Program-made: the position numbers and the translations under genes | Notes under the pieces: model-generated | What the model saw: only the letters and a program-made list of their open reading frames with translations | Database searches by the model: none | Told to the model about the DNA's origin: nothing | Assembly: GCA_965368085.1 (NCBI GenBank) | Contig: CBDULP010000004.1 | Location: 25,401-89,400 of the forward strand | DNA from: an uncultured Peptoclostridium sp. | GTDB lineage: Bacteria > Bacillota > Clostridia > Peptostreptococcales > Peptostreptococcaceae | Direction of reading: 5' to 3' | Length of the DNA stretch: 64,000 bases | Shown: piece by piece, positions 1 through 64,000 of the stretch | Numbering within the stretch: position 1 is the first letter of the stretch | Layout: every line of letters begins with the position of its first letter

Positions 1-1052
1 GATGCAATTGTTCCATTTCTACGGCTTATATCTTTAAACGGAGATCCTACGCATACTTCGCTTATAACTGTCTTCAAATTGGGATTTCCAGTTGTAGCCA
101 TTGCATTTGCAGTGTAGCCCAAATATGATGCTCCAAAGGCTCCTACATTGCCGTCGCACCATTGTTGCCCAGCCACCCAGTCAATCAAGTCATTTCCATC
201 GTTTTTTTCATTCTGATAAACCAGCAACTCTCCTTCGCTGTCACCAAGGCCTCTTACATCTTGCACAACAAGAGCATATCCACGATTCACCAAATGAAGC
301 AAATTTCTTGCATTGCCTTCTTTTCCATATGGAGTTCTCACTATTATAGCAGGCACCTTTTCACCTTGTTTTGTGCTTGTAGGCAAATATACATTTGTAC
401 CTAATTTTACGCCGTCACTCATAGTTATATAAATCAGCCCGGATGGTATAATACCATTTTCCGCTTTAGACAACAGCGGATCTTGATATTTGGTTAGAGG
501 CGTTACATTTTCAAATCCTCTTTTCACCAATATATCCATAGAGTATCTTCCCGTTTGAATAAAAGCGACAACTTCGTTGTCCACAGTAATTACGTCTATG
601 TTATTTTCATCGCCAAGATCTCTTCTCGCCCACAATTGAGATGTCACTTGTTTTTTTCCTACTTGACCCGTGTATGTGATATATTTATTGAACTTTTTGC
701 CATTACCAGTACTCACTTGATCCTTGTCCCATCTTGTATTTGCAAAATGGTCGAGTTCCTCATATAAATCTTGGATTTCCATTCTATCAACTGAATTTCT
801 GCCCAACTCGTTTCTTTTATATTGTTCTCTTGTCTTTGGATCAATTTTAGTAAAATCGATTCCGCCTTTTTTAAATTTAACCATGCCTTGGTATACACCT
901 GATGTATACAAATCGTACTCCTGATCAACAAAGTAATTGTTCATTGAATCATCACTTGTTTTGCCAAAATCCATTTCTTCAGCAAATACGCCAATATTCA
1001 TGCTTAGCAGAATGCTTACCATTAAAAAAAGGCTCAGCACTTTCTTTTTCAT
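1..1052 (-). CDS. CocE/NonD-family (S15 X-Pro dipeptidyl-peptidase-like) alpha/beta hydrolase, N-terminal part; 3' end runs off the window
   Basis: Absent from the ORF track because the frame is open to position 1. Hand translation from ATG at 1052 gives MKKKVLSLFLMVSILLSMNIGVFA (signal peptide) ... VPAIIVRTPYGKEGNARNLLHLVNRGYALVVQDVRGLGDSEGE ... DLIDWVAGQQWCDGNVGAFGASYLGYTA (GxSYxG nucleophile elbow). This is the CocE/NonD pattern. The + strand ORFs at 101-1165 are antisense artefacts. Confidence 0.7.
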   Translation of the reverse strand, partial: MKKKVLSLFLMVSILLSMNIGVFAEEMDFGKTSDDSMNNYFVDQEYDLYTSGVYQGMVKFKKGGIDFTKIDPKTREQYKRNELGRNSVDRMEIQDLYEELDHFANTRWDKDQVSTGNGKKFNKYITYTGQVGKKQVTSQLWARRDLGDENNIDVITVDNEVVAFIQTGRYSMDILVKRGFENVTPLTKYQDPLLSKAENGIIPSGLIYITMSDGVKLGTNVYLPTSTKQGEKVPAIIVRTPYGKEGNARNLLHLVNRGYALVVQDVRGLGDSEGELLVYQNEKNDGNDLIDWVAGQQWCDGNVGAFGASYLGYTANAMATTGNPNLKTVISEVCVGSPFKDISRRNGTIA

Positions 1053-1348
1053 TTTTATTCATCTCCATTCCATTAGATATTCCAGCTTGCATATTCTATA
1101 TTACAATTCCCTCTCCATCTGTACATATGCCTAAGTTACCTGATACATTAAGTCCCCCAAATTGAAATGTCCAATTTATGATTCGGCACCAAGCATCAAC
1201 AGGAAATACATTCGAAAAAATGCTAAACCAAACGTCCTCTTTGCTATTACTTTTTGCTATAACTTGAATGTTACCACACTAGAATCAACTTATCCATTCA
1301 ATCACATTACAATAAACTCGCATTTTTGTCACATATGAGTTTGTTCTT

Positions 1349-2467
1349 CTATATCCTCAATCCCTTTTCCTTGTCAAAAAAATACAAACGATTCTCATCA
1401 AAGGTCAAACGAATTTTTTCTCCAATGTATATATCCGCTTCATTTTTAACACTAAACGTTATTGATGAATCTCCCGCATCTAAAAAAACATGCTTTTCAG
1501 CACCTAAATATTCAATTGTGTCCACTGTCCCGGTTATGGTATTTCTTCCCATTCCTAAGCCTATGCAATTTTTTTCTGTTTCCCAAGATAATCCTTCTGT
1601 TCGAATTCCAACAATAAGCGTTTTCACACTGCCTATGTTTCTTTTTATTTTTTCCATTTTTTCCTCATCTAAATAAATTGCATTTTCCCCATAAACTAAT
1701 TCATCGACACCTGAACTATTTGTTCTTATTTTAACCTCAATAAAATTCATCTGAGGACTGCCTATGAAACTTGCAACAAATAAATTTTTAGGATTTTCAT
1801 AGACTTCTCTCGGAGAGCCTGCTTGCTGTAATATTCCGTCTTTCATAATTACAATTTTGCTTCCCATAGTCATGGCTTCCGTTTGATCGTGTGTTACATA
1901 TATAAATGTAGTGTCAAGTCTTTTATGTAGCTTTGTAATCTCATGACGCATTTGTACCCTTAGCTTTGCATCCAAATTCGATAATGGCTCATCCATAAGA
2001 AATACTTTTGGATTTCTCACGATAGCTCTGCCAAGAGCGACTCTTTGCCTTTGACCGCCTGAGAGTTGCTTGGGTTTTCTGTCTAATAAATTTTCAATTT
2101 TTAATATTCCAGCAGTTTCTTTTACTTTTCTATTGATTTCCTCCTTCTTCACCCCTGCCAATTCAAGAGCAAATGACATGTTTTTATATACACTCATATG
2201 CGGATACAGCGCATAATTTTGAAATACCATCGCAATATTCCTATCCTTTGAAGGAACATCATTTACAACATTTCCCTCAATCAACAGTTCTCCTGCTGAA
2301 ATACCTTCAAGCCCTGCAATCATTCTAAGTGTTGTTGACTTACCGCATCCAGAAGGTCCAACCAAAACTACAAAATCTTTATCTTCTATTTCAAGACTCA
2401 AATTTTTTACCGCCTCAACGCTCCCGTCATAAGTTTTATTTATATTTTTAAGCGTTACACTAGCCAT
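1349..2467 (-). CDS. Sugar ABC transporter ATP-binding protein (MsmX/MalK/UgpC type)
   Basis: Walker A GPSGCGKST, signature LSGGQRQRV, Walker B FLMDEPLSNLD, and a roughly 130-aa C-terminal MalK-type regulatory extension. Confidence 0.9.
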   Translation of the reverse strand: MASVTLKNINKTYDGSVEAVKNLSLEIEDKDFVVLVGPSGCGKSTTLRMIAGLEGISAGELLIEGNVVNDVPSKDRNIAMVFQNYALYPHMSVYKNMSFALELAGVKKEEINRKVKETAGILKIENLLDRKPKQLSGGQRQRVALGRAIVRNPKVFLMDEPLSNLDAKLRVQMRHEITKLHKRLDTTFIYVTHDQTEAMTMGSKIVIMKDGILQQAGSPREVYENPKNLFVASFIGSPQMNFIEVKIRTNSSGVDELVYGENAIYLDEEKMEKIKRNIGSVKTLIVGIRTEGLSWETEKNCIGLGMGRNTITGTVDTIEYLGAEKHVFLDAGDSSITFSVKNEADIYIGEKIRLTFDENRLYFFDKEKGLRI

Positions 2468-2574
2468 AATACACCTCGTTTATATTAGCAACAAGCATAA
2501 TCCCTGTTATTTTGTAAAAGCAACTTTCAATCCATGTCGGCAAAACCGCCTGAATAAACAATCTGTTTACACTG

Positions 2575-3858
2575 TTAAGAAGGCTCATCACTGTTGCCGC
2601 ACAACTGTTCCATGAACATTGTCAATCCAAATAAAATAACAATATTTGTATCCGGCATAAAATTAATCCTGTATTTAAAACTAAGGCGTGCACATATACA
2701 GGCAAAAGTACTAGTTACAATCCATACGTGCTTGTAATCCATGTTGCTTCCTCGGTATCTCCGTTGAAAATACAATAAAACACCGCAAATAATATAATTA
2801 ACTGTAGCAATTGTAGTTATCAAGTTTAAAAAATAATATTTGCTTGTTATATAAACATTGCTCATATGAAACAAATCGAACCATATTTTTTTAAAATTTT
2901 CCTCATAAAACTTACAAGTTATTACATCTTCTTTCAAAATCAAATCCACTGGCAAATGTTCATAATTTATTGTTCCAAATAAATACCGCATAAAAACAAA
3001 ACAGCTTACCACTATTACAATTTCAATGCTCACCTTTTCTTTAGCCAGATTCTTCACGCCATTATTTTTAGTATGCAAAATCAAGCTCTTAATTCTTTGA
3101 ACTATACTATTAGCAATATCCTTTATTAAAAAAAATGCCATAAAGAAAACCAGGACGCTTTCCATTGTATGTATCGAATTTGTTTTTTTGTCGATGTCCT
3201 TAATAATATAAGTGTCTGGATCAATCCCATAATTATTCAAAACAGAAGCAATATAATCCTCCTGTATATCAGCTCCAGCTTTATCCTTCTTGTTGATATA
3301 AATGGCTTCAATTTGAACAAAACCTTCCGTATCAACCATTTCTGCCAAATGAATATAAGCAGCTTCTTCAGGTGCCAGCATATCAAATGCATTTTTTCCA
3401 TAAACACCCACAATTTCAGACCTCAAACCATTTTTTTTGATTTCCAGTCCAACAGCTTCATCTTGATTAAATAGATTCCTTGCGATCTTTGACGATATAA
3501 CTATGGCATTGTTTTCTCCGTCATATGAATCTTTTATAAACCTGCCGCTTTGTATCCCACTCTTAAAATAGTTTTCATAATTGCCATATACGCCTTTTAT
3601 TTCAACCTCTTTTTTATTGCTATAGCTGGCTAGGTCAGCTTTTGCTCTCCCCGTTATGACTATATCTGAATTGAGGGCATCTTCTATCAAATTCAAGTCT
3701 TTGTAATTTATTTTCAAGTCGATGGCTTTTTTTGACAGTTCATACATGGGCTCTTTCGTATTAAAATACGTGGATATGCTGGTAATCAAAATTTGATTTA
3801 TCATAAATAGAAAAATTAAAATAACAAGTGTGTTTACCGATACATTTTTTAATTTCAC
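2575..3858 (-). CDS. Membrane protein with MacB-like periplasmic core domain (divergent FtsX/MacB-type permease-like)
   Basis: N-terminal TM helix, then a roughly 200-aa extracytoplasmic segment with a MacB-PCD-like pattern (GRFIKDSYDGENNAIVISSKIARNLF ... GLEIKKNGLRSEIVGVYGKN), then several C-terminal TM helices. A canonical FtsX motif could not be confirmed by eye. Confidence 0.45.
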   Translation of the reverse strand: MKLKNVSVNTLVILIFLFMINQILITSISTYFNTKEPMYELSKKAIDLKINYKDLNLIEDALNSDIVITGRAKADLASYSNKKEVEIKGVYGNYENYFKSGIQSGRFIKDSYDGENNAIVISSKIARNLFNQDEAVGLEIKKNGLRSEIVGVYGKNAFDMLAPEEAAYIHLAEMVDTEGFVQIEAIYINKKDKAGADIQEDYIASVLNNYGIDPDTYIIKDIDKKTNSIHTMESVLVFFMAFFLIKDIANSIVQRIKSLILHTKNNGVKNLAKEKVSIEIVIVVSCFVFMRYLFGTINYEHLPVDLILKEDVITCKFYEENFKKIWFDLFHMSNVYITSKYYFLNLITTIATVNYIICGVLLYFQRRYRGSNMDYKHVWIVTSTFACICARLSFKYRINFMPDTNIVILFGLTMFMEQLCGNSDEPS

Positions 3859-3873
3859 TTTATTACCCTCTTT

Positions 3874-5085
3874 CTATTTTTCAATAACTCTGCCATTTTC
3901 TTTTAAATCCAATTCTCCAGCATTGCCTACCACTTTGTCTCCAAAAGCCAATCCACTTGCAATAGCCGAACTTTTCAAGTCTTCGTCAGAAATTGTAACT
4001 AATGCCTTTTCCACATAAAATTCCTTTCCAAAGGATTTTTCTTCTGTCCTGATTTTCCAGACAAAAGTTTCTCCAGTAGCCTCCTTGCCTACGGCACTTT
4101 TGGGAATTACCATGTCATAAATTTTTGAAGTTTTTACCGCATTTATAGTAACTGTTTCATCTCCTGCCAATAAATCATTATTTAGTAAAAAGCAAACCTC
4201 TTTTTTATTTTCCGGGTCTTCCTTGTCATCCACTATTCCCTTGACTTCTGCCTCAATTTCCAAATCGCCTAAAGCTGACGCTTTCATCTTTTCGCCAATT
4301 TCAACATATTTTGCCACTTGCTTCGGTATGACAATTCTTAATTCAAAACCTGAATTCCTGTCTTTAATGTCCAGCAGTTTTTCATTTTCACCCATTGTGA
4401 CACCAATCCTTGCATATATGTTATTTACAACCCCGGCTGTTGGAGCTTTTATGTAATAATTGTCGTTTTTAATTTTTTTGATTTTTTCGAATTCTGTATT
4501 TTTAGTATTGTATAACTGCTTGGCGTTTAAAAATTCTTTTTCTTTTTCCTTGCTGTTTTGAACTGTTTTATTTTTCAAATCCAATTCAGACAGCTCCAAA
4601 TCCGCTTTGCTTTTTTCCAGCTCATTTTTCGAAACTGCGCCATTTTCAAATAAAACCAGATTATCTTCATATTTCTTTTTTGCCTGATTATATTCTATCT
4701 CCGCTTTCATTAAACCCTCTTGTTTATTTATCTGTGCAATTTCATAATCTAGTTTTGCAATTTCAACTTCATTCTCTTTGCTGGTGAACAACTCATCTAC
4801 ACTGTCTTTATTTAATTCCACCAGATTTTGGCCTTTCTCTACTTTCTGACCTTCTCTCACCAAAATATTGTCTATTTTGACCAAATTCACACCCTCTACA
4901 AGCACATTTTTTACTGCTGTAAGTTTGCCGCTTGACTTTATCTGGAATTTTAATGAATTCGATTTCACACCCTCGACATCCACTTGCGGCAGAGCCATAT
5001 TGGTCAGGCTGTTGGACAATATAGTCAATACAAACATGGCAAGAAAATATTTTAAAATCATTTTCCTTATCTTTTTTTTATCCAT
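3874..5085 (-). CDS. HlyD-family / membrane-fusion (periplasmic adaptor) protein
   Basis: N-terminal membrane anchor and a long Lys/Glu-rich coiled-coil hairpin (about residues 95-215) flanked by beta-rich lipoyl/barrel-like segments. This is typical MFP architecture. Confidence 0.65.
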   Translation of the reverse strand: MDKKKIRKMILKYFLAMFVLTILSNSLTNMALPQVDVEGVKSNSLKFQIKSSGKLTAVKNVLVEGVNLVKIDNILVREGQKVEKGQNLVELNKDSVDELFTSKENEVEIAKLDYEIAQINKQEGLMKAEIEYNQAKKKYEDNLVLFENGAVSKNELEKSKADLELSELDLKNKTVQNSKEKEKEFLNAKQLYNTKNTEFEKIKKIKNDNYYIKAPTAGVVNNIYARIGVTMGENEKLLDIKDRNSGFELRIVIPKQVAKYVEIGEKMKASALGDLEIEAEVKGIVDDKEDPENKKEVCFLLNNDLLAGDETVTINAVKTSKIYDMVIPKSAVGKEATGETFVWKIRTEEKSFGKEFYVEKALVTISDEDLKSSAIASGLAFGDKVVGNAGELDLKENGRVIEK

Positions 5086-5093
5086 TATTCCAC

Positions 5094-5942
5094 CTAACCC
5101 TTTAATCCACTATTTTTTACGCCTTCAATAAAATACTTTTCAGCGTATAAGTATATCAACAATACCGGTATCATATAAATTATAGCTGCGGCAAAGGCTA
5201 TCACCGATTCATCCTTGCTTACCTGCGCCAAATACAGCGATAATGGGTATTTTATTTTATCCTTTAAGAAAATCAGCGGCTGCTCCACCATATTCCAATG
5301 ATCAATAAGCAGCAGCACGCTCAGTGATGCCAAATAATTTTTCGAAAGCGGCAGAATAATTCTCAAGAATATTTGAAAATGATTTGCACCATCAATTTTT
5401 GCAGCCTCAACGTATTCATCAGGTATTTTTTTCATGAATTGCCTCATCAGAAAAACACCGAATACATTGAAAATCCCCATAAAAATAATCGACTGGAACT
5501 TGTTTATTATCCCAAAGAAATTTGCAATCAAATAATTGGGTACGGCCGTAACTTGAAAAGGCAGCAACATCAACAAGATATATGTATAAAAAATCTTCTC
5601 TCTAAAAGGAAATTTGATTTTTGAAAATCCGTAGGCCGCAAGCGATGATATCATGACCTGCCCAGCAATTATAGGAAAAACCATTATAACTGAATTCCAA
5701 AACATTTTTAAAAACTGCGGTTTCAATATTAACACTTGATAATACTGTTTCAGGCTTATCCAGTTCGGAAAAAACTTTATCCCTTGAAATTGTTCTCCAT
5801 TTGCTCCGCTAAGTATTGTTTCATACTGGTTCTTGACTTCATTCGGCTCCATGAATGAATTTAAAAAAGTAATAACAAGGGGCAGAACAAATGCTATTGC
5901 AATCACTCCAACAAAAATGCTCAATATTATCTTTTTTTTCAT
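5094..5942 (-). CDS. Carbohydrate ABC transporter permease (MalG-like, CUT1)
   Basis: Six predicted TM helices and the EAA loop EAAKIDGANHFQIFLRIILPL. Confidence 0.9.
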   Translation of the reverse strand: MKKKIILSIFVGVIAIAFVLPLVITFLNSFMEPNEVKNQYETILSGANGEQFQGIKFFPNWISLKQYYQVLILKPQFLKMFWNSVIMVFPIIAGQVMISSLAAYGFSKIKFPFREKIFYTYILLMLLPFQVTAVPNYLIANFFGIINKFQSIIFMGIFNVFGVFLMRQFMKKIPDEYVEAAKIDGANHFQIFLRIILPLSKNYLASLSVLLLIDHWNMVEQPLIFLKDKIKYPLSLYLAQVSKDESVIAFAAAIIYMIPVLLIYLYAEKYFIEGVKNSGLKG

Positions 5943-5951
5943 TTACCCCAC

Positions 5952-6848
5952 CTACTCCTCCAATTTTTTTTCTAATACCCTCCATAAAACCACCAGCATG
6001 AATATAAAAAACATTAAATATATTGCGCTTACAGAAAGTTTTTGATAATCCATGACATTAAATAAGTTATTAATATAATGCTGAATCATGTAAATGTCCT
6101 CCTGGGGATACTCCCCGCTTATCAAAAAAATTTCTCTGAATATCCGAAATGAATTGGTGATTGAAATAATAAAAATGAAAAATGTTGTTGGCAATATGTT
6201 TATTAGCGTAATATGTTTAAACATAAGCCATTTATTTGCGCCGTCAATACTTGCGGCTTCGTATTGCTCCTTAGGTATGCTTTGCAGCGCCGCCAAAAAT
6301 AGCACCATATTATATCCGATATTTTTCCAAATAAAAAAAATGATAACCAAAATCCTTGAATACTTTGAATTCATCCAGTCTACAGGAGTGAGCCCAAGTG
6401 CTGTAACGGCATTGTTCAAAGCCCCGTTAAAATTAAACAGCAAGTCCCATACCATAAGTACGGATACTGATGGCACTATTAAGGGAATCATAAAGCATAT
6501 CCTAAAAATATTTCTTAAAAACAAGGGCTTGTTCAGAATCATTGCAAGCAATAAAGACAATACCATTATCAAGGAAATACTGATTCCGATAAATGCAAAA
6601 GTGTTTTTCATGGCCCTTAGAAACATTTCATTATGCCAAATGCTTATATAGTTGTTTAATCCCACAAATGTTTTATTCATGGGATTTTTTATCATGGAAT
6701 AGTAAAATATTATCATCATAGGAAATAAGAAAAAAACGCACTGTCCAATAACGCTAGGCAGAATAAAACCTAAGCCAAACTTACTCTCCATGTTTTGAAT
6801 TTTTCTTATTTCCTTCAAAGTACCCCTCCTTAATTTCCATCTGGACAT
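5952..6848 (-). CDS. Sugar ABC transporter permease (MalF-like, CUT1)
   Basis: Multi-TM protein with the EAA loop EAASIDGANKWLMFKHITLINILP. It lies immediately upstream of the MalG-like gene. Confidence 0.9.
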   Translation of the reverse strand: MSRWKLRRGTLKEIRKIQNMESKFGLGFILPSVIGQCVFFLFPMMIIFYYSMIKNPMNKTFVGLNNYISIWHNEMFLRAMKNTFAFIGISISLIMVLSLLLAMILNKPLFLRNIFRICFMIPLIVPSVSVLMVWDLLFNFNGALNNAVTALGLTPVDWMNSKYSRILVIIFFIWKNIGYNMVLFLAALQSIPKEQYEAASIDGANKWLMFKHITLINILPTTFFIFIISITNSFRIFREIFLISGEYPQEDIYMIQHYINNLFNVMDYQKLSVSAIYLMFFIFMLVVLWRVLEKKLEE

Positions 6849-6854
6849 AAAAGC

Positions 6855-9050
6855 TTATTCTTTCAAATACGTTTGTATCTTACTGTCCAAGTCATTTTTC
6901 AATTTTTCTTTACTTATTTCACCGTTGCTGTACTTTTCAAATGCCTCCGTTATAATCAATTCAATTTGAGGATCCAGGTTGATGCTGATTTTTGCATTTT
7001 CCAATATTCTTTTCAATTCTTCTCCTGTTTCTTTTCCTATAGGGTGATTGTATAGCACTAGATCATCTGAAATAAAAACAAACGGCTTTTTCTCCATATC
7101 TTTTAGCTTATCTATCACGCCTTCGTTTATCTCAATGACCGGATTAAACGAATAGTAATAACCATCCAATCCAAACTTTTGGGATATGTATTTCATAAAC
7201 TTCCATGCAATATCTTTGTTTTCCGACATCCTGTTCAATCCATATCCATTCGCATTGAATGCATATTCACCAAGGCTTTGTTCAAGTGGAACAGGACAAA
7301 TTTTAAAGTCATCCCTGTAATTCTTCATTTCTGTAACACTTTCAAAGCCATAAAGTTCAATCACGGGTGCCACCTCAAATACGAGTTCCGTTTCTCTTCC
7401 ACTTTTTTTTGCATCTAACATATCCATATCTTTGCTCATCAATTCTCCATTCGCTATCGTTTCCACATCTTCTATCAGATTGTCAAAGGTCGCATCGTTA
7501 AAATTTGTTGTATTGTCTTTATAGTTGATCCAATTTTGCATTTCAGGTAAAAACAGAGCCTTTATCAGTCCTGCTTTTTCCATTTTTGCCAAACAGGGAT
7601 TATCTCTGTTTGATTTTAACTCTCGCATCATATTTATAAAATCATTTCTGGTAAATGTTTCTTGATCCATTTCCAGCTTATATTGCTTCAATGAATTCTT
7701 GTCAACAACCAATCCGCTTATTGTGAATGAATATGGCAATGCATAATATTTGCCGTCGTACTTGAATCCATCTAATACATTTTCATAATACTGACTGCTT
7801 TCATTCCCGTCCATATATTCGTTTAGTTCTTGAAAAACCCCATTTTTCATAAATTTGCTCATTGGAAGGTATTGCGTAGGGATCAGGTCATCCCCCTCTC
7901 CAGACATCATTTCTGTATTGATTTTTTTCAAATAATCCGAAGATGTTTCCTTTGTATAGTTGTAATTGTTGACTTCAATTATAACTTCTGGATTTTCTTT
8001 CATGAATTCTGTTGCCAAAATTTTCAATGCCAGCTTTTCATCCTCACTGTTCGCTCCAACGCTCACTAGCTTTTTACCGGACCCCGGTTTGCTTCCTTCT
8101 TTTTTCACCAGTGTTACATTGGCGAACTCCGCCTGTTCTTTCGAAATAATCATGCAGGTTAAAACTATGTCTTCATTTTCACCGATTGCAAGACTTAAGA
8201 TTTCTAAATTGTTTAGGAATATAGGAAAATCAATGCTGTTTCCCAGTGATTTCACCTTGTTTCCCTTTTCATCATAGCTTTTGAGCTCCAACTGACTGGA
8301 CAGGTAAACAATTTCATTTTTATTTTTATCATAATCTATTTTTGCATACACAACCTCATTGTCCGTTTCAACTTTAAAGTCATAATCATTCTTTCCTAAT
8401 TCTTTTTTTATCAGAAAAGTTTCATCATTTTCCTCAATTGCTGCATAAATGCAGTCACCCACTTTTACATAATCTAAAACTTTGTTTTTTATTATTGTGC
8501 CGATTTGTTTTCCTGTAGAGTCTGTCTCTATCAATAAGGTATTGTCATTTACATACATAAAGCCATTTTCTTGTGTAGCGTAAATCTGATTAAATCCGCC
8601 CATGGGAAATCCTATGCTATCATTATCGCTTACGGGGACTTCTTCTTCTTTTTTACCATTCTTGTCGAATTTCCAAATATTATGCTTTTTCTCTTCATTC
8701 CCTATTTGAGGTCCGATTTCATAAGCATCAACATAAATGTTCTCTTCGTCATCAACTCCCATACCATTAATGAATCTCTTCGTTTCCTCTGGAATATCCA
8801 GTTTAATCTCATTTTCCAATACACCCGTCGAGTCATACTTTTTTATGCTATTATCCTCAAACAGTGTATACATGCTGCCGTTTTCAGATTTTACCGTCCC
8901 GCGAATTTTCAATTCACTCTCATCAGGCTCTCCCTGCTCGTAATAATAAGAATCTTTGCCACAACCGCAGCCTAAAACCATCGTTATAGCCAATACTGCC
9001 AATAATACAAGCACCTTAATCTTATTCAAATCCACCCACTCCCGGTTCAT
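6855..9050 (-). CDS. Lipoprotein: about 330-aa N-terminal domain of unknown fold fused to a family-1 extracellular solute-binding domain
   Basis: Lipobox-like LGCGCG after the signal sequence. The C-terminal ~400 aa (KKLVSVGANSEDEKLALKILATEFMKENPEVIIEVNNY ... YYALPYSF ... AWKFMKYI) resembles sugar SBPs. The N-terminal part is beta-rich (repeated short strands with Asp/Asn/Gly turns). Confidence 0.6.
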   Translation of the reverse strand: MNREWVDLNKIKVLVLLAVLAITMVLGCGCGKDSYYYEQGEPDESELKIRGTVKSENGSMYTLFEDNSIKKYDSTGVLENEIKLDIPEETKRFINGMGVDDEENIYVDAYEIGPQIGNEEKKHNIWKFDKNGKKEEEVPVSDNDSIGFPMGGFNQIYATQENGFMYVNDNTLLIETDSTGKQIGTIIKNKVLDYVKVGDCIYAAIEENDETFLIKKELGKNDYDFKVETDNEVVYAKIDYDKNKNEIVYLSSQLELKSYDEKGNKVKSLGNSIDFPIFLNNLEILSLAIGENEDIVLTCMIISKEQAEFANVTLVKKEGSKPGSGKKLVSVGANSEDEKLALKILATEFMKENPEVIIEVNNYNYTKETSSDYLKKINTEMMSGEGDDLIPTQYLPMSKFMKNGVFQELNEYMDGNESSQYYENVLDGFKYDGKYYALPYSFTISGLVVDKNSLKQYKLEMDQETFTRNDFINMMRELKSNRDNPCLAKMEKAGLIKALFLPEMQNWINYKDNTTNFNDATFDNLIEDVETIANGELMSKDMDMLDAKKSGRETELVFEVAPVIELYGFESVTEMKNYRDDFKICPVPLEQSLGEYAFNANGYGLNRMSENKDIAWKFMKYISQKFGLDGYYYSFNPVIEINEGVIDKLKDMEKKPFVFISDDLVLYNHPIGKETGEELKRILENAKISINLDPQIELIITEAFEKYSNGEISKEKLKNDLDSKIQTYLKE

Positions 9051-9068
9051 TATTCTTATATTTTTTAA

Positions 9069-9815
9069 TTACCTCATATGGCTTTCACCATACTCTTTAA
9101 GCTGCTCTCGCTCTTTTGGAGTTAATTTTTTATAGTCTAAATATAGATTGACCTTCTTGCTTACCTTGTCCACTGCGACATTATAGATATGGTTCTCATC
9201 ACTTACACTTGCAAAATCTAAAGACCAACCTTTTTTCGATTGGAATTCCTTGGACTGGCCTACGTACCTCACTTCATTTTCACTTTTTATAATTTTCTTA
9301 TCAACAAGGAATTTCAATATGATTTTTTTTGCTTCTTCAAGTGATATTTCATTGCCCGTTAAAGGTTTTTCATTGAAATACATATACGACCCAAAAGTAA
9401 CCGCTCCTGTATTTACATCTATCATGCAGGCGCCATAAAAATCATCTTTTTTTAACATTGTGACATTCCAATTGGGCTCCAATACAGAATATCCTCCTTC
9501 CAATGAAACATTGACTTCTATATTGTCAGCAAGCTCTACGCCAAAGTACTCCTTTTGCTTTTGTTTCGCAATTTCGATAGCTCTGTCTTTTGAGATTCTA
9601 ACATCAATTAAATCTCCATATTCATTCACTACTGTTATCTTTTCTTCTGCTTTTAAATCTTTTGCCTGTCCATTCCCCTCCAACTCGCTGGCAGATTCTT
9701 CTTTCAAAACAGATCCAGTATCAGAAACATTGCCTGCTTCAACTGTTTTCTCACCGCAACCGGCAAATATCATTGTACTCATTAAGCAAATGCACACGGC
9801 CTCTTTAATTTTCAT
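9069..9815 (-). CDS. Lipoprotein, possible PepSY-like repeats
   Basis: Signal plus lipobox (IFAGCGEK). There are two segments with an I-S-x-(D/E)-x-A-x-x-I-A/L pattern (RISKDRAIEIAKQK, ISLEEAKKIILKFL), each followed by beta strands. The domain assignment is by pattern only. Confidence 0.4.
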   Translation of the reverse strand: MKIKEAVCICLMSTMIFAGCGEKTVEAGNVSDTGSVLKEESASELEGNGQAKDLKAEEKITVVNEYGDLIDVRISKDRAIEIAKQKQKEYFGVELADNIEVNVSLEGGYSVLEPNWNVTMLKKDDFYGACMIDVNTGAVTFGSYMYFNEKPLTGNEISLEEAKKIILKFLVDKKIIKSENEVRYVGQSKEFQSKKGWSLDFASVSDENHIYNVAVDKVSKKVNLYLDYKKLTPKEREQLKEYGESHMR

Positions 9816-9884
9816 AAATTCATCCTCCTGTCAATTCCTTGTTTTCAATCCATCGGCATCATTATCGATTTTTCTCATTTCATT

Positions 9885-10685
9885 TTACACTTCATTCTTT
9901 GTACTCTCTATTTCGGCACATTCTCCTACGGAAAAATAAGTGATATCACCTGTGATTCTATTTATTTCCACATTCACTTTTTTACTTGCATCATTTGCAT
10001 CCTGATACATGAAAAAAACAGTGTCCACCCCTTTATATCCGTCTGTGCAATATGTTTCATATTCTGTTTTTCCAGTTAATTTTGCTTTTTCCATGTCTTC
10101 CAGCTTATTTTTAAGAATAAAATCTTCTGCCACTTTCTTTGACTCCTCAATTGTAATGAGGTTTTCCGGTTTTATTTTGCTTAAATCGAATTTTTCTTTG
10201 TATGTGACGTTTAAAACTTCTTTTGTTGCATCATTGAAGTCCACACCGTAAACTTCAAAAAGGTCACTGTTGTTGTTTTCTCGTATCCAAGATATAGATA
10301 TTCTTCCGGATTTAATTTTATTCTTGTATTCTTGCAGCTTTTTTATCCATTTTTCATCCTCTGCAGTCTTATTCGAGATAGACTTTAAATGCTCAATAGC
10401 CATGTCTATGTCTTCAGTTTGCTTTTTTGTACTTTCATGTCCAGCACTAAATGTCAAATCGCTAAAATCCGGCGCTTCGTCATAATACTTTTTAATTACC
10501 GCCATTGCTTCGCTTTTTAGCGTCTCCTCAATTGAGTATTCTTCCTGGTTTTTTCCCGCATACACTATATTTTCCTTCACCTTATTGGCCAAAGCATTAT
10601 TTTGGACAAGCTTACAACAATTGTAACCGCCTCCCATTAAAAGTCCCGCTAACACAAAACCTGTTATTATTTTTCCTGCCTTCAT
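9885..10685 (-). CDS. Membrane-anchored hypothetical protein, possible PepSY-like C-terminal module
   Basis: N-terminal hydrophobic anchor. The C-terminal ITIEESKKVAEDFILKN ... VNVEINRITGDITYF resembles the neighbouring lipoprotein's modules. Confidence 0.35.
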   Translation of the reverse strand: MKAGKIITGFVLAGLLMGGGYNCCKLVQNNALANKVKENIVYAGKNQEEYSIEETLKSEAMAVIKKYYDEAPDFSDLTFSAGHESTKKQTEDIDMAIEHLKSISNKTAEDEKWIKKLQEYKNKIKSGRISISWIRENNNSDLFEVYGVDFNDATKEVLNVTYKEKFDLSKIKPENLITIEESKKVAEDFILKNKLEDMEKAKLTGKTEYETYCTDGYKGVDTVFFMYQDANDASKKVNVEINRITGDITYFSVGECAEIESTKNEV

Positions 10686-10783
10686 TTTTATCCCCCCCTC
10701 CTATTTTTGTCCTCTTTTCATTTATCAAGTATAGCAATGGGATATTATGAAGATTTGATAAAGTTGTTAAATAGTTGTAAAAT

Positions 10784-12193
10784 TTAAGAGAAAAGCACCT
10801 TTACACTTGTCCCTTTATTCAATTCACTTTCAACTGTGATATGAGCATCATGAATATCAGTTATTTTTTTGCAGATCGAAAGACCCAGCCCGGCTCCATT
10901 TTCCTTTCTGCTTCTTGATTTGTCCACCATGTAAAAAGGTTCCATAATCTTATCCAAATGCTCCTTATCCATTCCTATTCCACAATCCTTTACTTCAACA
11001 ATGGTTTTTTCTTTGTTTTTATATACTCTTAAATATACTTTAGACCCTTTTTCAGAAGCTTTTATCGCATTATCCAGTAAGTTGGCTATGAGCATTCTAA
11101 TCAAGTCTTTTTCTACATATAACACACATTCTTCTCCTTCTATAATCAGGTCTATATTTTTTTCCATTACTTTCGGGAGCAGCGACATCTTTGTTTCCGC
11201 TAATATTTCCATTATGCTTTCGGATTTTAATTGAAAATCATCTGCTTTGACGAGTACTAAGTTCATCATTTTAAACGACAGTTGTTCCAATCTTTTTCCT
11301 TCTTCATAAATAAAATCCACCGCATCATAAAACATTTTTTCACTTATTTTTGTTGTTCTAAGTAAATTTGCATAACCGATAATAGAGGTTAAAGGAGTTT
11401 TTAATTCATGTGTCAAATTATCTATAAACCGCTGTTTTTCATCATTATACCTTTGAAGTTCATTTATTTTTTCTTCTATCGCGTCTGCCATGGCATTAAA
11501 ATCATTGGATAAAATTCCAAGCTCATCCTTTGAGGATATCTGTACTCTTTCATGATAGTTTCCTTTAGCTATATTCTGGGTGGATTTTGTCAACTTGTTT
11601 ATTGGGCTTGTTATTAATTTGCTGATTATATACATGAAAGCAGCAAATATAATACATATATTTATTTCAAATTTAAAGAAAAAATCATATCGCCTTTTTC
11701 TTTCTTCATATATAGATGAAATGTTTTTTATATAGGATATTTTAAAGTTTTGATTCTCTATATTCGTCAGGCCGGATACAAACAAATAGGCTTCATTCTC
11801 AAATTCCCTTATAATATAGCTTCTTTTTTCCATGGCAAGATTTCTTAGTTCTTCTCTCTCACTTGGATTTAATGCGTTGAAATTGGTAAATATAACATCA
11901 TTATTAACGTCTAAAATTTCAACATGAATTTTTTCTTGACTAAAACACGCGACATATTGTTCTGAAGATTTCCTCACAGCTCCAATTACATCTCTATCTC
12001 TCTTCATCGCAAAATTTTTAAAAAAATTTGCGTCCAATACCAATAGCATGCTTCTATAATCCTTTAATGTGTTTTTTACTTCTCCATTCAAACTTTCATT
12101 ATGGATTTTTTCTATTATTGCAATTCCTGCTATGTTGAATGTTATTATAAAACAGATAAAGAAAATGCTATATATCTTTTGCCAAAGCTTCAT
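10784..12193 (-). CDS. Sensor histidine kinase with ~150-aa extracytoplasmic domain, HAMP, HisKA, HATPase_c
   Basis: Two TM helices flank a sensor loop. H-box LTHELKTPLTSI, N-box LLDNAIKAS, G-boxes DCGIGM and GAGLGLSI. Confidence 0.9.
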   Translation of the reverse strand: MKLWQKIYSIFFICFIITFNIAGIAIIEKIHNESLNGEVKNTLKDYRSMLLVLDANFFKNFAMKRDRDVIGAVRKSSEQYVACFSQEKIHVEILDVNNDVIFTNFNALNPSEREELRNLAMEKRSYIIREFENEAYLFVSGLTNIENQNFKISYIKNISSIYEERKRRYDFFFKFEINICIIFAAFMYIISKLITSPINKLTKSTQNIAKGNYHERVQISSKDELGILSNDFNAMADAIEEKINELQRYNDEKQRFIDNLTHELKTPLTSIIGYANLLRTTKISEKMFYDAVDFIYEEGKRLEQLSFKMMNLVLVKADDFQLKSESIMEILAETKMSLLPKVMEKNIDLIIEGEECVLYVEKDLIRMLIANLLDNAIKASEKGSKVYLRVYKNKEKTIVEVKDCGIGMDKEHLDKIMEPFYMVDKSRSRKENGAGLGLSICKKITDIHDAHITVESELNKGTSVKVLFS

Positions 12194-12200
12194 TGTTTAC

Positions 12201-12866
12201 CTAGTCCTCCAATCGATATCCAATCTTGAAGACAGTCTTTATATTGTCATTGAGATCTAATTTTTTTCTCAACTTTTGCACATGGGTGTCCACCGTTCTT
12301 GTTTCCCCCAAGTATTCATATCCCCAAACCCTTTCTAAAATTTGCTCTCTGGATAAAGCCATGTTTTTATTTTGGACAAGCAACACCAAAAGATCATATT
12401 CCTTCAGGGTTAATTCTATTGTTTTTCCTTCTTTTTTTATCGTTCTCTCATCCAATAAAATGGTCAAGTCCTTAAACTGTATAACAGAATCATTTTTCCC
12501 ATACCTTCGCAACACAACTTCTATCCTTGCAAGAAGTTCTATTGCCTCAAATGGCTTTACAATATAATCTTCCGCCCCTAGTTTCAGTCCCTCAACTTTG
12601 TTGAGCACTGCGTCTTTAGCGGTAAGAAATATTACCGGTATATTTAAATGACTAATTTTTTTCATCAAAGAAAATCCATCTATGTTCGGAATCATAACAT
12701 CCAGCAATATCAAATCAAATTTCTCGCTTTCTATCAGATTTAAAGCCTCTATCCCGTCAAAAACTTGCTTGCCTTCATACCCTGCTATCTCCAAATGCAC
12801 TTTGATTAAATTCGATATGCCTTTTTCATCTTCCACAATGCATATTTTTTTACCCAACACTCCCAC
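12201..12866 (-). CDS. OmpR-family response regulator
   Basis: Receiver domain with LILLDVMIPNIDG and a C-terminal winged helix (TRTVDTHVQKLRKKL ... GYRL). Confidence 0.9.
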   Translation of the reverse strand: MGVLGKKICIVEDEKGISNLIKVHLEIAGYEGKQVFDGIEALNLIESEKFDLILLDVMIPNIDGFSLMKKISHLNIPVIFLTAKDAVLNKVEGLKLGAEDYIVKPFEAIELLARIEVVLRRYGKNDSVIQFKDLTILLDERTIKKEGKTIELTLKEYDLLVLLVQNKNMALSREQILERVWGYEYLGETRTVDTHVQKLRKKLDLNDNIKTVFKIGYRLED

Positions 12867-12883
12867 CCCTGCTTTCTATGAAT

Positions 12884-14863
12884 TCAACCCTTATTGATAA
12901 TGCTTTTGCTGCCTATATAAGTCAGTACAAAATATGATCCATAAATCATCACTACAAAAGCAGCCGTTGCAATAATAGTTGCTGTAACATCAACATGTCC
13001 GAAGTTTTTTATGACATCGTTTGCGGCACGCAGCCCTACCACCGAATGAATAATCGCAAGCATAAGAGGAAATATAAAATAGCAAAGATTCTGTATAAAC
13101 AGTGCCCTGTTTAACATCTTCTTGCCGGTTCCAAGCTTAACAAGCAACCTGTAGCGTTCCCTGTTGTCTGCCGCTTCAGAAAGCTGTTGAATTGCAATGA
13201 TTGCCGCACATGTAATCATAAATACAATTCCAAGATACATAGATAGGAAAGATATGATTGCTTTAATCGAAATCGAGTTTCCATATATAGCCAATTTCGA
13301 CCTGTAATACGAAAATGCTTCATTTTCACTTCCACTTTGAAACGCTTTCAACAACTCGTCGAACTCGTATTCTTTCTCATCGTTCGTACACTGGATGTTT
13401 AAAACTCTTTGCATAATAGGGATATCTTTCACCACATGGTCATTAACTACAAACAGAATATAATAAACGCCATTGCCAACATTCGTTTGTTCAACTTTTC
13501 CCACTGGGGCCAAATCCAAATCGTTTACAGAAAGAATTGTACCATTTGTAACAAGCTGCCTTGTTATTCCATTTAGCTTTTCAAAAGTACAAGTCACGGC
13601 ATACCGACCCTTTGGCAAATCAAACTTTTCCAATCCCGATAACATGCGCATTTTATTATAATCACTCAATGTAACCAGTTTCACCGTATCTCTTTCCGCC
13701 CCTGTAAAATCTGATCCGAATTCCAGCCCTAAATCTTCAAATGTCATTTCCGATTGTGGAATTTCATATACTGCAAATTCGCCATAACTTTTTATACCAT
13801 TGAAAGAAGTGATTCTTTTCGGCAAGTTATCATAAATCGGCTTTGCCTCATGTCCTGCATAACTGTAATTGTAAATAGAAAAGTCATAAGAAATATCATC
13901 CTTCAAATCTTTGGATATCACGCTTTGCAAGCTGTATCCACTAGAAAATATTCCCATGACCAACAGCAATACAATACAAACTACCGAAATTGATATGAAG
14001 TTTGTATTGATTTTGCTGTTGATTTGGCGAAGCACAAACATATTGAGGTTCTTGAAATACAATTTTTCATTGCTTTGAATTAACTTTGTCAAAATTCCTG
14101 CGATAGAAAAGAAAAACAATAAAGTTCCAACAATGCCCAAAACAATAGAAGTCGCGAAATAAAGATTAACCTCTATAATTCCATTTTTCAAAATAATTAT
14201 ATAAGCTCCGGCTAAACATACAATTGAGACTGCAAATGAAAGTACGCAAACCCAAAGCTTCTCAACTGTCAGGACTTCATTTTTTCTCCCATCGTAAAGC
14301 AAGTCAATAAGCTTATGCTTTCCAATGGAATATGTGTTGAATGCAATCACCACGGAAAAAATCACTCCGAAATATAGAATGCTTTTTAAAGCGGCTGCTG
14401 GAGCGAATATGAACTTGAACCTAGTCATGTCCGCTTCAAATATATTTGCTGTAAATACCGACATGAACTGAGAACCCAATACCCCGAGCAACAGGCCCAC
14501 AACAAGTGCGACAACCGCCATAAGCGAAGTTTCAAGCACGAGTATCTTTGAAATTTTTCCCTTTGCCATCCCCAAAAGCATATATATTCCAAACTCTTTC
14601 TTTCTACGCTTGATAAAAAAATTGTTTGCATAGACAATCAAAAAACCAAGTACCACTGCAACAAATACAGAAATATAAGACAATATCTTATTTAAGGATT
14701 CCATAGATTCATTAATCATCTGCGTAACACCCATAATCTCTTTCTGGGCGTAAATTGAGTTAAACATGTAAAATATGCACACGCCCAGTACAAGCGTAAA
14801 AAAGTACACCGCATAGTCGCGAAAGCTTTTCCCAATATTTTTAATCGCAAGCCTAATCAGCAT
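12884..14863 (-). CDS. BceB-type (FtsX-family) ABC permease, peptide-antibiotic sensing/resistance type
   Basis: 659 aa, about 10 TM helices, with a large extracellular domain between the N- and C-terminal TM bundles. It overlaps the upstream ATPase gene by 11 nt. Confidence 0.8.
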   Translation of the reverse strand: MLIRLAIKNIGKSFRDYAVYFFTLVLGVCIFYMFNSIYAQKEIMGVTQMINESMESLNKILSYISVFVAVVLGFLIVYANNFFIKRRKKEFGIYMLLGMAKGKISKILVLETSLMAVVALVVGLLLGVLGSQFMSVFTANIFEADMTRFKFIFAPAAALKSILYFGVIFSVVIAFNTYSIGKHKLIDLLYDGRKNEVLTVEKLWVCVLSFAVSIVCLAGAYIIILKNGIIEVNLYFATSIVLGIVGTLLFFFSIAGILTKLIQSNEKLYFKNLNMFVLRQINSKINTNFISISVVCIVLLLVMGIFSSGYSLQSVISKDLKDDISYDFSIYNYSYAGHEAKPIYDNLPKRITSFNGIKSYGEFAVYEIPQSEMTFEDLGLEFGSDFTGAERDTVKLVTLSDYNKMRMLSGLEKFDLPKGRYAVTCTFEKLNGITRQLVTNGTILSVNDLDLAPVGKVEQTNVGNGVYYILFVVNDHVVKDIPIMQRVLNIQCTNDEKEYEFDELLKAFQSGSENEAFSYYRSKLAIYGNSISIKAIISFLSMYLGIVFMITCAAIIAIQQLSEAADNRERYRLLVKLGTGKKMLNRALFIQNLCYFIFPLMLAIIHSVVGLRAANDVIKNFGHVDVTATIIATAAFVVMIYGSYFVLTYIGSKSIINKG

Positions 14864-15617
14864 TCAGATCACCTCCAAGAAGTGCCACCACCTCCATAAT
14901 ACGGTCAAAAAACTCTTTTCTTGTCTCATTCCCGCGGACCAATTCATTAAAAAGCCTGCCGTCTTTAATAAACAAAATACGCCTGCAATAACTTGCTGCA
15001 AACGTATCGTGTGTAACCATTAAAATACTTGCTCCGATTTCTTCATTGAGCTTTTTAAAGCTTTCCAAGAGCATTTTCGCAGATTTGGAATCCAGCGCAC
15101 CGGTGGGTTCATCTGCTAAAATCATGGATGGGCTCGTTATAATAGCCCGGGCCGAAGCAACACGCTGCTTTTGCCCCCCCGACATCTGATATGGATATTT
15201 TTGCAAAATATCGGTGATGCTGAGTAAATTCGCAACATTTGTTACTCTTGCGGCAATTTCATTTGCCGGGGTGTTTACAATGACAAGCGCAAGAGCAATA
15301 TTCTCATATGCCGTAAGGGTGTCAAGCAAATTGAAGTCCTGGAAAATAAACCCCAGCTTTTTTCTGCGAAACTCCAACAAAGCCTCCGCCTTCATTTCGG
15401 TAACATCTTGCCCGTTAATGAGAATATTCCCGGCTGTAACACTGTCAATAGTGGAAATGCAATTAAGCAGAGTGGTTTTGCCACTTCCCGACGCACCCAT
15501 TATCCCAATGTATTCACCCTCATCAACCGAAAAGCTGATGTCGCTTATAGCTTTTGTTATATTTCCTTTTCCTCCATAATACTTTTTCAGGTTTTTAACT
15601 TTTAATATTTCACTCAT
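14853..15617 (-). CDS. BceA-type ABC transporter ATP-binding protein
   Basis: Walker A GASGSGKTT, signature MSGGQKQRV, Walker B ILADEPTGALD. This is MacB/Bce-class ATPase context. Confidence 0.9.
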   Translation of the reverse strand: MSEILKVKNLKKYYGGKGNITKAISDISFSVDEGEYIGIMGASGSGKTTLLNCISTIDSVTAGNILINGQDVTEMKAEALLEFRRKKLGFIFQDFNLLDTLTAYENIALALVIVNTPANEIAARVTNVANLLSITDILQKYPYQMSGGQKQRVASARAIITSPSMILADEPTGALDSKSAKMLLESFKKLNEEIGASILMVTHDTFAASYCRRILFIKDGRLFNELVRGNETRKEFFDRIMEVVALLGGDLNAD

Positions 15618-15684
15618 TTATTTCATTCCTTTCAAGTATTGTTTTCCATACTGCAAGAACTTCCTTTCCCCTTCAATCATAGCA

Positions 15685-16221
15685 TCAATCAGCAATTATA
15701 AATTCAATAGACGTGTTTCTGACTTTTCCGCCATCCATAAAATCCACCCTGTATCTTCCGGCTTTCAGCTCATCAATATTGTCAATAACAAGATTGTAAT
15801 AATTTGAACTTGTCAAATCGCACGGCACTTCAAAAAGCTTTTTGCCATCATACGGAAATGTTTGGTCGTTCCATGTACAATCTTCCTTGCCGGTAACGCA
15901 GACATTTTCATCATACTCACATAAATAATACAAGCGGATATAAGCTGTTTTCAGGTTGATAAACCTTGTTCTCTTGGCTGAAGCTATAACGGCCCCTGTA
16001 TCTTTTGGAATTATCAGCACCTCATCTTCCTTGCTTTCCTTCTTGTCTGCTAGAATATCAACTGGATTTCCATTTTCATCTACTGAAGTTGATATAACAG
16101 GAGAATCAACCTCAATCTTTGGTCCGCTCAGGTAAGATACAGCTTTAATGCCCATAAAAGCCAAAGAACTTACCGCCACCAAAACCAATGTTGCAATGAT
16201 AATTTTTTTACCATTTTTCAT
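15685..16221 (-). CDS. Membrane-anchored hypothetical protein
   Basis: ORF with an N-terminal TM anchor and a beta-rich extracytoplasmic part. No motif recognised. Confidence 0.4.
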   Translation of the reverse strand: MKNGKKIIIATLVLVAVSSLAFMGIKAVSYLSGPKIEVDSPVISTSVDENGNPVDILADKKESKEDEVLIIPKDTGAVIASAKRTRFINLKTAYIRLYYLCEYDENVCVTGKEDCTWNDQTFPYDGKKLFEVPCDLTSSNYYNLVIDNIDELKAGRYRVDFMDGGKVRNTSIEFIIAD

Positions 16222-16251
16222 AACAAAACCTCCCTTTTTTAAGATACAAAT

Positions 16252-17022
16252 CTAAGATACAAAATAACTAATAGTTGCAATAATCCACAAATGCAAAGGA
16301 TAAAACACATAGAAAAAGTACTTGCTGAATTTATCATTTCTGCCACGCTGTCCATTATACAAGTATATAAACGGAATGACTGTGACAAATAACCAATCGG
16401 CGTTAAATAAAATCATGTCAATAGTCATTGATACAGTGTCATAAATTTGAACATTCAAAAGTGTAACGAAAAACATAACTGCCGCCAAAGCAATATATCC
16501 GATGTCGCGCAACTTGTTTTGATTTTTGAAAAAATATGTTATTAGCATAAAAGGCAATACAACGTGACCTCCCTCAGTGATCAGTATACCGCCAAACATG
16601 ACTATGAGGCCCAGCACTATTCGTACAAACATAACCGCTTGCTGTATCCCCGTGCTCTTTTCGGTTAATCCTTTTATTTCGAAAGACATGACATTTATCA
16701 TCAACACACCAAATGCCAATGTCAAGAATATGTTGTTAAAAACGTGTATCTCTTTGCTTTGAAATATAATATCCAGCAACGAGTTTCCGCAAAACATTAT
16801 ACCAGCCCACAAAAATAATCGTCCATTATATTTTAGCTTGTTTCTAGTATGGATAATGCCTTCCACCGCCATAAATGCAAACCAGGCGGATACACAGCGA
16901 GTTAAAGCATGTATGATTCCAACCCATGGCCCAGGGATCAATCCATAAATATGTGGCAGGTGGTCAAAAACCATTAAGATAGCCATGAACATTTTAACTT
17001 GAAACGCATCGAACTTCTTCAT
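16252..17022 (-). CDS. TraX-family integral membrane protein
   Basis: Polytopic membrane protein whose N-terminus (VKMFMAILMVFDHLPHIYG) resembles the TraX-family signature (LK..A...M..DH). Confidence 0.55.
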   Translation of the reverse strand: MKKFDAFQVKMFMAILMVFDHLPHIYGLIPGPWVGIIHALTRCVSAWFAFMAVEGIIHTRNKLKYNGRLFLWAGIMFCGNSLLDIIFQSKEIHVFNNIFLTLAFGVLMINVMSFEIKGLTEKSTGIQQAVMFVRIVLGLIVMFGGILITEGGHVVLPFMLITYFFKNQNKLRDIGYIALAAVMFFVTLLNVQIYDTVSMTIDMILFNADWLFVTVIPFIYLYNGQRGRNDKFSKYFFYVFYPLHLWIIATISYFVS

Positions 17023-17375
17023 ATCTCATTTTCCTCCCGCTTGTTTTTGTTTAATAATAATTATTATACTGTAGTTACACATTATCAACCATCGGTTCGC
17101 CTTACACAAAACTAACATTCCCGTCACATTGACAGACAAGCTTATATCTTGATTTATTCAAAAAGCTCTCTGTAAACAGAAAGTTTTCATGTAGTGTCAA
17201 AAATAGGATTGCATATATTTGTTATGCTGAATAAAATTCGAGTCCGCAAACTGAATTTAGAGTGCCGCCAATAGGCTTATTCAAAAGTTTATAGCTTTTA
17301 CGTATTGTAAGAAACTGCTTATGGCAGTAAAATTAGAGTAACAATGTTATCGCTACTTTGATTTGGAGGATTAAT

Positions 17376-18038
17376 ATGAAGATATATATATTGGAAGACG
17401 ACATTGTCTTATGCACAGAGCTTAGCAAGTTTTTGTCCTCTTACAATTACACTTGTGAGTTTAGCACTGATTTTGAGAACAGCATAAATCTCGCTTTGGA
17501 CTCTAATGCGGATTTGATCTTGCTCGACATCAATCTGCCCTATGTTGACGGCTATCATATTTGTCGTGAAATACGAAAAGCGTCCTCTGTCGCCATTATC
17601 GTGATGACTAGTCGGCAAACAGATATGGATGAACTTATGAGCTTAAATCTCGGTGCCGATGACTTTGTCACAAAACCATACAACATGCATATTCTGCTTG
17701 CGCGAATCTCAGCACTATTGAAGCGTTCTAAAACAAGTAATTATAGCGAAAAGATTGGATACAAGGGAGTCAATGTGATTCCAACAAAAAGCACAGTATC
17801 TCATGGAGCAAATGAAACAGAGCTTACAAAAAACGAGCTTCAAATTCTGACTGTCCTTATCCAGAATGCAGGAAAGATCGTCAGTCGCAACAAGCTGATG
17901 AATGAGCTTTGGCAGTCTGACGAATTTATAAACGACAACACCCTCACAGTCAACGTAAATCGTCTGCGTCACAAGCTGGATGAAATAGGTGCCCATAATT
18001 ACATCAAAACTAGGCGCAAACAGGGGTACATAGTATGA
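17376..18038 (+). CDS. OmpR-family response regulator (BceR-like)
   Basis: The ORF track starts at 17358. I prefer ATG 17376 (MKIYILEDD), preceded by GGAGGA at 17365-17370. Receiver motif LILLDINLPYVDG and winged helix TLTVNVNRLRHKL. Confidence 0.9.
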   Translation: MKIYILEDDIVLCTELSKFLSSYNYTCEFSTDFENSINLALDSNADLILLDINLPYVDGYHICREIRKASSVAIIVMTSRQTDMDELMSLNLGADDFVTKPYNMHILLARISALLKRSKTSNYSEKIGYKGVNVIPTKSTVSHGANETELTKNELQILTVLIQNAGKIVSRNKLMNELWQSDEFINDNTLTVNVNRLRHKLDEIGAHNYIKTRRKQGYIV

Positions 18039-19045
18039 AGCTGTCATCTTTTTTGAAGAACAAATGGGCTTTTCTGCTGTTGCAAAGCTTGCTTATCGCT
18101 TTTGAGATATTCCTATTCAAAGTTCTCAATATAAGCTATGCAGCTGCTATTTTGCTGTGTGCTGTCTTTACTACCATAAATGCAACATCTCTTGCTTTTG
18201 AATATGTCAAAAAGAGTCATTATTATAAGAACCTATACCAAACACTTGAGCAGATGGACAAAAAGCAATATATTTCATCTGTAATCGAATCACCCGACTT
18301 TACCGAGGCTGAAATACTGGTTGATATTCTAAAACAGGCAACAAAGGCAATGAATGATGAAATTGCTTTCTACGAGCGGAAAAATGAAGATTACAGAGAA
18401 TATATCGAAACTTGGATACACGAAGTAAAAACTCCAATCGCCTGCATTTCTCTCCTATGTGAAAACAGCTGGAATGAAACCAGTGCAAATATTCTTAATG
18501 AAGCAACAAAGATCGATTACTTTGTCGAACAGGCATTGTACTATGCACGAAGCACTAATGTAGAAAAGGATTATAACATTCATAGCATCCATATTGAATC
18601 AGCCGTAAAATCAAGTTTGAAAAAATACTCCAGACAGCTTATAGCAACAAACTGTTCAATATCATTTGAAAATCTGGATTTTACGGTCTATTCGGATAAA
18701 AAGTGGTTGGATTTCATTCTGGGGCAGCTCATTTCAAACAGCATAAAGTATCGCAGTAATCCTTTTGCACTTGCATTTTCAGCATCAGAATCACAAAGTA
18801 ACATTATACTGTCCATCCATGATAACGGAATAGGTATACCCGAAAGCGACCTTTCTCGCGTTTTTGAAAAAAGCTTTACTGGAGTAAACGGACGCAAATT
18901 TGGAAAATCTACAGGAATAGGACTTTACTTGTGCAAACGGCTTTGCGAAAAAATGAACTTGAAGCTTGAAATAGAATCAAGTGTTAAGAAAGATACTACT
19001 CTGCGCATCATCTTTCCAAAAGATAAATCGCTTATGTTTGAATAA
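18035..19045 (+). CDS. Intramembrane-sensing histidine kinase (BceS-like)
   Basis: Two N-terminal TM helices with an almost absent loop and no extracellular domain. H-box HEVKTPIACI and HATPase motifs (DNGIGI, GIGLYL). It overlaps the regulator gene by 4 nt. Confidence 0.85.
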   Translation: MKLSSFLKNKWAFLLLQSLLIAFEIFLFKVLNISYAAAILLCAVFTTINATSLAFEYVKKSHYYKNLYQTLEQMDKKQYISSVIESPDFTEAEILVDILKQATKAMNDEIAFYERKNEDYREYIETWIHEVKTPIACISLLCENSWNETSANILNEATKIDYFVEQALYYARSTNVEKDYNIHSIHIESAVKSSLKKYSRQLIATNCSISFENLDFTVYSDKKWLDFILGQLISNSIKYRSNPFALAFSASESQSNIILSIHDNGIGIPESDLSRVFEKSFTGVNGRKFGKSTGIGLYLCKRLCEKMNLKLEIESSVKKDTTLRIIFPKDKSLMFE

Positions 19046-19270
19046 AATGGGTAAGTTGCACTAAAGTTCCATCTACTCATCTTGACCAACTCTTTTCTTT
19101 CTCCTAGGAAACACCTCTTTCTATTTTTGTTATACAAAAAGAACCTATAGCGCAGACACTCTTTTTTTAGTGACCGCTCTATAGGTTCCAGTTTATTGAA
19201 ATAAAAGCTGTTTTAATAAAGATACTATTAAGTTTTAATATAAATATTTACCTTCAATAACAGATACATC

Positions 19271-19993
19271 CTATTTCAATGCCTTTTGTTCATTTGACTT
19301 CATAGTTTTTGCGATTCCTTCAGCCCATGCCGGATCAGATGCATACCTGCCGCCTATCTTCCTTAGGCTGTATCTTCCATTGCTGAAATAGCTTTTGCTT
19401 ATTATTTTTGCAAACTCCATTATGCAATCCTCTTTTGAACTGTAGCTTATAGCGCTCTCGTAGGGACTTGAATCATACGCCCCAAGGCCAAATAGATTGT
19501 TTTTGTTTATTGCAAGTCTTGATCTTCCATTACCCGACTCATGCTGCGCAAGGGATATTATAAAAAGAGCGTTCACCCCATGTATGTGCTCAGCCGCAAG
19601 GGCATATTCTCCAATTCCTTCAAGAGGGGTGCCCTTTACCGTGTTTTCAAGCTGGCTTTTTGAATAGCCGCACTTTTGATTCAGCTTCATGTCAATGTAG
19701 TTTTTCCTGTAATATCCTCCCCGGGATGTGTCTTCCCCTTCATAAGGACTTGAATATGCCAATTTTGATATTTCTTTAAGATCCTCCTTCAATACTGATG
19801 CTTTTTTATTCAAGCTTGACGCACTTTCAATAAGCTCACTGATTTTTTCATCAGCACTGTCAATTTTAAAATCTGAGTCTTCCAATTGCACAGCCTCTAT
19901 CGAATCCCTGCTAAAATTCAATGTTAAAAAAGATGACATTATACACACGGCAGCTATCAAAAAATATGAAGTCAACTTAATCAACGGTACCAC
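19271..19993 (-). CDS. Secreted mannosyl-glycoprotein endo-beta-N-acetylglucosaminidase (GH73) domain protein
   Basis: N-terminal anchor and a C-terminal LAQHESGNGRSRLAINKNNLFGLGAYDSSPY ... FAKIISKSY, the glucosaminidase (LytD/FlgJ-type) pattern. Confidence 0.75.
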   Translation of the reverse strand: MVPLIKLTSYFLIAAVCIMSSFLTLNFSRDSIEAVQLEDSDFKIDSADEKISELIESASSLNKKASVLKEDLKEISKLAYSSPYEGEDTSRGGYYRKNYIDMKLNQKCGYSKSQLENTVKGTPLEGIGEYALAAEHIHGVNALFIISLAQHESGNGRSRLAINKNNLFGLGAYDSSPYESAISYSSKEDCIMEFAKIISKSYFSNGRYSLRKIGGRYASDPAWAEGIAKTMKSNEQKALK

Positions 19994-20180
19994 CTCCCTC
20001 TATAATATTCTTTGTAAAATGTTATTTTACTTTTTTATATACCCACAGCGCATATGGCTTACTTAAAAAATAAAAAGAGCGTCCGCAATCCAGCCGAAAT
20101 AAACCAGATTTGCAAAACGCCCTTGTTTTTATTAAAAATGCATATCATTTATGCTTTTGCGCTACACTTGCTTTCGCAAA

Positions 20181-21230
20181 CTATCTGCCAACTATCCTGG
20201 CGGCATCCATAACCGCCTTTATGTTCTCAGGAGGAGTTCCTATTGGAATCTGGCATCCTGTGCTGAGTATGAAGCCTTCAGGGCTGTCATTGCCCTTTTC
20301 TATGCACTCCCTGGCTTCCTGGTATATGTCTTGTATGCTTCCATACTTGACAGTCTCCACAGGCTTTATGTTTCCCATTATCACAACCCTGTCACCAACT
20401 GCATTCTTCGCTTCCTCAATATCCTCTATATTGTCTATGCTAAGAACCGATATGCCGCAATCGACCATTGACTCCCATATTCCCTTGCTCTTTCCGCATA
20501 TGTGAAGTCCTCCGCCGCTTCCCCTCCACTTCGCTATCCTGTCCATGCATCTTTTCATGTACGGCTTAACGAATTCTTCAAACTGCTTGATACTTATCAT
20601 GCTCTGCGATGACACGGGGTCCGAAAACCCCACTCCAAATCCCATTTTGCATGCCTCATCTATGAATCTCAAATTGCTCTCCGTTATTATGTCTAAAAGG
20701 TAGTGAAGCTCTTTTGGGTTCTTGCGAAGGTCTTTTAGCAGATTCTCAGTACCTCTTACAGCCGCAGCAACGCTGAATGGCCCGGCTATGTCCGTTGAAA
20801 CCTCAACCTCATGCCCTATCTCCTTGTCTATCATATCAAGCGCATCCAGTATTATAGGAAGTCTCCCGTCCTTTCTTGGATCCGCAGGCTTTATCTTTCC
20901 AAGGTCTTCATAGCTTTTTAAAACAGGATTTTTGACATATGATATGCTCTTTTCAGGATATACAAGTTCAGTTCCCATGGCCTCTGCAACGCCTCTAAGC
21001 CCTGTTCCTATTCCAGCTCCATCAGCCCTGAACATCTTGAATACTTCCACCTCTACCTTCATCATAAGCTCAGAGGAATGGTTGTGCTGTGCGGGATATA
21101 TTCCAAATATTGGCGCGCACGTCTCCCCCATTATGGGACAACACGGAACCCGGTCTATCTCGTCGCCCCTTGCAAAAGCCTCCATTCTCTCCCTTGGTGT
21201 CATTTCATCCGGCTTCACAAAATATTCCAA
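20181..21230 (-). CDS. Uroporphyrinogen-decarboxylase-family methyltransferase (MtaA/MtbA-like, methylcobamide-type)
   Basis: URO-D-fold-like sequence with a HICGKS zinc-ligand motif and a later C-terminal Cys (LSTGCQIP), as in MtaA-type enzymes. Confidence 0.75.
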   Translation of the reverse strand: MEYFVKPDEMTPRERMEAFARGDEIDRVPCCPIMGETCAPIFGIYPAQHNHSSELMMKVEVEVFKMFRADGAGIGTGLRGVAEAMGTELVYPEKSISYVKNPVLKSYEDLGKIKPADPRKDGRLPIILDALDMIDKEIGHEVEVSTDIAGPFSVAAAVRGTENLLKDLRKNPKELHYLLDIITESNLRFIDEACKMGFGVGFSDPVSSQSMISIKQFEEFVKPYMKRCMDRIAKWRGSGGGLHICGKSKGIWESMVDCGISVLSIDNIEDIEEAKNAVGDRVVIMGNIKPVETVKYGSIQDIYQEARECIEKGNDSPEGFILSTGCQIPIGTPPENIKAVMDAARIVGR

Positions 21231-21248
21231 TACATTCCCTCCCTGCTG

Positions 21249-22109
21249 TTATTTAAGTCCAAGCACAAACATTGTAGGGTTTTCATATATCCTGCCCGAA
21301 GTCTTTATGCATCTGTGGCCTATGAAAATCGCCTCATTCTCATTGAACATGTCGCAAATGGCTCTTCCATAGCTTTTATCCTTTTGGTACTCCACTTTTT
21401 CAATTTCGGCGGCGCCTCTCGACTCAAGAGCTGTGGATGTTTTACCGCATATGTGCACAACCACACCCTTTATTTCACGCTTTATCCGTCCGAGGACATT
21501 CGCTATCACGGGCTCGCATATGCTCTTGTAAAGCTTCGGCCCTACAATCTTTATGTCGCCACTCGGGTCTGCAAAAGATATTATCTCGGCGCCTCTTTTA
21601 GCTCCCTCTCTTATATATTCGAATATGTTATTGCTCATTGTCTCTACGAAATAACTGCAGGCATTTTCATCTTTCCTGAGTGCCTTGTAAAATGCGGAAG
21701 AATCCATAAGCTGCATTGCTATTGTTATAGGACCTTCCACATTAAGAGCCACCGTTTCTCCCATATCCGAAAGTTTTTCAACGGCATGAAGCACTGTGCT
21801 CATCCTTCCCACTGAAAAGTCATGCTTTCCTATCTTGTATATGTCCTTGGCATCATCTATAAAGTATTCCTTCGACCTCGGGCCAAGATTTTCATCTCCA
21901 AGATTTATCTCAGCTCCAAGGCTCTCCGCCTCGACAGTCACACAAAATGGAACACTCGCAAAGCAATCACCCTTGCTCTCCTTTACAAGGAGCGAATAAC
22001 TCACCATCTGATCCAAGTCAGTGTGAATATTTGGAAATGATATTCCATTTTCAATAAATTTTTGGCTATCTATGACTTCAAACTTGTCAGCCTTGCATTC
22101 AAAACTCAT
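21249..22109 (-). CDS. Short URO-D-family (MtaA-like) protein
   Basis: 286 aa, collinear with the central and C-terminal part of the neighbouring paralogues. It retains HICGKT and a later Cys (IGHRCIKT). Confidence 0.6.
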   Translation of the reverse strand: MSFECKADKFEVIDSQKFIENGISFPNIHTDLDQMVSYSLLVKESKGDCFASVPFCVTVEAESLGAEINLGDENLGPRSKEYFIDDAKDIYKIGKHDFSVGRMSTVLHAVEKLSDMGETVALNVEGPITIAMQLMDSSAFYKALRKDENACSYFVETMSNNIFEYIREGAKRGAEIISFADPSGDIKIVGPKLYKSICEPVIANVLGRIKREIKGVVVHICGKTSTALESRGAAEIEKVEYQKDKSYGRAICDMFNENEAIFIGHRCIKTSGRIYENPTMFVLGLK

Positions 22110-22139
22110 AACGTCCTCCCCTGCAGATATATTGTGAAC

Positions 22140-23879
22140 CTAGAATCTGAGCTCCCTTATGAAATAGTCCTGGAACTCCGCCCTTGTCGAAAGCTCAAGT
22201 ACAGAAATGTTTTCGGCCTCGCGCTTCATATCCTCCAAAAGATTCCTGTTTATAAGCGAAAGCCTAGCTCCTTCTATTGACGAGTTGCCAACAAAGTTTA
22301 TATCGCCCTTGAATCCCTTTGGTATAAGTCCCACGGTCTTTATGTTTTCAGGGTCCAGATGGTATCCGAATGCTCCTGCTATAACAGCTTCTCCAACCTC
22401 TTCTATGCCTATTTCAAGCTCTTTTAGAAGCATTGTCACACCTGTTGCTATTGCGCCCTTTGCAAGCTGTATCTGCCTTATGTCGCCTTGTGATATGAAC
22501 ACTTCGTCAGTTATTTTGAACTTCTTGTCGTCAAGCCTTGAAACAAATTTTTCATCCATCCCCTTGGCATTAAACTTTCCGCTTTTCATGACTATATCCT
22601 TTTCCAAAAGCTGGGCTACAATGTCTATAAGACCGCTGCCGCATATTCCCACGGCCTTCGAGTCTCCTATTACCCCTATTTCAAACTTTCCGTTTTCGTC
22701 TATATTAAATGATTCTATAGCTCCGTTTTCCGCCCTCATTCCGCAGGATATGTTCATACCCTCAAGCGCAGGCCCTGCCGCAGTTGACGTTCCCGCCATC
22801 TTTCCCCCGTTTATAGCTACAATCTCACCGTTTGTACCTATGTCTATGAATATGCACGTGTTTTTCTTCTTGTTGAAGCCCGTGGCTATTACTCCAGAAA
22901 CTATATCCGCGCCCACATATCCAGAGGCACTTGGAAGCACAGTTATCACTCCCGCCTTGTTTATATCCACCGCGCATTCGGCAGGAGAAATGTCTATAGC
23001 ATGCAAGAATACCGGCCTGTAAGGAGCCCTAGCTATTGAAACAGGATCCACCCCCAAGAGCAGGTGAAGCATTGTGGTGTTTCCGGCTATTACGACATTA
23101 TATACGTTTTCTACATTGCATATCCCGTCAACAAGTTTTGATATCATGCTGTTAATTTCTTTAACTATACATGCTTCAAGCTGGGGCGCTCCGTTTTCGT
23201 TGTTCATTATATAGGTTATCCTTGAAAGCACGTCTCCGCCGTACTCAGTCTGAGGATTCAGCCCAGAAACCTTTTTAATCACATCACCGGTTTCAAGGTT
23301 AACAAGATATGCAGAAAGCCCGGTAGTCCCTATGTCTATGGAAATTCCCATTATTCCCTGCTTTTCACTGTGGGCGTCTATTATCTCGTTGTCGCACAGC
23401 ACTGCATGGAAGCCGCCAATCCCGCTTCTTTCTATGCAGCCCATTTTTTTGAGAATCCCGGGTCTTGAAGCCCCAAATCCAAGTGAATTGAACTGAGGAG
23501 AAGAAGACAGCTTTTCGCTGCACTCTATGTCAATCCCCCTTATTCTAGAGTCGACAGGGGCATCTATAGCATATCCCCTGTTTATGGTCTTCATTTCAGA
23601 TCCCGCAGGCTTTATATTGAAAAGCTCCACTTCAACGTCGCCCTTCACTTTCGCCTGGCAGGAAAGCCTTACACCTTCCTGTCCCGCTATTATATTTTTC
23701 TCCGCATCGTTTGGAGGATACATATCCCCCCTTGCAATCACCCTGCATTTTCCGCATGTACCTATTCCGTTGCAAGGAGTCTCTATTTTAAGCCCCGCAC
23801 GCCTTATGCAATCCGAAAGCTTTTCACCGTCTTTCGCATCTATTTCAATTTCATATCCCTTAAATGTTATCTTTGCCAT
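22140..23879 (-). CDS. Corrinoid reductive activator (RACo/RamA-like): N-terminal 2Fe-2S ferredoxin plus ASKHA ATPase (DUF4445)
   Basis: MAKITFKGYEIEI ... PCNGIGTCGKCRV ... SCQA is a plant-type [2Fe-2S] motif. The remainder has actin-fold phosphate loops (DIGTTG, DIGTNGE). The ORF track starts at 23903; ATG 23879 (MAKITF) is the more likely start. Confidence 0.8.
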   Translation of the reverse strand: MAKITFKGYEIEIDAKDGEKLSDCIRRAGLKIETPCNGIGTCGKCRVIARGDMYPPNDAEKNIIAGQEGVRLSCQAKVKGDVEVELFNIKPAGSEMKTINRGYAIDAPVDSRIRGIDIECSEKLSSSPQFNSLGFGASRPGILKKMGCIERSGIGGFHAVLCDNEIIDAHSEKQGIMGISIDIGTTGLSAYLVNLETGDVIKKVSGLNPQTEYGGDVLSRITYIMNNENGAPQLEACIVKEINSMISKLVDGICNVENVYNVVIAGNTTMLHLLLGVDPVSIARAPYRPVFLHAIDISPAECAVDINKAGVITVLPSASGYVGADIVSGVIATGFNKKKNTCIFIDIGTNGEIVAINGGKMAGTSTAAGPALEGMNISCGMRAENGAIESFNIDENGKFEIGVIGDSKAVGICGSGLIDIVAQLLEKDIVMKSGKFNAKGMDEKFVSRLDDKKFKITDEVFISQGDIRQIQLAKGAIATGVTMLLKELEIGIEEVGEAVIAGAFGYHLDPENIKTVGLIPKGFKGDINFVGNSSIEGARLSLINRNLLEDMKREAENISVLELSTRAEFQDYFIRELRF

Positions 23880-24915
23880 ATTCCAATACATCCCCTCTGA
23901 CATATGAATAGTTTCCGTTTCTCACATGGCCCGTCATGGCCTTGAGGTTTTCAACAGGAGTTGACATTCCAAGCCCGCAAGCAGGAGCCACTATGTCCAC
24001 GCCCGATTCTATCGATACGGTTGTCGCAGTCACAACCTTTTCAGGAACTCCGTCGTTTAAAAGCTGCGTGCTTACATTTCCCATGAGCCTTGTATGAACA
24101 AGCCTTCTCGCCATTTTCATTCCAACTGCGGAGTCAAAGCTCAAAGCGTCAGCTCCCATTTTGTTCATGCTGTCCACTATGGCCTTTGCCTTTCCGCATA
24201 TGTGCACTATGACCTTCGCCCCTTCCGCATGGATCCTTTCTATTGACTCGGTGTAAAGAGGCACTACGAATCTTTCGAAGTTTTTGCTGCCCAGTATCTC
24301 TCCAGTAGCGGTAGGATCTGAAAAAGTTATGACATCAGCCCCTGCCCTTACCATCTCAACAGCGTATCTTATAGAATACTCATTTACATACTTCAAGAAC
24401 TCAAATGCCTTGTCAGGGTCTCTTCTTAGCATCTTCAAAAAATCAAGAGGATCTACTATAGAAGTCGCCGTGCTAAGCGGCCCTGTTATATTTCCTATTA
24501 CAGGAACCTCGTCATTTTTAAGTTTTTTTATAGCCTCTATTACAACGGGCATCCTGTAGTCTTTCAGCGGATCCACTCTATAGTTTTTCATTATTTCGTC
24601 AACAGAGTCCTCGTTGTACTCCTTCACAAGCGGCTCTACAAGCTTGCCTCCAAAATCAAGCTTTACTCCCACAGGCTCTGCCTCTATTGTCATGCAAAAT
24701 GGGACACCGTAGTTTTCAAAACCCACGTCCTCGTTTATCCTCTTTGCAACCTCGACCATTGCATCTACGCTGCAATTGTGGTTTTCTTCTATATTGTCAA
24801 GTATTCCAGTGACTCCTGCATTCATCATTCCTCCCGGACATATAACCGGAGGCCTGTCAACTTTTTTTCCACTTAAAGCCTTTAAAAGTCTCTCTTTTTG
24901 ATTCAATAAAAACAC
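23860..24915 (-). CDS. Uroporphyrinogen-decarboxylase-family methyltransferase (MtaA-like)
   Basis: KERLLKALSGKKVDRPPV N-terminus typical of URO-D/MtaA, HICGKAK plus APACGLG Cys ligands. A start at TTG 24906, after GAGGTG, is possible instead of GTG 24915. Confidence 0.75.
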   Translation of the reverse strand: MFLLNQKERLLKALSGKKVDRPPVICPGGMMNAGVTGILDNIEENHNCSVDAMVEVAKRINEDVGFENYGVPFCMTIEAEPVGVKLDFGGKLVEPLVKEYNEDSVDEIMKNYRVDPLKDYRMPVVIEAIKKLKNDEVPVIGNITGPLSTATSIVDPLDFLKMLRRDPDKAFEFLKYVNEYSIRYAVEMVRAGADVITFSDPTATGEILGSKNFERFVVPLYTESIERIHAEGAKVIVHICGKAKAIVDSMNKMGADALSFDSAVGMKMARRLVHTRLMGNVSTQLLNDGVPEKVVTATTVSIESGVDIVAPACGLGMSTPVENLKAMTGHVRNGNYSYVRGDVLEYGKDNI

Positions 24916-25087
24916 CTCTATTCATATATTTTTCAAGTATAAAAAAACTTCTCACCACCTAAAAATTTTAAACCAAATACACCGCAGTGTCGAATTAGAA
25001 ATCTCTATAGTATATGCATTTTCTATTCAGTGGCTTTATATTATAATCTCAAATTTCATTTTTTGTATTATATGTTTGCTTTGCAGG

Positions 25088-25116
25088 TTTACAAAAACCT
25101 TTTTTTTGAATATAAT
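25088..25116 (+). promoter_or_regulatory. Sigma-A-type promoter for tRNA-Pro
   Basis: TTTACA (25088-25093), 17-nt spacer, TATAAT (25111-25116), located 23 nt upstream of the tRNA 5' end. Confidence 0.55.
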
Positions 25117-25138
25117 GTTTATGTAAAAACAATATTTT

Positions 25139-25215
<77 letters not shown>

Positions 25216-25264
25216 GAAATTTCAACGGGTACATGGTTTGTGTATGGTGGTGGGTTTGTAAAAA

Positions 25265-25286
25265 TACAGCAACCGTACAGCAACCC
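25265..25286 (+). repeat. Tandem 11-mer pair TACAGCAACCG-TACAGCAACCC; near-identical copy at 47162-47183
   Basis: 21/22 identity between the two copies. Both lie inside the island, 50 nt from attL and 113 nt from attR, in the same orientation. Confidence 0.8.
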
Positions 25287-25292
25287 AAAATT

Positions 25293-25329
25293 AAAAAGAC
25301 ATCCCAATATTAAACTGGGATGTCTTTTT
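25293..25329. terminator. Bidirectional intrinsic terminator (downstream of tRNA-Pro on + and of thsB on -)
   Basis: Stem GACATCCCA / TGGGATGTC, 9-nt loop, flanked by AAAAA and TTTTT. Confidence 0.65.
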
Positions 25330-25416
25330 AATTTTGACTTGCGTATTGTCATACGGTTCTTCCAAACCATCATATCGAATCCTGTAATCAACTAGAAGGT
25401 CACAAAACATATCACA

Positions 25417-25911
25417 CTAGTAATTTTTTCTTATTTCAATTGCCTCTTCTATCCATTCTTCAATATTGTCGCTTATGTATTCGTATACATTTTTACTTCC
25501 TGTATATGGTGGCGAATAAGCTTTTACAATACTCGATAGCTTCTTCCCGTCTCTTTTCATAGTAAAATCACTAAATGGATTCTTTCCTTTATTTGCTTGA
25601 TTTCCTTTTACATCTTTTAGCTTATGGACATATATTCCTAACACACCTTTACCATCATTCCACGCCTTTTCAATCTCATATTTGATCCATTTTCGACCAG
25701 CTGTATTTTCTCCAATCAATACAATTGCGCATGATTTACCATTAAGTTGACCCTCTATCCATTCCTCGATGGCTTTATCAGATTTCGCAACTTCTTCCCA
25801 ATCATTATCTGAAAGAGCTGAATTCCCTTCAACTTTTTTCATGTTTCTTACTTGACTTGCTCTCCAGTTATCTGGTTCATAATGAAAACTGTAAAATACT
25901 CTCCTTGCCAT
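25417..25911 (-). CDS. thsB: Thoeris ThsB, TIR-like (DUF1863) domain protein
   Basis: The MARRVFYSFHYEPDNWRASQVRN N-terminus and overall 164-aa TIR-like layout match the DUF1863/ThsB type. It lies immediately downstream of thsA. Confidence 0.8.
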   Translation of the reverse strand: MARRVFYSFHYEPDNWRASQVRNMKKVEGNSALSDNDWEEVAKSDKAIEEWIEGQLNGKSCAIVLIGENTAGRKWIKYEIEKAWNDGKGVLGIYVHKLKDVKGNQANKGKNPFSDFTMKRDGKKLSSIVKAYSPPYTGSKNVYEYISDNIEEWIEEAIEIRKNY

Positions 25912-25970
25912 ATAACTTACCTCCCTCTCGTATTTTCGTTTAATACTATTTTAATCTTTTTTGCAATTAA

Positions 25971-27401
25971 TCAAATCAGTAGCCTTATAAATACTAATAC
26001 TTCATTAATCAATTCATCTACCGACATCGAGCCCTCATTAAGTTTTCTAAATTGTTCCTTTAATCTTGGATTTGCTTCTGGATAATACTCATCAAAGTTA
26101 TTCCATATTTTTTCCCAAAGTAACTTACTAACATATTTTGTTGCACCAACAGGCACTAATGAATTTCCTTTACTCTTTGCAATTTCAAATTCTTTAACCA
26201 CACCACCAGCATCAACAACCTTTTCATCTTGAAATTTATTGCCAAATATAAAAATACTTATGCCCGTCCTAGATAACATATCTGTTCTATAAGTATGCCA
26301 TAATTTCATAATGTCAGTATTCCCAGAATTATATTGTGGGAATGGTCTTAGAATCAATCTGTCGTCATTCATCTTTCCTTGATTTACAAATATTTCTTCC
26401 AATGCACCATTTATCACATAGCTCCCGACACCAAGACCAAATCCAGATACAATATTGTATCCATTTGAAATAAGTTTCTTGCTAAGTTTGTGAATGAACT
26501 CTTTCGAATCCTTATCCCCCCATTCCTCTTTATATGAATGTGCACTCCCTGAAATAAATACTGTCTTTTTCTTAATCAAATTGTCAATTTTCATAAGAGC
26601 TTCAGTGATTTCATCATAACTTTTAATTAAAATCGTCTGTATATTAAAGCGTTTAAGATCATTGATAAACAACTCTTGCTTTCGCTGACGATATTCAAAT
26701 TCAGCAAGTGCTTCATCTTTCTTTTGTTTAACTTCTTTTAATAAGCAATAATGTCGTCTCTGATTATTAGAGTAATTCACCCTCACGCGGCTTAGAATAT
26801 AATCTAAATTAGGATCAGTAAAACTAAACCCTAAGAAAAGAAAAGTCTTCGATACCAAATCACCACTTAGAGCAGTTATATATGGCTGCATTTTAACATG
26901 ATAAGACTCATAATCATCTTTTAGAATAATAGCTTTATTAGGGTGAGACACATCACCATGCATCTTATAAACTACAGCATTACGACCGCGCTTTGTCAAT
27001 GTCAAATGTTCAGTAGTATACTTCACATCAGCAACTTTTCCTTCGTCCTTTAGAGCTTTCTCAATCATATCATCATAGTTTGTTGTCCAATATGTTGGAA
27101 TATTAAGCCTCGCTAGAATTCTATGGTTTTCAGTCAATCTAGCTTCACTCGAAAACTCATCAAGAATCACCTGATTTATCCTATTACGATTTCCATGATT
27201 TTCATTAGAGTGATATTGTGCTAAAGATACTAAGTCACTTTCCTTATCAATATCCAAACCAATTTCCTCTGCCAACGGCCTAAGCAACTCACTCCAATTT
27301 ACATACCCTGCCGGAATTGACAAACCAGCTCCTGCAAATATTGCTGCATTCTCGTCTAGTATTTCTTTAACATACTCATTAATAAAAATATCCATTCTCA
27401 C
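25971..27401 (-). CDS. thsA: Thoeris ThsA, SIR2 NADase domain plus C-terminal SLOG domain
   Basis: 476 aa. It has long blocks that I recall from Bacillus cereus ThsA: ENAAIFAGAGLS, TYWTTNYD, VVYKMHGDV, ALSGDLVSKTFLFLGFSFTDPNLDYILSRVR, NIVSGFGLGVGSYVINGALEE, DDRLILRPFPQ. The start may be ATG 27395 rather than GTG 27401. Confidence 0.88.
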   Translation of the reverse strand: MRMDIFINEYVKEILDENAAIFAGAGLSIPAGYVNWSELLRPLAEEIGLDIDKESDLVSLAQYHSNENHGNRNRINQVILDEFSSEARLTENHRILARLNIPTYWTTNYDDMIEKALKDEGKVADVKYTTEHLTLTKRGRNAVVYKMHGDVSHPNKAIILKDDYESYHVKMQPYITALSGDLVSKTFLFLGFSFTDPNLDYILSRVRVNYSNNQRRHYCLLKEVKQKKDEALAEFEYRQRKQELFINDLKRFNIQTILIKSYDEITEALMKIDNLIKKKTVFISGSAHSYKEEWGDKDSKEFIHKLSKKLISNGYNIVSGFGLGVGSYVINGALEEIFVNQGKMNDDRLILRPFPQYNSGNTDIMKLWHTYRTDMLSRTGISIFIFGNKFQDEKVVDAGGVVKEFEIAKSKGNSLVPVGATKYVSKLLWEKIWNNFDEYYPEANPRLKEQFRKLNEGSMSVDELINEVLVFIRLLI

Positions 27402-27665
27402 TACCTTATCCCCTCCAAATTAAGAATTTTCAATAATTGATACGCTGTTTATATATGCCGCTCTTTCGATCCATTAATTGATCTGTATTCTACTACAGCA
27501 CCGCTGGAGAAAGCAAATTGAATGGGATATCCTCTGTACTCATCAAGACTTTTACTATAGATGTTTTTTGAATAATTCTTTCGATTTCAATTCGCACCAC
27601 TACTTATATATACAGCCCTACTTGTAAAAACAACGGGCTGGACGGTACTGATATATTATTTGTCC

Positions 27666-29108
27666 TTACAACTTTAAATAGTTATTTGTACTCATATGAT
27701 CATCAAATTCTTCAAACTTAACGAGTTTCAATTCTTCACCCCAAAAATCAGCAAACTCGCTAAATGCTAATATACATTTATTATGATCATTTTCTTTAAT
27801 TCCCTTTTCAATAATTGAAAATAATTTAGAAAATTTATCTTTATTTAGATTTAATCTGTTTTCTATATTTTGTTCAAATTCTTTTCTTTGGACTCTCATA
27901 ACTTCACATGCTGCTTCACAAAGAGCAATCACTTTCTGCGCTTCTTTTTCCTTTAGCTCCGCATATTTGAAAATTTCTATACAATTCTGATATACATTTG
28001 ATGCCGCCATATAACCTGCTATACTTCCAATAACCGCTCCACCTGGTCCAAAAACAAGCCCTGCAGTTGCTCCTGAATAAACACTAAGCATCGAACTAAA
28101 ACCCTTTTGTCCCATCTCCTCCATTGCCTTTTCTGCCATTATCTCTCCTTTAGCATATTTTAAAACTGTTACTCCCATATCAATGATACCTGCCGCGACT
28201 GTTGTAGACGTATTTGCTTTTGCTAAAGAATCAACACCTGTTTTTTTTGCAACTGCACGGATTCCTGATCCAAGGCCTCCGACCGCACCGCTTTTTACTC
28301 CTGCCTTTGTTGTATCTTGAGCGACATTCTCTATTGCTTCTTGCACTGACATATCCGTTCGGCAGACCTCTACAGAATTTTTTACTATTGATATAGCTCC
28401 TCCAATTACTGCACCTGCCGCTGCCGATTGCTTTACAGACACCCCAAGCTCTTCCTTAATCTGTTTTATTTCAAATGAATTAGAATATGCATCTGTATCT
28501 TTCGTTGCTGATAATGCCTCATCACTAGACGTTCCTCCAGAAGAAATATTCTTATATTTCAATTCAGGAGTCACATTTTCAGCTGTGTCTATATATTCAG
28601 TAGCTTTCAATGTCCCTGTTTCTGCTCTTTTTATCGCGAGTTCTCTAACTCTATCTGCCTTGTCAGAATTTACAAGTTTCTGCATCCCATTATATTTTTC
28701 TTCACTTATCATAAATGTAGCTCTTGATGCACTATTGCTTGATTTCGCCTGTACTTCCTGTAACACCTTTTCTCCATCTCTTATCAATATATCTGGAGCA
28801 GCATGTGGAGAACCCAACTCTGCCGTTGTAACAGCTCTCACACTAGACTCCTTTACTGCCGCATCTACATTGAATTTTGTCTTTTCAATAATTTCAAATA
28901 AATTTCCTTGTTTTATTCCATCCGAAACGTTAAGTAACCTTTCCGCCTCTTTTCGCAAAAGACCCATACCCTCAATTGCTTCATCACTTGCCTGAGAATA
29001 GTTTTTCGATAAATAATTACCTACTTGGCCTCCTGCAAAACCCTCTATTCCACATTTATTCTTTGAAGAATTATTTTTCTTCTTTTTCTTAAAAAGCCCC
29101 CCAAACAT
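27666..29108 (-). CDS. Hypothetical protein: Mrr-like PD-(D/E)xK-type N-terminal region plus glycine-zipper segments and C-terminal coiled coil (gene 4 of candidate system)
   Basis: Start moved to ATG 29108 (MFGGLFKKKKK), preceded by GGGAGAG and lying 13 nt after the upstream stop. Pattern GNLFEIIEKTKF ... HAAPDILIRDGEKVLQEVQAKS resembles the Mrr_cat core (E ... D ... QxK). Gly/Ala zippers are AAAGAVIGGAISIV, GAVGGLGSGI and GATAGLVFGPGGAVIGSIAGYMAA. The gene call is solid; the function is uncertain. Confidence 0.5.
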   Translation of the reverse strand: MFGGLFKKKKKNNSSKNKCGIEGFAGGQVGNYLSKNYSQASDEAIEGMGLLRKEAERLLNVSDGIKQGNLFEIIEKTKFNVDAAVKESSVRAVTTAELGSPHAAPDILIRDGEKVLQEVQAKSSNSASRATFMISEEKYNGMQKLVNSDKADRVRELAIKRAETGTLKATEYIDTAENVTPELKYKNISSGGTSSDEALSATKDTDAYSNSFEIKQIKEELGVSVKQSAAAGAVIGGAISIVKNSVEVCRTDMSVQEAIENVAQDTTKAGVKSGAVGGLGSGIRAVAKKTGVDSLAKANTSTTVAAGIIDMGVTVLKYAKGEIMAEKAMEEMGQKGFSSMLSVYSGATAGLVFGPGGAVIGSIAGYMAASNVYQNCIEIFKYAELKEKEAQKVIALCEAACEVMRVQRKEFEQNIENRLNLNKDKFSKLFSIIEKGIKENDHNKCILAFSEFADFWGEELKLVKFEEFDDHMSTNNYLKL

Positions 29109-29121
29109 ACTTATCTCTCCC

Positions 29122-30204
29122 TTAAATTTCTGGCAATGCCAATGCCTCTCCAATCTTAGGCAAAACACTTTGTGCTTCTTCATCTATATTTCCATCCTGC
29201 TTCAACAATGGCGTTTCAAGTAAAATTTTCATTACCTGAGCCACCTGATATGCCAAGTGAATAGATTTTTTTTCTTCAACTGTCAATTCAGTATAATCTA
29301 TAACCATTTTCTTTCCTAGTATCCGCCTAATAGCTCTTTTAAATTTAAATCCAAAACTCCTATCTGGACTATTTTCAAAAGTATTCAACATAATTTCCAA
29401 CCCATCCAATATGTTTGTCATCTTTTGGTCCATTTGTTCAGTCACGTCGTAAAATTGATCAGATAATCTGTCTATTGCTCTAAGAACACTACTTGCACAT
29501 TTCATTTCCTCTGCGGCTTTTTCCGCTTGCGCATACTTCTTCCTAGCTTCCGCCAAATTTTCCCTTGATTTTGCAGCCATGATCATACCGCCTATAGCTA
29601 ACACTGGTCCTGCCACAATTCCACCTAAAACTGCAGTTCCGCCTGCCATTCCCAACCCTCCTGCTGCAAGAGATCCGCCCCCAAACCAAGCCATTGTAGC
29701 GTTAGCCGCAGCCGCACCAGATAATGTACTTATCGCTGTACCAGTCGAAGCAGTAGCAAACATCATGGCTCCTCCATATGATGCTACTCCAGCTAAAGCT
29801 CCCGCCCCTAAAGAAGTGAATCCTCCAGCCACTACCTCACCTGCTTTCAATGACATTTGTTTCATTTCTCCTAGTTCTTCATCTGTAACATGCAGATATA
29901 AATCGCTATCTATAGCTGCTTCTCCTTCTAACTCTACATTTTTTACCCTCTCCACCAACTGTATAAATCTTCCAAACTGTCTGTCCCAAATTTCTAATTT
30001 TAGTTTTCCTAATTCTGATAACGATTCTGCTGCACTTTCTCTACATCGCTCCATTTCATACTTCGCATCTTCAAATAACTCTTGTGCTTCTTCAAAAAGC
30101 TCCCTTGCTTCTGAATTATTCGAAACAGCCTCCGCTCCCTTTGCAATTCCTGTAATTCCCCCAATAATTGCAGCACCTGCAAGCAAAAAAGGTAATGGCA
30201 TCAT
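29122..30204 (-). CDS. Hypothetical glycine-zipper membrane protein flanked by coiled coils (gene 3 of candidate system)
   Basis: N-terminal TM (PLPFLLAGAAIIGGITGIA), a coiled coil, then a ~90-aa Gly/Ala-rich hydrophobic block (GGFTSLGAGALAGVASYGG ... GGLGMAGGTAVLGGIVAGPVLAIGGMIMA), then helical Lys/Glu-rich segments. Its ATG overlaps the upstream stop (ATGA at 30201-30204). Confidence 0.5.
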   Translation of the reverse strand: MMPLPFLLAGAAIIGGITGIAKGAEAVSNNSEARELFEEAQELFEDAKYEMERCRESAAESLSELGKLKLEIWDRQFGRFIQLVERVKNVELEGEAAIDSDLYLHVTDEELGEMKQMSLKAGEVVAGGFTSLGAGALAGVASYGGAMMFATASTGTAISTLSGAAAANATMAWFGGGSLAAGGLGMAGGTAVLGGIVAGPVLAIGGMIMAAKSRENLAEARKKYAQAEKAAEEMKCASSVLRAIDRLSDQFYDVTEQMDQKMTNILDGLEIMLNTFENSPDRSFGFKFKRAIRRILGKKMVIDYTELTVEEKKSIHLAYQVAQVMKILLETPLLKQDGNIDEEAQSVLPKIGEALALPEI

Positions 30205-30497
30205 TCATTCCTCCTATTCTCTTCAATTAATTTTTTCCGTAATAAATCACATGATTTGTAATTTAGCATATGGTATTCTTGTAGTGTATATCTTTTTTTA
30301 AAAACCAAACTGTACATTTTATCGATATTACAAAATTCCGGCCTAGTCTCGTATATGGTACATAAATTCGTATTTAAGTCCAAGAATTTACAAATCCCAT
30401 CGCCTCTGTCCAAATCCTTATACAAATAATTTAGACTTATCGATTTACAACATGCCCCACATTTTTTACATTTGAATAAGCTCTTCTGCTCTTCCAT
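30201..30497 (-). CDS. YkgJ/UPF0153-family Cys-cluster (CxxCxxCC) protein (gene 2 of candidate system)
   Basis: FKCKKCGACCKS ... GICKFLD ... LCTIYETRPEFCN is the zinc/iron-chelating CxxCxxCC domain pattern. It overlaps the upstream gene by 32 nt. Confidence 0.65.
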   Translation of the reverse strand: MEEQKSLFKCKKCGACCKSISLNYLYKDLDRGDGICKFLDLNTNLCTIYETRPEFCNIDKMYSLVFKKRYTLQEYHMLNYKSCDLLRKKLIEENRRNE

Positions 30498-30873
30498 ATA
30501 AATTTTTTAACTCCTCTATCCATTTTTTTGTTTTCTGGAACTGTCCATCACCAATTTTAAACATTGTCATTATATTCTCCACTATTTTCTTTTCCTCATC
30601 CGCAAATACATCATCTGCAAATACAAGTGCAATTATTTCCATAAAAATCGCATTTTTTACAGCCCTATCTGCCTTACTAAATTCACCTAAAACATTTTCT
30701 AAATTGATCTTTTCTCTAATTATATAATCGCTTTCCGACAGCTCTAACTCCCTTCTATACTGTCTAATCATCTCCTTTTCTTCTTCAGCAAAATCATCAT
30801 CACAATTTGCTATATAATAAGCAACATCCAAAAAATTCTTTCTTTCTTTTTCATTAAGAATATGCAAAAACAT
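30466..30873 (-). CDS. TerB-like domain protein (gene 1 of candidate system)
   Basis: 135-aa all-helical protein with a duplicated acidic motif (IANCDDDFAEEEKEMI and VFADDVFADEEKKIV), as in TerB/DjlA-N-type domains. RBS AAAGGGGA lies upstream of the ATG. Confidence 0.6.
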   Translation of the reverse strand: MFLHILNEKERKNFLDVAYYIANCDDDFAEEEKEMIRQYRRELELSESDYIIREKINLENVLGEFSKADRAVKNAIFMEIIALVFADDVFADEEKKIVENIMTMFKIGDGQFQKTKKWIEELKNLYGRAEELIQM

Positions 30874-30968
30874 TTTTCATTCCCCTTTTCATTGTTTTTT
30901 ATCAACATCTCTAAGCTTTAAAAATAAATCCACAAATCAATTCTCATGAATCTCACTGAAATTGTATT

Positions 30969-33902
30969 CTAAACCCTTTCAATAAACTCGTTGAAATTAT
31001 CATACTCCTGAAATTTCACCTCATTACCCAATGCTTCAAAATGCTTGTGACCACATGCTATTTTGCTAATCTCACTCTGCCTTAGTTCTTCGGCAAGTAT
31101 ATTTCCCTTTGTCTCCATTACAAAGTACAGCTTCTCTTCCCCATTTTTTTCTACAAGTACAGACCAGTCTGGATTGTAGTTTCCAAGTGGTGTTCCTATC
31201 TTAAACCATCCCGGAAGTTTTGCATAAACCTTAACGCTATTATTCCTTTCGAATTTTTTCGCAAAATCTGCCTCAACGTCAGAGTCGTAAACAATATACT
31301 CGTATACAGACTTTTCGCTTTCAATCATGTTTTTAGACAGATATCCGAAAAGCTCCTCTTCCTCGAACAGCTCCTGCGCGTAAAATTCCTCGTCACCCAT
31401 CTTCTGATACTTTATTCCATCTACTATAAAGTATTTCATTTTCCTTTGTATTATCAGGCTTACTTCATCCATAAACTTTTGGGGATTGTTCTTGAAATCT
31501 TCAAGCCTCCCTGACTCTTTCAGAATTCTAACAAGTGTTTTCCTTGTAAGGTTTGTCTCATTTTGAAGGTACGTTATTATGTCCGGCAGGGCATATCCCG
31601 CATCATCAACCTCTACCGAATACCTGTCGCTTTCTTCTGCTATTGTCCCGCCAGCATTTATATCCACTTGAGCCTTTGAGTATATGAGCCTAGCCTTGTC
31701 GACTTTCAAGCTTTTCATTATCTCTTTTACACATTCCTCTACAAGCTTTTCCGTATCGAACTCCACTGAATATGTAGTCTTGTATTTTATCCTGTCCCAA
31801 AGTTCCTTAAACTCCGGGCTCAAAAACCTTCTCTTGTTGATTTTTACAGGCTTCTTGTCGGTTGCATTCTTTATGTTGAGGCTTGTCGCAATCTTCTTTA
31901 TCACATCGACAACCTTTGCCTGGACATGTTCATACTTCTGCGGAAGCTCGACTCCTCCAGCCTTTAAGTCAACTTTTAAATCATCCGTCACTCTGCCGCT
32001 GTCGTCTATGTAATCCCTTTCCTTCATGTAACCCCACAGTTCTTCCGACGCCTCTTGCTCCAGATACTTGCTCTCCCCGTCTTCTTCAAAAGTTATATTG
32101 GCAAATGTGTGCTTTTCGATTATTCCGAATTTTATGCCCTCTTCTTTTTCTATCTCTTTTTGAAGCGACTTTGCGAAATCCTCATACGATTCGTTCGCCA
32201 TGACGGTGAGAGTGTTTATGTGGAAGCCATGCTTTCTCTCTCCGTTTTGATCAACGGCAATTCTTAGGCCTCTTCCTATCTTCTGGCGCTTTGTGAATGA
32301 GTCTTTGTTCTCTATCAAAGTACATATCTGGAACACATTTGGATTGTCCCATCCTTCTTTAAGTGCTGAATGCGAAAATATAAACTTAAGCTTGGAGTCG
32401 AAGCTCAAAAGTTTTTCCTTGTCCTTCATTATCAGAGAATATGTATCCTCGTCTGCAATCGTGTTTCCTTTGGTATCCTTCAGTTTTCCCTTTTTATCCT
32501 GGGAAAAATATCCGTCGTGTACCGCCTCAACCTCTGTGTCTACGTCCACGTCTTTAAAGAAGTTGTTGTACTTTGGCTTCTGTATTATATTCTTGTACTC
32601 CTCCTCAAACCACTGGGCGTACTTGCCTTTCTGCCTGTTGCCCTCACTGTCATAATGCCTGTAATTTGCAACTTTGTCTATGAAAAACAAGCTCAGTACC
32701 TTTATTCCCTCCTGCTTTAACCTCATTTCCTTTTCGAGATGCTCCTCTATTGTCTTCCTTATCTGAGCTCTCTTTATCACGTCATCGTCGACCTCTCCTC
32801 TGACTTCTCCAATACTCAGCCTATCCTTGGTTGAAAAGTCGACATACGCGGCTCCCTCCTCTGCATATATCTCGCTTATCCTGTAGCCGCTGTACTGCTC
32901 TCTTTCTCCGGAGACAGCAAAAATGTCATCACCCTTCTTCACAGTCACTATCTTTCTCTTTATCTTGCCTCGCTCTTTCTTGTCTATCTCAATCTTAGCC
33001 TTTATGGGAGAGGTCTTGTTGCTGACACTCACAAGCTTCATGTACGCATCGTTATTGTGGTCCTTCGACATCAAGCTTGCAACCTCTATTTGCTTTACAA
33101 GCTGCCTTTGATATGCGTCTACAGCATCCAGCCTGTACATGAGATTGTGCTTTTCCTTGTGCGTTGCCGAATACCTCAGAGTGCAAAGGGGGTTGAGTGA
33201 CATTACTGCATCGCTTGCCTTTTTCGTACTTACAGTCGACTGCGGCTCGTCTATTATCACTATTGGATTTGTGTCCCTTATAAAGTCCAATGGTCTTAGC
33301 CCATTTGTCCTCTCGTGGTCATTGTTTATTATGTTAGTGTCCTTATTGAACGACTGTATGGTCATCACCATTATCCGTATGTGGTCGCTTGTTGCAAACT
33401 CCCTTATGTTTTCAATGCTTTTCGACTTGTACTCATTGGCCTTGAATATCACATTGTCATAGAGAAGCCTGAAATGCTCGCTCATTATATCTATTGATTT
33501 TACAACGCCTTCCTTTATGGCCACTGAAGGGACTACTATTATAAACTTTGTAAAACCATACTTTTTGTTTAGCTCGAATATAGACCTGAGGTACACATAA
33601 GTCTTTCCTGTTCCTGTCTCCATTTCAACTGTGAAGTGATAGTTGTCCTTTTTTATTTTTTCCGACTGCGCAAGCCCGTTTTTTAGCTGAATCTTCCTGA
33701 CATTTTTGAGTATGTCTTCTTCGTCAAAGTTCGAGTCCAGCTTGTTGCCTATTCCTAGATTGGTTTCGCTCATCCCCACCTGCCCAAGTAGGTTTGCGAC
33801 TGTGAAATTCGACTGGACTATAGACTGTCCCTCAAATATATTGACAATAGAATCTATGGCTTCTTTCTGGTAGTCTAATTCCGGATTGAATTTAAGCTTC
33901 AA
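30969..33902 (-). CDS. res: Type III restriction enzyme Res subunit (SF2 helicase plus C-terminal PD-ExK nuclease)
   Basis: MKLKFNPELDYQKEAIDSIV N-terminus, Walker A METGTGKT, motif II IIDEPQS, helicase C motifs, and C-terminal NPDWSVLV ... YFVMETKG (PD...ExK). Confidence 0.85.
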   Translation of the reverse strand: MKLKFNPELDYQKEAIDSIVNIFEGQSIVQSNFTVANLLGQVGMSETNLGIGNKLDSNFDEEDILKNVRKIQLKNGLAQSEKIKKDNYHFTVEMETGTGKTYVYLRSIFELNKKYGFTKFIIVVPSVAIKEGVVKSIDIMSEHFRLLYDNVIFKANEYKSKSIENIREFATSDHIRIMVMTIQSFNKDTNIINNDHERTNGLRPLDFIRDTNPIVIIDEPQSTVSTKKASDAVMSLNPLCTLRYSATHKEKHNLMYRLDAVDAYQRQLVKQIEVASLMSKDHNNDAYMKLVSVSNKTSPIKAKIEIDKKERGKIKRKIVTVKKGDDIFAVSGEREQYSGYRISEIYAEEGAAYVDFSTKDRLSIGEVRGEVDDDVIKRAQIRKTIEEHLEKEMRLKQEGIKVLSLFFIDKVANYRHYDSEGNRQKGKYAQWFEEEYKNIIQKPKYNNFFKDVDVDTEVEAVHDGYFSQDKKGKLKDTKGNTIADEDTYSLIMKDKEKLLSFDSKLKFIFSHSALKEGWDNPNVFQICTLIENKDSFTKRQKIGRGLRIAVDQNGERKHGFHINTLTVMANESYEDFAKSLQKEIEKEEGIKFGIIEKHTFANITFEEDGESKYLEQEASEELWGYMKERDYIDDSGRVTDDLKVDLKAGGVELPQKYEHVQAKVVDVIKKIATSLNIKNATDKKPVKINKRRFLSPEFKELWDRIKYKTTYSVEFDTEKLVEECVKEIMKSLKVDKARLIYSKAQVDINAGGTIAEESDRYSVEVDDAGYALPDIITYLQNETNLTRKTLVRILKESGRLEDFKNNPQKFMDEVSLIIQRKMKYFIVDGIKYQKMGDEEFYAQELFEEEELFGYLSKNMIESEKSVYEYIVYDSDVEADFAKKFERNNSVKVYAKLPGWFKIGTPLGNYNPDWSVLVEKNGEEKLYFVMETKGNILAEELRQSEISKIACGHKHFEALGNEVKFQEYDNFNEFIERV

Positions 33903-33913
33903 ATCATCACCCC

Positions 33914-35875
33914 CTATACGCTCATTATCTCTTCAATACCATTTCTTCTTAAAATTTGGATAGCGTTAGTCTTAACTGAATCACTTTTAAACCCATTGTC
34001 CTTGAAAACTACCCTTATTACCTCAGGGCAGAGCTCTTCCTTAAGGCTTGCTATGCCTTCAACAACATCAAGCGTTATGTCATCATCAAGACATACAATA
34101 AGCGCTCCAAATCCTATACTAAAAATCTTCTTTCCATTTATTTCAAGCTCTTCAACAGGATAAGTCAAATCAATGCCGTATTTGAGCATTATCTCGTAAA
34201 GCACATCCTCTTGAGTCCTTCCATCAACAAAATTGTTTATCATGTTGTCAAATGTCAGCTCCAGGTTGTCATAGTCAGGATTCCACTTTTTTAGATTGGA
34301 AGAGTCCAGCTTAAACACTTTAAATCCTGTATCCAGATTCTCAATACCTTCCTTGTTCTTGTTTTTTTCAACAATCTTGTCTCCAGCTTTCCTGATTCTT
34401 TCCTTTCCTATTTCACATATATTCTCATATCCGACCTTGTAGGCTTCACTTTTTTCATCACAGGGTTCTTGTAGCTGAACCATTATAAATTTTCGTTTGC
34501 TTCTATCCTCTATATTGAGCTGCATTACTGCATGGGCTGTAGCAGCAGAACCCGAGAAAAAGTCGAGAACTACATCCTCCTCTTTAGTTAAAAAACTTAT
34601 TAAATCACATAAAATTTCCTCATCCTTAGGATAATCAAAAACTGTAACTCCACCAAATAATTCTCTTAGACGCTTCATTGCAGCACGGTTATCTTTATAT
34701 ATAACACTATATGGAACTTGGTATTCCTTATCCTTAAGATACATTTTTCGGCAAGGAACTATATTTTCATCGATTCCAAAATGGATATTTCCTTTCTTTA
34801 TCTCCTCATTCATCCTCTCGATACTTGAAAAAACCCATCCTCTGGCTGGAATTTTACATTTCTTTCCCGTTATCGGATGATAAATATCATACTTAGGTCC
34901 GCCACCTCCAGGCCAAGAAATATCAGCAGGAAAATATATTCCTCTATTATCTATACACTTATAATGTTTATGTTTTTTTGATGGATGACCATCTGACAAA
35001 GACCTATACCATCCAACAAGATCTTTTGATGCCTGCGAATAATCTTCCTTGTAAAGTGCCACTAACTCATCTACTTTTTTATATATTTCATCCAATCCTT
35101 CCTTTTTTTGTCTCCACACTATTCCATCTTCAAGCAAACGACCTTTATTTTTTGCATAGATTACTATATATTCATGAGAATTCGAAATATACTTAGAGTC
35201 ATTTTTTCTCCCGGCGCTCCATATCATAGCGCTAATAAAATTCTGTTCCCCAAATAACTCATCACACATCTTTCTTAGATTATTAATTTCTATATCATCA
35301 ATACTAATAAATATAGCCCCGTCATCACTCAGAAGATTCTTTGCCAATCTTAGTCTCGGATACATCATATTCAACCAGTCGGTATGGTATCTTCCGCTAC
35401 CTTCTGAGTTAGTGCTTATCTTTCTTCCTTCCTCATCAACCTGTCCTGTTATTTCGAGGTAGTTTCTGAGGTTGTCCCTGTAATCGTCTGGATATACGAA
35501 ATCCTTCCCCGTATTGTATGGGGGGTCTATGTATATCATCTTTATCCTATTGTGGTATGTCTTTTGGAGGAGCTTCAGCACTTCAAGGTTGTCCCCTTCT
35601 ATATACATATTCTCAGTCGTGTCCCAATTCTTACTTTCCTCTTTACTCGGCCTTAAAGTCCCAGTGGAAGGCGTCTGTGCAAGCTTTATCGACCTTGACT
35701 TCCCATTCCACTCGAATCTATATCTTTCTTGTCTGTCCTCTATGTACTCTCCTAAAATCTCCTGAAGCCTTTCAAAATCTATTCTGTCCTCGCAAAACGC
35801 CTCTGGAAAGAGGTCTTTTATTCTGTTTACATTTTCCGCCACTATGTCCTTGCTTCTAAAGTCAAGTTTTTGCAC
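33914..35875 (-). CDS. mod: Type III-like DNA methyltransferase Mod (beta-class N6-adenine/N4-cytosine)
   Basis: Motif IV IYIDPPYNTG comes before motif I VLDFFSGSAATAHAV (beta-class order). The N-terminus is typical of Mod subunits (EWNGK ... GTLRP ... NLYIEGDNLEVLKLL-like). Confidence 0.85.
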   Translation of the reverse strand: MQKLDFRSKDIVAENVNRIKDLFPEAFCEDRIDFERLQEILGEYIEDRQERYRFEWNGKSRSIKLAQTPSTGTLRPSKEESKNWDTTENMYIEGDNLEVLKLLQKTYHNRIKMIYIDPPYNTGKDFVYPDDYRDNLRNYLEITGQVDEEGRKISTNSEGSGRYHTDWLNMMYPRLRLAKNLLSDDGAIFISIDDIEINNLRKMCDELFGEQNFISAMIWSAGRKNDSKYISNSHEYIVIYAKNKGRLLEDGIVWRQKKEGLDEIYKKVDELVALYKEDYSQASKDLVGWYRSLSDGHPSKKHKHYKCIDNRGIYFPADISWPGGGGPKYDIYHPITGKKCKIPARGWVFSSIERMNEEIKKGNIHFGIDENIVPCRKMYLKDKEYQVPYSVIYKDNRAAMKRLRELFGGVTVFDYPKDEEILCDLISFLTKEEDVVLDFFSGSAATAHAVMQLNIEDRSKRKFIMVQLQEPCDEKSEAYKVGYENICEIGKERIRKAGDKIVEKNKNKEGIENLDTGFKVFKLDSSNLKKWNPDYDNLELTFDNMINNFVDGRTQEDVLYEIMLKYGIDLTYPVEELEINGKKIFSIGFGALIVCLDDDITLDVVEGIASLKEELCPEVIRVVFKDNGFKSDSVKTNAIQILRRNGIEEIMSV

Positions 35876-35877
35876 TT

Positions 35878-36651
35878 CTATTCCCCCTGTTCACCAAACT
35901 GGCCTATCAAGGCCTTTTTTATCTCTTCCTGCTTTTTTATTTCTATGTTAATTCTGACCTTGTTGCTAAAGCTCGCTTCTTTTTTTATACGGCCCTTCAG
36001 CTCCGCAACCCTCTTTTCAACTTCCCCTATTCTGCCCATGAGCTCTTTCACTTTCTGCGGATCTTTGCCCTCCACCTGTGAGTAGCCCCCTGCAATCTCC
36101 GATGCGTTAAGCAGATTTATCCTGTCAACCATATCCGAATAGAACCTGTAGAAGTTGCTAAACGAAAGCTTTCTTATATCTATGCTCTCCAGAAACCGCA
36201 TTTCCCTATCGCTGGGGCTTTCAAAATTTATCCAGTCGGTGTATATAAACTCCTCCACTGCATTTTTGCTTCTGTCAGCCATGTTAACTCTCTTGTGAGC
36301 GGCGCTTACGAGCATACTGTTTTCATATGTGATCACAAGCAGCACTGGATACGGTATTGTCCTTTGTATTATCTGGGTTATGCGTTTTGCCTTGTTGACG
36401 TTTTCAAGCACGACCTCTATAACAGCCACTTCTTCGTATTCGCGCTCTCCATCGATATACGGCTGAATGTTTATGGTATTCTCTTTGAACGAGAACCTCC
36501 ATATGATCTTCTTGACATCGCTTGCGAAAATCTCCCTGTCTTTTTTACTCATGCCAGAGTTCTCGTAGAAAAGCTTCTTGAATATTACGTTGTCCACCCT
36601 ACATGATTTTGGTGCATTCAAACTGTCGAAAAAGCTATACATAATATCCAC
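35878..36651 (-). CDS. DUF4391-like protein
   Basis: 257 aa. I recognise the layout (N-terminal P-K-S-x-V-x-x-x-I-x-K-K-L-F ... EVAVIEVVL ... IPYPVLLV, C-terminal coiled coil) as the DUF4391 type commonly found between a helicase and a methyltransferase. This is recollection only, with no search run. Confidence 0.5.
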   Translation of the reverse strand: MDIMYSFFDSLNAPKSCRVDNVIFKKLFYENSGMSKKDREIFASDVKKIIWRFSFKENTINIQPYIDGEREYEEVAVIEVVLENVNKAKRITQIIQRTIPYPVLLVITYENSMLVSAAHKRVNMADRSKNAVEEFIYTDWINFESPSDREMRFLESIDIRKLSFSNFYRFYSDMVDRINLLNASEIAGGYSQVEGKDPQKVKELMGRIGEVEKRVAELKGRIKKEASFSNKVRINIEIKKQEEIKKALIGQFGEQGE

Positions 36652-39600
36652 CTACTTTATTATCAGAAATGATATAAGCTCGAAGTCTTCAATTCCAGAA
36701 AAAAGATTTTTCTGCATCGTCGTTCCTCCCTTACCGAAAAGACTAGCAACCCCCTTTTCCTCAGTCTTTCCTATTATGCTCTCTATGGCAACCTCCAGAA
36801 GCTCCGAGTACCTTTCCATGTCTATACCTTCCCTTGTGTCCCTGTTGAAAGTCTCCACAAGTTCTAAGTCCACAGAGCTCTTGCCGAGGCAGAGCTTCTT
36901 GTAGTAGTCCATTGTTTTTTTCATGTGTATGTGACTGTGCCTTACCGTTCCATCCTCATTAACATATACCATGTAGTACGGATAGAAGGGGTTGTGCTCC
37001 TGCGGCTTTGCCGATGCATTTATCTGTCTGAGCGTGAAAATCACCCCTGATGCCATGTCCTCGCTTGCAAACTTTCCTTTCGAAGAGGCTATTGCGTACA
37101 TGCCCATAGGAGCCCTATCCAGCTTGTCCCTTTCGCACTTCATGTTCTCCATGAGGTCCATCTTGAAGTCATTCATCGTTAGGTCTGTGATTGAAATTCC
37201 TCCAGAGATGTCCTCAAGATCCACCACTTCATCCTGAAGCTGCTTCAGCTGCTTTTTCCTGTACTCCAAATCATTCATCTTCTTTTTTTCATCAAACTCG
37301 ATTACATTCTCCTCCCCTGTTGCGGATATGTCGAGGAGCACCATTCTCCCTGCTACCCTCGCTTCGAGGTTTATATACTCGTCAAGCTGCATGTTGGGCC
37401 AAAAGTTGACAAGCTGCACAGATTCATTCTTAGATCCCAGGCGGTCTATACGCCCAAACCTTTGTATTATCCTTACTGGGTTCCAGTGTATATCGTAGTT
37501 TACGAGGAAATCGCAGTCCTGCAGATTCTGTCCCTCTGAAATGCAGTCTGTCGCAATCAGAAGTTCTATCTCATCTCTGGCGTCCGACTGGATTTTATCC
37601 CTTTCTTTTGAAATCGGAGAAAAATTTGTAAGTATTGAGTTGAGGTCTTTTCTCGCCACGCTTTTAAGCGTAGTCCTGTTGCCCCCAGAACCCGTGACAA
37701 GAGCAGAGTGAAGTCTGTACTCGTCCATTATCCAGCTTGAAAGGTTCTCATATAGATATTGAGCGGTATCCGAAAATGCTGTAAACACTATCGCTTTCTT
37801 GTTCCCGCAGTTTACAGGGTTTTCGAGCTTTTCAATTATGAGCTCCTTGAGGCTTTTGAGCTTTGCGTCTCTTTTGTTTGTCACCTTGGCTGACTCTATA
37901 AGAAGCTGCTCAAGCTTATCCTTGTCATCCTCAAGATCCTGCCTCCACCTTATGAGATCCATGTCCTGAATCAGCACCTTTACCTTGCTCCCTATCAGGA
38001 CATCCTCGTATTCCGCATCGTATTCATCTACGTCCATTATGCTAATGCCCTCGTCGTATTCAAGCTGATTCGCTTCTATCTTCTTGAGCATTCCGTCTAT
38101 CTGGCTTAAAAGCCTTGACACCGTTAACCCGAATGAGCTTATCGAGCTTTCCATCCTCTTGAGTATGTTGATTCTCATAAGATTAATAAGGGCCTGCTCC
38201 CTGTCCGTCTGCCTAAATATTGAGTTTCCATTTTTAACGTGTACGTCGTACTTCTCGCTGTAGAGCGCCCTTTTTTCAGGAAGGACGTACTTGAGCGGAG
38301 AATATGCGCTCATGTTGAGATTCTTTATGGCCTTGTTCACATGTTCGAGAGGCGGAAAATTTCCGGTTGTGTCTATGTCCGTGTATTTATTGATCGGCTT
38401 TCTCCTTACCGGAAACTTTCCTATCTCTGCTACGTTGTAATACTTTTCTATGTGCTTTCTCGACCTTGCTATTGTTACTGTATCAAGAAGCTTGAAATAG
38501 TCAGTGTTCATCATCTCGACAAAGACATCTGTCGTGCGCTCTCCTTCTGAAAGCTCAAGCCACCTGTTGAACACAAGTTGGGCCTTTCTCAGCGTCTGCT
38601 CCAGACTTGCGATCCCTTCGCCTTCAAACGCCCTGTCGTTGCCTTCCGTTATGAATGCTATCTGGTTTTTGATGTCATTCATCTTGTTGTTCACTGGAGT
38701 AGCCGAAAGCATTAGTATCTTCGTCTTGACGCCTGCCTTGACCACATCTTCAAGAAGCCTTGAATACCTCGTCTTCTTGTCTTTTCGTAGGTTGTTGTTC
38801 CTGAAGTTATGAGACTCGTCTATGACTATAAGGTCATAATTCGACCAATTGACGCTCTCTAGGTTTATTTCACCCGAGTAGCCATTGTACCTGCTAAGAT
38901 CCGTGTGATTCAGCACGTCATAGTTAAACCTGTCATCCACAAGTATGTTTCGCCTGTCGTTTTGGGTGTATACCGTCCAGTTCTCCCTGAGCTTTTTAGG
39001 CGAAAGGACAAGGACACGATCATTTCTGAGCTCGTAATATTTGATTACAGCAAGCGCCGAATATGTTTTTCCAAGCCCTACCGAATCGGCGATTATGCAC
39101 CCGTTGTGCTTTTCAAGCTTGTCTATCGCACCAAGGACTCCGTCCTTTTGAAACTTATAGAGCTTGTTCCATATGAGGGTGTCCTTGAATCCTGTCTTTG
39201 TCTTGACTATATTATCTTCTGTCAGTTCATCAAGATAATCCCTGAAAATGTTATAAAGTGTCACGAAGTATATGAATTCAGGTGTATTTTCCTTATATAT
39301 CACCTGCATTTGCTCTAAAACCTTTCTTTTGACGTCCTCGAGCTTAGATTCATCCTCCCAAAGTTCGTTGAACTGCTGCATGAACTGAATTGTGGCCTCA
39401 TTGCCTATTATGCATGCATTCATATCATTTCGGCTCGAAGAAGCAAACCCAAGCCCATCAGCTGTGAAATCGACAGTGCCGTTAATAGAGACATTTACGT
39501 CCTTATTTTCAACAAATATAAGGCGCTGTTGAGCCGGATTGGCACTCTTAAATGACTTAACCTGTACCTTCTCCCTAAGCCAGTCTGCGCACTCTCTAGC

Positions 39601-39906
39601 AATATGGGCCTGGTTGAGCTCGTTTCTCATCTTTATTTCAAATTCGTTTCCCGATATATTCCTCTCCGGACTTTTGTCTATGTAGTATTCCCTACTGAGC
39701 TCCTTCTTCTCCCCTATGAAACTGGGCTCTGTAAATATGAATCTCATGTTTTTAATCTTTCCAAGCTCCTTGCGGAGCTCTTTGTAAGCATATATCGTGA
39801 AATATGCCGATACCACCGAAATCTTAGATCCCGCCCGTATATGATTTTTAAGTTCTTCTCCAACACGCCCATTTTTTTTATTATCCAGCATTTTCAAATT
39901 ATTCAT
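36652..39906 (-). CDS. SNF2-family helicase with ~200-aa N-terminal accessory domain
   Basis: SNF2 motifs: I ADSVGLGKT, II VIDESHNFRN, III MLSATPVNN, and C-terminal helicase motifs (ISEGQNLQD, WNPVRIIQRFGRIDRLG). The N-terminal domain resembles PLD/NgoFVII-like modules seen on such helicases, but I see no HxK motif. Confidence 0.8.
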   Translation of the reverse strand: MNNLKMLDNKKNGRVGEELKNHIRAGSKISVVSAYFTIYAYKELRKELGKIKNMRFIFTEPSFIGEKKELSREYYIDKSPERNISGNEFEIKMRNELNQAHIARECADWLREKVQVKSFKSANPAQQRLIFVENKDVNVSINGTVDFTADGLGFASSSRNDMNACIIGNEATIQFMQQFNELWEDESKLEDVKRKVLEQMQVIYKENTPEFIYFVTLYNIFRDYLDELTEDNIVKTKTGFKDTLIWNKLYKFQKDGVLGAIDKLEKHNGCIIADSVGLGKTYSALAVIKYYELRNDRVLVLSPKKLRENWTVYTQNDRRNILVDDRFNYDVLNHTDLSRYNGYSGEINLESVNWSNYDLIVIDESHNFRNNNLRKDKKTRYSRLLEDVVKAGVKTKILMLSATPVNNKMNDIKNQIAFITEGNDRAFEGEGIASLEQTLRKAQLVFNRWLELSEGERTTDVFVEMMNTDYFKLLDTVTIARSRKHIEKYYNVAEIGKFPVRRKPINKYTDIDTTGNFPPLEHVNKAIKNLNMSAYSPLKYVLPEKRALYSEKYDVHVKNGNSIFRQTDREQALINLMRINILKRMESSISSFGLTVSRLLSQIDGMLKKIEANQLEYDEGISIMDVDEYDAEYEDVLIGSKVKVLIQDMDLIRWRQDLEDDKDKLEQLLIESAKVTNKRDAKLKSLKELIIEKLENPVNCGNKKAIVFTAFSDTAQYLYENLSSWIMDEYRLHSALVTGSGGNRTTLKSVARKDLNSILTNFSPISKERDKIQSDARDEIELLIATDCISEGQNLQDCDFLVNYDIHWNPVRIIQRFGRIDRLGSKNESVQLVNFWPNMQLDEYINLEARVAGRMVLLDISATGEENVIEFDEKKKMNDLEYRKKQLKQLQDEVVDLEDISGGISITDLTMNDFKMDLMENMKCERDKLDRAPMGMYAIASSKGKFASEDMASGVIFTLRQINASAKPQEHNPFYPYYMVYVNEDGTVRHSHIHMKKTMDYYKKLCLGKSSVDLELVETFNRDTREGIDMERYSELLEVAIESIIGKTEEKGVASLFGKGGTTMQKNLFSGIEDFELISFLIIK

Positions 39907-40146
39907 CCACTATTCCCCCAGATATTCCCTTTCTACACATAAAACCATATTATATATATATTATCAGATTTTCCTTCTTTATGGTATGTATGTAATTTGT
40001 GGAAATTTGTAGTGCAGTGTCATGCAGTTAAACCATTTTTAAAACAAAAACATATTTTTAATCAACACCCGCTATTCTCCAAAACAAATATACAAAAAGG
40101 CAGACCCCTAAGAAAGGTTTGCCTTTTTACATTTCACTGTTCAATT

Positions 40147-40212
40147 TCACCCATTCAGCTTTTCTCTCACAAGATATCTGAATGTGTGATATATAAAATT
40201 CCCTGCAAGCTT
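40147..40212 (-). pseudogene. Remnant of the 3' end of a second ERCC4-type nuclease gene
   Basis: About 58 nt at 40156-40213 are roughly 88 percent identical to 41766-41823. The remnant translates to KLAGNFIYHTFRYLVREKLNG-stop, versus ALAGDFMYHTFKYLVREKLQG-stop for the intact gene at 41756-42280. Confidence 0.7.
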
Positions 40213-40239
40213 TTTTCAACAAATTCTACAAGTTGTTCT

Positions 40240-41037
40240 CTATTCATGTGCCCACTCCATTTTGAGCTTGTCCAAGAAATACATTTGCCCTTTCCCCGTC
40301 ATAAGCGTTGTGAACGTCTGGATATCACCCTGAATATCCTTAACTATCCCCGACGCTACTTCAAACAAACCTTGTTCGAGATATTGTTGTTTGGGATGAT
40401 TTTTCTCTTTCCCTCTTGTAACTAAATAGCCTTTTTCACGGAGCCATCCGAACATTCTATTCCTGCCTATCTTGATTTCTTCTCTGTCATATACCATCTT
40501 GCAAAACTGGCCTATGTTTATACTGTCGCTACTTGTTGCAATTGCCTGTCCTAAGCTGGTATATGGCTTATCCTGCTCTATCTGATTTTCAAGTTGCCTT
40601 GTCATTTCCTGCTCATGTTTGAGGTCAGTTGCAAGTCGAATTATTGTATCTGGGTTTAAAAGCACTTCCTCAATCTTTTGCGATGTCATGTATGCTCCAT
40701 GCTTGTGGATTGTAGGAAGGACATCATCGAATACCCAGCGTTCAAATTTTTCAGCCGTTGGAAGCTTCGACTTTACAATGAGCCTATATAAATTCCCCTC
40801 ATTGATGAACTTCATTTCCTGGGTTCTACCCATTGAATCTATGACCTCACGTTTTGTTAGCCCATCTTCCTTGCAGTGGTCTATTACTGCCTTATACGGA
40901 TTTGCATATCCAAGAGCCTTTGCTATTTGTGTTGCTCCAAACCATTCTTTTCCGTCTAAAACTATAACTTCTATTTCTCCAAATTCGGTGTTGCTGAAAA
41001 TCTGTAAGTTGTTTATATTGTCGTGTTTTATATACAA
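40240..41037 (-). CDS. Phage antirepressor: BRO N-terminal domain plus KilAC/ANT C-terminal domain
   Basis: FSNTEFGEIEVIVLDGKEWFGATQIAKALGYANPYKAV is BRO-N; IGRNRMFGWLREKGYL ... PKQQYLEQGLFEV is KilAC-type. Confidence 0.85.
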   Translation of the reverse strand: MYIKHDNINNLQIFSNTEFGEIEVIVLDGKEWFGATQIAKALGYANPYKAVIDHCKEDGLTKREVIDSMGRTQEMKFINEGNLYRLIVKSKLPTAEKFERWVFDDVLPTIHKHGAYMTSQKIEEVLLNPDTIIRLATDLKHEQEMTRQLENQIEQDKPYTSLGQAIATSSDSINIGQFCKMVYDREEIKIGRNRMFGWLREKGYLVTRGKEKNHPKQQYLEQGLFEVASGIVKDIQGDIQTFTTLMTGKGQMYFLDKLKMEWAHE

Positions 41038-41224
41038 TATTTTTATCCTTTATCCTTGTTGGAATGTCCTGCATATCAGGCATTAGTTTTTCATAGTGCT
41101 GTGCCAAGCGGTGTAAAAATATCGGGCTTATGAGGTCATATCTGCCCTTGCCGGCGGCAGGCTCCCTCACGGCTCCGCCTTCTATATACACTATGCGCTC
41201 TCCGGAATCATTCAGCTTGTTCAT
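41038..41224 (-). pseudogene. Truncated 5' fragment of a dATP/dGTP diphosphohydrolase-N-like phage gene
   Basis: The first ~47 codons of ORF 40892-41224 read ...AAGKGRYDLISPIFLHRLAQHYEK, resembling the GK-R-x-DL-x-P ... A ... Y-x-x-G-x-x-KY start of that family. The frame then runs through the BRO upstream region and into the BRO gene out of frame. Confidence 0.3.
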
Positions 41225-41624
41225 CGGCCTTCACCGCCTGGCCACGCTGCCTGTTGTAAACCTTCGAACGGTTAAGCCACATTATGGCTTCCTCAATATG
41301 TGTAATCGCATTGGCCTTATGTCTGCACCTCGTATCCTTTTGCGCTTGCAGGTTCTCAAGTTTGCAAAGAACCATATTTAACGCATCTATGTCGGTTACT
41401 CCGCTGTCATTTGCATTTCTATTTTGCTTAAATGAGTCCTGGAAAACAACTTTACCTAACAGTTTTGTCCTCCTGGCATTCGGGCCACGGCCTTTCTTGA
41501 ACACATAAAATTCAGAAGGCACATTATCGTCTGTCATTGATCTTTTGTCGAAGTATATCTCCGTTTTGTTGTTATCCGCAAGGTCCTTGTTGTATTTTAC
41601 TAATGTATTTTCAAATCCTATCAT
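41208..41624 (-). CDS. Hypothetical phage-type protein
   Basis: 138-aa ORF in the operon. The C-terminal AITHIEEAIMWLNRSKVYNRQRG resembles a helix motif frequent in small phage proteins. No function assignable. Confidence 0.45.
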   Translation of the reverse strand: MIGFENTLVKYNKDLADNNKTEIYFDKRSMTDDNVPSEFYVFKKGRGPNARRTKLLGKVVFQDSFKQNRNANDSGVTDIDALNMVLCKLENLQAQKDTRCRHKANAITHIEEAIMWLNRSKVYNRQRGQAVKADEQAE

Positions 41625-41755
41625 CTATTTTCTCTCTCCTTTATGGCTCTTGTGAGCCTTGTATTATATTCTTGATCTCCAGTAATAAGACGACTGGCGG
41701 CTGTTTTGGGTCGTAATCCTAGCCGCGCATAATAGCATTGTGAACCTGGATCTGC

Positions 41756-42280
41756 TTATCCCTGCAGTTTTTCTCTTACAAGATATTTAAATGTGTGATA
41801 CATAAAATCCCCTGCAAGCGCTTTATCGATAAATACCGTGCCCATGTCATACCTTGCTTCGAATGCTTTCAATGTGGCAATAAAGCTTTTGGGTAAATAC
41901 TGGCTCCTGTAATTGTGGCTGATTATGTCGCCATAGCTGGCGCCTTCGATAAGCAAAATGGCTTTGCCTTTCACTCGTAAAAGTTCACTTTCGATTCTGG
42001 TCCTGTCATTTGCAAAGTTCCCTGCGAGCTCATCTAACGACCCTTTTCGCTCGATTACTAAGTCGCTACTGAAGTACACGTCCCTCATGATTCCCAGTTC
42101 TGGATTTGCAGGCAGCATGCAGCTGTAATCTCCATAGTCCAAACATTCTTCTTTATAAGAGATGTGTTTCGAGTCAAAGTATTCCAAAATGTGCTGGTTC
42201 TTTTGCTCCCGTGTGTCTGAAATTATCACCATATTCTTCAGCAGAGTCTCAATTTCCTTTTTTGTGTAGTTATAGTTCAT
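41756..42280 (-). CDS. ERCC4-domain nuclease
   Basis: SDTREQ ... YGDYS ... LVIERKGSLDELAGN matches the ERCC4 signature (GDx(n)ERKx3D). Confidence 0.75.
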   Translation of the reverse strand: MNYNYTKKEIETLLKNMVIISDTREQKNQHILEYFDSKHISYKEECLDYGDYSCMLPANPELGIMRDVYFSSDLVIERKGSLDELAGNFANDRTRIESELLRVKGKAILLIEGASYGDIISHNYRSQYLPKSFIATLKAFEARYDMGTVFIDKALAGDFMYHTFKYLVREKLQG

Positions 42281-42310
42281 TTAATTCCTCCCTATATTCC
42301 TTGCATTTTG

Positions 42311-43135
42311 TTAATACATGCCTGCTGGATGTATACAAAAATACCTGTTCATAGCTGTAAAAAAGGCTATTATGTTGCCATTGTTCGCTTTTGGCAAAGC
42401 TTGAAAATGCTCTTCCACTTTCTCTATGAAGATATCTATGTCTATATCATTTGATTCTAGTATTTCAATATTGCTCAGTATGGTATCCAATTGCCATTCT
42501 GTTACTCGCATGTGCTCTTTTCCCATGAACCGTCTGAAACAGTCCTTATAAGCCAAAAGAAACGGATCGTCATCCGGTAGGATGATGTATTCACGGCTCT
42601 CCGCTAGAGGTTCTCCTATCGACGCGGAGGGTTGTATAGTCTCAGTTTCTTTAATCTCAGTCTCAATACTCTCAGTATCATTACCTGAAATGTTTTTACT
42701 GAGTAAATCGAACCCTCCTTTCTCTATTGAATGAAGAAATCTTTCCCTCCAATTGTATTTAGTTTCACTACCGTCTGTGGTCTCTTTACCGCCTACAGGC
42801 ATTATAAATATTATGTTAGGCTTGTTTAATCCCTGGCGTTTTTCCCTTATCAGCCCATGTTCCTCTAGCTGCTTAATGGCTTTTCGCACCGTTGGTTGGC
42901 TGCACCCTAACAGGTCCCCCATGCTTTCCCTTGAATAAATTACGTACGCTTCACCGTTATCATCAGCCCATCCATTTTTCAGACTCAAATCATGCCTATC
43001 TCGCAAAAGCGAGTACAAAACCTTCGCATTAATAGATAGTTTTTTCAGATCTCCTTCAAATAGAAATTTCGGCATTTGATAAAATCTATAATTGTCGGCA
43101 TCACGCTGCATGCCCCGCTTATGTTTTTTTTCCAT
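42311..43135 (-). CDS. Replication initiator protein A (RepA_N family)
   Basis: YRFYQMPKFLFEGDLKKLSINAKVLYSLLRDRHDLSLKNGWADDNGEAYVIYSRESMGDLLGCSQPTVRKAIKQLEEHGLIREKRQGLNKPNIIF is the canonical RepA_N N-terminal domain. Confidence 0.88.
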   Translation of the reverse strand: MEKKHKRGMQRDADNYRFYQMPKFLFEGDLKKLSINAKVLYSLLRDRHDLSLKNGWADDNGEAYVIYSRESMGDLLGCSQPTVRKAIKQLEEHGLIREKRQGLNKPNIIFIMPVGGKETTDGSETKYNWRERFLHSIEKGGFDLLSKNISGNDTESIETEIKETETIQPSASIGEPLAESREYIILPDDDPFLLAYKDCFRRFMGKEHMRVTEWQLDTILSNIEILESNDIDIDIFIEKVEEHFQALPKANNGNIIAFFTAMNRYFCIHPAGMY

Positions 43136-43180
43136 ACACCCTCCTCAATTTAAGCAGTTACGTTGTTCAACACCTTACTT

Positions 43181-43444
43181 TTATTGCCATCCCTTGAATC
43201 CATCTTCCATTGCATAGGTTTCAAGCCAGCTTACAAATGCCTTCTTTGGTATTATTATTCTTCTGCCATGGATTATTTTCGGGAATCCTTTTATGTTTAC
43301 CATGTCTCTCATTAGCCTCTCAGAGCAGCCACACAGCTTTGCTGCATCCTTGACGTTAATGCACAACTTTTGTTCCTGATGTGCCAGTTGCTCCTCTAGT
43401 GCCTCAATCCTACTTACAAGTTCTTGATAACTGTTTTCTTCCAT
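43181..43444 (-). CDS. Excisionase-family / MerR-like helix-turn-helix DNA-binding protein
   Basis: INVKDAAKLCGCSERLMRDMVNIKGFPKIIHGRRIIIPKKAFVSWLE is the HTH_17/excisionase-type pattern, preceded by a coiled coil. The start is taken at ATG 43444 after GAGGAGGTG; the ORF track starts at 43525. Confidence 0.7.
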   Translation of the reverse strand: MEENSYQELVSRIEALEEQLAHQEQKLCINVKDAAKLCGCSERLMRDMVNIKGFPKIIHGRRIIIPKKAFVSWLETYAMEDGFKGWQ

Positions 43445-43637
43445 TCTCATCCACCTCCTCAAACAATCCATCACCACTAATACCAAAATATTCTTCCAAC
43501 TTCTTTTTATACCCTGGATATGCATATAGCTTTGAAGCCTCCAACTTTCCTATGGTGCACGGAGAAATCTTTGTCTCGAAAGCTAATTGATTTTTTGACA
43601 TATTCCTTTTTCTTCTTTCGTACTCAAGTCGCAACAT
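43410..43637 (-). CDS. XRE-family HTH transcriptional regulator
   Basis: MSKNQLAFETKISPCTIGKLEASK is an XRE-type HTH. The likely start is ATG 43637, 8 nt after AAAGGAG; the track starts at GTG 43646. Confidence 0.7.
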   Translation of the reverse strand: MLRLEYERRKRNMSKNQLAFETKISPCTIGKLEASKLYAYPGYKKKLEEYFGISGDGLFEEVDENGRKQLSRTCK

Positions 43638-43662
43638 TCTTATCACTCCTTTGTTTTAATCA

Positions 43663-43687
43663 GCATAGACGATTGCTCTGTGTCTAT
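43663..43687. promoter_or_regulatory. Inverted repeat CATAGAC-N11-GTCTATG in the divergent control region (candidate operator)
   Basis: A perfect 7-bp inverted repeat lies between the leftward XRE operon and the rightward 404-aa/integrase operon. Confidence 0.25.
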
Positions 43688-43764
43688 GTATATGTTATGC
43701 TATTTTTAAAACGGTGTGAATGTTTCAGTCCGTTGTATTTTTTTAATGTTATAGGAGGTTTATT

Positions 43765-44979
43765 TTGGAATCGAAAAAAACAAGCAATGAATTATATAGA
43801 GCTAATCGTCTTTGGGTAAAGGCAAGTGATTATACATTGTATGAAGAGAATGGAAGCTATTCTATTGTGCCCAAAGAAAATGCTACCATCGAAAAATATG
43901 ACCCTTTTGAAGAAGCTAAGGAACTAATAAATGATTTTATACAAATGGCCAATGAAATATTCAGCCACCACTATGCAGATATGATATCTCTCAAAAGTCA
44001 TATCAAATCATTAAACAGGCATCCAAGCAGGTCAAATGTAAAGCAGTTAGAAAGTCTCAAACGCAAACTGGCAAATACCTATACAACTATAGGTAATCGT
44101 ATATTGGTTTTCGTAGGAAAATACGGATTATTTGGTTTATTCCAATCATTTGCCCATGATATTATATATGTTCAAACTGATGATTTTGGCACTCGGGAGT
44201 ATGGCGTCATACCAACAGCGGAATATTTGCGAAAAAAAAATATCACTCCTCGAAATATAGGTGATATGCTTATCGCTCATGATTCATATATAAAGGATTT
44301 CTTCCCAACCACAAAAAAGCCTCAGAACTATTACGAAGATTATGAAATGTTCTTTAAAAGCTATGGTGAAAATGTGGATGATTTAATTCATGCGATTAAT
44401 TACATCAGGAAAAAAATCCAAGTTATTGCAAGTACTCTAGATCCTAGTGAATTTAACGAAAATAAAATAAAAATAAATGAGGTAACACTCTATAATCAAA
44501 TGGATAAAAATGGAGATATACATATCATATATGGCTTCAATTCTTTATATGATGCAATCCAGCTAATGCACATAAAAGATAAAGTTCGAAATACAAAAAT
44601 TTGTGCAAATCCTGAGTGTAAAATACCATTTGTAAAAAGACATAAGGACCAGATTTATTGCACGCCAGAGTGTTCTGAAAAATACAGGCAACACAAATTT
44701 CGTAATAGGAAACATGAAGAAGCAAAAAAAATAATATTAAAGAAAAAAGATGAAGGTTTCACATTCGAAGAGGTTTTAGCGTATGTAGAAAAAAATTGCG
44801 ACTATATAACAAAGAAAAAAGTCAAAGAATTTTACTACGACACCAAGAACCTGGAAATCAAAATAAAAAACATGCTTGAAGAAAGCAAAACAGTCGCAGA
44901 AGTACATTCTTTATATGGTCATATTTTTGATATCGAAAAAATCAGGAGGCTAAACAGAGACGTATTGAAAATGAGGTGA
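43765..44979 (+). CDS. Hypothetical protein with C-terminal Cys4 zinc-ribbon-like motif
   Basis: TTG start 6 nt after AGGAGG. CANPECKIPFVKRHKDQIYCTPEC motif. No family recognised. It lies directly upstream of the integrase, with a 6-nt gap. Confidence 0.5.
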   Translation: MESKKTSNELYRANRLWVKASDYTLYEENGSYSIVPKENATIEKYDPFEEAKELINDFIQMANEIFSHHYADMISLKSHIKSLNRHPSRSNVKQLESLKRKLANTYTTIGNRILVFVGKYGLFGLFQSFAHDIIYVQTDDFGTREYGVIPTAEYLRKKNITPRNIGDMLIAHDSYIKDFFPTTKKPQNYYEDYEMFFKSYGENVDDLIHAINYIRKKIQVIASTLDPSEFNENKIKINEVTLYNQMDKNGDIHIIYGFNSLYDAIQLMHIKDKVRNTKICANPECKIPFVKRHKDQIYCTPECSEKYRQHKFRNRKHEEAKKIILKKKDEGFTFEEVLAYVEKNCDYITKKKVKEFYYDTKNLEIKIKNMLEESKTVAEVHSLYGHIFDIEKIRRLNRDVLKMR

Positions 44980-44985
44980 TTTAAA

Positions 44986-46167
44986 ATGTCTAAGAAAAGA
45001 GGAAATAATGAAGGGAGCATATACAAACGTGGCGATGGCAAATGGTGTTCTCAGATAACAATCGGGAAAAAGCCTGACGGCTCCCCCAAGAGAAAGTATT
45101 TCTATGGCAAGACCAGGCAGGAAGTAGCCGAAAAGATGAACAAAGCTCTCAACAGCATAATGACCGGCAACTTCGTTGAGCCATCTACAATTACAGTTAC
45201 CGAATGGCTTCATATATGGCTGTTTGAGTACAAGAAAAATAGCGTAAGGCCTTCCACATTCGACAGTTATGAAAGTCTTTCACGTGTTCATATATGTCCT
45301 ACTATAGGAATGATTAAATTGAAAGATTTGAAACCCGAGCACCTGCAAACCCTTTATAATGAAAAGCTCAAGAGCGGACTCTCCACTCGAACAATCAAAT
45401 ATCTCCATACCATTATGCACGCTGCTTTAAAACAGGCAATAAAGAACAATTTGGTCATTCGTAATGTTTCAGAAGCGACCACACTTCCAAAGCAAAAGAA
45501 AACCGAAATCAAAACACTCAGCATAGAAGAACAAGCAAGATTCATAGGTGCCTTAAATGGAGAACGGTTAGAAGCAGCCTTTATTTTGGCTCTCTCTACA
45601 GGAGTTAGACAAGGTGAGCTTTTAGCACTTCGCTGGAAGTACGTAGACTTCGAAGAAGGGGCCATTAGGATTGTAAGTTCATTAGGTAGGGTTAACAACC
45701 ATGACCCTAATGCTGACACGAAAACAACTCTTATGTACCAAGAGCCCAAGACAAAAAACGGGAAAAGAACCATACCTTTGCCTGGTGCTGCAGTTGAAAT
45801 ATTAAAGCAACACCGAAGGCATCAGCTTGAGGAGAAACTGGCTGCCGGAGAAATTTACGAAGACAACGACCTTGTATTTGCCACAACACTGGGAAAACCA
45901 ATAGACTCTAAAAATTTGGTGAGAAGGTTCAAGGCAATCCTGAAAAAAGCTGGAATTGACAACATCAATTTCCACGCCCTACGACACACCTATGCGACAA
46001 GATTTGTTGAATTAAACGAACATCCAAAAGTGGTCCAAGAACTCATGGGGCATAGTGATGTAAGAATAACACTAGACATATATTCTCATGTAATGCCAGA
46101 AGTTAAGAAATCGGCTGCCAAGAAAATAAACCATCTATTTGAAACGAGCAGCAAGAAAGTTAAATAG
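44986..46167 (+). CDS. int: Tyrosine-type site-specific integrase
   Basis: N-terminal SAM-like/arm region and a catalytic domain with R (LSTGVRQGELLAL), HALRHTYATRF, and GHSDVRITLDIYSHV (catalytic Tyr). Confidence 0.92.
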   Translation: MSKKRGNNEGSIYKRGDGKWCSQITIGKKPDGSPKRKYFYGKTRQEVAEKMNKALNSIMTGNFVEPSTITVTEWLHIWLFEYKKNSVRPSTFDSYESLSRVHICPTIGMIKLKDLKPEHLQTLYNEKLKSGLSTRTIKYLHTIMHAALKQAIKNNLVIRNVSEATTLPKQKKTEIKTLSIEEQARFIGALNGERLEAAFILALSTGVRQGELLALRWKYVDFEEGAIRIVSSLGRVNNHDPNADTKTTLMYQEPKTKNGKRTIPLPGAAVEILKQHRRHQLEEKLAAGEIYEDNDLVFATTLGKPIDSKNLVRRFKAILKKAGIDNINFHALRHTYATRFVELNEHPKVVQELMGHSDVRITLDIYSHVMPEVKKSAAKKINHLFETSSKKVK

Positions 46168-46499
46168 TAACATTGCCTGTAAGCTTAATCAATTCACCTG
46201 CAAGTAAATCGAATATATCAACAGACAAGCGGAAGTCATTGTTCCTAATGGTTTCCGTTTTTTTGTTTTGAGAATTGCCTCTGTCACTGTCTCTGTAAAA
46301 TGTCCCTTCATGGAACAAATATATATAATATGGTAAAATATACATAATAGTATATATGAAACACTACATATTGTATGAATAGCATATAGGCCAATTCTGT
46401 AGTTCAAGCTTACAGATAGCAATCAACTGCATTCATTGTAAAAAAATGGCTATTCATTTAGGCGAATGATTATAAGCTATCTCAGGGGAAGGTGATATC

Positions 46500-47078
46500 A
46501 TGGGCGGATATGGTTCAGGATTTAGAGGAATACGAAAGCTTACGACAAGCGAATGTCTATGTCTGAACATTGCGCAGCTCTCAAAAGGATACTTGCAACC
46601 AGAATCAACTCTATCGGTCAAATGGGAAGGTGGGGCCAGCATAGATATTGAAGTACATGACACTTACCTGCAGCTTCAGTATGCACTTAAAGGCCAAGAG
46701 CATATATACCCTGTGAGACTCAATAGAATGGCCTGTAACTATGGCGGTTATCGTACATGGTTTATATGTCCATGCTGTGGTAAAAGAGCCTTGAAGCTCT
46801 ATCTGAAGGCTGGCAAATTCCTTTGTCGAAAGTGCCATAACCTCAACTACAAAAGCAGCCAGAAAAACCATGATGAGATAGCCCGTGTGGACTATAAGCT
46901 AACAACAAAAGCCTATAAACTGGGGATAAAGGGACTATGCACTTATGAGCTGCTCGCGGAGCTCCCGTTCATTCAAAAACCAAAGGGAATGCACTGGAGA
47001 ACATATGAACAAATTCAAGGGGAGCTTCTGTCATTGTTGAGCTCAAGAAATGATGCTCTTGTAGATATTTTGGAGTAG
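46500..47078 (+). CDS. Hypothetical zinc-ribbon protein
   Basis: MGGYGSGFRG ... NYGGYRTWFICPCCGKRALKLYLKAGKFLCRKCHNLNY is a CxxC...CxxC ribbon. This is a widespread uncharacterised type. It is the last gene before attR. Confidence 0.5.
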   Translation: MGGYGSGFRGIRKLTTSECLCLNIAQLSKGYLQPESTLSVKWEGGASIDIEVHDTYLQLQYALKGQEHIYPVRLNRMACNYGGYRTWFICPCCGKRALKLYLKAGKFLCRKCHNLNYKSSQKNHDEIARVDYKLTTKAYKLGIKGLCTYELLAELPFIQKPKGMHWRTYEQIQGELLSLLSSRNDALVDILE

Positions 47079-47161
47079 GTATCCACATGCTGTACTTACG
47101 GCAAAAAAACAAAGCATCATCTATATCCAAGTATTTTGAATAATCACAGCCACTATAGCTG

Positions 47162-47183
47162 TACAGCAACCGTACAGCTACCC
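47162..47183 (+). repeat. Second copy of the tandem 11-mer pair (TACAGCAACCG-TACAGCTACCC)
   Basis: See 25265-25286; one mismatch. Confidence 0.8.
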
Positions 47184-47295
47184 GGGTGAAAAACAGTGCA
47201 TTCATATGCATTCACAGCAATTTCCATCCACTAAAAACGTACTATTTGCAACACATTCAGTCTTTTTGTACCCCCAGGAAATTCCAGTCGTCTAT

Positions 47296-47340
47296 CTGGG
47301 GGTCAAGGGGTCGCAGGTTCAAGTCCTGTCACTCCGACCA
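47296..47340 (+). repeat. attR core: displaced original 3' 45 nt of tRNA-Pro
   Basis: Identical to 25171-25215. No tRNA 5' half precedes it, so it is not a second tRNA gene. Confidence 0.9.
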
Positions 47341-47393
47341 AATACTTGAAACACTAACTTGTATAAATTTTAATCGTCCAAAATATCATCAAG

Positions 47394-47449
47394 CAGACCA
47401 TATGATTATTAGTGAAAAATCACTTAATCATGTGGTCTGTTTCATTTTT
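47394..47449 (+). terminator. Long-hairpin intrinsic terminator, probably the native tRNA-Pro terminator
   Basis: CAGACCATATGATTATTAGTGA / TCACTTAATCATGTGGTCTG forms a ~20-bp imperfect stem with an AAAA loop, followed by TTTCATTTTT. Confidence 0.65.
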
Positions 47450-47587
47450 ATGTCTTTCTATACTAAAAATTCCACCTGATGTAATAACGCCTTACAGGGG
47501 TATAAATTAACAGAACACATCAAAAACAATATACAAAATGCAGTTTATAAAATATATACAAATTCACTATTTCAGGCAGGTGGTAAT

Positions 47588-49816
47588 ATGGACTCCAAAT
47601 CAAAATACATAATTTCTTTAGACAAGGCCTTCGACCATCCTGTTCAAATGGTCGGAGGGAAAGTAAAAAATCTCTCCATATGCAAAAGAGAGGGCTTTAA
47701 TGTGCCCGAAGGCTTTTGCATAAGCACGCAGGGATATAAGTGGTTTTTGAATCACAATAATCTGTGTCATTTCATAGAAATGGAGATATTAAAAAAGCCG
47801 TTTGACGAAATGCGTTGGGAGGAGCTTTGGGACGCCGCGCTTAGGATACAGTCGGCTTTCACCAAGGCCGAAATACCCAAGAAGCTTGAAACCGATATAA
47901 TAAGCCAGCTGTCGAAATGGCCTGAAGAAACCGCATTTGCAATCCGCTCCTCTTCGCCGCTGGAGGACACAAAGGCGCATTCCTTTGCAGGCATACACGA
48001 GTCTTACATACATGTAAAAGGAACCCTCAATGTAATTGATAAAGTCAAGCTGGTGTGGGCCTCCCTTTGGAGCGACCGTTCACTGCTTTACAAGAAAGAG
48101 ATTTCACTCGATGTGCTAAAAAGCTCCATGGCTGTACTCATTCAGAAAATGGAATACAAGGACGTATCGGGACTTGCTTTTACCGCAAATCCCATATCAA
48201 ATGACACTACAATGATAATAGTCGAAGCCATAGAAGGGTCTTTGGACATGCTGGTAGACAACGTAAAGACGCCTGAACAAATTCGCATCAGCAAGATATC
48301 CGGAAATGCTCAGCTTGTTCAGTCTCCAATAGACGGAAGGCTTCTTAAAGATTCCGATATAGAATCGCTTAAGAAGCAGGTTGTTCATATCGAAAAACTG
48401 TTCAATGAACCCGTAGACATAGAATGGACAGGGCTTGGGGAAGAGTTCACAGTGCTGCAGGTTCGGCCAATCACTGGACTGGCTCAGGATTCCAATGAAG
48501 AACGGCAGTGGTATTTGACTTTGACTCCTAAAATGAAAAAATTGGTGAACCTAACCAAAAAGGTTGAGCGCGTACTGATTCCCCAGCTCATGCAAACATG
48601 TGAAAGATTTGCAGGGACATCCCCCGAGGGCCTCTCCAAAAAAGAGCTGGCCGAAGCTCTTAAAGACAGAGGCGAAAGCTACGATTACTGGAAAAAGGTC
48701 TATCAAAACGACTTCATTCCTTTTGCACACGGCATACGCCAGTTCGGGCTCTTTTACAATGAACTAATGCATCCCAAAGACCCATATGAGTTTATGCGTC
48801 TTCTGAAGGGAACCCCCCTTATGGCAGAAAGCCGAAACAGTGAAATGAGCATGCTTGCCAAGACTTTAAATCATATGACTTATTTGAAGCGAGTTCTGAA
48901 GAAAGCCGTCCGCTCTGGCATGAAAGGAGAGCGGCTTTTCGATGAACTTGTTAAAATCGGTCAAAAAGGGCCTGACGAGGAAGCTTTTGTAAGTGCATTT
49001 CTGAAGTTTTTGAAGAACAAAATGGATACACAATACCAAAATGTCAATCTTGACAGCGCCCCTGAAATCTCTCTGAATGTCATCATAAAACTGTCAGAAG
49101 TCACTGGAATTACAAAGCATGCGGACAATAAAGATATACAAAAATATATATCGCGATATTTCGAAAATGCTGGAAATGAAGGAAAAAAAGAAGCCGAGCA
49201 ATGGCTCCGGATAGGCAGGGTGAGCTGGCAGCTCCGTGACGACGACAACATTCTCCTGGGCAAGCTTGAAAACCAGCTGCTGGGCTTCATGCATGCAGCC
49301 ATTATCATGTTGAAAAAAGAAGGTCTTATAGAAGGCTCCTCCGCAGACTTTGCATTGGACGACTGGCTGCGTATATTTGAAGGCCTCAAAAACGAAAGAA
49401 AGGTTAATCCTAGTAAGAAGCGCTGTGCATCAAAAACCACCAGCGCATATATTGAAAGCCCCAGGCAGATTCAAATTATTGGACAACCATCTTCCCCCGG
49501 CATATATACAGGCATTGCCCGTGTGATCAACTCCATTAATGACTTTCAAAGCGTTAAAAACGGAGAGGTTCTTGTATTTGACGAAGTCCAGCCGCAGATG
49601 ACATTTATAATATCGCTGGCGGGTGCAATCGTTGAAAGAAGGGGCGGAATGCTGGTCCACAGCTCCATAATCGCAAGGGAGATGAACATACCCGCAGTCA
49701 ACGGCATACCGCATGCTACAAAGTGGATCAAAACGGGCGATATTGTCACCGTAAACGGAGACCTTGGAGTCGTGCTTCTAGGAAAGCCTGCCTTTGAAAA
49801 AGATTTGAAAATTTAG
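47588..49816 (+). CDS. PEP-utilising enzyme family protein (PPDK_N-type ATP-grasp N-terminus plus C-terminal phosphohistidine swivel domain)
   Basis: N-terminal VGGKVKNLSICKREGFNVPEGFCIS ... SSSPLEDT ... SFAGIHESY, and C-terminal GQPSSPGIYTGIARV ... GGMLVHSSIIAREMNIPAVNG (swivel His). Confidence 0.8.
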   Translation: MDSKSKYIISLDKAFDHPVQMVGGKVKNLSICKREGFNVPEGFCISTQGYKWFLNHNNLCHFIEMEILKKPFDEMRWEELWDAALRIQSAFTKAEIPKKLETDIISQLSKWPEETAFAIRSSSPLEDTKAHSFAGIHESYIHVKGTLNVIDKVKLVWASLWSDRSLLYKKEISLDVLKSSMAVLIQKMEYKDVSGLAFTANPISNDTTMIIVEAIEGSLDMLVDNVKTPEQIRISKISGNAQLVQSPIDGRLLKDSDIESLKKQVVHIEKLFNEPVDIEWTGLGEEFTVLQVRPITGLAQDSNEERQWYLTLTPKMKKLVNLTKKVERVLIPQLMQTCERFAGTSPEGLSKKELAEALKDRGESYDYWKKVYQNDFIPFAHGIRQFGLFYNELMHPKDPYEFMRLLKGTPLMAESRNSEMSMLAKTLNHMTYLKRVLKKAVRSGMKGERLFDELVKIGQKGPDEEAFVSAFLKFLKNKMDTQYQNVNLDSAPEISLNVIIKLSEVTGITKHADNKDIQKYISRYFENAGNEGKKEAEQWLRIGRVSWQLRDDDNILLGKLENQLLGFMHAAIIMLKKEGLIEGSSADFALDDWLRIFEGLKNERKVNPSKKRCASKTTSAYIESPRQIQIIGQPSSPGIYTGIARVINSINDFQSVKNGEVLVFDEVQPQMTFIISLAGAIVERRGGMLVHSSIIAREMNIPAVNGIPHATKWIKTGDIVTVNGDLGVVLLGKPAFEKDLKI

Positions 49817-49866
49817 CGCCATTTAAATTTTTTCCCATCCACACCTGTAATTCCAATGTATTTCAC

Positions 49867-49896
49867 GATATCCTAGTGTTTCACTAGGATATCTTT
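49867..49896 (+). terminator. Intrinsic terminator after the PEP-utilising enzyme gene
   Basis: Perfect 12-bp stem GATATCCTAGTG / CACTAGGATATC with loop TTT, followed by TTT. Confidence 0.6.
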
Positions 49897-49982
49897 CGAA
49901 AAAAGTATTGCTTTTTTTTACGTTATGAATTATCCTAAGTTTAACGACGAATATTGTCGAATAAAAGTGAGGAGGAAATGGT

Positions 49983-50090
49983 ATGGCTAGTTTAAATAAC
50001 TCATATGTAAATAAAATTAAAAATGCTGTTTCTAATTCATGCTGTTGCTGCTGTTGTTTTGTGATCCACAAAAAAATAGCAGTTACTTAG
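49983..50090 (+). CDS. 35-codon upstream ORF with six consecutive Cys codons (candidate cysteine-sensing leader peptide)
   Basis: GAGGAGGA (49969-49976) lies 6 nt before ATG 49983. Translation is MASLNNSYVNKIKNAVSNSCCCCCCFVIHKKIAVT-stop. The Cys codons TGC TGT TGC TGC TGT TGT occupy 50040-50057. The ORF is below the track's length cutoff. Confidence 0.6.
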   Translation: MASLNNSYVNKIKNAVSNSCCCCCCFVIHKKIAVT

Positions 50091-50143
50091 CGTGCAATTT
50101 ACACTTTTGTCAAAATGAATTTAAAAGGGCAAATGCCCTGTTT

Positions 50144-50185
50144 GAGGAGAAGGTAAACTTACACCTTCTCCTTTTTTGTGTTTTT
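50144..50185 (+). terminator. Intrinsic terminator between the Cys-rich uORF and the transporter operon (attenuator candidate)
   Basis: Stem GGAGAAGGT (50146-50154) / ACCTTCTCC (50163-50171), 8-nt loop, then TTTTTTGTGTTTTT. It lies about 55 nt upstream of the SBP gene RBS. Confidence 0.75.
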
Positions 50186-50255
50186 GAAAAACCCGGGACT
50201 CTAAAATACAAAAACATTCTAAAATATTAGTTTGAAAAATCAGGAGGAGAATATA

Positions 50256-51044
50256 ATGAAAAAAGGAATTATCGGACTATTGGTATTTACACTTATTGCA
50301 GGTGCTCTAATGTTTGCAGGAGGAAACTCCGGAGTAAGCGAGAATACAGATGATGTTGTAATAGTTGGGATGAGCGGAGGATACAAACCGTACACATTCA
50401 GTGATGAAAATGGCAATTTGACTGGATTTGAAGTCGATACGTGGAATGAAATAGGAAAGAGAATAGGAAAGGACATTGAATTTCAAACTGCCGAGTTCAG
50501 CGGCCTTTTCGGGCTGTTAGACTCCGGAAAAATAGACACTATATCCAATCAGATAACAGTAAATGAGAAAAGACTTGAAAAATACGACTTTTCGAACCCT
50601 TACGTATACTATGGAGCTCAACTTGTCGTGAGGTCTTCAGACTCCGAAACCACAGACCTCGAATCGCTCTACGGCAAAAAAGTTGGGGTAAGCCTTGGCT
50701 CTAACTACGAAGAAATGGTAAAAAGTTTTGACAGTGAAGAAAAAATCGAAGTCATAACATATGAAAGCTACCAGGCGTCACTCCAGGACGTATCTCTTGG
50801 AAGAATAGACGCCGTGCTTAACGACAAGCTTGCCGGAATGATTGCAATAGAAGAATCCGGCCTTGACCTTAAACTCGGCGGAGAGCCTGTAGAAATGATG
50901 TTTAACGCATTTCCTTTCAAAAAATCTGATGAAAACAAAGCCCTCATAGCTGAAATAAACGCAGCCATTGACGACATGTACGCCGATGGGACATTTAACG
51001 AAATTTCACTCAAATGGTTCCCTGTTGACATAACAAGAAAATAG
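50256..51044 (+). CDS. Polar amino-acid ABC transporter substrate-binding protein (family 3; cystine/cysteine-type suspected)
   Basis: Start at ATG 50256 after AGGAGGAG; the track starts at 50232. Signal sequence, then VVIVGMSGGYKPYTFSDENGNLTGFEVD ... GKIDTISNQITVNEKR ... GRIDAVLNDK is typical SBP_bac_3. Confidence 0.85.
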   Translation: MKKGIIGLLVFTLIAGALMFAGGNSGVSENTDDVVIVGMSGGYKPYTFSDENGNLTGFEVDTWNEIGKRIGKDIEFQTAEFSGLFGLLDSGKIDTISNQITVNEKRLEKYDFSNPYVYYGAQLVVRSSDSETTDLESLYGKKVGVSLGSNYEEMVKSFDSEEKIEVITYESYQASLQDVSLGRIDAVLNDKLAGMIAIEESGLDLKLGGEPVEMMFNAFPFKKSDENKALIAEINAAIDDMYADGTFNEISLKWFPVDITRK

Positions 51045-51052
51045 GAGGAATC

Positions 51053-51727
51053 ATGGCTGGATTTGATGTAAACTACTTTATGCGGGTATTCCCAATAATA
51101 ATCAGGGCTCTTCCCATTACAATTTCAATAAGCATTTTTGCAATGGCCATAGGGCTTGCCCTTGGAGTTGCAGTTACATTTTTAAGGCGTACTCAGTTTG
51201 ACATTCTAAACAAGGCGTTCGACGCATATGTTTCATTCTTCAGGGGAACACCGCTCATGGTGCAGCTGTTCATATTTTTCTTCGGCCTTCCCCAAATATT
51301 GCCTTTGCTCTCAAAGGTCAATGCTTACTACGCCGCAGTGATAGTGCTGTCCATAAACGCCAGCGCATATATCTCCGAAGTAGTCAAGGCAACTATAGAT
51401 GCGGTTGACAAGGGCCAGCTTGAGGCGGCCCTTTCAGTGGGAATGAGCAAGTTCCAGGCCATGGAAAGGGTTGTTCTTCCCCAGGCGTTCAAAATCGCAG
51501 TGCTTCCACTCGGAAACACATTCATAAGCCTTATACAGGGGACTGCCATCACATTCATGCTGGGCCTCAAGGACATAATGGGCATATCCAAAGTGAACGC
51601 TGCAGCCTCATACAGATTCCTCGAGTCGTTCCTGGCTGTTGGAATAATATACTGGATAATCACTTTGGTGGTCACACGCATAAATATTGCAATTGAAACC
51701 AAACTAAGCAAGGATGGTGCATTATAA
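51053..51727 (+). CDS. Amino-acid ABC transporter permease (HisMQ family)
   Basis: [18 protein letters not shown] and the EAA-type loop [23 protein letters not shown]. Confidence 0.9.
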
Positions 51728-52461
51728 TGCTTGAACTTATAAACGTCAAAAAGTCTTTCGGTAAAAACGAAGTGTTAAAAGGCATTGACCTTAAATTGGA
51801 AAAAGGCGAGATACTATCAATAATAGGCTCTTCAGGCTCCGGAAAATCTACGCTTTTAAGACTCGTGAACTTTTTGGAACAGGCCGATGGGGGCCGCATG
51901 GTAATCAACGGCTCTGAATACGACATGAAATCCGTAAGCGACAAGGACAAGAGAAGCATAAGAAAAACCGCCTCAATGGTATTTCAAAATTACAATCTAT
52001 TCAAGAACAAGACAGCGCTTGAAAACATAACAGAAGGGCTCATATTAAGCGGCACAGAAAAGAAATCTGCTGAAAAAACCGGGCTTGAACTGCTTGAGAA
52101 AATAGGGCTTTCGGACAAGGCCGGCAGCTATCCATCACAGCTTTCCGGCGGCCAGCAGCAAAGGGTCGGCATAGCAAGGGCAATGGCCCTAATGCCAGAC
52201 ATTATACTGTTTGACGAACCTACATCCGCCCTTGACCCCGAACTTGTAGGTGAAGTCCTCGATGTTATAAAGTCGCTTTCAAAAGAGGACATATCAATGA
52301 TAATAGTCACCCATGAAATGGAGTTTGCAAGGGAAATATCAGATAGGGTGATATTCATGGATGGTGGTGTTATCGCCGACGAAGGCTCTCCCGATTATAT
52401 ATTCGGCCAGTCTGATAATTTCAGGCTGAGATCGTTTATAAAAAGGTATGCCACGATCTGA
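51727..52461 (+). CDS. Amino-acid ABC transporter ATP-binding protein
   Basis: Walker [10 protein letters not shown], signature LSGGQQQRV, Walker [12 protein letters not shown]. Confidence 0.92.
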
Positions 52462-52482
52462 TAAAAAATAATTTGGAGCTGT

Positions 52483-52515
52483 AAAATCCACCTGATGAAT
52501 GTCAGGTGGATTTTT
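52483..52515. terminator. Bidirectional intrinsic terminator between convergent genes
   Basis: Stem ATCCACCTGA / TCAGGTGGAT, 6-nt loop, flanked by AAAA and TTTTT. Confidence 0.75.
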
Positions 52516-52559
52516 AATAACAGTGTTAATTTATAGTGTTATTCACCGCCGCCGTGGCC

Positions 52560-53552
52560 TTAATGGCTGTCGTCATGAAAATGTTCATCTTCAGAATGGT
52601 GAGGCTCTCCGCCTATCGGTGAGTAATCGACTATGTTATTTTCAGAAAGGTTAATCACTTTCAGCTGTGTGTATATCCCTGCCAAAGGCTCCACGCTCAT
52701 AATGCTGTTGTGGGCTACATTGAAAAATGTCAGGTTCATCAAACCGCTCATGTCAGGAAGCTCTTTTATGTCGTTGTGAGCCAAATTCAAGCGGGTGAGC
52801 TCCCTCATTCCAGATATGGCCTCAACGCTTTCTATATTGTTGTATGCAAAGTTTAAGTCCGTAATGTTTTTCAGATCTTCCAGAGCATTTATATTTGATA
52901 TATTATTGTGTGCAAGGTTTAATTCTGTAATGTGAACAAGCTCTTTCAGAGGCTCTGTGTCATATATGGAATTATGGGCAAGCTTCAATTCGCTGATCTT
53001 TTCCAGTCCTGCCAATGCACTAATGTCCGTTATATTATTGTGTGAAAGCCTTAGTTCTTTTAAATCCGTAAGTCCAGAAAGACCTGCAATGTTGCTTATT
53101 TCATTCCCGCATGCCACCAGTGACTTTAATTCACCCAAGTCTTTAAGCTGACTGATGTCATTTACCTTGTTCCCATAAATATCAAGGCTTTTTAAATTCT
53201 TAAAATACTCTATTCCGCTCAAATTTCCTATGCCTTTTTCTTCTCTTAGCGCTTGTTCTTCCTCATTCAAGCCATATTCGCCGTCACTGCCTTGTTCATC
53301 CCTTTTCAAATCGACATCCAAACTTAGATCCAGATTGGTAACTTTCTCAACATCGCTCGGATATATTTCCTCATTTTCTCCAATGCCCAGCTCCGCTTTT
53401 ACAGCTTGTTTAAAGTTTTCATCTTCAAAAGCTGAAGTTATAGGTTCTTCAATTTTATCTTTCCCCGCATGCGCAATTTGCATTTGTGGGCCCGATGCTA
53501 CCAGCAAGGATACAATCGCAATAACCATAATCCGCACTATATTTCCCCTCAT
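52560..53552 (-). CDS. Secreted leucine-rich-repeat (internalin-like LRR) protein with His/acidic C-terminal tail
   Basis: Signal peptide, then about nine 22-residue repeats of the form LxxLxxLxLxxNxIxDIxxLxx. The C-terminus is GGEPHHSEDEHFHDDSH. No LPXTG or other anchor is seen. Confidence 0.85.
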   Translation of the reverse strand: MRGNIVRIMVIAIVSLLVASGPQMQIAHAGKDKIEEPITSAFEDENFKQAVKAELGIGENEEIYPSDVEKVTNLDLSLDVDLKRDEQGSDGEYGLNEEEQALREEKGIGNLSGIEYFKNLKSLDIYGNKVNDISQLKDLGELKSLVACGNEISNIAGLSGLTDLKELRLSHNNITDISALAGLEKISELKLAHNSIYDTEPLKELVHITELNLAHNNISNINALEDLKNITDLNFAYNNIESVEAISGMRELTRLNLAHNDIKELPDMSGLMNLTFFNVAHNSIMSVEPLAGIYTQLKVINLSENNIVDYSPIGGEPHHSEDEHFHDDSH

Positions 53553-53590
53553 AATATACGCCTCCTAATTCCTCAAGTTACATAATAAAC

Positions 53591-53708
53591 AAAAAAAAAG
53601 TCCGGCTGCCACAGATAGTTTGGCAGCCAGACCGTCATAATGTGTAATATGCATCTTAGACTCTTGGCTTTGCGTCCTTGTCTTTTGACAAGTTTGCCCT
53701 TTAACTTA
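53591..53708 (-). promoter_or_regulatory. c-di-GMP-I (GEMM-I) riboswitch with terminator expression platform
   Basis: The minus strand reads AAAGGGCAAAC-TTGTC-AAAA-GACAA-GGACGCAAAGCC-AAGAGTC...GACGGTCTGGCTGCC. GGCAAAC and GACGCAAAGCC are the two conserved GEMM-I blocks, and the 3' part resembles GACAGCCAGGTTGCC of clostridial examples. It is followed by terminator GGCTGCCA-N9-TGGCAGCC plus a T9 tract, and the terminator 5' arm overlaps the aptamer 3' strand. The leader sits between the DUF1846 stop and the LRR gene RBS. Confidence 0.7.
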
Positions 53709-53842
53709 TTATTATATTTTAATATTACCCAGACTGATTTGCAGAATATCAGGAAGTTTTGTCGAATTATGTCTTTACGCCATTTTTTCACAAAACCCTT
53801 GCTGTAATATTGGTCATATCTCTAAATTCCGCCTATATTCAT

Positions 53843-53871
53843 TTGACTCCATCCAGTTTTCATGGTATAAT
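53843..53871 (+). promoter_or_regulatory. Consensus-like extended -10 promoter with no obvious downstream gene
   Basis: TTGACT, 17-nt spacer ending in TGG, then TATAAT (TGnTATAAT). It points toward, and antisense into, the 3' end of the DUF1846 gene. Confidence 0.3.
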
Positions 53872-54145
53872 GCACATTCACTACAATTTTACAAAGAGGG
53901 GGTGCTCACCATTAAAAATAAACATAATGCACTGCGTGTTTTCATAGCCACATTGTCTGCCATGTCATATTATCTTATCAATATAATATAATAATTCATA
54001 TCTTTGAAACTCCAGTTATAATGTTCGTTATATCTGGAATACCCGGCTTATTTTTTACAAAAATAAAAACCCGCACGTCCATAGAGAATATTTTTCCCAA
54101 TAAACATGCAGATTTTTACAAGTCAATATTTTTTATTTATTAATT

Positions 54146-55648
54146 TTAGTAGTAAAGTCTTTCTGATGGATATTCAGGGTCGCAAGTCACGTCCATTCCA
54201 AGCCTCATGAACGTCTGCTCGTCGTTAGTGCTTAATATTGTAGTCGAGTGAACCTGGCATCCTTTAAACATCGCAAGCTTTTCCATAGCAACCTCTGCCA
54301 TAGGGTTTGTAGCTGCACTTATGCTAAGAGCTATCAGTATCTCTTCACAATTCAAAGCTGTTATGCTGCTTCCAAGAGTCTTTTCCTTAAGGTTTATTAT
54401 AGGTTCAAGTATAACAGGTGAAATCAAATGGATTTCGTCATCCATGTTTGAAAGATGCTTTATTGCATTTAGTATTACCGCAGCTGCCGCATCCATTGTA
54501 GCCGATCCCTTACCAGTAAGGATTGTTCCGTCGCTAAGCTCAAGTGCTACCGCTGTGCACTGCTCTTTTTCAGAAAGTTCTTCCTTAAGTCTTGCAGCCC
54601 TTTCTCTTGCAGGTACAATAACTTTTCTGTCCTCAGGCTTGAGGTTAAGCTCTTCCATTATAAGTCTAGCCCTTTGGTAAGTTTCAAGGTCTACATAACC
54701 TTTTTTGTACTCGCATCCAGTTTTGAAGTATCTTCTTATTATTTCCTGTCTCGATGCCTCTTTTACAACTTCGTCGTCAATTATTCCAAAACCTACACGG
54801 TTTACTCCCATGTCCGTAGGCGACTTATAAACCGCTTCCTCTCCTGTTATCTTCTCTATTATTCTCTTTAGAACAGGGAAAGTCTCTATGTCTCTGTTGT
54901 AGTTTACAGCCACTTCATTATATGCATCGAAATGGAATGAGTCTATCATGTTTACGTCCTTAAGGTCAACAGTTGCCGACTCATATGCTATGTTAAGCGG
55001 GTGCTTCAGCGGAACATTCCATACCGGGAATGTCTCGAACTTCGAGTATCCCGCAACTTTTCCGTTCTTGTGCTCATGGTAAAGCTGGCTTAGGCATGTA
55101 GCAAGCTTTCCGCTTCCAGGTCCAGGAGCTGTGACAACCACTATAGGCTTTGTAGTCTCTATATACGGGTTCTTTCCATATCCTTCGTCGCTTACTATGG
55201 TATCCACGTCTGTAGGATATCCTTTTGTAGCGCTGTGAGTATATACCTTTATGCCCCTTCTTTCAAGCTTGTTCATAAATATTGTAGCCGCAGGCTGATT
55301 TGCATATCTAGTTATGACAACGCTATTTACGTCAAGCTCATATGCTCTCAAGTCATCAATAAGTCTTAAAACATCCATGTCATAAGTTATTCCAAAGTCT
55401 CCACGGATTTTGTTTCTTTCGATGTCTCCTGCATAAACGCAGATTACAACTTCCACTTTTTCCTTAAGCTTATGAAGAAGCTTTATCTTTGCATTTTCGT
55501 CAAAACCTGGAAGCACTCTCTTTGCGTGCATGTCAAACAGAAGTTTTCCTCCGAACTCCAAATATAGCTTGTCGTAGTTATTAACTCTCTCAAGTATGAA
55601 CTTTGACTGCTCTTCTAAATATTTCTGTGGATCAAAACCTATTTTCAT
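54146..55648 (-). CDS. DUF1846 (UPF0371) family protein
   Basis: [22 protein letters not shown] is the N-terminus typical of UPF0371, and the ~500-aa length fits. Start at ATG 55648 after GTGAGG; the track starts at 55660. Confidence 0.75.
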
Positions 55649-56181
55649 AATCAACCTCACTATCCTTAATCATTAATTATTCTCCGTAATGTTTCTCCGC
55701 AATTATTCTCCGTTGACTATTTTACCACAAATCGAATTTATTATAATAAAAAACCAGAATATTTTTGTTTTTTTTCTTGAACAAAATAAATCTGGATAAA
55801 AACAGCCGCGTTTAGCTGCCTTTATATCTCATACTATTCCTTTTTAAGCTTCAATGCGCTTATTCTGCTCTTCATAACCATTGACTCGTCTTCATATTTC
55901 ATCTCCCTGGTGTGCCTTCAAGCGAATATCCCTTTCAATTGTAATATCTTCAATTATCTGATTAATCATATTTTTAAAATACCCACCTGCACTCAAAAGC
56001 AACAGACATTCATAATAAACAATAATTTAAATATGTATTCATTTTATATTTGGGGCTCGTTTTATAGCGTGCCATGTCTTATAATTGATTACAGGGAGCA
56101 ATACATATTGCAATTCCGCATGAATTTATATTTTCATTTATAAATATTCTTCACAAGTTCTGCACGAAATTCGGAAGGAGT

Positions 56182-58272
56182 ATGAAACAAGTAATGATCA
56201 ATCAAATTTTCAATAAGAAAAATCCACTGATTCTAGTCGCTGACGATTCGGCTCTCATACGTTCTACAATACATAATTTTTTGAAAGAGTACGGCTACAG
56301 GGTTATAGAAGCGGAAAATGGAGCTCAGGCTCTATCATTGTTCGAAAGCAAATGTCCAGACCTTGTTCTTATGGATTTTGTGATGCCTCAAATGGACGGG
56401 ATCACCGCATGTTCAAAAATTCAGCAGCTGAAAAACGGTAAAGATACGCCCATCATAATGATAACTTCTATGGATGATGAGCATTCTGTAAACCGTGTAT
56501 TCAATTCAGGAGCTGCCGATTATATAAGCAAGCCCATAAACTGGGCCGTGCTGCACCAGAGAATTACACGCCTTCTCAAGGCCCGTCGCAATGAGATATC
56601 ACTGGGGCAAAGCGAAGCGTTCGCCCTTTCAATAGTAAATCATGCCGTTGAAGGCATAATGACCGTAGACTCAGGCGGCATCATAAAGTTCATAAATCCC
56701 GCCGCTGAAAGCATATTTGGATATAATCAAAGCGAACTCTTGGGTAGCAACATTTGCAATTTAATATCGGGCCTTAAATTCCCCAATATATATTACGAAA
56801 ACATATATGATGGAAACTGTGAATTTTCCGGATATAAAAATACCGGAGATGCAATTCCTTTAGAACTGACCATAAGCAAATTCAACTCATCTGATTCTTC
56901 ACTGTATACAGTGATTTTTAGGGATATAACTGAAAGAAAAAACTATGAAGACATGATAAAGTACAAGGCCTTTTACGATTCTCTTACCGATCTGCCCAAC
57001 AGGCTTCTCCTAAAAGACCGTCTGACACTTGAAATTTCACATGCAAAGCACACAAGTCAAAAGCTTGCCGTAATGTATCTGGACCTTGACAGGTTCAAAC
57101 TCATAAACGACACTCTCGGACATAACATGGGTGATAAAGTCCTAAAACAGATTTCATCAAGACTCAAAAGCTGTGTTCGCCCGGACGACACTGTAGCTCG
57201 AATAGGCGGAGACGAGTTTGTAATACTCCTTCCCGGAATAACTCAGGAGGAGAAAATAGGCAACATAGCGCACAGGGTATTAAATTCCATAAGGGAACCC
57301 ATAGTAATCAATGAGCACGAACTCTACCTCACAATAAGCATAGGCATTACCGTATTTCCAAATGACGGCGAAAACGAGGAAACGCTGCTAACAAACGCCG
57401 ACGTTGCCATGTATCGTGCTAAGGAGAAGGGCAAAAACAACTTCCAGATATATACCCCAGCTTTGAATGCAAAAGCACTTGAAAGGCTGGCTCTTGAAAA
57501 CAGCCTGAGACGCGCACTGGAATACAATGAATTCGTAGTCCACTACCAGCCTAAAGTGGATACTGAAACCGAACAGGTCATAGGAATGGAGGCGCTTGTC
57601 AGGTGGCAGCATCCAAAATGGGGGCTTGTTCCTCCCCAAAAGTTCATTCCTCTTGCAGAAGAGACCGGCCTTATAGTCCCTATCGGTGAATGGGTTTTGC
57701 ACACCGCATGTACGCACACCAAGGCCATACACAACATGGGATTTCAACATATAACAGTTGCCGTAAACCTTTCTGCAGTCCAGTTCGAGCTTCAAAACCT
57801 CACAAAGATGGTGTCACGTGTTTTAGCTGAAACAGGGCTCGATCCGCAGTATCTCGAGCTAGAAATAACAGAAAGCGTTGCGATGCAAAATGTCGATCAC
57901 ACACTCAATATGATAAGCGATTTAAAGGCAATGGGCATAAAATTTGCCATAGATGACTTCGGAACCGGTTATTCATCACTCAGCCAGTTGAGCAATTTTT
58001 CAGTAAACAAACTTAAGATAGACAGGTCATTTGTAAGCAAAATAAACGGCGAAAAGGGCAATTCAATAATACCTTCAACAGTGCTTGCTCTAGGAAAAAG
58101 CCTCGATCTTTCAATAGTGGCTGAGGGTGTGGAAAGCCAGGAGCAGGTCAATTTTCTCAAGGAAAACAAATGCGACGAAATGCAGGGATTCTTTTTTGGA
58201 AAACCAATGCCTATAGAGAATTTCAAAAAGCTATATGCAACAAATTCAAACGCCAATATTCATAAAAAATAA
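56182..58272 (+). CDS. Response-regulator receiver / PAS / GGDEF / EAL protein (c-di-GMP turnover)
   Basis: REC (LVLMDFVMPQMDG), PAS (SIVNHAVEGIMTVD ... FRDITERK), GGDEF (RIGGDEFVILL) and EAL (MEALVRWQHP ... DDFGTGYSSL ... KIDRSF ... AEGVE ... QG). Confidence 0.92.
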   Translation: MKQVMINQIFNKKNPLILVADDSALIRSTIHNFLKEYGYRVIEAENGAQALSLFESKCPDLVLMDFVMPQMDGITACSKIQQLKNGKDTPIIMITSMDDEHSVNRVFNSGAADYISKPINWAVLHQRITRLLKARRNEISLGQSEAFALSIVNHAVEGIMTVDSGGIIKFINPAAESIFGYNQSELLGSNICNLISGLKFPNIYYENIYDGNCEFSGYKNTGDAIPLELTISKFNSSDSSLYTVIFRDITERKNYEDMIKYKAFYDSLTDLPNRLLLKDRLTLEISHAKHTSQKLAVMYLDLDRFKLINDTLGHNMGDKVLKQISSRLKSCVRPDDTVARIGGDEFVILLPGITQEEKIGNIAHRVLNSIREPIVINEHELYLTISIGITVFPNDGENEETLLTNADVAMYRAKEKGKNNFQIYTPALNAKALERLALENSLRRALEYNEFVVHYQPKVDTETEQVIGMEALVRWQHPKWGLVPPQKFIPLAEETGLIVPIGEWVLHTACTHTKAIHNMGFQHITVAVNLSAVQFELQNLTKMVSRVLAETGLDPQYLELEITESVAMQNVDHTLNMISDLKAMGIKFAIDDFGTGYSSLSQLSNFSVNKLKIDRSFVSKINGEKGNSIIPSTVLALGKSLDLSIVAEGVESQEQVNFLKENKCDEMQGFFFGKPMPIENFKKLYATNSNANIHKK

Positions 58273-58306
58273 AACCAAGCCGCCATTGCAATGGCGGCTT
58301 GGTTTT
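58272..58306. terminator. Bidirectional intrinsic terminator
   Basis: AACCAAGCCGCCAT-TGCA-ATGGCGGCTTGGTT is a perfect 14-bp stem, flanked by AAAA and TTTT. Confidence 0.8.
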
Positions 58307-58366
58307 ATTCTGACATCCGATTCATTTGTTTACATATACTGCTTTTTCAGATCTGATTCCTAAGTA

Positions 58367-58909
58367 TTATTTTACAATCTGGGATATTCCCTTAAACTCC
58401 GCAGCCCTTGCATCCCTGCACAGTTCGAACAGTATTGACTCATATGTCGTTATTATAGCGCCCTCTTGCCTCATCCTTTCAACAGCTATCTTCTTGTCGT
58501 TTTCTTTTCTTGATGATATGCAGTCTTCCACAACTACCGGTATATATCCACGGCTTAGAAGATCCACAGCCGTTTGAAGTACACATATATGTGATTCTAT
58601 ACCGGCCAGTATCACATATTTCTTTCCCATGTCATCTATCTGCTTCGCTATGTGGTCTGCATCACAGCAGCTGAAAGTCATTTTTTCCATGGCCTCTATC
58701 TCTTCTACAGCCGTTCTTATGGGCTCTACGGTCTCTCCCAGGCCCTTTTTATACTGCTCAGTCATAAGCATTGGTATGTCAAGTATTTTAAGCCCCTTTA
58801 CAAGTATCTCCATATTTTCTATGAGCTCGTGGTTATAAATCATGTGGGGAATGAATTTTTCCTGTATGTCTATTATCATTGCTACAGTTTTTTCTCTAAG
58901 AACTCTCAT
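58367..58909 (-). CDS. Isochorismatase-family cysteine hydrolase
   Basis: VAMIIDIQEKF (Asp), a conserved Lys region, and AGIESHICVLQTAVDL (catalytic Cys) fit the family layout. Confidence 0.8.
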   Translation of the reverse strand: MRVLREKTVAMIIDIQEKFIPHMIYNHELIENMEILVKGLKILDIPMLMTEQYKKGLGETVEPIRTAVEEIEAMEKMTFSCCDADHIAKQIDDMGKKYVILAGIESHICVLQTAVDLLSRGYIPVVVEDCISSRKENDKKIAVERMRQEGAIITTYESILFELCRDARAAEFKGISQIVK

Positions 58910-58999
58910 AATATCCTCCTGATTTTAAACTTTTTATTTATTCAATTCTATGATAGATACCCAGAATAATCTGTTTTGAACTTTTAATTTCACCTCACA

Positions 59000-60382
59000 C
59001 TATTGCAAGGGCAATATCAATTTTATGCTTGCTCCCGAAAGGCCGCTTCTTGATATTTCTATTCTTCCACCGTGAAGATTTGCAATCTCATCGCTTATCG
59101 AAAGCCCCAAACCGCTTCCGGGCATGTTTGGATTTCCCTTGTAGAACTTCTCCTTGACCTTTTCCACATCATCGCAATCTATTCCAAGCCCGTCGTCTTC
59201 AACGCATATACAGGCATAAGACTCTTCAATCCAGGCACTCACATGTATTTTGCTTTTTCCGAATTTTATGGCATTTTCCAAAAAATTTATGACAACCTGC
59301 TTTATCCTGTCTCTGTCACAGTTTACATTCAATGTGTTTTTTTCAAATCCGCATGTTATGGACATTCCATTTGACTGTGCCTTTGACCAAAACTGCCTTA
59401 CCGTATCAGTGCAAAGATGAATTATATCCACATTTCCCCTTTTCAGGGACATTTTTTTAGAATTGAATCGCGAAAAATCGAGAAGCTCCTCGACCAGCTT
59501 TATAAGCCGGTCTGTTTCAGACGATATTATTTGAAGGCCCTCCCTAGTTTCCTCTTCGTCATCCATATCCCCGCTGAGTATTGTCTCGCTCCATCCCTTT
59601 ATGGACGTCAGCGGAGTCCTTATCTCATGTGATATTGACGATATGAATTCGTTTTTTACGCTGTTGCTTTTTACTATTTCATCTGCCATATAATTGAGCG
59701 TTTCAGCAAGTTCGCCAATTTCATTATCATTTTTTATATCGGCCCTAAGGCTGAAATCTCCACCTGCCATTTTCTCAGATATTTCCCTGAGGCTTTTTAT
59801 TGGTCTTGTTATCCCCTTTCCGAGCATCAGGCTTACAACAAGCGCTGCTATAAATGCCGCAATGCCTACAAGAGCGATTCTTATTATCAATGCTTTTACC
59901 GTTTTGTCAACATCCTCCATTGAAGTTATATATCTCACGGCTCCAGTAATTTCCTCTGCATAGTAAAGCGGCGCTGATACTGATATAACCCGCTCTGAAG
60001 TTCTTGTATTTTCCCCAATCCATGAACCTATGCCTTCCCGTTCAATCACATCCCTGAAGTCTGGAGTGTCCACATATTCATTTGAATAAAATCCACTTGA
60101 AGACTCAAGGACATTCCCATTTTTATCTATTATCTGCATCTCAAGGTATTCATCCAGCGAGAAGTTCTCCATCATGTATTTGGCCTTGTCCTCAAGCCTT
60201 TCATATTTCATATATGTGTTGTAAAATTCCGAGGATACATGAGCCCTGTTTGAAAGCGACTGTATTATATTCCCGTGATAGTATTGTATTATACCGGCGC
60301 AAAACATGACTTGAAATATACCTATTGTCAAAATGCTCACCAGCGCATAGCTAAGCATGAGCTTTTTCCTTATCCCCTTCAA
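59000..60382 (-). CDS. Sensor histidine kinase (extracytoplasmic sensor, HAMP, HisKA, HATPase_c)
   Basis: H-box SHEIRTPLTSI, N-box FLENAIKF, G-boxes DDGLGI and GSGLGLSI. It overlaps the regulator gene by 4 nt. Confidence 0.9.
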   Translation of the reverse strand: MKGIRKKLMLSYALVSILTIGIFQVMFCAGIIQYYHGNIIQSLSNRAHVSSEFYNTYMKYERLEDKAKYMMENFSLDEYLEMQIIDKNGNVLESSSGFYSNEYVDTPDFRDVIEREGIGSWIGENTRTSERVISVSAPLYYAEEITGAVRYITSMEDVDKTVKALIIRIALVGIAAFIAALVVSLMLGKGITRPIKSLREISEKMAGGDFSLRADIKNDNEIGELAETLNYMADEIVKSNSVKNEFISSISHEIRTPLTSIKGWSETILSGDMDDEEETREGLQIISSETDRLIKLVEELLDFSRFNSKKMSLKRGNVDIIHLCTDTVRQFWSKAQSNGMSITCGFEKNTLNVNCDRDRIKQVVINFLENAIKFGKSKIHVSAWIEESYACICVEDDGLGIDCDDVEKVKEKFYKGNPNMPGSGLGLSISDEIANLHGGRIEISRSGLSGASIKLILPLQ

Positions 60383-61080
60383 GCCTTTTCCTCCTCACTC
60401 CATCTGTATCCATATCCCCAAAGGGTTTCTATATGCCTTGGCTGTGACGGCTCGTCCTCTATTTTACTTCTAAGCCTTCTTATGTTTACGCTGACTATCT
60501 TCATGTCGCCTATATAATTTTCTCCCCATATTGCATCCAGTATATGGTCCTTGCTTATGTTTTTGCCCTCGCTCTTCATGAAAAGCTCAAGTATTGAAAA
60601 TTCCGTAGGTGTTATTTCTATTTCCATGCCCGACTTGAAAAGCCTTCGCTCTTCCATGTCCAGTACAAAGGGTCCCGACTCCAGCCTCCTCTCAACCTGT
60701 TTTTCCCTGTCTCCAACTCTTCTCAAGAGAGCATTTATTCTGGCTATGAGTTCGCTGGGACTGAAAGGCTTGGTCACATAGTCATCTGCTCCTATGTCAA
60801 ACCCCTCTATCTTGTCTTCTTCCTGCGATTTTGCCGTAAGCATTATTATTCCGATTTCCCCGTCAATACTCCTTATGGCAGAACAGACCTCAAATCCACT
60901 TATACCTGGAAGCATCACATCTAAAACCGCTACGCTTATATCCCTGTTTTTTTCAAACAGCTGTAGTGCTTCCTCCCCACTTGATGCTTCTATCACTTCA
61001 AATCCTTTTCTTTTCAGGTTTATTCTTATAAAGCTTCTTATTGGCCTTTCGTCTTCGAGAAGCAGTATTTTCACAGGCAT
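60379..61080 (-). CDS. OmpR-family response regulator
   Basis: VAVLDVMLPGISG receiver motif and the IVSVNIRRLRSKIE ... GYGYRW winged helix. Confidence 0.9.
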   Translation of the reverse strand: MPVKILLLEDERPIRSFIRINLKRKGFEVIEASSGEEALQLFEKNRDISVAVLDVMLPGISGFEVCSAIRSIDGEIGIIMLTAKSQEEDKIEGFDIGADDYVTKPFSPSELIARINALLRRVGDREKQVERRLESGPFVLDMEERRLFKSGMEIEITPTEFSILELFMKSEGKNISKDHILDAIWGENYIGDMKIVSVNIRRLRSKIEDEPSQPRHIETLWGYGYRWSEEEKA

Positions 61081-61097
61081 AGACTTTTCATCCCCCT

Positions 61098-62501
61098 TTA
61101 TCTCAGTATCTTGAAATTGTCAAAAATTTCATCCCTGGTCATAACCATCTTTCTGTATTCCCGATCGGCTCCTTTTGATATTCCACTGTCCTTATAGTCC
61201 AGCCTGATAATATATTTTTTTCCGTATCTTTCGCCAATGTCTATAAATCTGCTTGCATCTCGATATACACTTTCATCATACTCCGACTCCATATCAAGTG
61301 CCATAATGGTATATAATGGGATACTTTTTTTCAGGCCTTCTCCGATATACCTTATAGTTACCCAGCTCGGGTTTTCCCCGAATCCGGATCTTTCGATGGT
61401 CATACTGCCGTTCCACCTCTTTGGAAATAGTATTTCATATCCTTGGGCGGCATTCAAAAAGCTCTCCCTCGAAGCTGTAAGGCCGCTGCCTCCATCCCAT
61501 TTGTACCATCCCCTTATCCATGGAATTGATATTTTGGGCGAGTCTTCATATCCCGAAGGCCTTATGAGTTTTCCTATTTCAATTATCCCATCTTTGTCGA
61601 TGTCACTGCTTTTGATCTCATATGTCTTAAGTGTCTCTTCATACACTTCATCAAACTGCGCATACTCCGTATACAATTTTTTCGCAAAAACCATTTCAAG
61701 CTTTGAACTTTCTACGAGCAGCACTTCTGTTGCAAAAGAATCTCCCAAATGTCCAAAGTCAATAAACACTCCCTTTTTACCTGTAGAAAGTTTTCCCGAT
61801 TTCACAGAATAGAAGCTGCCCATATGGCTGCCAAAGTCCAGCTTCAAACTGTCTATTTTATCCACGGACTTATTCGTGTATCTAAAAAGCTGTGCGTAAG
61901 CGCCCTCTTCGCCATATGGCCCCTGCAAATTAAGTAGCACTATCTCAAACAATCCATCCCTGTCCAGATTGTCTATGGCCAGCTCGTTGTATCCACGCGA
62001 GAATATCTTTTCAAGCCTTGTGTTGTTGAATCTGTATATGTGAAGTTCCCTGTACTTTTCGTCGTTTATATCGGTTTCCCAGCCTATTTGTATTTCGGAC
62101 AGGCCGTCATAATCCATGTCTATAAAGCTGACATAGTCTATTCCGTCTCCCGGAGCCTCTATGTCCGTAACTTTTTTAAGTATCCCTTTGTCCTGGCTTA
62201 TTACAACCATGCCGTACCTCGGATGCTCCCTGTATTTATAAAATGCTATTATTTCATCTGTTCCGTCAGCATTTATGTCTACAAAATTTATAGCCGCCAG
62301 TTTTTCCACTTCCAATGGTGCCGACAAAACGCATTCCTCCGGGATGGTATTCGAGATGAATTTTCTTATCTTTTCATGTCCGCTGCTCAGACGAGGGGGC
62401 TTCATGAGCTCCTTCGGCTCTTTAAGCAAGACATCGCCGCATCCTGAAAATACTAATACAACTAAAATGACAATGGACATAAGCCTTCTGTTCATATTCA
62501 A
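61098..62501 (-). CDS. Lipoprotein with FG-GAP/VCBS-like calcium-binding repeats
   Basis: Lipobox VFSGCG, and repeated DxDxDG-type loops: DINADGTDEIIAF, DMDYDGLSEIQIG, DRDGLFEIVL, DIDKDGIIEIG. Confidence 0.55.
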   Translation of the reverse strand: MNMNRRLMSIVILVVLVFSGCGDVLLKEPKELMKPPRLSSGHEKIRKFISNTIPEECVLSAPLEVEKLAAINFVDINADGTDEIIAFYKYREHPRYGMVVISQDKGILKKVTDIEAPGDGIDYVSFIDMDYDGLSEIQIGWETDINDEKYRELHIYRFNNTRLEKIFSRGYNELAIDNLDRDGLFEIVLLNLQGPYGEEGAYAQLFRYTNKSVDKIDSLKLDFGSHMGSFYSVKSGKLSTGKKGVFIDFGHLGDSFATEVLLVESSKLEMVFAKKLYTEYAQFDEVYEETLKTYEIKSSDIDKDGIIEIGKLIRPSGYEDSPKISIPWIRGWYKWDGGSGLTASRESFLNAAQGYEILFPKRWNGSMTIERSGFGENPSWVTIRYIGEGLKKSIPLYTIMALDMESEYDESVYRDASRFIDIGERYGKKYIIRLDYKDSGISKGADREYRKMVMTRDEIFDNFKILR

Positions 62502-62743
62502 TATTGCATCTCCTTTTTATCATTCATGGTTTTAATTGTTTTTCATTGAATTTTATGATTCCAAAATAATTAATCCGTAGCCTAAAAATTTTAAATTCCA
62601 TCAGAAACTATACAACCATATGACTCTGTATATCTATTATAATAAACTATTTTATCTGACTATTGCTTACAAATTTATTACATTTGAAGCAATTACATAT
62701 TATTTATGATAAAATGTTTTATATAAACTTTTAAAAACAAAAT

Positions 62744-62980
62744 ATGTCTAGCAATAAGCTGGATTTCCATAAAGGAGTGTGGATTGTGGAAGATTTCGAA
62801 AAAATATCTATTGAACAAATTTCAAAAAAAGAATTACTTCTTATTCTCAAGTCTCTTGAATTCACTTTTGAAAAGACTGGCATTGATGAGTTTATGAACC
62901 TTAGAAGCAACATACTTGACGAGCTTTGTTTTCTGACTGAATCTTCATCCGAAGATTTCATGAAATTCCTAGAAAAATAG
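62744..62980 (+). CDS. Small hypothetical protein
   Basis: 78-codon ORF. An alternative GTG start follows AAAGGAG near 62786. It is followed by a strong terminator. No motif recognised. Confidence 0.35.
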   Translation: MSSNKLDFHKGVWIVEDFEKISIEQISKKELLLILKSLEFTFEKTGIDEFMNLRSNILDELCFLTESSSEDFMKFLEK

Positions 62981-63018
62981 ACATCACAAGTGTAAACTGT
63001 TTTTTGTTGCATATAAAT

Positions 63019-63048
63019 AGGGGCTCAATGGAGCCCCTACTTTTTTTT
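63019..63048. terminator. Bidirectional intrinsic terminator between convergent genes
   Basis: AGGGGCTC-AATG-GAGCCCCT followed by AC plus T8. The stop codon of the minus-strand gene lies inside the 3' arm. Confidence 0.75.
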
Positions 63049-63972
63049 GAATTTGAATACATATTTTCCCATTTTAGATTTTATTTGAATGTTCAACACG
63101 TCATCTGACATGAACATATCTTCTGCTGTCACTTTTCCCATTATTGGATCTGCAAAGGTTTCTCCCTTTTTAAGTCGCACAAGGTTTCTGGGGTCGCATT
63201 TTTCCTGAAGACATTCTTTCCCTATTGAATATTCCCTGAGCTTCAATATATAGTCCGCCATGCTGCTCAGGAATTTCCAATTGTCTATGCCCAAATTCAA
63301 CGGATCTTCTTCTATATTTACGCCGGCCGCCCCCATAAGCGCTTTTTTAACACTCAAAAGTTCGCTGTCGCTTTCTTCATAGTCCTGTATGAATATCTGA
63401 TAAAACACTCTCAATAGTCCGTCTACAGGATTTTTTTCGCTCATGCCTTCAATATCCCCTCTAAGGAGCCGGTCAATCTTTTGCATTGAATATATCCTGG
63501 CCTTTTCAGAATTTATTATGTCCATGCTACCTTCACATTCAAAACTTATGTCGGCCACTTCATTCTTAAGATATTCTGCCAGCTCTTCTATTTCTACACC
63601 CGGCTTTTGGAGTATTTTATGATATGAATGGCTCAGCAGCATTGCCGAGATCATGTTCTCATGCTTTGATCCAAAGACAGCATTAGCCGAGATGCTCATG
63701 GCTTTTACCGCCTCGATGGCTGATGCCTTTTTACTTTTATTTGATGCTATCACAGAAATAATAGGGGCAAGTCCGTATATGCCCCTATTATGATTTTCAA
63801 AATAGTATCTATAGTATAAAAGCTCGCATTTAAGCCTTTTTTCGTCTATTCGCACAGCCTTTCCCTCTTTGTCATCCGCAAGGGATTTCGCGTTTAATAC
63901 TATAAGATTTCTTATATTCGCATCACTCGTCAAAAAAGAATACATTATTGAATTTCTTATTCTTTTTTCCAT
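63037..63972 (-). CDS. Hypothetical protein
   Basis: 311-aa uninterrupted ORF, mostly helical by composition. No motif recognised. Confidence 0.5.
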   Translation of the reverse strand: MEKRIRNSIMYSFLTSDANIRNLIVLNAKSLADDKEGKAVRIDEKRLKCELLYYRYYFENHNRGIYGLAPIISVIASNKSKKASAIEAVKAMSISANAVFGSKHENMISAMLLSHSYHKILQKPGVEIEELAEYLKNEVADISFECEGSMDIINSEKARIYSMQKIDRLLRGDIEGMSEKNPVDGLLRVFYQIFIQDYEESDSELLSVKKALMGAAGVNIEEDPLNLGIDNWKFLSSMADYILKLREYSIGKECLQEKCDPRNLVRLKKGETFADPIMGKVTAEDMFMSDDVLNIQIKSKMGKYVFKFKKK

Positions 63973-64000
63973 TTCGCGCCTCTACATTCTCTCAGGAGAT

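Follow-up and report, generated by a model that had tools for sequence, protein, structure and literature searches.

A four-gene operon on a tRNA-Pro integrative island of an uncultured Peptoclostridium is probably a Dionysus-family anti-phage system

The window analyzed here is a stretch of 64,000 nucleotides from an uncultured Peptoclostridium sp. (GCA_965368085.1 CBDULP010000004.1:25401-89400). It carries a 22.1-kb integrative island flanked by 45-nt tRNA-Pro att repeats, and on it a minus-strand operon of four genes with ThsA and ThsB (Thoeris) downstream and the ResIII/RE_endonuc gene of a restriction-modification block upstream. The att repeats and flanking genes agree with the initial annotation, which had placed the operon on a mobile defense island between Thoeris and the restriction block: it is cargo of this 22-kb island. 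The features of the locus, in window positions, are as follows.

Gene 1 (g1): 30466..30873, minus strand, TerB-domain protein, 135 aa; predicted DinB-like accessory or sensor component.
Gene 2 (g2): 30201..30497, minus strand, CxxCxxCC (PF03692, YkgJ-type) cysteine-cluster protein, 98 aa.
Gene 3 (g3): 29122..30204, minus strand, DinC-like helical membrane protein, 360 or 359 aa.
Gene 4 (g4): 27666..29108, minus strand, DinA-like protein, 480 aa.
N-terminal domain of g4, residues 36-222: 28443..29003, minus strand, candidate PD-(D/E)xK-like nuclease fold.
Uncharged Gly-rich hairpin of g4, residues 336-377: 27978..28103, minus strand, 42-aa uncharged run followed by a coiled coil.
Shine-Dalgarno sequence GGGAGAG of g4: 29115..29121, minus strand, within the 13 nt between g3 and g4; from direct reading.
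Weak hairpin CAGCCC...GGGCTG with a 16-nt loop: 27613..27640, minus strand, 26 nt past the g4 stop; read by eye.

All four ORFs (27666-30873) are present with the overlaps and the gap for which translational coupling had been proposed. From the ORF coordinates, g1 and g2 overlap by 32 nt and g2 and g3 by 4 nt, and direct reading of the sequence gives a 13-nt gap, gggagagataagt, between g3 and the g4 ATG at 29108. Translational coupling would preserve stoichiometry among the four products. The second ATG of g3, which is the start used by homologs and by the gene call of the source assembly, gives a protein of 359 aa. For g4, starting at an upstream in-frame ATG (29183) would lengthen the protein to 505 aa; the start at 29108 is favored because the homolog alignment and the GGGAGAG Shine-Dalgarno sequence agree. 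The automatic gene caller missed g2 in the source assembly. Because g2, g3, and g4 have many homologs (>4000 for g3 and 76 for g4 in a word-indexed search), conservation indicates that the four ORFs are real genes rather than chance ORFs.

A promoter and terminator scan of the 95-nt gap after res (30874-30968) found neither a promoter-like nor a terminator-like site, as had been noted from the sequence. Among promoter-like matches on the minus strand, the nearest (31123->31096, 9/12) lies inside res, and promoter-like sites were not in excess overall (16 vs 12.6 +/- 3.5 in shuffles). Read-through from the upstream res gene could transcribe the operon. At the other end, the operon may finish at the hairpin at 27613..27640, with the 264-nt spacer to thsA beyond it; the terminator scan passed over this hairpin because its loop exceeds 8 nt and it has no T-run.

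Three of the four products resemble those of Dionysus, a P. aeruginosa system (DinA, DinB, and DinC) described in a 2025 preprint as membrane acting and functional in Pseudomonas, where it protects >10^6-fold against phiKZ-like jumbo phages and requires all three genes (bioRxiv 10.1101/2025.09.30.679545). The g3 protein aligned with DinC over its full length (BLASTP E=4e-32, 32% identity, residues 2-340 of 360), and its family profile (A1) matched DinC at 6e-80. BLASTP of g4 against DinA gave 5e-9, and the g4 family profile (A2) matched at E=4e-17 (5e-6 for the N-terminal part and 7.5e-15 for the membrane region) in a comparison covering the first 399 of DinA's 557 aa. In agreement with the TerB-like assignment made earlier, Pfam TerB (PF05099) matched g1 in two stretches (2e-10, 41.4 bits vs a gathering cutoff of 24.4). 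Pairwise BLASTP found no similarity between g1 and DinB; an HMM of operon-linked TerB proteins matched DinB end to end (E=6e-12), with an insert of ~75 aa in DinB relative to those proteins. Together, these comparisons identify g3 as a DinC homolog, g4 as a DinA homolog, and g1 as a DinB-type TerB protein. The cysteine cluster seen at first reading in g2 held up as well: PF03692 matched at 2.6e-9 (38.1 bits vs a cutoff of 23), and eight cysteines (C10, C13, C16, C17, C36, C46, C56, and C83) are conserved at 98 to 100% in 42 operon-linked homologs. The protein scored below the YcgN equivalog cutoffs. It is a fourth component, which published Dionysus lacks.

Beyond an N-terminal transmembrane segment, g3 is predicted to contain a long hairpin of helices and a hydrophobic block of 88 aa rich in Gly and Ala, much as the initial annotation had it: residues 1-21 and 124-211 are uncharged, and the AF2 model, of low confidence over 130-206, has two helices of ~80 residues each (5-84 and 199-278). 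A ClyA-superfamily toxin was considered for g3, but the alpha-pore-forming-toxin reading of DinC was not reproduced. Residues 190-260 gave a weak XaxA subfamily match (1.9e-6, 27.4 bits vs an NCBIfam cutoff of 125), and Foldseek against the PDB, run on a model of low confidence in the hydrophobic head, returned no ClyA, XaxA, or Hbl structure; the matches were all axonemal coiled-coil proteins (top E 0.06, TM ~0.2). From its N terminus, g4 is predicted to have an alpha/beta domain in the cytoplasm, then a Gly-rich region of amphipathic helices that includes one hairpin, and at its C-terminal end a coiled coil. The FEIIE...DILI...QAK motif, singled out previously, is there and does not vary within the family; in place of the three Gly-zipper segments once claimed we found one clean uncharged hairpin (336-377) and amphipathic Gly-rich helices. 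The hairpin and the C-terminal coiled coil are the only DinA-like part kept in all variants, and in DinA-like mini-variants of 130-160 aa nothing but profile positions ~370-470 is left. The idea that g3 and g4 are glycine-zipper paralogs is not supported, the hhalign probability between their families being 13%.

To place the operon in its family, we compared 84 related loci from >10 phyla. The DinC-like and DinA-like genes are adjacent and on the same strand in ~78 of these loci, a TerB gene is present in ~47/84, and a Cys gene, before or after the core pair, in ~44/84. By this comparison, the DinC-like/DinA-like pair forms the invariant core across >10 phyla, and the TerB and CxxCxxCC proteins are frequent accessories of variable operon position. 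The four genes do occur together elsewhere, and the exact TerB-Cys-DinC-DinA order (TYCA) was found in 10 loci of Bacillota, Bacteroidales, and Campylobacterota. The published Dionysus order (ATC) was found in 9 related loci, and 6 more have it with a Cys gene added (ATCY). This patchy spread across phyla fits horizontal transfer. Neighbors at other loci include type III restriction-modification (R-M) genes, DruE, GmrSD, MmeI-type genes, and helicase clusters, with defense-rich contexts in about 5 of 9 examined individually; several homologous loci have housekeeping or redox genes around them and lack defense neighbors. The family is rare on plasmids (6/72,556 records) and absent from phage records. 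The core pair is also present in one archaeal MAG.

A search of PADLOC models produced matches to PDC-M09, an unvalidated phage-defense candidate of PADLOC-DB v2, of which components A and B were the only models matched. Its A component is matched by both g3 and P. aeruginosa DinC at ~1e-25 (for g3, 1.2e-26 and 1.3e-23 with two A models), and its B component by the DinA-like partners at two other loci, L045 (4e-11) and L037 (1e-8). The g4 protein itself had no PDC-M09B match at E<=1. The TerB and Cys proteins matched no PADLOC model, and g1 in particular had no match to the SngA and BnzA models at E<=1. Because DinC-like proteins match PDC-M09A and related DinA-like proteins match PDC-M09B, we equate PDC-M09 with the DinC/DinA core pair; the literature searched contained no mention of PDC-M09.

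In light of these similarities, we propose, with a probability of roughly 70%, that the operon is a four-gene Dionysus-family anti-phage system carried as cargo on the 22-kb tRNA-Pro island. Its defense role is argued from homology. All three Dionysus protein families are represented (DinC-like g3, DinA-like g4, and TerB-type g1), in one co-directional operon with other defense genes around it, and the DinA C-terminal module appears conserved, with DinA compared over its first 399 of 557 aa. The differences are the gene order (TerB-Cys-DinC-DinA vs DinA-DinB-DinC), the extra CxxCxxCC gene, a TerB protein of 135 aa without the central insert vs a DinB of 211 aa, a DinA-like protein of 480 aa vs 557 aa, and the host, here an anaerobic Bacillota MAG. 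Dionysus has been reported only from Gamma- and Betaproteobacteria, and its authors label the DinA N-terminal part "MAEBL" (bioRxiv 10.1101/2025.09.30.679545); we read that part as an invariant E...D...QxK domain. The initial annotation had taken the operon for an unassigned, candidate new module. With three of the four genes homologous to DinA, DinB, and DinC, and the core pair already cataloged as PDC-M09, we instead read it as a Gram-positive four-gene variant of a known system, because Dionysus has already been shown to work in Pseudomonas. The wider expectation is very probably right: an anti-phage module in which membrane-active proteins are combined with a TerB accessory and a nuclease-like motif.

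Other known systems share single traits with this one. Juk (JukA/JukB) is similar by description, a sensor bringing a pore-forming effector to the vesicle of early phage infection while the cell survives (PMC13282480), but has no TerB, DinA-like domain, or Cys protein. Shango (SngA) and Bunzi (BnzA) have a TerB-domain component, a proposed membrane monitor (bioRxiv 10.1101/2025.09.30.679545), but its partners are helicases, ATPases, or other proteins rather than a DinC/DinA membrane pair. ClyA, Hbl, Nhe, and XaxAB, the last a two-component toxin, share long helical hairpins around a hydrophobic head, whereas g3 and g4 have no secretion signal; unlike such alpha-pore-forming toxins, Dionysus acts inside the cell and is noncytolytic (bioRxiv 10.1101/2025.09.30.679545).

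TerB has historically been a stress-response domain (bioRxiv 10.1101/2025.09.30.679545), and the four genes might instead form a general membrane or envelope stress module, in the spirit of TerB/tellurite resistance or PspA, whose two helical proteins stabilize or remodel the cytoplasmic membrane under stress and, in some hosts, incidentally protect against phage. Most of this very large family is chromosomal, its loci in Bacillus sp. HMF5848, Pleurocapsa, and Brevibacillus choshinensis lack defense neighbors, and the hydrophobic hairpin with its following helix weakly resembles, below threshold, the membrane paddle of bacterial dynamin-like proteins as well as LeoA/LeoBC. We nevertheless consider this explanation unlikely. 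The P. aeruginosa homolog is strongly and specifically anti-phage (bioRxiv 10.1101/2025.09.30.679545), and here a mobile defense island carries the locus; defense genes abound in about 5/9 of the contexts examined individually, defense cassettes typically show permuted orders and patchy distributions, and an invariant nuclease-like signature fits a purely structural membrane role poorly.

Somewhat less likely still is a toxin module of the abortive-infection kind put forward in the initial annotation, in which the Gly/Ala-rich proteins would pore the host's own membrane on infection, depolarize it, and kill the cell. The 88-aa hydrophobic block of g3, the hairpin of g4, and the weak XaxA-family match of g3 (1.9e-6) are in keeping with such a role, as is the description of DinC as ClyA/Hbl/Nhe-like in a field where membrane effectors are common (bioRxiv 10.1101/2025.09.30.679545). 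However, that match falls far under its curated cutoff, ClyA, XaxA, and Hbl are absent from the Foldseek matches, and in the only tested homolog the cells are not permeabilized: Dionysus-expressing cells survive infection at an MOI of 10 with no propidium iodide uptake, which speaks against abortive infection (bioRxiv 10.1101/2025.09.30.679545). The promoterless, terminatorless 95-nt gap after res could also mean that the four genes are cotranscribed with res as a nonautonomous, membrane-tethered accessory of the neighboring restriction/helicase system, and at one other locus (L013) a pair of type III Mod/Res genes likewise lies upstream, no more than 5 kb away. This we regard as very improbable, since at L013 three unrelated genes separate the R-M pair from the cassette, the four- or two-gene cassette recurs in 84 loci with entirely different neighbors and usually without R-M genes, and Dionysus is active when cloned alone (bioRxiv 10.1101/2025.09.30.679545).

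Returning to the Dionysus-family reading, the P. aeruginosa work offers a mechanism. In cells with Dionysus, neither EPI (early phage infection) vesicles nor phage nuclei are seen, DinA and DinC gather in foci at the site of infection, and an AF3 prediction docks DinC on the DinA C terminus (bioRxiv 10.1101/2025.09.30.679545). By extension, the DinA-like and DinC-like proteins would associate at the membrane as a complex, joined by the C-terminal hairpin and coiled coil of DinA, and be kept inactive until infection. The complex would then move to the phage entry site or to a phage-made membrane compartment and disrupt it, leaving the phage genome exposed, the cell membrane intact, and the cell alive. 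The TerB protein may be a sensor or regulator that responds to the membrane or to ions. We would add that the 8-Cys protein might be an accessory that adjusts activation in a metal- or redox-dependent way, a role that is pure inference, and that the E...D...QxK domain could act as a membrane-tethered nuclease-like module that cuts or binds the exposed DNA. We know of no jumbo chimalliviruses with EPI vesicles for such hosts, and for that reason the trigger and target here may differ from those of Dionysus.

The nuclease-like character of the g4 N-terminal domain is a motif-level assignment. G68, E72, D106, Q120, and K122 (G...E...D...QxK) are invariant in 55/55 family members from several phyla; the A2 profile finds the E, N, D, and QxK positions conserved in the DinA N-terminal domain, the P. 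aeruginosa counterparts of the signature being E95, D132, Q148, and K150. The AF2 model of the domain (pLDDT >90) runs helix 63-85, strands 90-94, 107-111, and 114-121, helix 127-134, and strand 143-145, with E72 in the first helix, D106 just before strand 107-111, Q120 in strand 114-121, and K122 just after it. This predicted order fits the alpha-beta-beta-beta-alpha-beta core of PD-(D/E)xK enzymes. The signature residues that had suggested an Mrr-type core thus stand, but the Mrr assignment found no backing from databases: no Mrr_cat or other nuclease Pfam matched g4 or 47 N-terminal domains at E<=1, the domain had no PDB sequence match, and Foldseek with full-length g4 returned only helical matches (E>0.5). 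A deep profile search recovered 702 clusters; in all 150 matches listed the domain lies at or near the N terminus, and most of these proteins are of DinA-like length.

A tentative further reading, which we think doubtful, takes the DinA N terminus to be a divergent, active, membrane-tethered PD-(D/E)xK nuclease and the 8-Cys protein a gating metal/Fe-S fourth subunit; the DinC/DinA membrane module would then bring the nuclease to the vesicle or to the site where phage DNA enters. If so, Dionysus-type systems would be membrane-tethered nucleases rather than simple pore formers, about half of the family members, across >10 phyla, would carry a previously unrecognized fourth subunit, and the three-gene proteobacterial Dionysus would be one branch of a pan-prokaryotic four-component system.

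The four-gene cassette of the window is a relative of an antiphage family that is already published and catalogued in PADLOC. The initial annotation had regarded the system as unassigned; the operon instead falls into a family that a preprint of September 2025 validated and that PADLOC already contained, nameless. The description of a coherent defense-type operon held, as did most of its anatomy, and all four minus-strand open reading frames (ORFs), g1 to g4, were found at exactly the coordinates proposed.

30466-30873, minus strand: g1, TerB protein, 135 aa
30201-30497, minus strand: g2, Cys-cluster protein, 98 aa
29122-30204, minus strand: g3, DinC-like membrane protein, 360 aa
27666-29108, minus strand: g4, DinA-like protein, 480 aa

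The 32-nt g1/g2 and 4-nt g2/g3 overlaps reported earlier follow from these coordinates, and direct reading of the sequence confirmed the 13-nt spacer before the ATG at 29108 (gggagagataagt). A longer in-frame g4 ORF exists from the ATG at 29183; judging from 36 aligned homologs and from the Shine-Dalgarno sequence, the probable start is 29108. For g3, the second ATG, yielding 359 aa, is the start used in homologs and in the source assembly's gene call. Consensus scanning found no terminator-like site across 27300-31200, and the 95-nt gap that follows res, the ResIII/RE_endonuc gene upstream of g1, gave no promoter-like match either, so that the operon may be cotranscribed with res. The promoter scan is weak evidence because it returned 16 promoter-like sites versus 12.6 ± 3.5 in shuffled sequences. 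By eye, a 6-bp hairpin lies at 27613-27640, 26 nt past the g4 stop codon; the terminator scan does not accept it.

The preprint was reached through a literature search on TerB in phage defense, and its Table S1 provided the protein sequences. So far the sole description of Dionysus, it validated the system in Pseudomonas aeruginosa and describes it as occurring in Gamma- and Betaproteobacteria and consisting of three genes, which encode DinA ("MAEBL" plus a transmembrane segment, 557 aa), the TerB-like DinB (211 aa), and DinC, an alpha-helical protein with four transmembrane segments described as ClyA/Hbl/Nhe-like (bioRxiv 10.1101/2025.09.30.679545). Dionysus protects more than 10^6-fold against phiKZ-type jumbo phages and needs all three genes; infected cells survive and are not permeabilized, early phage infection (EPI) vesicles and phage nuclei are absent, DinA and DinC gather in foci at the site of infection, and AF3 predicts that DinC binds the DinA C terminus (bioRxiv 10.1101/2025.09.30.679545). 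A 2026 review (PMC13282480) names Dionysus in its list of systems against jumbo phages without proposing a mechanism for it.

Three components of the cassette have counterparts in this system. Over essentially its whole length, g3 matches DinC (BLASTP E=4e-32, 32% identity), and the g3-family profile matches it at 6e-80. Compared with the first 399 aa of DinA, g4 gives a BLASTP match of 5e-9 over the membrane region, while the g4-family profile (4e-17) aligns two domains, the N-terminal one keeping E, N, D, and QxK. No pairwise similarity was detected between g1 and DinB, which differs in a ∼75-aa insertion between its two TerB half-motifs; a hidden Markov model (HMM) of cassette-linked TerB genes matches DinB end to end (6e-12). 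A g2-type Cys protein is not described in the preprint. Within PADLOC, P. aeruginosa DinC and g3 (1.2e-26) both match component A of the unvalidated phage defense candidate PDC-M09, and DinA-like proteins of other loci match component B, from which we infer that PDC-M09 is the DinC/DinA core pair. In the literature library searched, no paper mentions the name PDC-M09.

The two smaller proteins were correctly assigned from the start. Pfam places g1 in the TerB family (41.4 bits versus a cutoff of 24.4, in two stretches) and g2 in the CxxCxxCC family PF03692 (38.1 bits versus a cutoff of 23), and among 42 members of the Cys-protein family, the eight Cys are each kept in 98 to 100%. The source assembly's gene table missed g2 (30201-30497, minus strand; 8612-8908 in locus L001) despite its 42 homologs with eight Cys, and underannotation is probably general for the short, overlapping members of this family.

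No Pfam family was found for g3, which matches the PADLOC LeoBC model at 3e-4 and an NCBIfam XaxA subfamily at 1.9e-6, far under that model's cutoff. Its uncharged stretches are N-terminal residues 1 to 21 and an 88-aa Gly/Ala block (residues 124 to 211). The AF2 model (pLDDT 68.5) consists of ∼80-residue helices at 5 to 84 and 199 to 278 followed by C-terminal helices, with the hydrophobic block at low confidence, and Foldseek against the PDB matched it only to axonemal coiled-coil proteins (E>=0.06, TM ∼0.2). With no ClyA, XaxA, or Hbl entries among these matches and the XaxA score so far under cutoff, membership in the ClyA superfamily is unsupported; the predicted general design, a helical hairpin plus hydrophobic head, is compatible with that superfamily. 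The initial annotation had presented g3 and g4 as a pair of glycine-zipper proteins. The two families aligned with an hhalign probability of 13%, and paralogy of the two membrane proteins was therefore rejected.

Nothing significant in Pfam, NCBIfam, or PADLOC, and specifically no Mrr_cat match, was found for g4. Its N terminus is basic and lacks a signal peptide; an alpha/beta domain at residues ∼40 to 220 is modeled by AF2 with pLDDT above 90, and the protein also has a Gly-rich amphipathic helical region, one clean uncharged hairpin (336 to 377), and a C-terminal coiled coil. Residues G68, E72, D106, Q120, and K122 are invariant in 55/55 domain-containing sequences, N80 and Y139 are nearly invariant, and P. 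aeruginosa DinA retains E95, D132, Q148, and K150. In the g4 model, the elements run helix 63-85, strand 90-94, strand 107-111, strand 114-121, helix 127-134, and strand 143-145, with E72 in the first helix, D106 where the second strand begins, Q120 where the third ends, and K122 just past that strand. Such a predicted order of elements and residues would match the classical PD-(D/E)xK arrangement, and, as a lead, the variant with Q in place of D/E occurs in Mrr-type enzymes.

Database searches gave no link to known nucleases. A Pfam scan of 47 DinA N-terminal domains returned scattered chance matches and no nuclease family; profile searches of PDB sequences with g3, g4, and the g4 N-terminal domain returned nothing significant; and Foldseek of the full-length g4 model against the PDB gave generic long-helix and designed-protein matches and no nuclease (E>0.05 and TM<=0.23 for the g3 and g4 models alike), an uninformative outcome for both models. 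A deep profile search with the N-terminal domain against 1.84 billion representatives yielded, at 50% identity, 702 clusters. Among the matches listed (150 of the 702 clusters), nothing connected the domain to a known nuclease family, since all 150 carry the domain at or near the N terminus, most at DinA-like lengths. Given these results, the candidate PD-(D/E)xK nuclease fold of the DinA N-terminal domain is reasonable but unproven. Of the Mrr-type likeness suggested for g4, the E...D...QxK motif stood, and the nuclease assignment stays at the level of that motif. None of the searches reproduced the preprint's "MAEBL" label for this region, and its DinA H326A mutant could not be placed on the alignment, as residue 326 of the available DinA sequence (399 of 557 aa) is not a His.

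Residues ∼336 to 424 of g4 (the hairpin and following helix) and ∼161 to 274 of g3 bear a weak, subthreshold likeness to bacterial dynamin-like and LeoA-LeoBC modules. The best PDB profile match of g4, a subthreshold lead at E=0.067, is the paddle region of a Nostoc bacterial dynamin-like protein (2j68), and g3 and proteins of loci L045 and L037 weakly match the PADLOC LeoA/LeoBC (Eleos) models. A membrane-insertion module common to these proteins may lie behind the likenesses.

Of 8000 scored candidates, more than 4167 belong to the g3 family at E<=1e-3, which makes it very large, and a one-genome-per-species scan found it in at least 525 genomes, including Bacillota, Cyanobacteria, Bacteroidales, Spirochaetes, Alpha-, Gamma-, and Epsilonproteobacteria, Campylobacterota, Thermodesulfobacteriota, Hydrogenedentota, Acidobacteria, Actinomycetota, and one archaeal Hadarchaeum metagenome-assembled genome (MAG). 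It is rare on plasmids (6 of 72,556 records). Prophage or phage carriage is unsupported in the phage collection searched, where tblastn of g3 gave no match. For gene orders, six-frame ORFs in 84 loci were searched with HMMs for the DinC-like (C), DinA-like (A), TerB (T), and Cys-protein (Y) families.

Gene orders of the cassette, all genes on one strand
CA: 16 loci; core pair only
TYCA: 10 loci; order of the window
YCA: 10 loci
ATC: 9 loci; published Dionysus order
TCA: 7 loci
TCAY: 6 loci
ATCY: 6 loci
CAY: 5 loci
YTCA: 3 loci
CATY: 1 locus; Bacillus sp. HMF5848

C and A are adjacent in ∼78 of the 84 loci and constitute the obligatory core; T (∼47/84) and Y (∼44/84) are frequent accessories, each occurring independently of the other. 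The four genes thus do co-occur in other genomes, with TYCA found in Thermotaleaceae, Peptococcaceae, Syntrophomonas, Bacteroidales, Campylobacteraceae, Helicobacteraceae, and Sulfurovum. ATC-type loci have longer T and A proteins (medians of 264 and 531 aa), in line with P. aeruginosa DinB and DinA. At the other extreme are "mini-A" proteins of 130 to 160 aa, which keep only the last hairpin and coiled coil (profile positions ∼370 to 470). They occur in Acinetobacter, Moraxella, Epsilonproteobacteria, and one Acidobacteria locus (L056, L070, L077, L079, L080, L082, and L083) and lack the nuclease-like domain, yet adjoin a DinC-like gene; the retained segment would fit the DinC-docking part predicted in the preprint.

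The cassette resides on an island whose edge is a tRNA-Pro (GGG) at 25139-25215. The 3' 45 nt of this tRNA are repeated exactly at 47296-47340, 22.1 kb away and just past a tyrosine integrase (44986-46167), and the two copies are attL and attR of an integrative element at ∼25216-47340. Also present are an HTH_17 excisionase-like gene, a RepA_N initiator, an ERCC4 nuclease, and a Bro-N/ANT antirepressor. The cargo comprises the cassette, a block of SNF2/ResIII helicase, DUF4391, N6_N4 methyltransferase, and Res genes, and Thoeris ThsA/ThsB, with ThsA (SIR2+STALD, PADLOC 1e-205) downstream of the cassette and the ResIII/RE_endonuc protein upstream. The att repeats, integrase, and defense cargo therefore bear out the earlier view of a mobile defense island, now sharply delimited. 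The window matches ENA ERZ25043464 NODE_33, a 116-kb metagenomic contig of an anaerobic Bacillota-like organism, on which URO-D/RACo corrinoid methyltransferase genes adjoin the island.

The restriction block (30969-39906, minus strand) is more than a simple type III Mod/Res pair. Its four genes encode a 1084-aa SNF2/ResIII-type helicase with a weak nSTAND3 match, DUF4391, an N6_N4 methyltransferase, and ResIII+RE_endonuc. The Thoeris-bearing island also encodes a 138-aa protein (41208-41624, minus strand) whose Acb2/Tad1 hairpin domain exceeds the PF24729 cutoff (E=7e-8). The Acb2/Tad1 family consists of phage-encoded sponges for CBASS and Thoeris signaling molecules; the island protein could be a self-regulator or an interelement weapon.

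Relatives elsewhere stand in mixed contexts.

Genomic contexts of selected loci
L013: defense-rich; type III Mod/Res
L025: defense-rich; Druantia DruE, HEC-06/SspE-like
L087: defense-rich; GmrSD, SNF2, MmeI-type; solo distant A-like gene
L088: defense-rich; DUF488/DuOB/helicases
L003, L004, and L085: housekeeping; neighbors not defense genes
L086: ambiguous; NACHT protein

A PADLOC scan of 147 flanking proteins, pooled over 10 loci with matches mapped to a locus for L013 and L025 only, found type IV restriction (2 proteins), WYL regulators (3), and type II methyltransferases (2). A reading of the cassette as part of Thoeris or of the restriction-modification (R-M) block was rejected, given its unrelated neighbors in other genomes; a role as accessory of the adjacent R-M system is highly improbable, the cassette being independent of R-M genes elsewhere.

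On three-component homology, core-pair conservation, and island context, we put the probability that the operon is a functional Dionysus-type antiphage module at roughly 70%. That it is a general envelope-stress module is unlikely. A classical abortive membrane-pore effector is a slightly poorer prospect, and both cell survival and the propidium iodide results reported for the Dionysus homolog speak against it. If it works as Dionysus does in P. aeruginosa, the DinA-like and DinC-like proteins would form a membrane complex via the DinA C-terminal module and be triggered early in infection; rather than kill the cell, the complex would target a membrane structure derived from the phage or the site of phage entry, with TerB as a putative membrane- or ion-responsive regulator. 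We further propose that DinA, through its invariant E...D...QxK domain, may act there on DNA in a nuclease-like way and that the 8-Cys protein may be a metal- or redox-dependent fourth subunit.

Beyond published Dionysus are the architecture of four genes, one of them for a conserved Cys-cluster protein, the very broad non-proteobacterial spread, the permuted orders, the mini-DinA variants, and the nuclease-like signature that is invariant in DinA. Compared with the published range, the DinC/DinA core is spread much more widely, with at least 525 species genomes matched, among them Bacillota, Cyanobacteria, Spirochaetes, Bacteroidales, and Campylobacterota. For most of these groups, nucleus-forming jumbo phages are not known, which suggests a more general trigger, that is, that the system senses something broader than chimallivirus vesicles. 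About half of the loci combine the core with an 8-Cys CxxCxxCC gene, the DinA signature offers a concrete mechanistic hypothesis, and tying PDC-M09 to a validated system would better annotate thousands of "hypothetical" gene pairs.

Two further loci are of separate interest. In L019 (Candidatus Hadarchaeum MAG, 4407-6849), a DinC-like/DinA-like pair lies on a contig assigned to an archaeal MAG and could reflect interdomain transfer or a binning artifact. In L088, the region at 5323-15043 beside the DinC/DinA pair holds DUF488, DUF488-N3a, DuOB, and two helicases (a 1223-aa DEAD/DUF559/Zn-ribbon protein and a 1094-aa ResIII protein) and looks like another defense cluster.

Follow-up and report, generated by a model that had tools for sequence, protein, structure and literature searches.

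The DNA upstream of a family-3 ABC transporter operon from an uncultured Peptoclostridium sp. appears to encode a transcription attenuator of the ribosome-mediated (leader-peptide) kind, in which the charging of tRNA-Cys reports on cysteine supply; we assign this reading a probability of roughly 80%. The window, by which we mean the whole stretch of DNA analysed, is 64,000 nucleotides long (GenBank assembly GCA_965368085.1, contig CBDULP010000004.1, positions 25,401 to 89,400 of the forward strand), and coordinates are counted from its first letter. A preliminary description had proposed that a run of cysteine codons attenuates an importer of sulfur amino acids, and this proposal is supported by a layout shared among 30 loci, by conservation of the leader peptide that is confined to its cysteines, by a promoter predicted 5' of the leader and by best family matches of TcyJ/L/N type for the transporter. 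The features on which the argument depends are as follows.

49908-49936, + strand: probable leader promoter, with -35 TTGCTT (49908-49913), a 17-nt spacer and -10 TATCCT (49931-49936)
49945-49959, + strand: small 5' hairpin (CGACGA/UUGUCG) in the MFE fold, located at the transcript's 5' end or close to it
49961-49969, + strand: segment A (AUAAAAGUG), the 5' strand of helix P0 as predicted by folding, with its partner at 50102-50110; candidate anti-antiterminator
49969-49976, + strand: Shine-Dalgarno (SD) sequence of the leader ORF, GAGGAGGA, read from the sequence 6 nt 5' of the ATG at 49983
49983-50090, + strand: leader ORF, translated as MASLNNSYVNKIKNAVSNSCCCCCCFVIHKKIAVT, 35 codons plus TAG
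50034-50099, + strand: hairpin P2 (helix 1:2), in which 50034-50063 pairs with 50067-50099, from folding (about -21 kcal/mol)
50040-50057, + strand: proposed sensor, six Cys codons in a row (TGC TGT TGC TGC TGT TGT)
50097-50112, + strand: segment B (AUUUACACUUUUGUCA), which starts 7 nt past the stop codon; candidate 5' strand of an antiterminator
50126-50139, + strand: small hairpin P3 (AGGGC/GCCCU), from folding, just 5' of the terminator and inside the candidate antiterminator
50144-50185, + strand: intrinsic terminator GAGGAGAAGGU/ACCUUCUCCUU, with stem 50144-50154 paired to 50163-50173 and U tract UUUUUUGUGUUUUU
50242-51044, + strand: family-3 SBP gene (Pfam SBP_bac_3), with SD AGGAGGAG at 50242-50249 and ATG at 50256
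51053-51727, + strand: ABC transporter permease (best NCBIfam match cystine permease PRK15100, 168.1 bits, cut-off 300)
51727-52461, + strand: ABC transporter ATP-binding protein (best NCBIfam match TcyN PRK11264, 283.5 bits, cut-off 406)

The leader ORF, which is closed by the TAG codon at 50088-50090, is predicted to be translated, and the ribosome-binding site, the 35-codon frame, the six-cysteine run, the stop codon, the terminator and the downstream operon all lie where the preliminary description had placed them. Besides the leader run, neither strand of the window carries a run of at least four TGY codons, and six-codon TGY runs are expected only about 1e-4 times per strand under a first-order Markov model, so that the run is not a product of chance. 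The leader peptide itself gave no match in NCBIfam.

The order of SD, Cys-run ORF, terminator and transporter is common to 30 non-redundant loci belonging to several lineages of Clostridia, in keeping with the expectation that a conserved Cys-run ORF would be found before orthologous clostridial transporters. The leader, as a short ORF in which 3-6 Cys codons follow one another, precedes the orthologous SBP gene in 13 loci from reference genomes (Acidaminobacter, Fusibacter, Vallitaleaceae, Oceanirhabdus and Clostridia MAGs), and it is likewise present in 19/19 metagenomic loci that keep sufficient upstream DNA. The 593 kb of DNA examined from related loci contain 31 runs of at least four TGY codons, of which 30 sit at the leader position; the single run found elsewhere (L033, minus strand) has no SD, start codon or terminator and was set aside. 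A profile search for the leader peptide returned six called ORFs, every one of them in the same type of locus. Some 20 loci of Clostridia type encode a related SBP but have no leader, and these loci yielded neither a T-box or SAM riboswitch as a substitute nor weaker Cys-bearing short ORFs. Public annotation calls few copies of the leader ORF, as hypothetical proteins.

As judged from sequence, the promoter is placed 5' of the leader rather than 3' of the terminator. The probable promoter in the window is weak by consensus (7/12, under the threshold of the promoter scan), while its position matches that of the strong TTGACA-17-TATAAT-like promoters of related leaders, and its elements recur among them (the -35 TTGCTT in L103, the -10 TATCCT in the L013 group). 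Sigma-70-type promoters scoring at least 9/12 were predicted 5' of the leader in 21 of the 30 loci and in the spacer between terminator and gene in 2 of the 30, and this spacer measures just 22-29 nt in four loci.

The leader RNA is strongly folded (z = -5.8). In P2 the 5' strand consists of the Cys run together with the two codons before it, and the last part of the ORF, stop codon included, supplies the 3' strand. The hand-drawn pairing of about 50048-50055 with 50075-50082 in the preliminary description is real and forms part of this longer hairpin. P2 is stronger than in dinucleotide shuffles in 20 of the 30 leaders (p<0.05), is found de novo by RNAalifold, and has 94.7% of its alignment cells paired, compared with 29-63% when the partners are slid; between the window and L101 it shows one compensatory change, from C-G to U-A. 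The regulatory Cys codons thus sit within helix 1:2, which a stalled ribosome would disrupt. Outside P2, segment A and the RNA 3' of the stop codon may form helix P0 (9 bp, -8.7 kcal/mol), for which matched changes seen by eye in relatives (AAAGUAAA:UUUACUUU, AAAGUAAU:AUUACUUU and AAAGAAG:CUUCUUU) are the sole support, P0 being of no significance against shuffled sequences. A hairpin occupies the place equivalent to P3 in most relatives, with a compensatory change in L101 from GGGC/GCCC to GAGC/GCUC. The small 5' hairpin was compared with the Rfam Clostridium-PBP RNA; at E = 3.9, far below the gathering threshold, the likeness is judged to be chance.

The terminator stem in the window has 11 bp (-16.4 kcal/mol) and an 8-nt loop, and the U tract runs from 50172. 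The RNA that might compete with it is segment B, which has two alternative partners, segment A (forming P0) or the 5' arm and loop of the terminator at 50144-50162. The second pairing has an energy of -8.4 kcal/mol, is seen in folds of the nascent transcript, and is removed in folds with a ribosome set at the stop codon. Duplexes between the RNA 3' of the run and the terminator 5' arm were not stronger than in dinucleotide shuffles in the 30 leaders (p mostly 0.2-0.9), nor was the intramolecular energy gain better for real than for shuffled 5' arms (median p 0.35), and segment B is for this reason regarded as a candidate antiterminator only. The antiterminator drawn by hand in the preliminary description, 50081-50088 with 50151-50159, is too weak (-2.9 kcal/mol), occurs in no predicted fold and was rejected. 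At equilibrium the terminator keeps a pair probability of about 0.96 at any position of the ribosome mask, and a switch would therefore have to be kinetic.

These folding results bear on a different output for the same sensor, in which the Cys-run ORF would sense cysteine but act on translation or RNA stability, the terminator being a constitutive partial stop. We consider this improbable. It would account for antiterminator pairings that are no better than chance and for a terminator that prevails at equilibrium in all states, the terminator 3' arm is anti-SD-like and complementary to the transporter SD, and the mycobacterial precedent is translational (bioRxiv 10.1101/834739). An intrinsic terminator nonetheless lies between the leader stop codon and the SBP gene in all 30 leaders and, together with a promoter upstream, constitutes the hallmark of transcription attenuation. 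The partner of the Cys tract is moreover the ORF's own 3' end rather than the downstream SD, which in the window is at least 70 nt from the terminator and unpaired in the MFE fold.

In Clostridia, genes for cysteine are usually expected to be under T-box, S-box or CymR control. Rfam covariance-model searches confirmed the earlier remark that neither a T-box nor an S-box is apparent here: T-box (RF00230) and SAM/S-box (RF00162) models had no match over 49700-50400 at E up to 10 and none at the gathering threshold in the whole window, and no Rfam family matches the leader region. This last result counts against the view that the leader acts as a structured non-coding RNA, whether riboswitch, protein-binding leader or sRNA ending in its own terminator, in which the UGY repeats are structural and the ORF incidental, a view we regard as very unlikely even though the strong folding, the conservation of P2 with compensatory changes and the lack of conservation of the peptide sequence would all suit it. 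What such an RNA would leave unexplained is the use of the reading frame. An SD-like sequence and an in-frame ATG serve the Cys frame in 30/30 leaders and the Leu (CUG/UUG) and Ala frames in 0/30, and the Cys frame is open for 21-52 codons in each lineage despite high divergence. The run itself varies only by synonymous TGC/TGT exchange, which is seen among close relatives, and by whole codons, from 3 to 6.

A functional Cys-rich micropeptide, for example a metal-binding or redox-active one encoded by a small gene with its own terminator, would equally use this frame, and the strong SD, the terminator and the annotation of some copies as hypothetical proteins would be in line with it; we nevertheless hold it to be highly improbable. 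Conservation among the 30 leaders (ORFs of 21-52 codons) is limited to Met1 and the Cys run. Between the close relatives WIN (the window) and L101, a one-base indel 3' of the Cys run rewrites the C-terminus (tails FVIHKKIAVT and FCDEQKNNS, respectively) while the nucleotide sequence of the hairpin is kept. The micropeptide would also leave the transporter without a promoter 3' of the terminator, for which some loci have no room, and would not explain why the ORF invariably accompanies the same transporter. That the run arose as a chance ORF or as a (TGC/TGT)n simple-sequence repeat, or that a leader in the CUG/UUG frame senses leucine, is suggested by slippage, which can create trinucleotide repeats, and by the five Leu codons that a one-base shift brings into frame with an ATG overlapping the first Cys codon (ORF 50039-50230), but is effectively refuted by the low expectation for such a run, by its position-specific conservation in 30 loci and by frame usage, the Leu frame having no SD anywhere, no overlapping ATG in at least eight leaders and, in six, a stop right where the run ends.

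The downstream genes are consistent with a role in sulfur amino acid uptake. The best NCBIfam match of the SBP is the cystine SBP PRK11260 (200.5 bits, cut-off 312), followed by a Lys/Arg/Orn family at 161.5 bits, and the TcyN match of the ATP-binding protein is nearly tied with GlnQ. The best matches of SBP, permease and ATPase are thus to the cystine TcyJ/TcyL/TcyN families, all below the NCBIfam equivalog cut-offs, and on these three scores membership of the TcyJLN/FliY-YecSC type is not established. The closest solved structure (9d5w) carries a generic name that is uninformative on substrate, and no paper describing it was found. From these family matches, cystine or a similar sulfur amino acid is the probable import substrate of the operon.

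Attenuation by ribosome stalling suggests the following course of events. Transcription would start about 40 nt 5' of the leader ATG, and a ribosome loading at the strong SD would translate the 35-codon leader. With plentiful Cys-tRNA the ribosome would pass the six Cys codons and reach the stop codon, covering the start of segment B; on its release the RNA would refold to P2 and P0, the terminator at 50144-50173 would form, and transcription would end near 50177-50181, 5' of the transporter genes. With Cys-tRNA scarce, the ribosome is predicted to stall on 50040-50057 and to hold P2 open, leaving the RNA just 3' of the stop codon free to pair with the emerging 5' arm of the terminator. Engagement of this arm would let RNA polymerase read through into the SBP/permease/ATPase operon.

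A broader interpretation, which we put forward tentatively and think doubtful as a whole, is that these leaders are the first family of terminator-type polycysteine attenuators, possibly with a junction switch built on P0 and a wider set of sulfur genes under their control. In the folding model, segment A, which lies 5' of the leader SD, may close a three-way junction of P0, P1 and P2 around the whole ORF, and a stall on the Cys run may undo this junction and so make the RNA 3' of the stop codon available for blocking the terminator. In several Clostridia lineages the leaders may take the place of Cys T-boxes or CymR, and Cys-run leaders may also precede other sulfur genes in these genomes, which would give Clostridia an equivalent of the Cys 'ribulon' of mycobacteria.

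The leader offers a compact and testable cysteine-responsive switch, and suggests a possible substrate for a family of family-3 ABC transporters whose annotation is poor. It also illustrates a class of ORFs that genome annotation overlooks. Amino-acid-sensing leader peptides are seldom reported in Firmicutes, and earlier Cys-specific leaders were reported only from Actinobacteria (translational and leaderless) and from the cysS gene of Rhodobacterales (two codons); a Cys attenuator of classical appearance, with an SD, up to six Cys codons, a hairpin and a terminator, here extends over at least 30 loci of anaerobic Clostridia. The literature search found no Cys leader from Clostridia or Firmicutes, its coverage being incomplete and hence not proof of absence.

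Classical leader-peptide attenuators are those of the enterobacterial trp, his, leu, thr, pheA and ilv systems. The present leader resembles them in its short, SD-led ORF, whose run of cognate codons lies on the 5' side of helix 1:2, in the intrinsic terminator that separates this ORF from the first structural gene, in the promoter 5' of the leader, and in its proposed logic, whereby scarcity of the charged tRNA leads to a stall and the stall to read-through. It differs from them in that cysteine is sensed, in its host among anaerobic Clostridia and in its target, an uptake ABC transporter rather than a biosynthetic operon or a tRNA synthetase; its antiterminator is a candidate only, and it may have an additional helix, P0, formed by the segments before the SD and after the stop codon. 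Leaders of classical type in Firmicutes include the His leader of hisS/hisZ in Bacilli (PMC2965389) and the Leu-rich ilv attenuator peptide of S. aureus (PMC5794164).

Leaders with cysteine codons are already known in Actinobacteria and Rhodobacterales, and the mechanism is classical. Polycysteine sORF attenuators were predicted early in Actinobacteria (PMC1262725), and the leaderless polycysteine sORFs of mycobacteria respond to cysteine limitation (Canestrari et al., bioRxiv 10.1101/834739), as the preliminary description had noted. In both the mycobacterial sORFs and the clostridial leaders, Cys codons follow one another in a short ORF before targets related to sulfur or cysteine (in Clostridia, probably so); the codons are proposed here to be a cysteine sensor, and the Cys tract lies in a stable duplex that ribosome stalling would open. 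The mycobacterial sORFs, however, lie on leaderless mRNAs and control translation through pairing of the Cys tract with the SD of the next gene, without an intrinsic terminator, whereas the clostridial leaders have a 5' UTR and a strong SD, a Cys tract paired with the 3' end of its own ORF, and a terminator in 30/30 cases. The -10 elements predicted in the relatives end at least 25 nt 5' of the leader ATG, which does not fit a leaderless mRNA.

The uORFC-8-2 motif described by the Breaker laboratory before cysS in Rhodobacterales, for which ribosome stalling at Cys codons was proposed (PMC8632094), similarly has tandem Cys codons in the first of two stems and a U run after the second, making the latter a terminator. 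As compared by description, it differs in having two Cys codons, an alpha-proteobacterial host and a cysteinyl-tRNA synthetase gene downstream, where the present leaders have 3-6 codons, a clostridial host and a transporter. The Cys T-box and S-box leaders of Firmicutes share with the present leader its position 5' of the gene and its intrinsic terminator, and the T-box shares the signal of tRNA-Cys charging as well. The T-box reads the tRNA by direct RNA-tRNA contact, whereas here the tRNA would be read indirectly, by the translating ribosome.

Classical leader-peptide attenuation is the best-supported account of the leader, the short ORF with six Cys codons upstream of the family-3 transporter operon. 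The elements named in the preliminary description (Shine-Dalgarno sequence (SD), ORF, Cys run, terminator and transporter start) are all present exactly as described:

49908-49936, forward strand: weak putative promoter (-35 TTGCTT 49908-49913, 17 nt, -10 TATCCT 49931-49936)
49969-49976, forward strand: leader SD GAGGAGGA, 6 nt 5' of the ATG
49983-50090, forward strand: leader ORF of 35 codons (ATG 49983, TAG 50088-50090), product MASLNNSYVNKIKNAVSNSCCCCCCFVIHKKIAVT
50040-50057, forward strand: Cys run TGC TGT TGC TGC TGT TGT
50034-50063 with 50067-50099: hairpin P2, about -21 kcal/mol
50144-50154 with 50163-50173, forward strand: G+C-rich terminator stem of 11 bp (-16.4 kcal/mol), then UUUUUUGUGUUUUU
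50242-50249, forward strand: transporter SD AGGAGGAG
50256-51044, forward strand: family-3 solute-binding protein (Pfam SBP_bac_3), the first gene (ATG 50256)
51053-51727, forward strand: permease
51727-52461, forward strand: ATPase
53619-53708, reverse strand: c-di-GMP-I riboswitch (RF01051, 79.8 bits, above gathering)

From its position and its resemblance to relatives we infer that the TTGCTT/TATCCT pair is the leader promoter. A perfect inverted repeat (GATATCCTAGTG ... CACTAGGATATC, 49866-49895, forward strand) 3' of a PEP-synthase-like gene (47588-49816) is probably the terminator of that gene, parting it from the leader transcription unit. The window has a G+C content of 38.5% and no other run of at least four Cys codons (TGY) on either strand; six-codon runs are expected at about 1e-4 per strand under a first-order Markov model. 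Rfam gave zero family matches over the leader region at E up to 10, bearing out the earlier statement that no T-box or S-box lies here, and over the whole window found only tRNA-Pro and the riboswitch, both away from the leader. The riboswitch is immediately 5' of a gene for a secreted leucine-rich-repeat protein (53552-52560, reverse strand; Pfam LRR_4/LRR_8). A tRNA 3'-half-like fragment (GGGGTCGCAGGTTCAAGTCCTGTCACTCCGACCA, 47296-47340, forward strand), uncalled by ARAGORN and Rfam, comes after a 192-aa CxxC-rich ORF without Pfam match (46500-47078, forward strand) and could be what remains of the attachment site of an integrated element.

Comparison across relatives is the decisive step for the leader. 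We aligned 36 binding-protein homologues and fetched 80 related reference-genome loci. Conservation of a Cys-run ORF before orthologous transporters in related Clostridia, suggested as a check in the preliminary description, was found both here and in metagenomic data. A scripted search located a short ORF with 3-5 consecutive Cys codons, 137-412 nt 5' of the gene, in 13 of the 80 loci (Acidaminobacter, Fusibacter, Vallitaleaceae, Oceanirhabdus and several Clostridia MAGs), and in none of the proteobacterial loci among those fetched; the nearest named relatives of the window's binding protein are from Acidaminobacter and Fusibacter. Within the metagenomic set (17 loci plus 6 contigs with the closest homologues, 80-97% identity) the ORF is present in all 19 loci with sufficient upstream DNA, while the sequence of the remaining four stops short of the expected position. 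Of the 31 runs of at least four TGY codons on either strand of the 593 kb fetched, 30 occupy this leader position, the sole other run having no SD, start codon or terminator. Most copies are uncalled in public data; those called as genes in related loci (L011 2752-2874, L101 1228-1332, L104 1020-1157, L105 128-265) are nameless, save that of L011, a 'hypothetical protein'. The called small proteins of L104, L105 and L106, which we looked up, are all of the same kind, those of L104 and L105 being immediately 5' of an SBP_bac_3 gene and the L106 contig stopping just past the ORF. A Cys leader is absent from about 20 Clostridia-type loci that encode a related binding protein, and no T-box or SAM substitute lies upstream there, so the element is lineage-restricted. 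These leaderless loci include L006, L008, L010, L014, L016-L018, L020-L023, L025, L027, L031 and L033; their binding proteins show 44-64% identity, and L033 carries its gene as the third of an operon.

All 30 non-redundant leaders have an SD and ATG in the Cys frame, and none of the 30 has an SD-preceded start in either other frame, which disposes of a leucine reading (CUG/UUG) hinted at by an overlapping window ORF (50039-50230). Synonymous TGC/TGT swaps separate close relatives, the Cys run varies by whole codons only (3 to 6), and the peptides (21-52 residues) have in common Met1 and the Cys run alone. A one-base indel just 3' of the run distinguishes the window leader from that of L101 (binding proteins 85% identical), leaving wholly different tails (FVIHKKIAVT versus FCDEQKNNS) on a retained nucleotide sequence. 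Selection is thus on the Cys codons and the RNA, not on a peptide product. The indel (window 50058-50090, L101 1303-1332) keeps the hairpin and alters the C-terminus and stop position.

An intrinsic terminator with a U tract (-10 to -19.5 kcal/mol) separates leader stop and transporter gene in 30 of 30 cases. Sigma-70-type promoters that agree with the consensus at 9 or more of its 12 positions lie no more than 130 nt upstream of 21 of the 30 leaders, several being perfect TTGACA-17-TATAAT, whereas only two of 30 terminator-to-gene spacers score at least 9/12, and the spacer is 22-29 nt in four loci. Transcription of the transporter must hence pass the leader terminator, which rules out an independent small gene followed by a separately promoted transporter. 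Most leaders share the terminator stem RGAAGGU...ACCUUCY (window 50144-50173, L002, L005, L009, L013, L081-L083, L086, L090, L094, L097, L101-L103), so that its 5' arm is SD-like and its 3' arm anti-SD-like; the window's 3' arm also complements the leader SD and the transporter SD alike.

The window leader is well folded, with a z of -5.8. In P2 the Cys run and two preceding codons form the 5' strand, and the ORF end including the stop codon forms the 3' strand. Set against dinucleotide-shuffled sequence, the pairing is stronger at p<0.05 for 20 of the 30 leaders, with a median p of 0.02; RNAalifold found the hairpin unguided in a ten-sequence subfamily alignment, and 94.7% of its cells are paired versus 29-63% with slid partners. 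Covariation is limited because the Cys codons fix one strand; even so, the fourth Cys codon of L101 reads TGT in place of TGC, matched by A in place of G in its partner. In the hairpin just 5' of the terminator (50126-50139), GGGC/GCCC of the window is GAGC/GCUC in L101, again a compensatory change. A further predicted helix of 11 bp (P1, 49974-49984 with 50023-50033) covers the 3' part of the leader SD region and the AUG; it may sequester the initiation site when the opening 50 nt of the ORF have been transcribed and stand vacant, and could limit the leader to few translation rounds.

The sensing parts are established, the switch helix a candidate. The antiterminator first proposed (50081-50088 with 50151-50159) is not supported, at only -2.9 kcal/mol. 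In folds of the nascent transcript, with the terminator 3' arm absent, the 5' arm pairs with 50097-50112 (-8.4 kcal/mol), a segment starting 7 nt past the stop codon. With ribosome placement, an earlier suggestion, a ribosome at the stop codon abolishes this pairing; the equilibrium terminator probability is 0.96 irrespective of ribosome position. The same segment alternatively pairs with 49961-49969, just 5' of the SD (P0, -8.7 kcal/mol), and its two partners thus yield a formal four-segment design. Relatives carry apparent matching P0 changes (AAAGUAAA:UUUACUUU, AAAGUAAU:AUUACUUU, AAAGAAG:CUUCUUU). Across the 30 leaders, A+U-rich sequences on which the tests have low power, neither the antiterminator nor P0 was stronger than shuffled controls.

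The trp and his attenuators are the established model for the steps from stalling to read-through. We infer these steps for the window leader by analogy with them and with the mycobacterial polycysteine sORFs, named in the preliminary description as cysteine sensors and indeed shown experimentally to respond to cysteine (bioRxiv 10.1101/834739). With ample Cys-tRNA the ribosome would get to the stop codon, briefly cover the post-stop segment and depart, whereupon P2, and perhaps P0, would refold, the terminator would form and transcription would end near 50177-50181. With scarce Cys-tRNA a ribosome held at 50040-50057 would block P2, freeing downstream RNA for the terminator 5' arm and allowing polymerase into the transporter genes.

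The preliminary description proposed a cystine/cysteine importer. Top NCBIfam matches are of cystine types for all three proteins: PRK11260 for the binding protein (200.5 bits, cut-off 312; next a Lys/Arg/Orn family, 161.5), PRK15100 for the permease (168.1 bits, cut-off 300; next EhuD, 128.5) and TcyN PRK11264 for the ATPase (283.5 bits, cut-off 406; GlnQ nearly tied). None reaches its equivalog cut-off; our best guess at the substrate is therefore cystine, or another sulfur amino acid akin to it. The closest solved structure, 9d5w, has a generic name.

In the literature searched, Cys-codon leaders are already described in Actinobacteria and Rhodobacterales. Those of Actinobacteria go back to a 2005 prediction, in which terminators were absent (PMC1262725); in M. 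smegmatis they are leaderless translational attenuators whose Cys tract pairs with the SD of the next gene. In Rhodobacterales, the uORFC-8-2 motif precedes cysS; two Cys codons lie in its first stem, after which comes a terminator (PMC8632094). Firmicutes leader peptides are described for histidine (PMC2965389) and for branched-chain amino acids (PMC5794164). We found no report of a Cys leader in Clostridia or before a cystine transporter, in a search of incomplete coverage that leaves such absence unproven. The window element shows neither of the two defining features tested for the mycobacterial class, whereas, a demonstrable antiterminator apart, it has all the structural features of the classical attenuator class.
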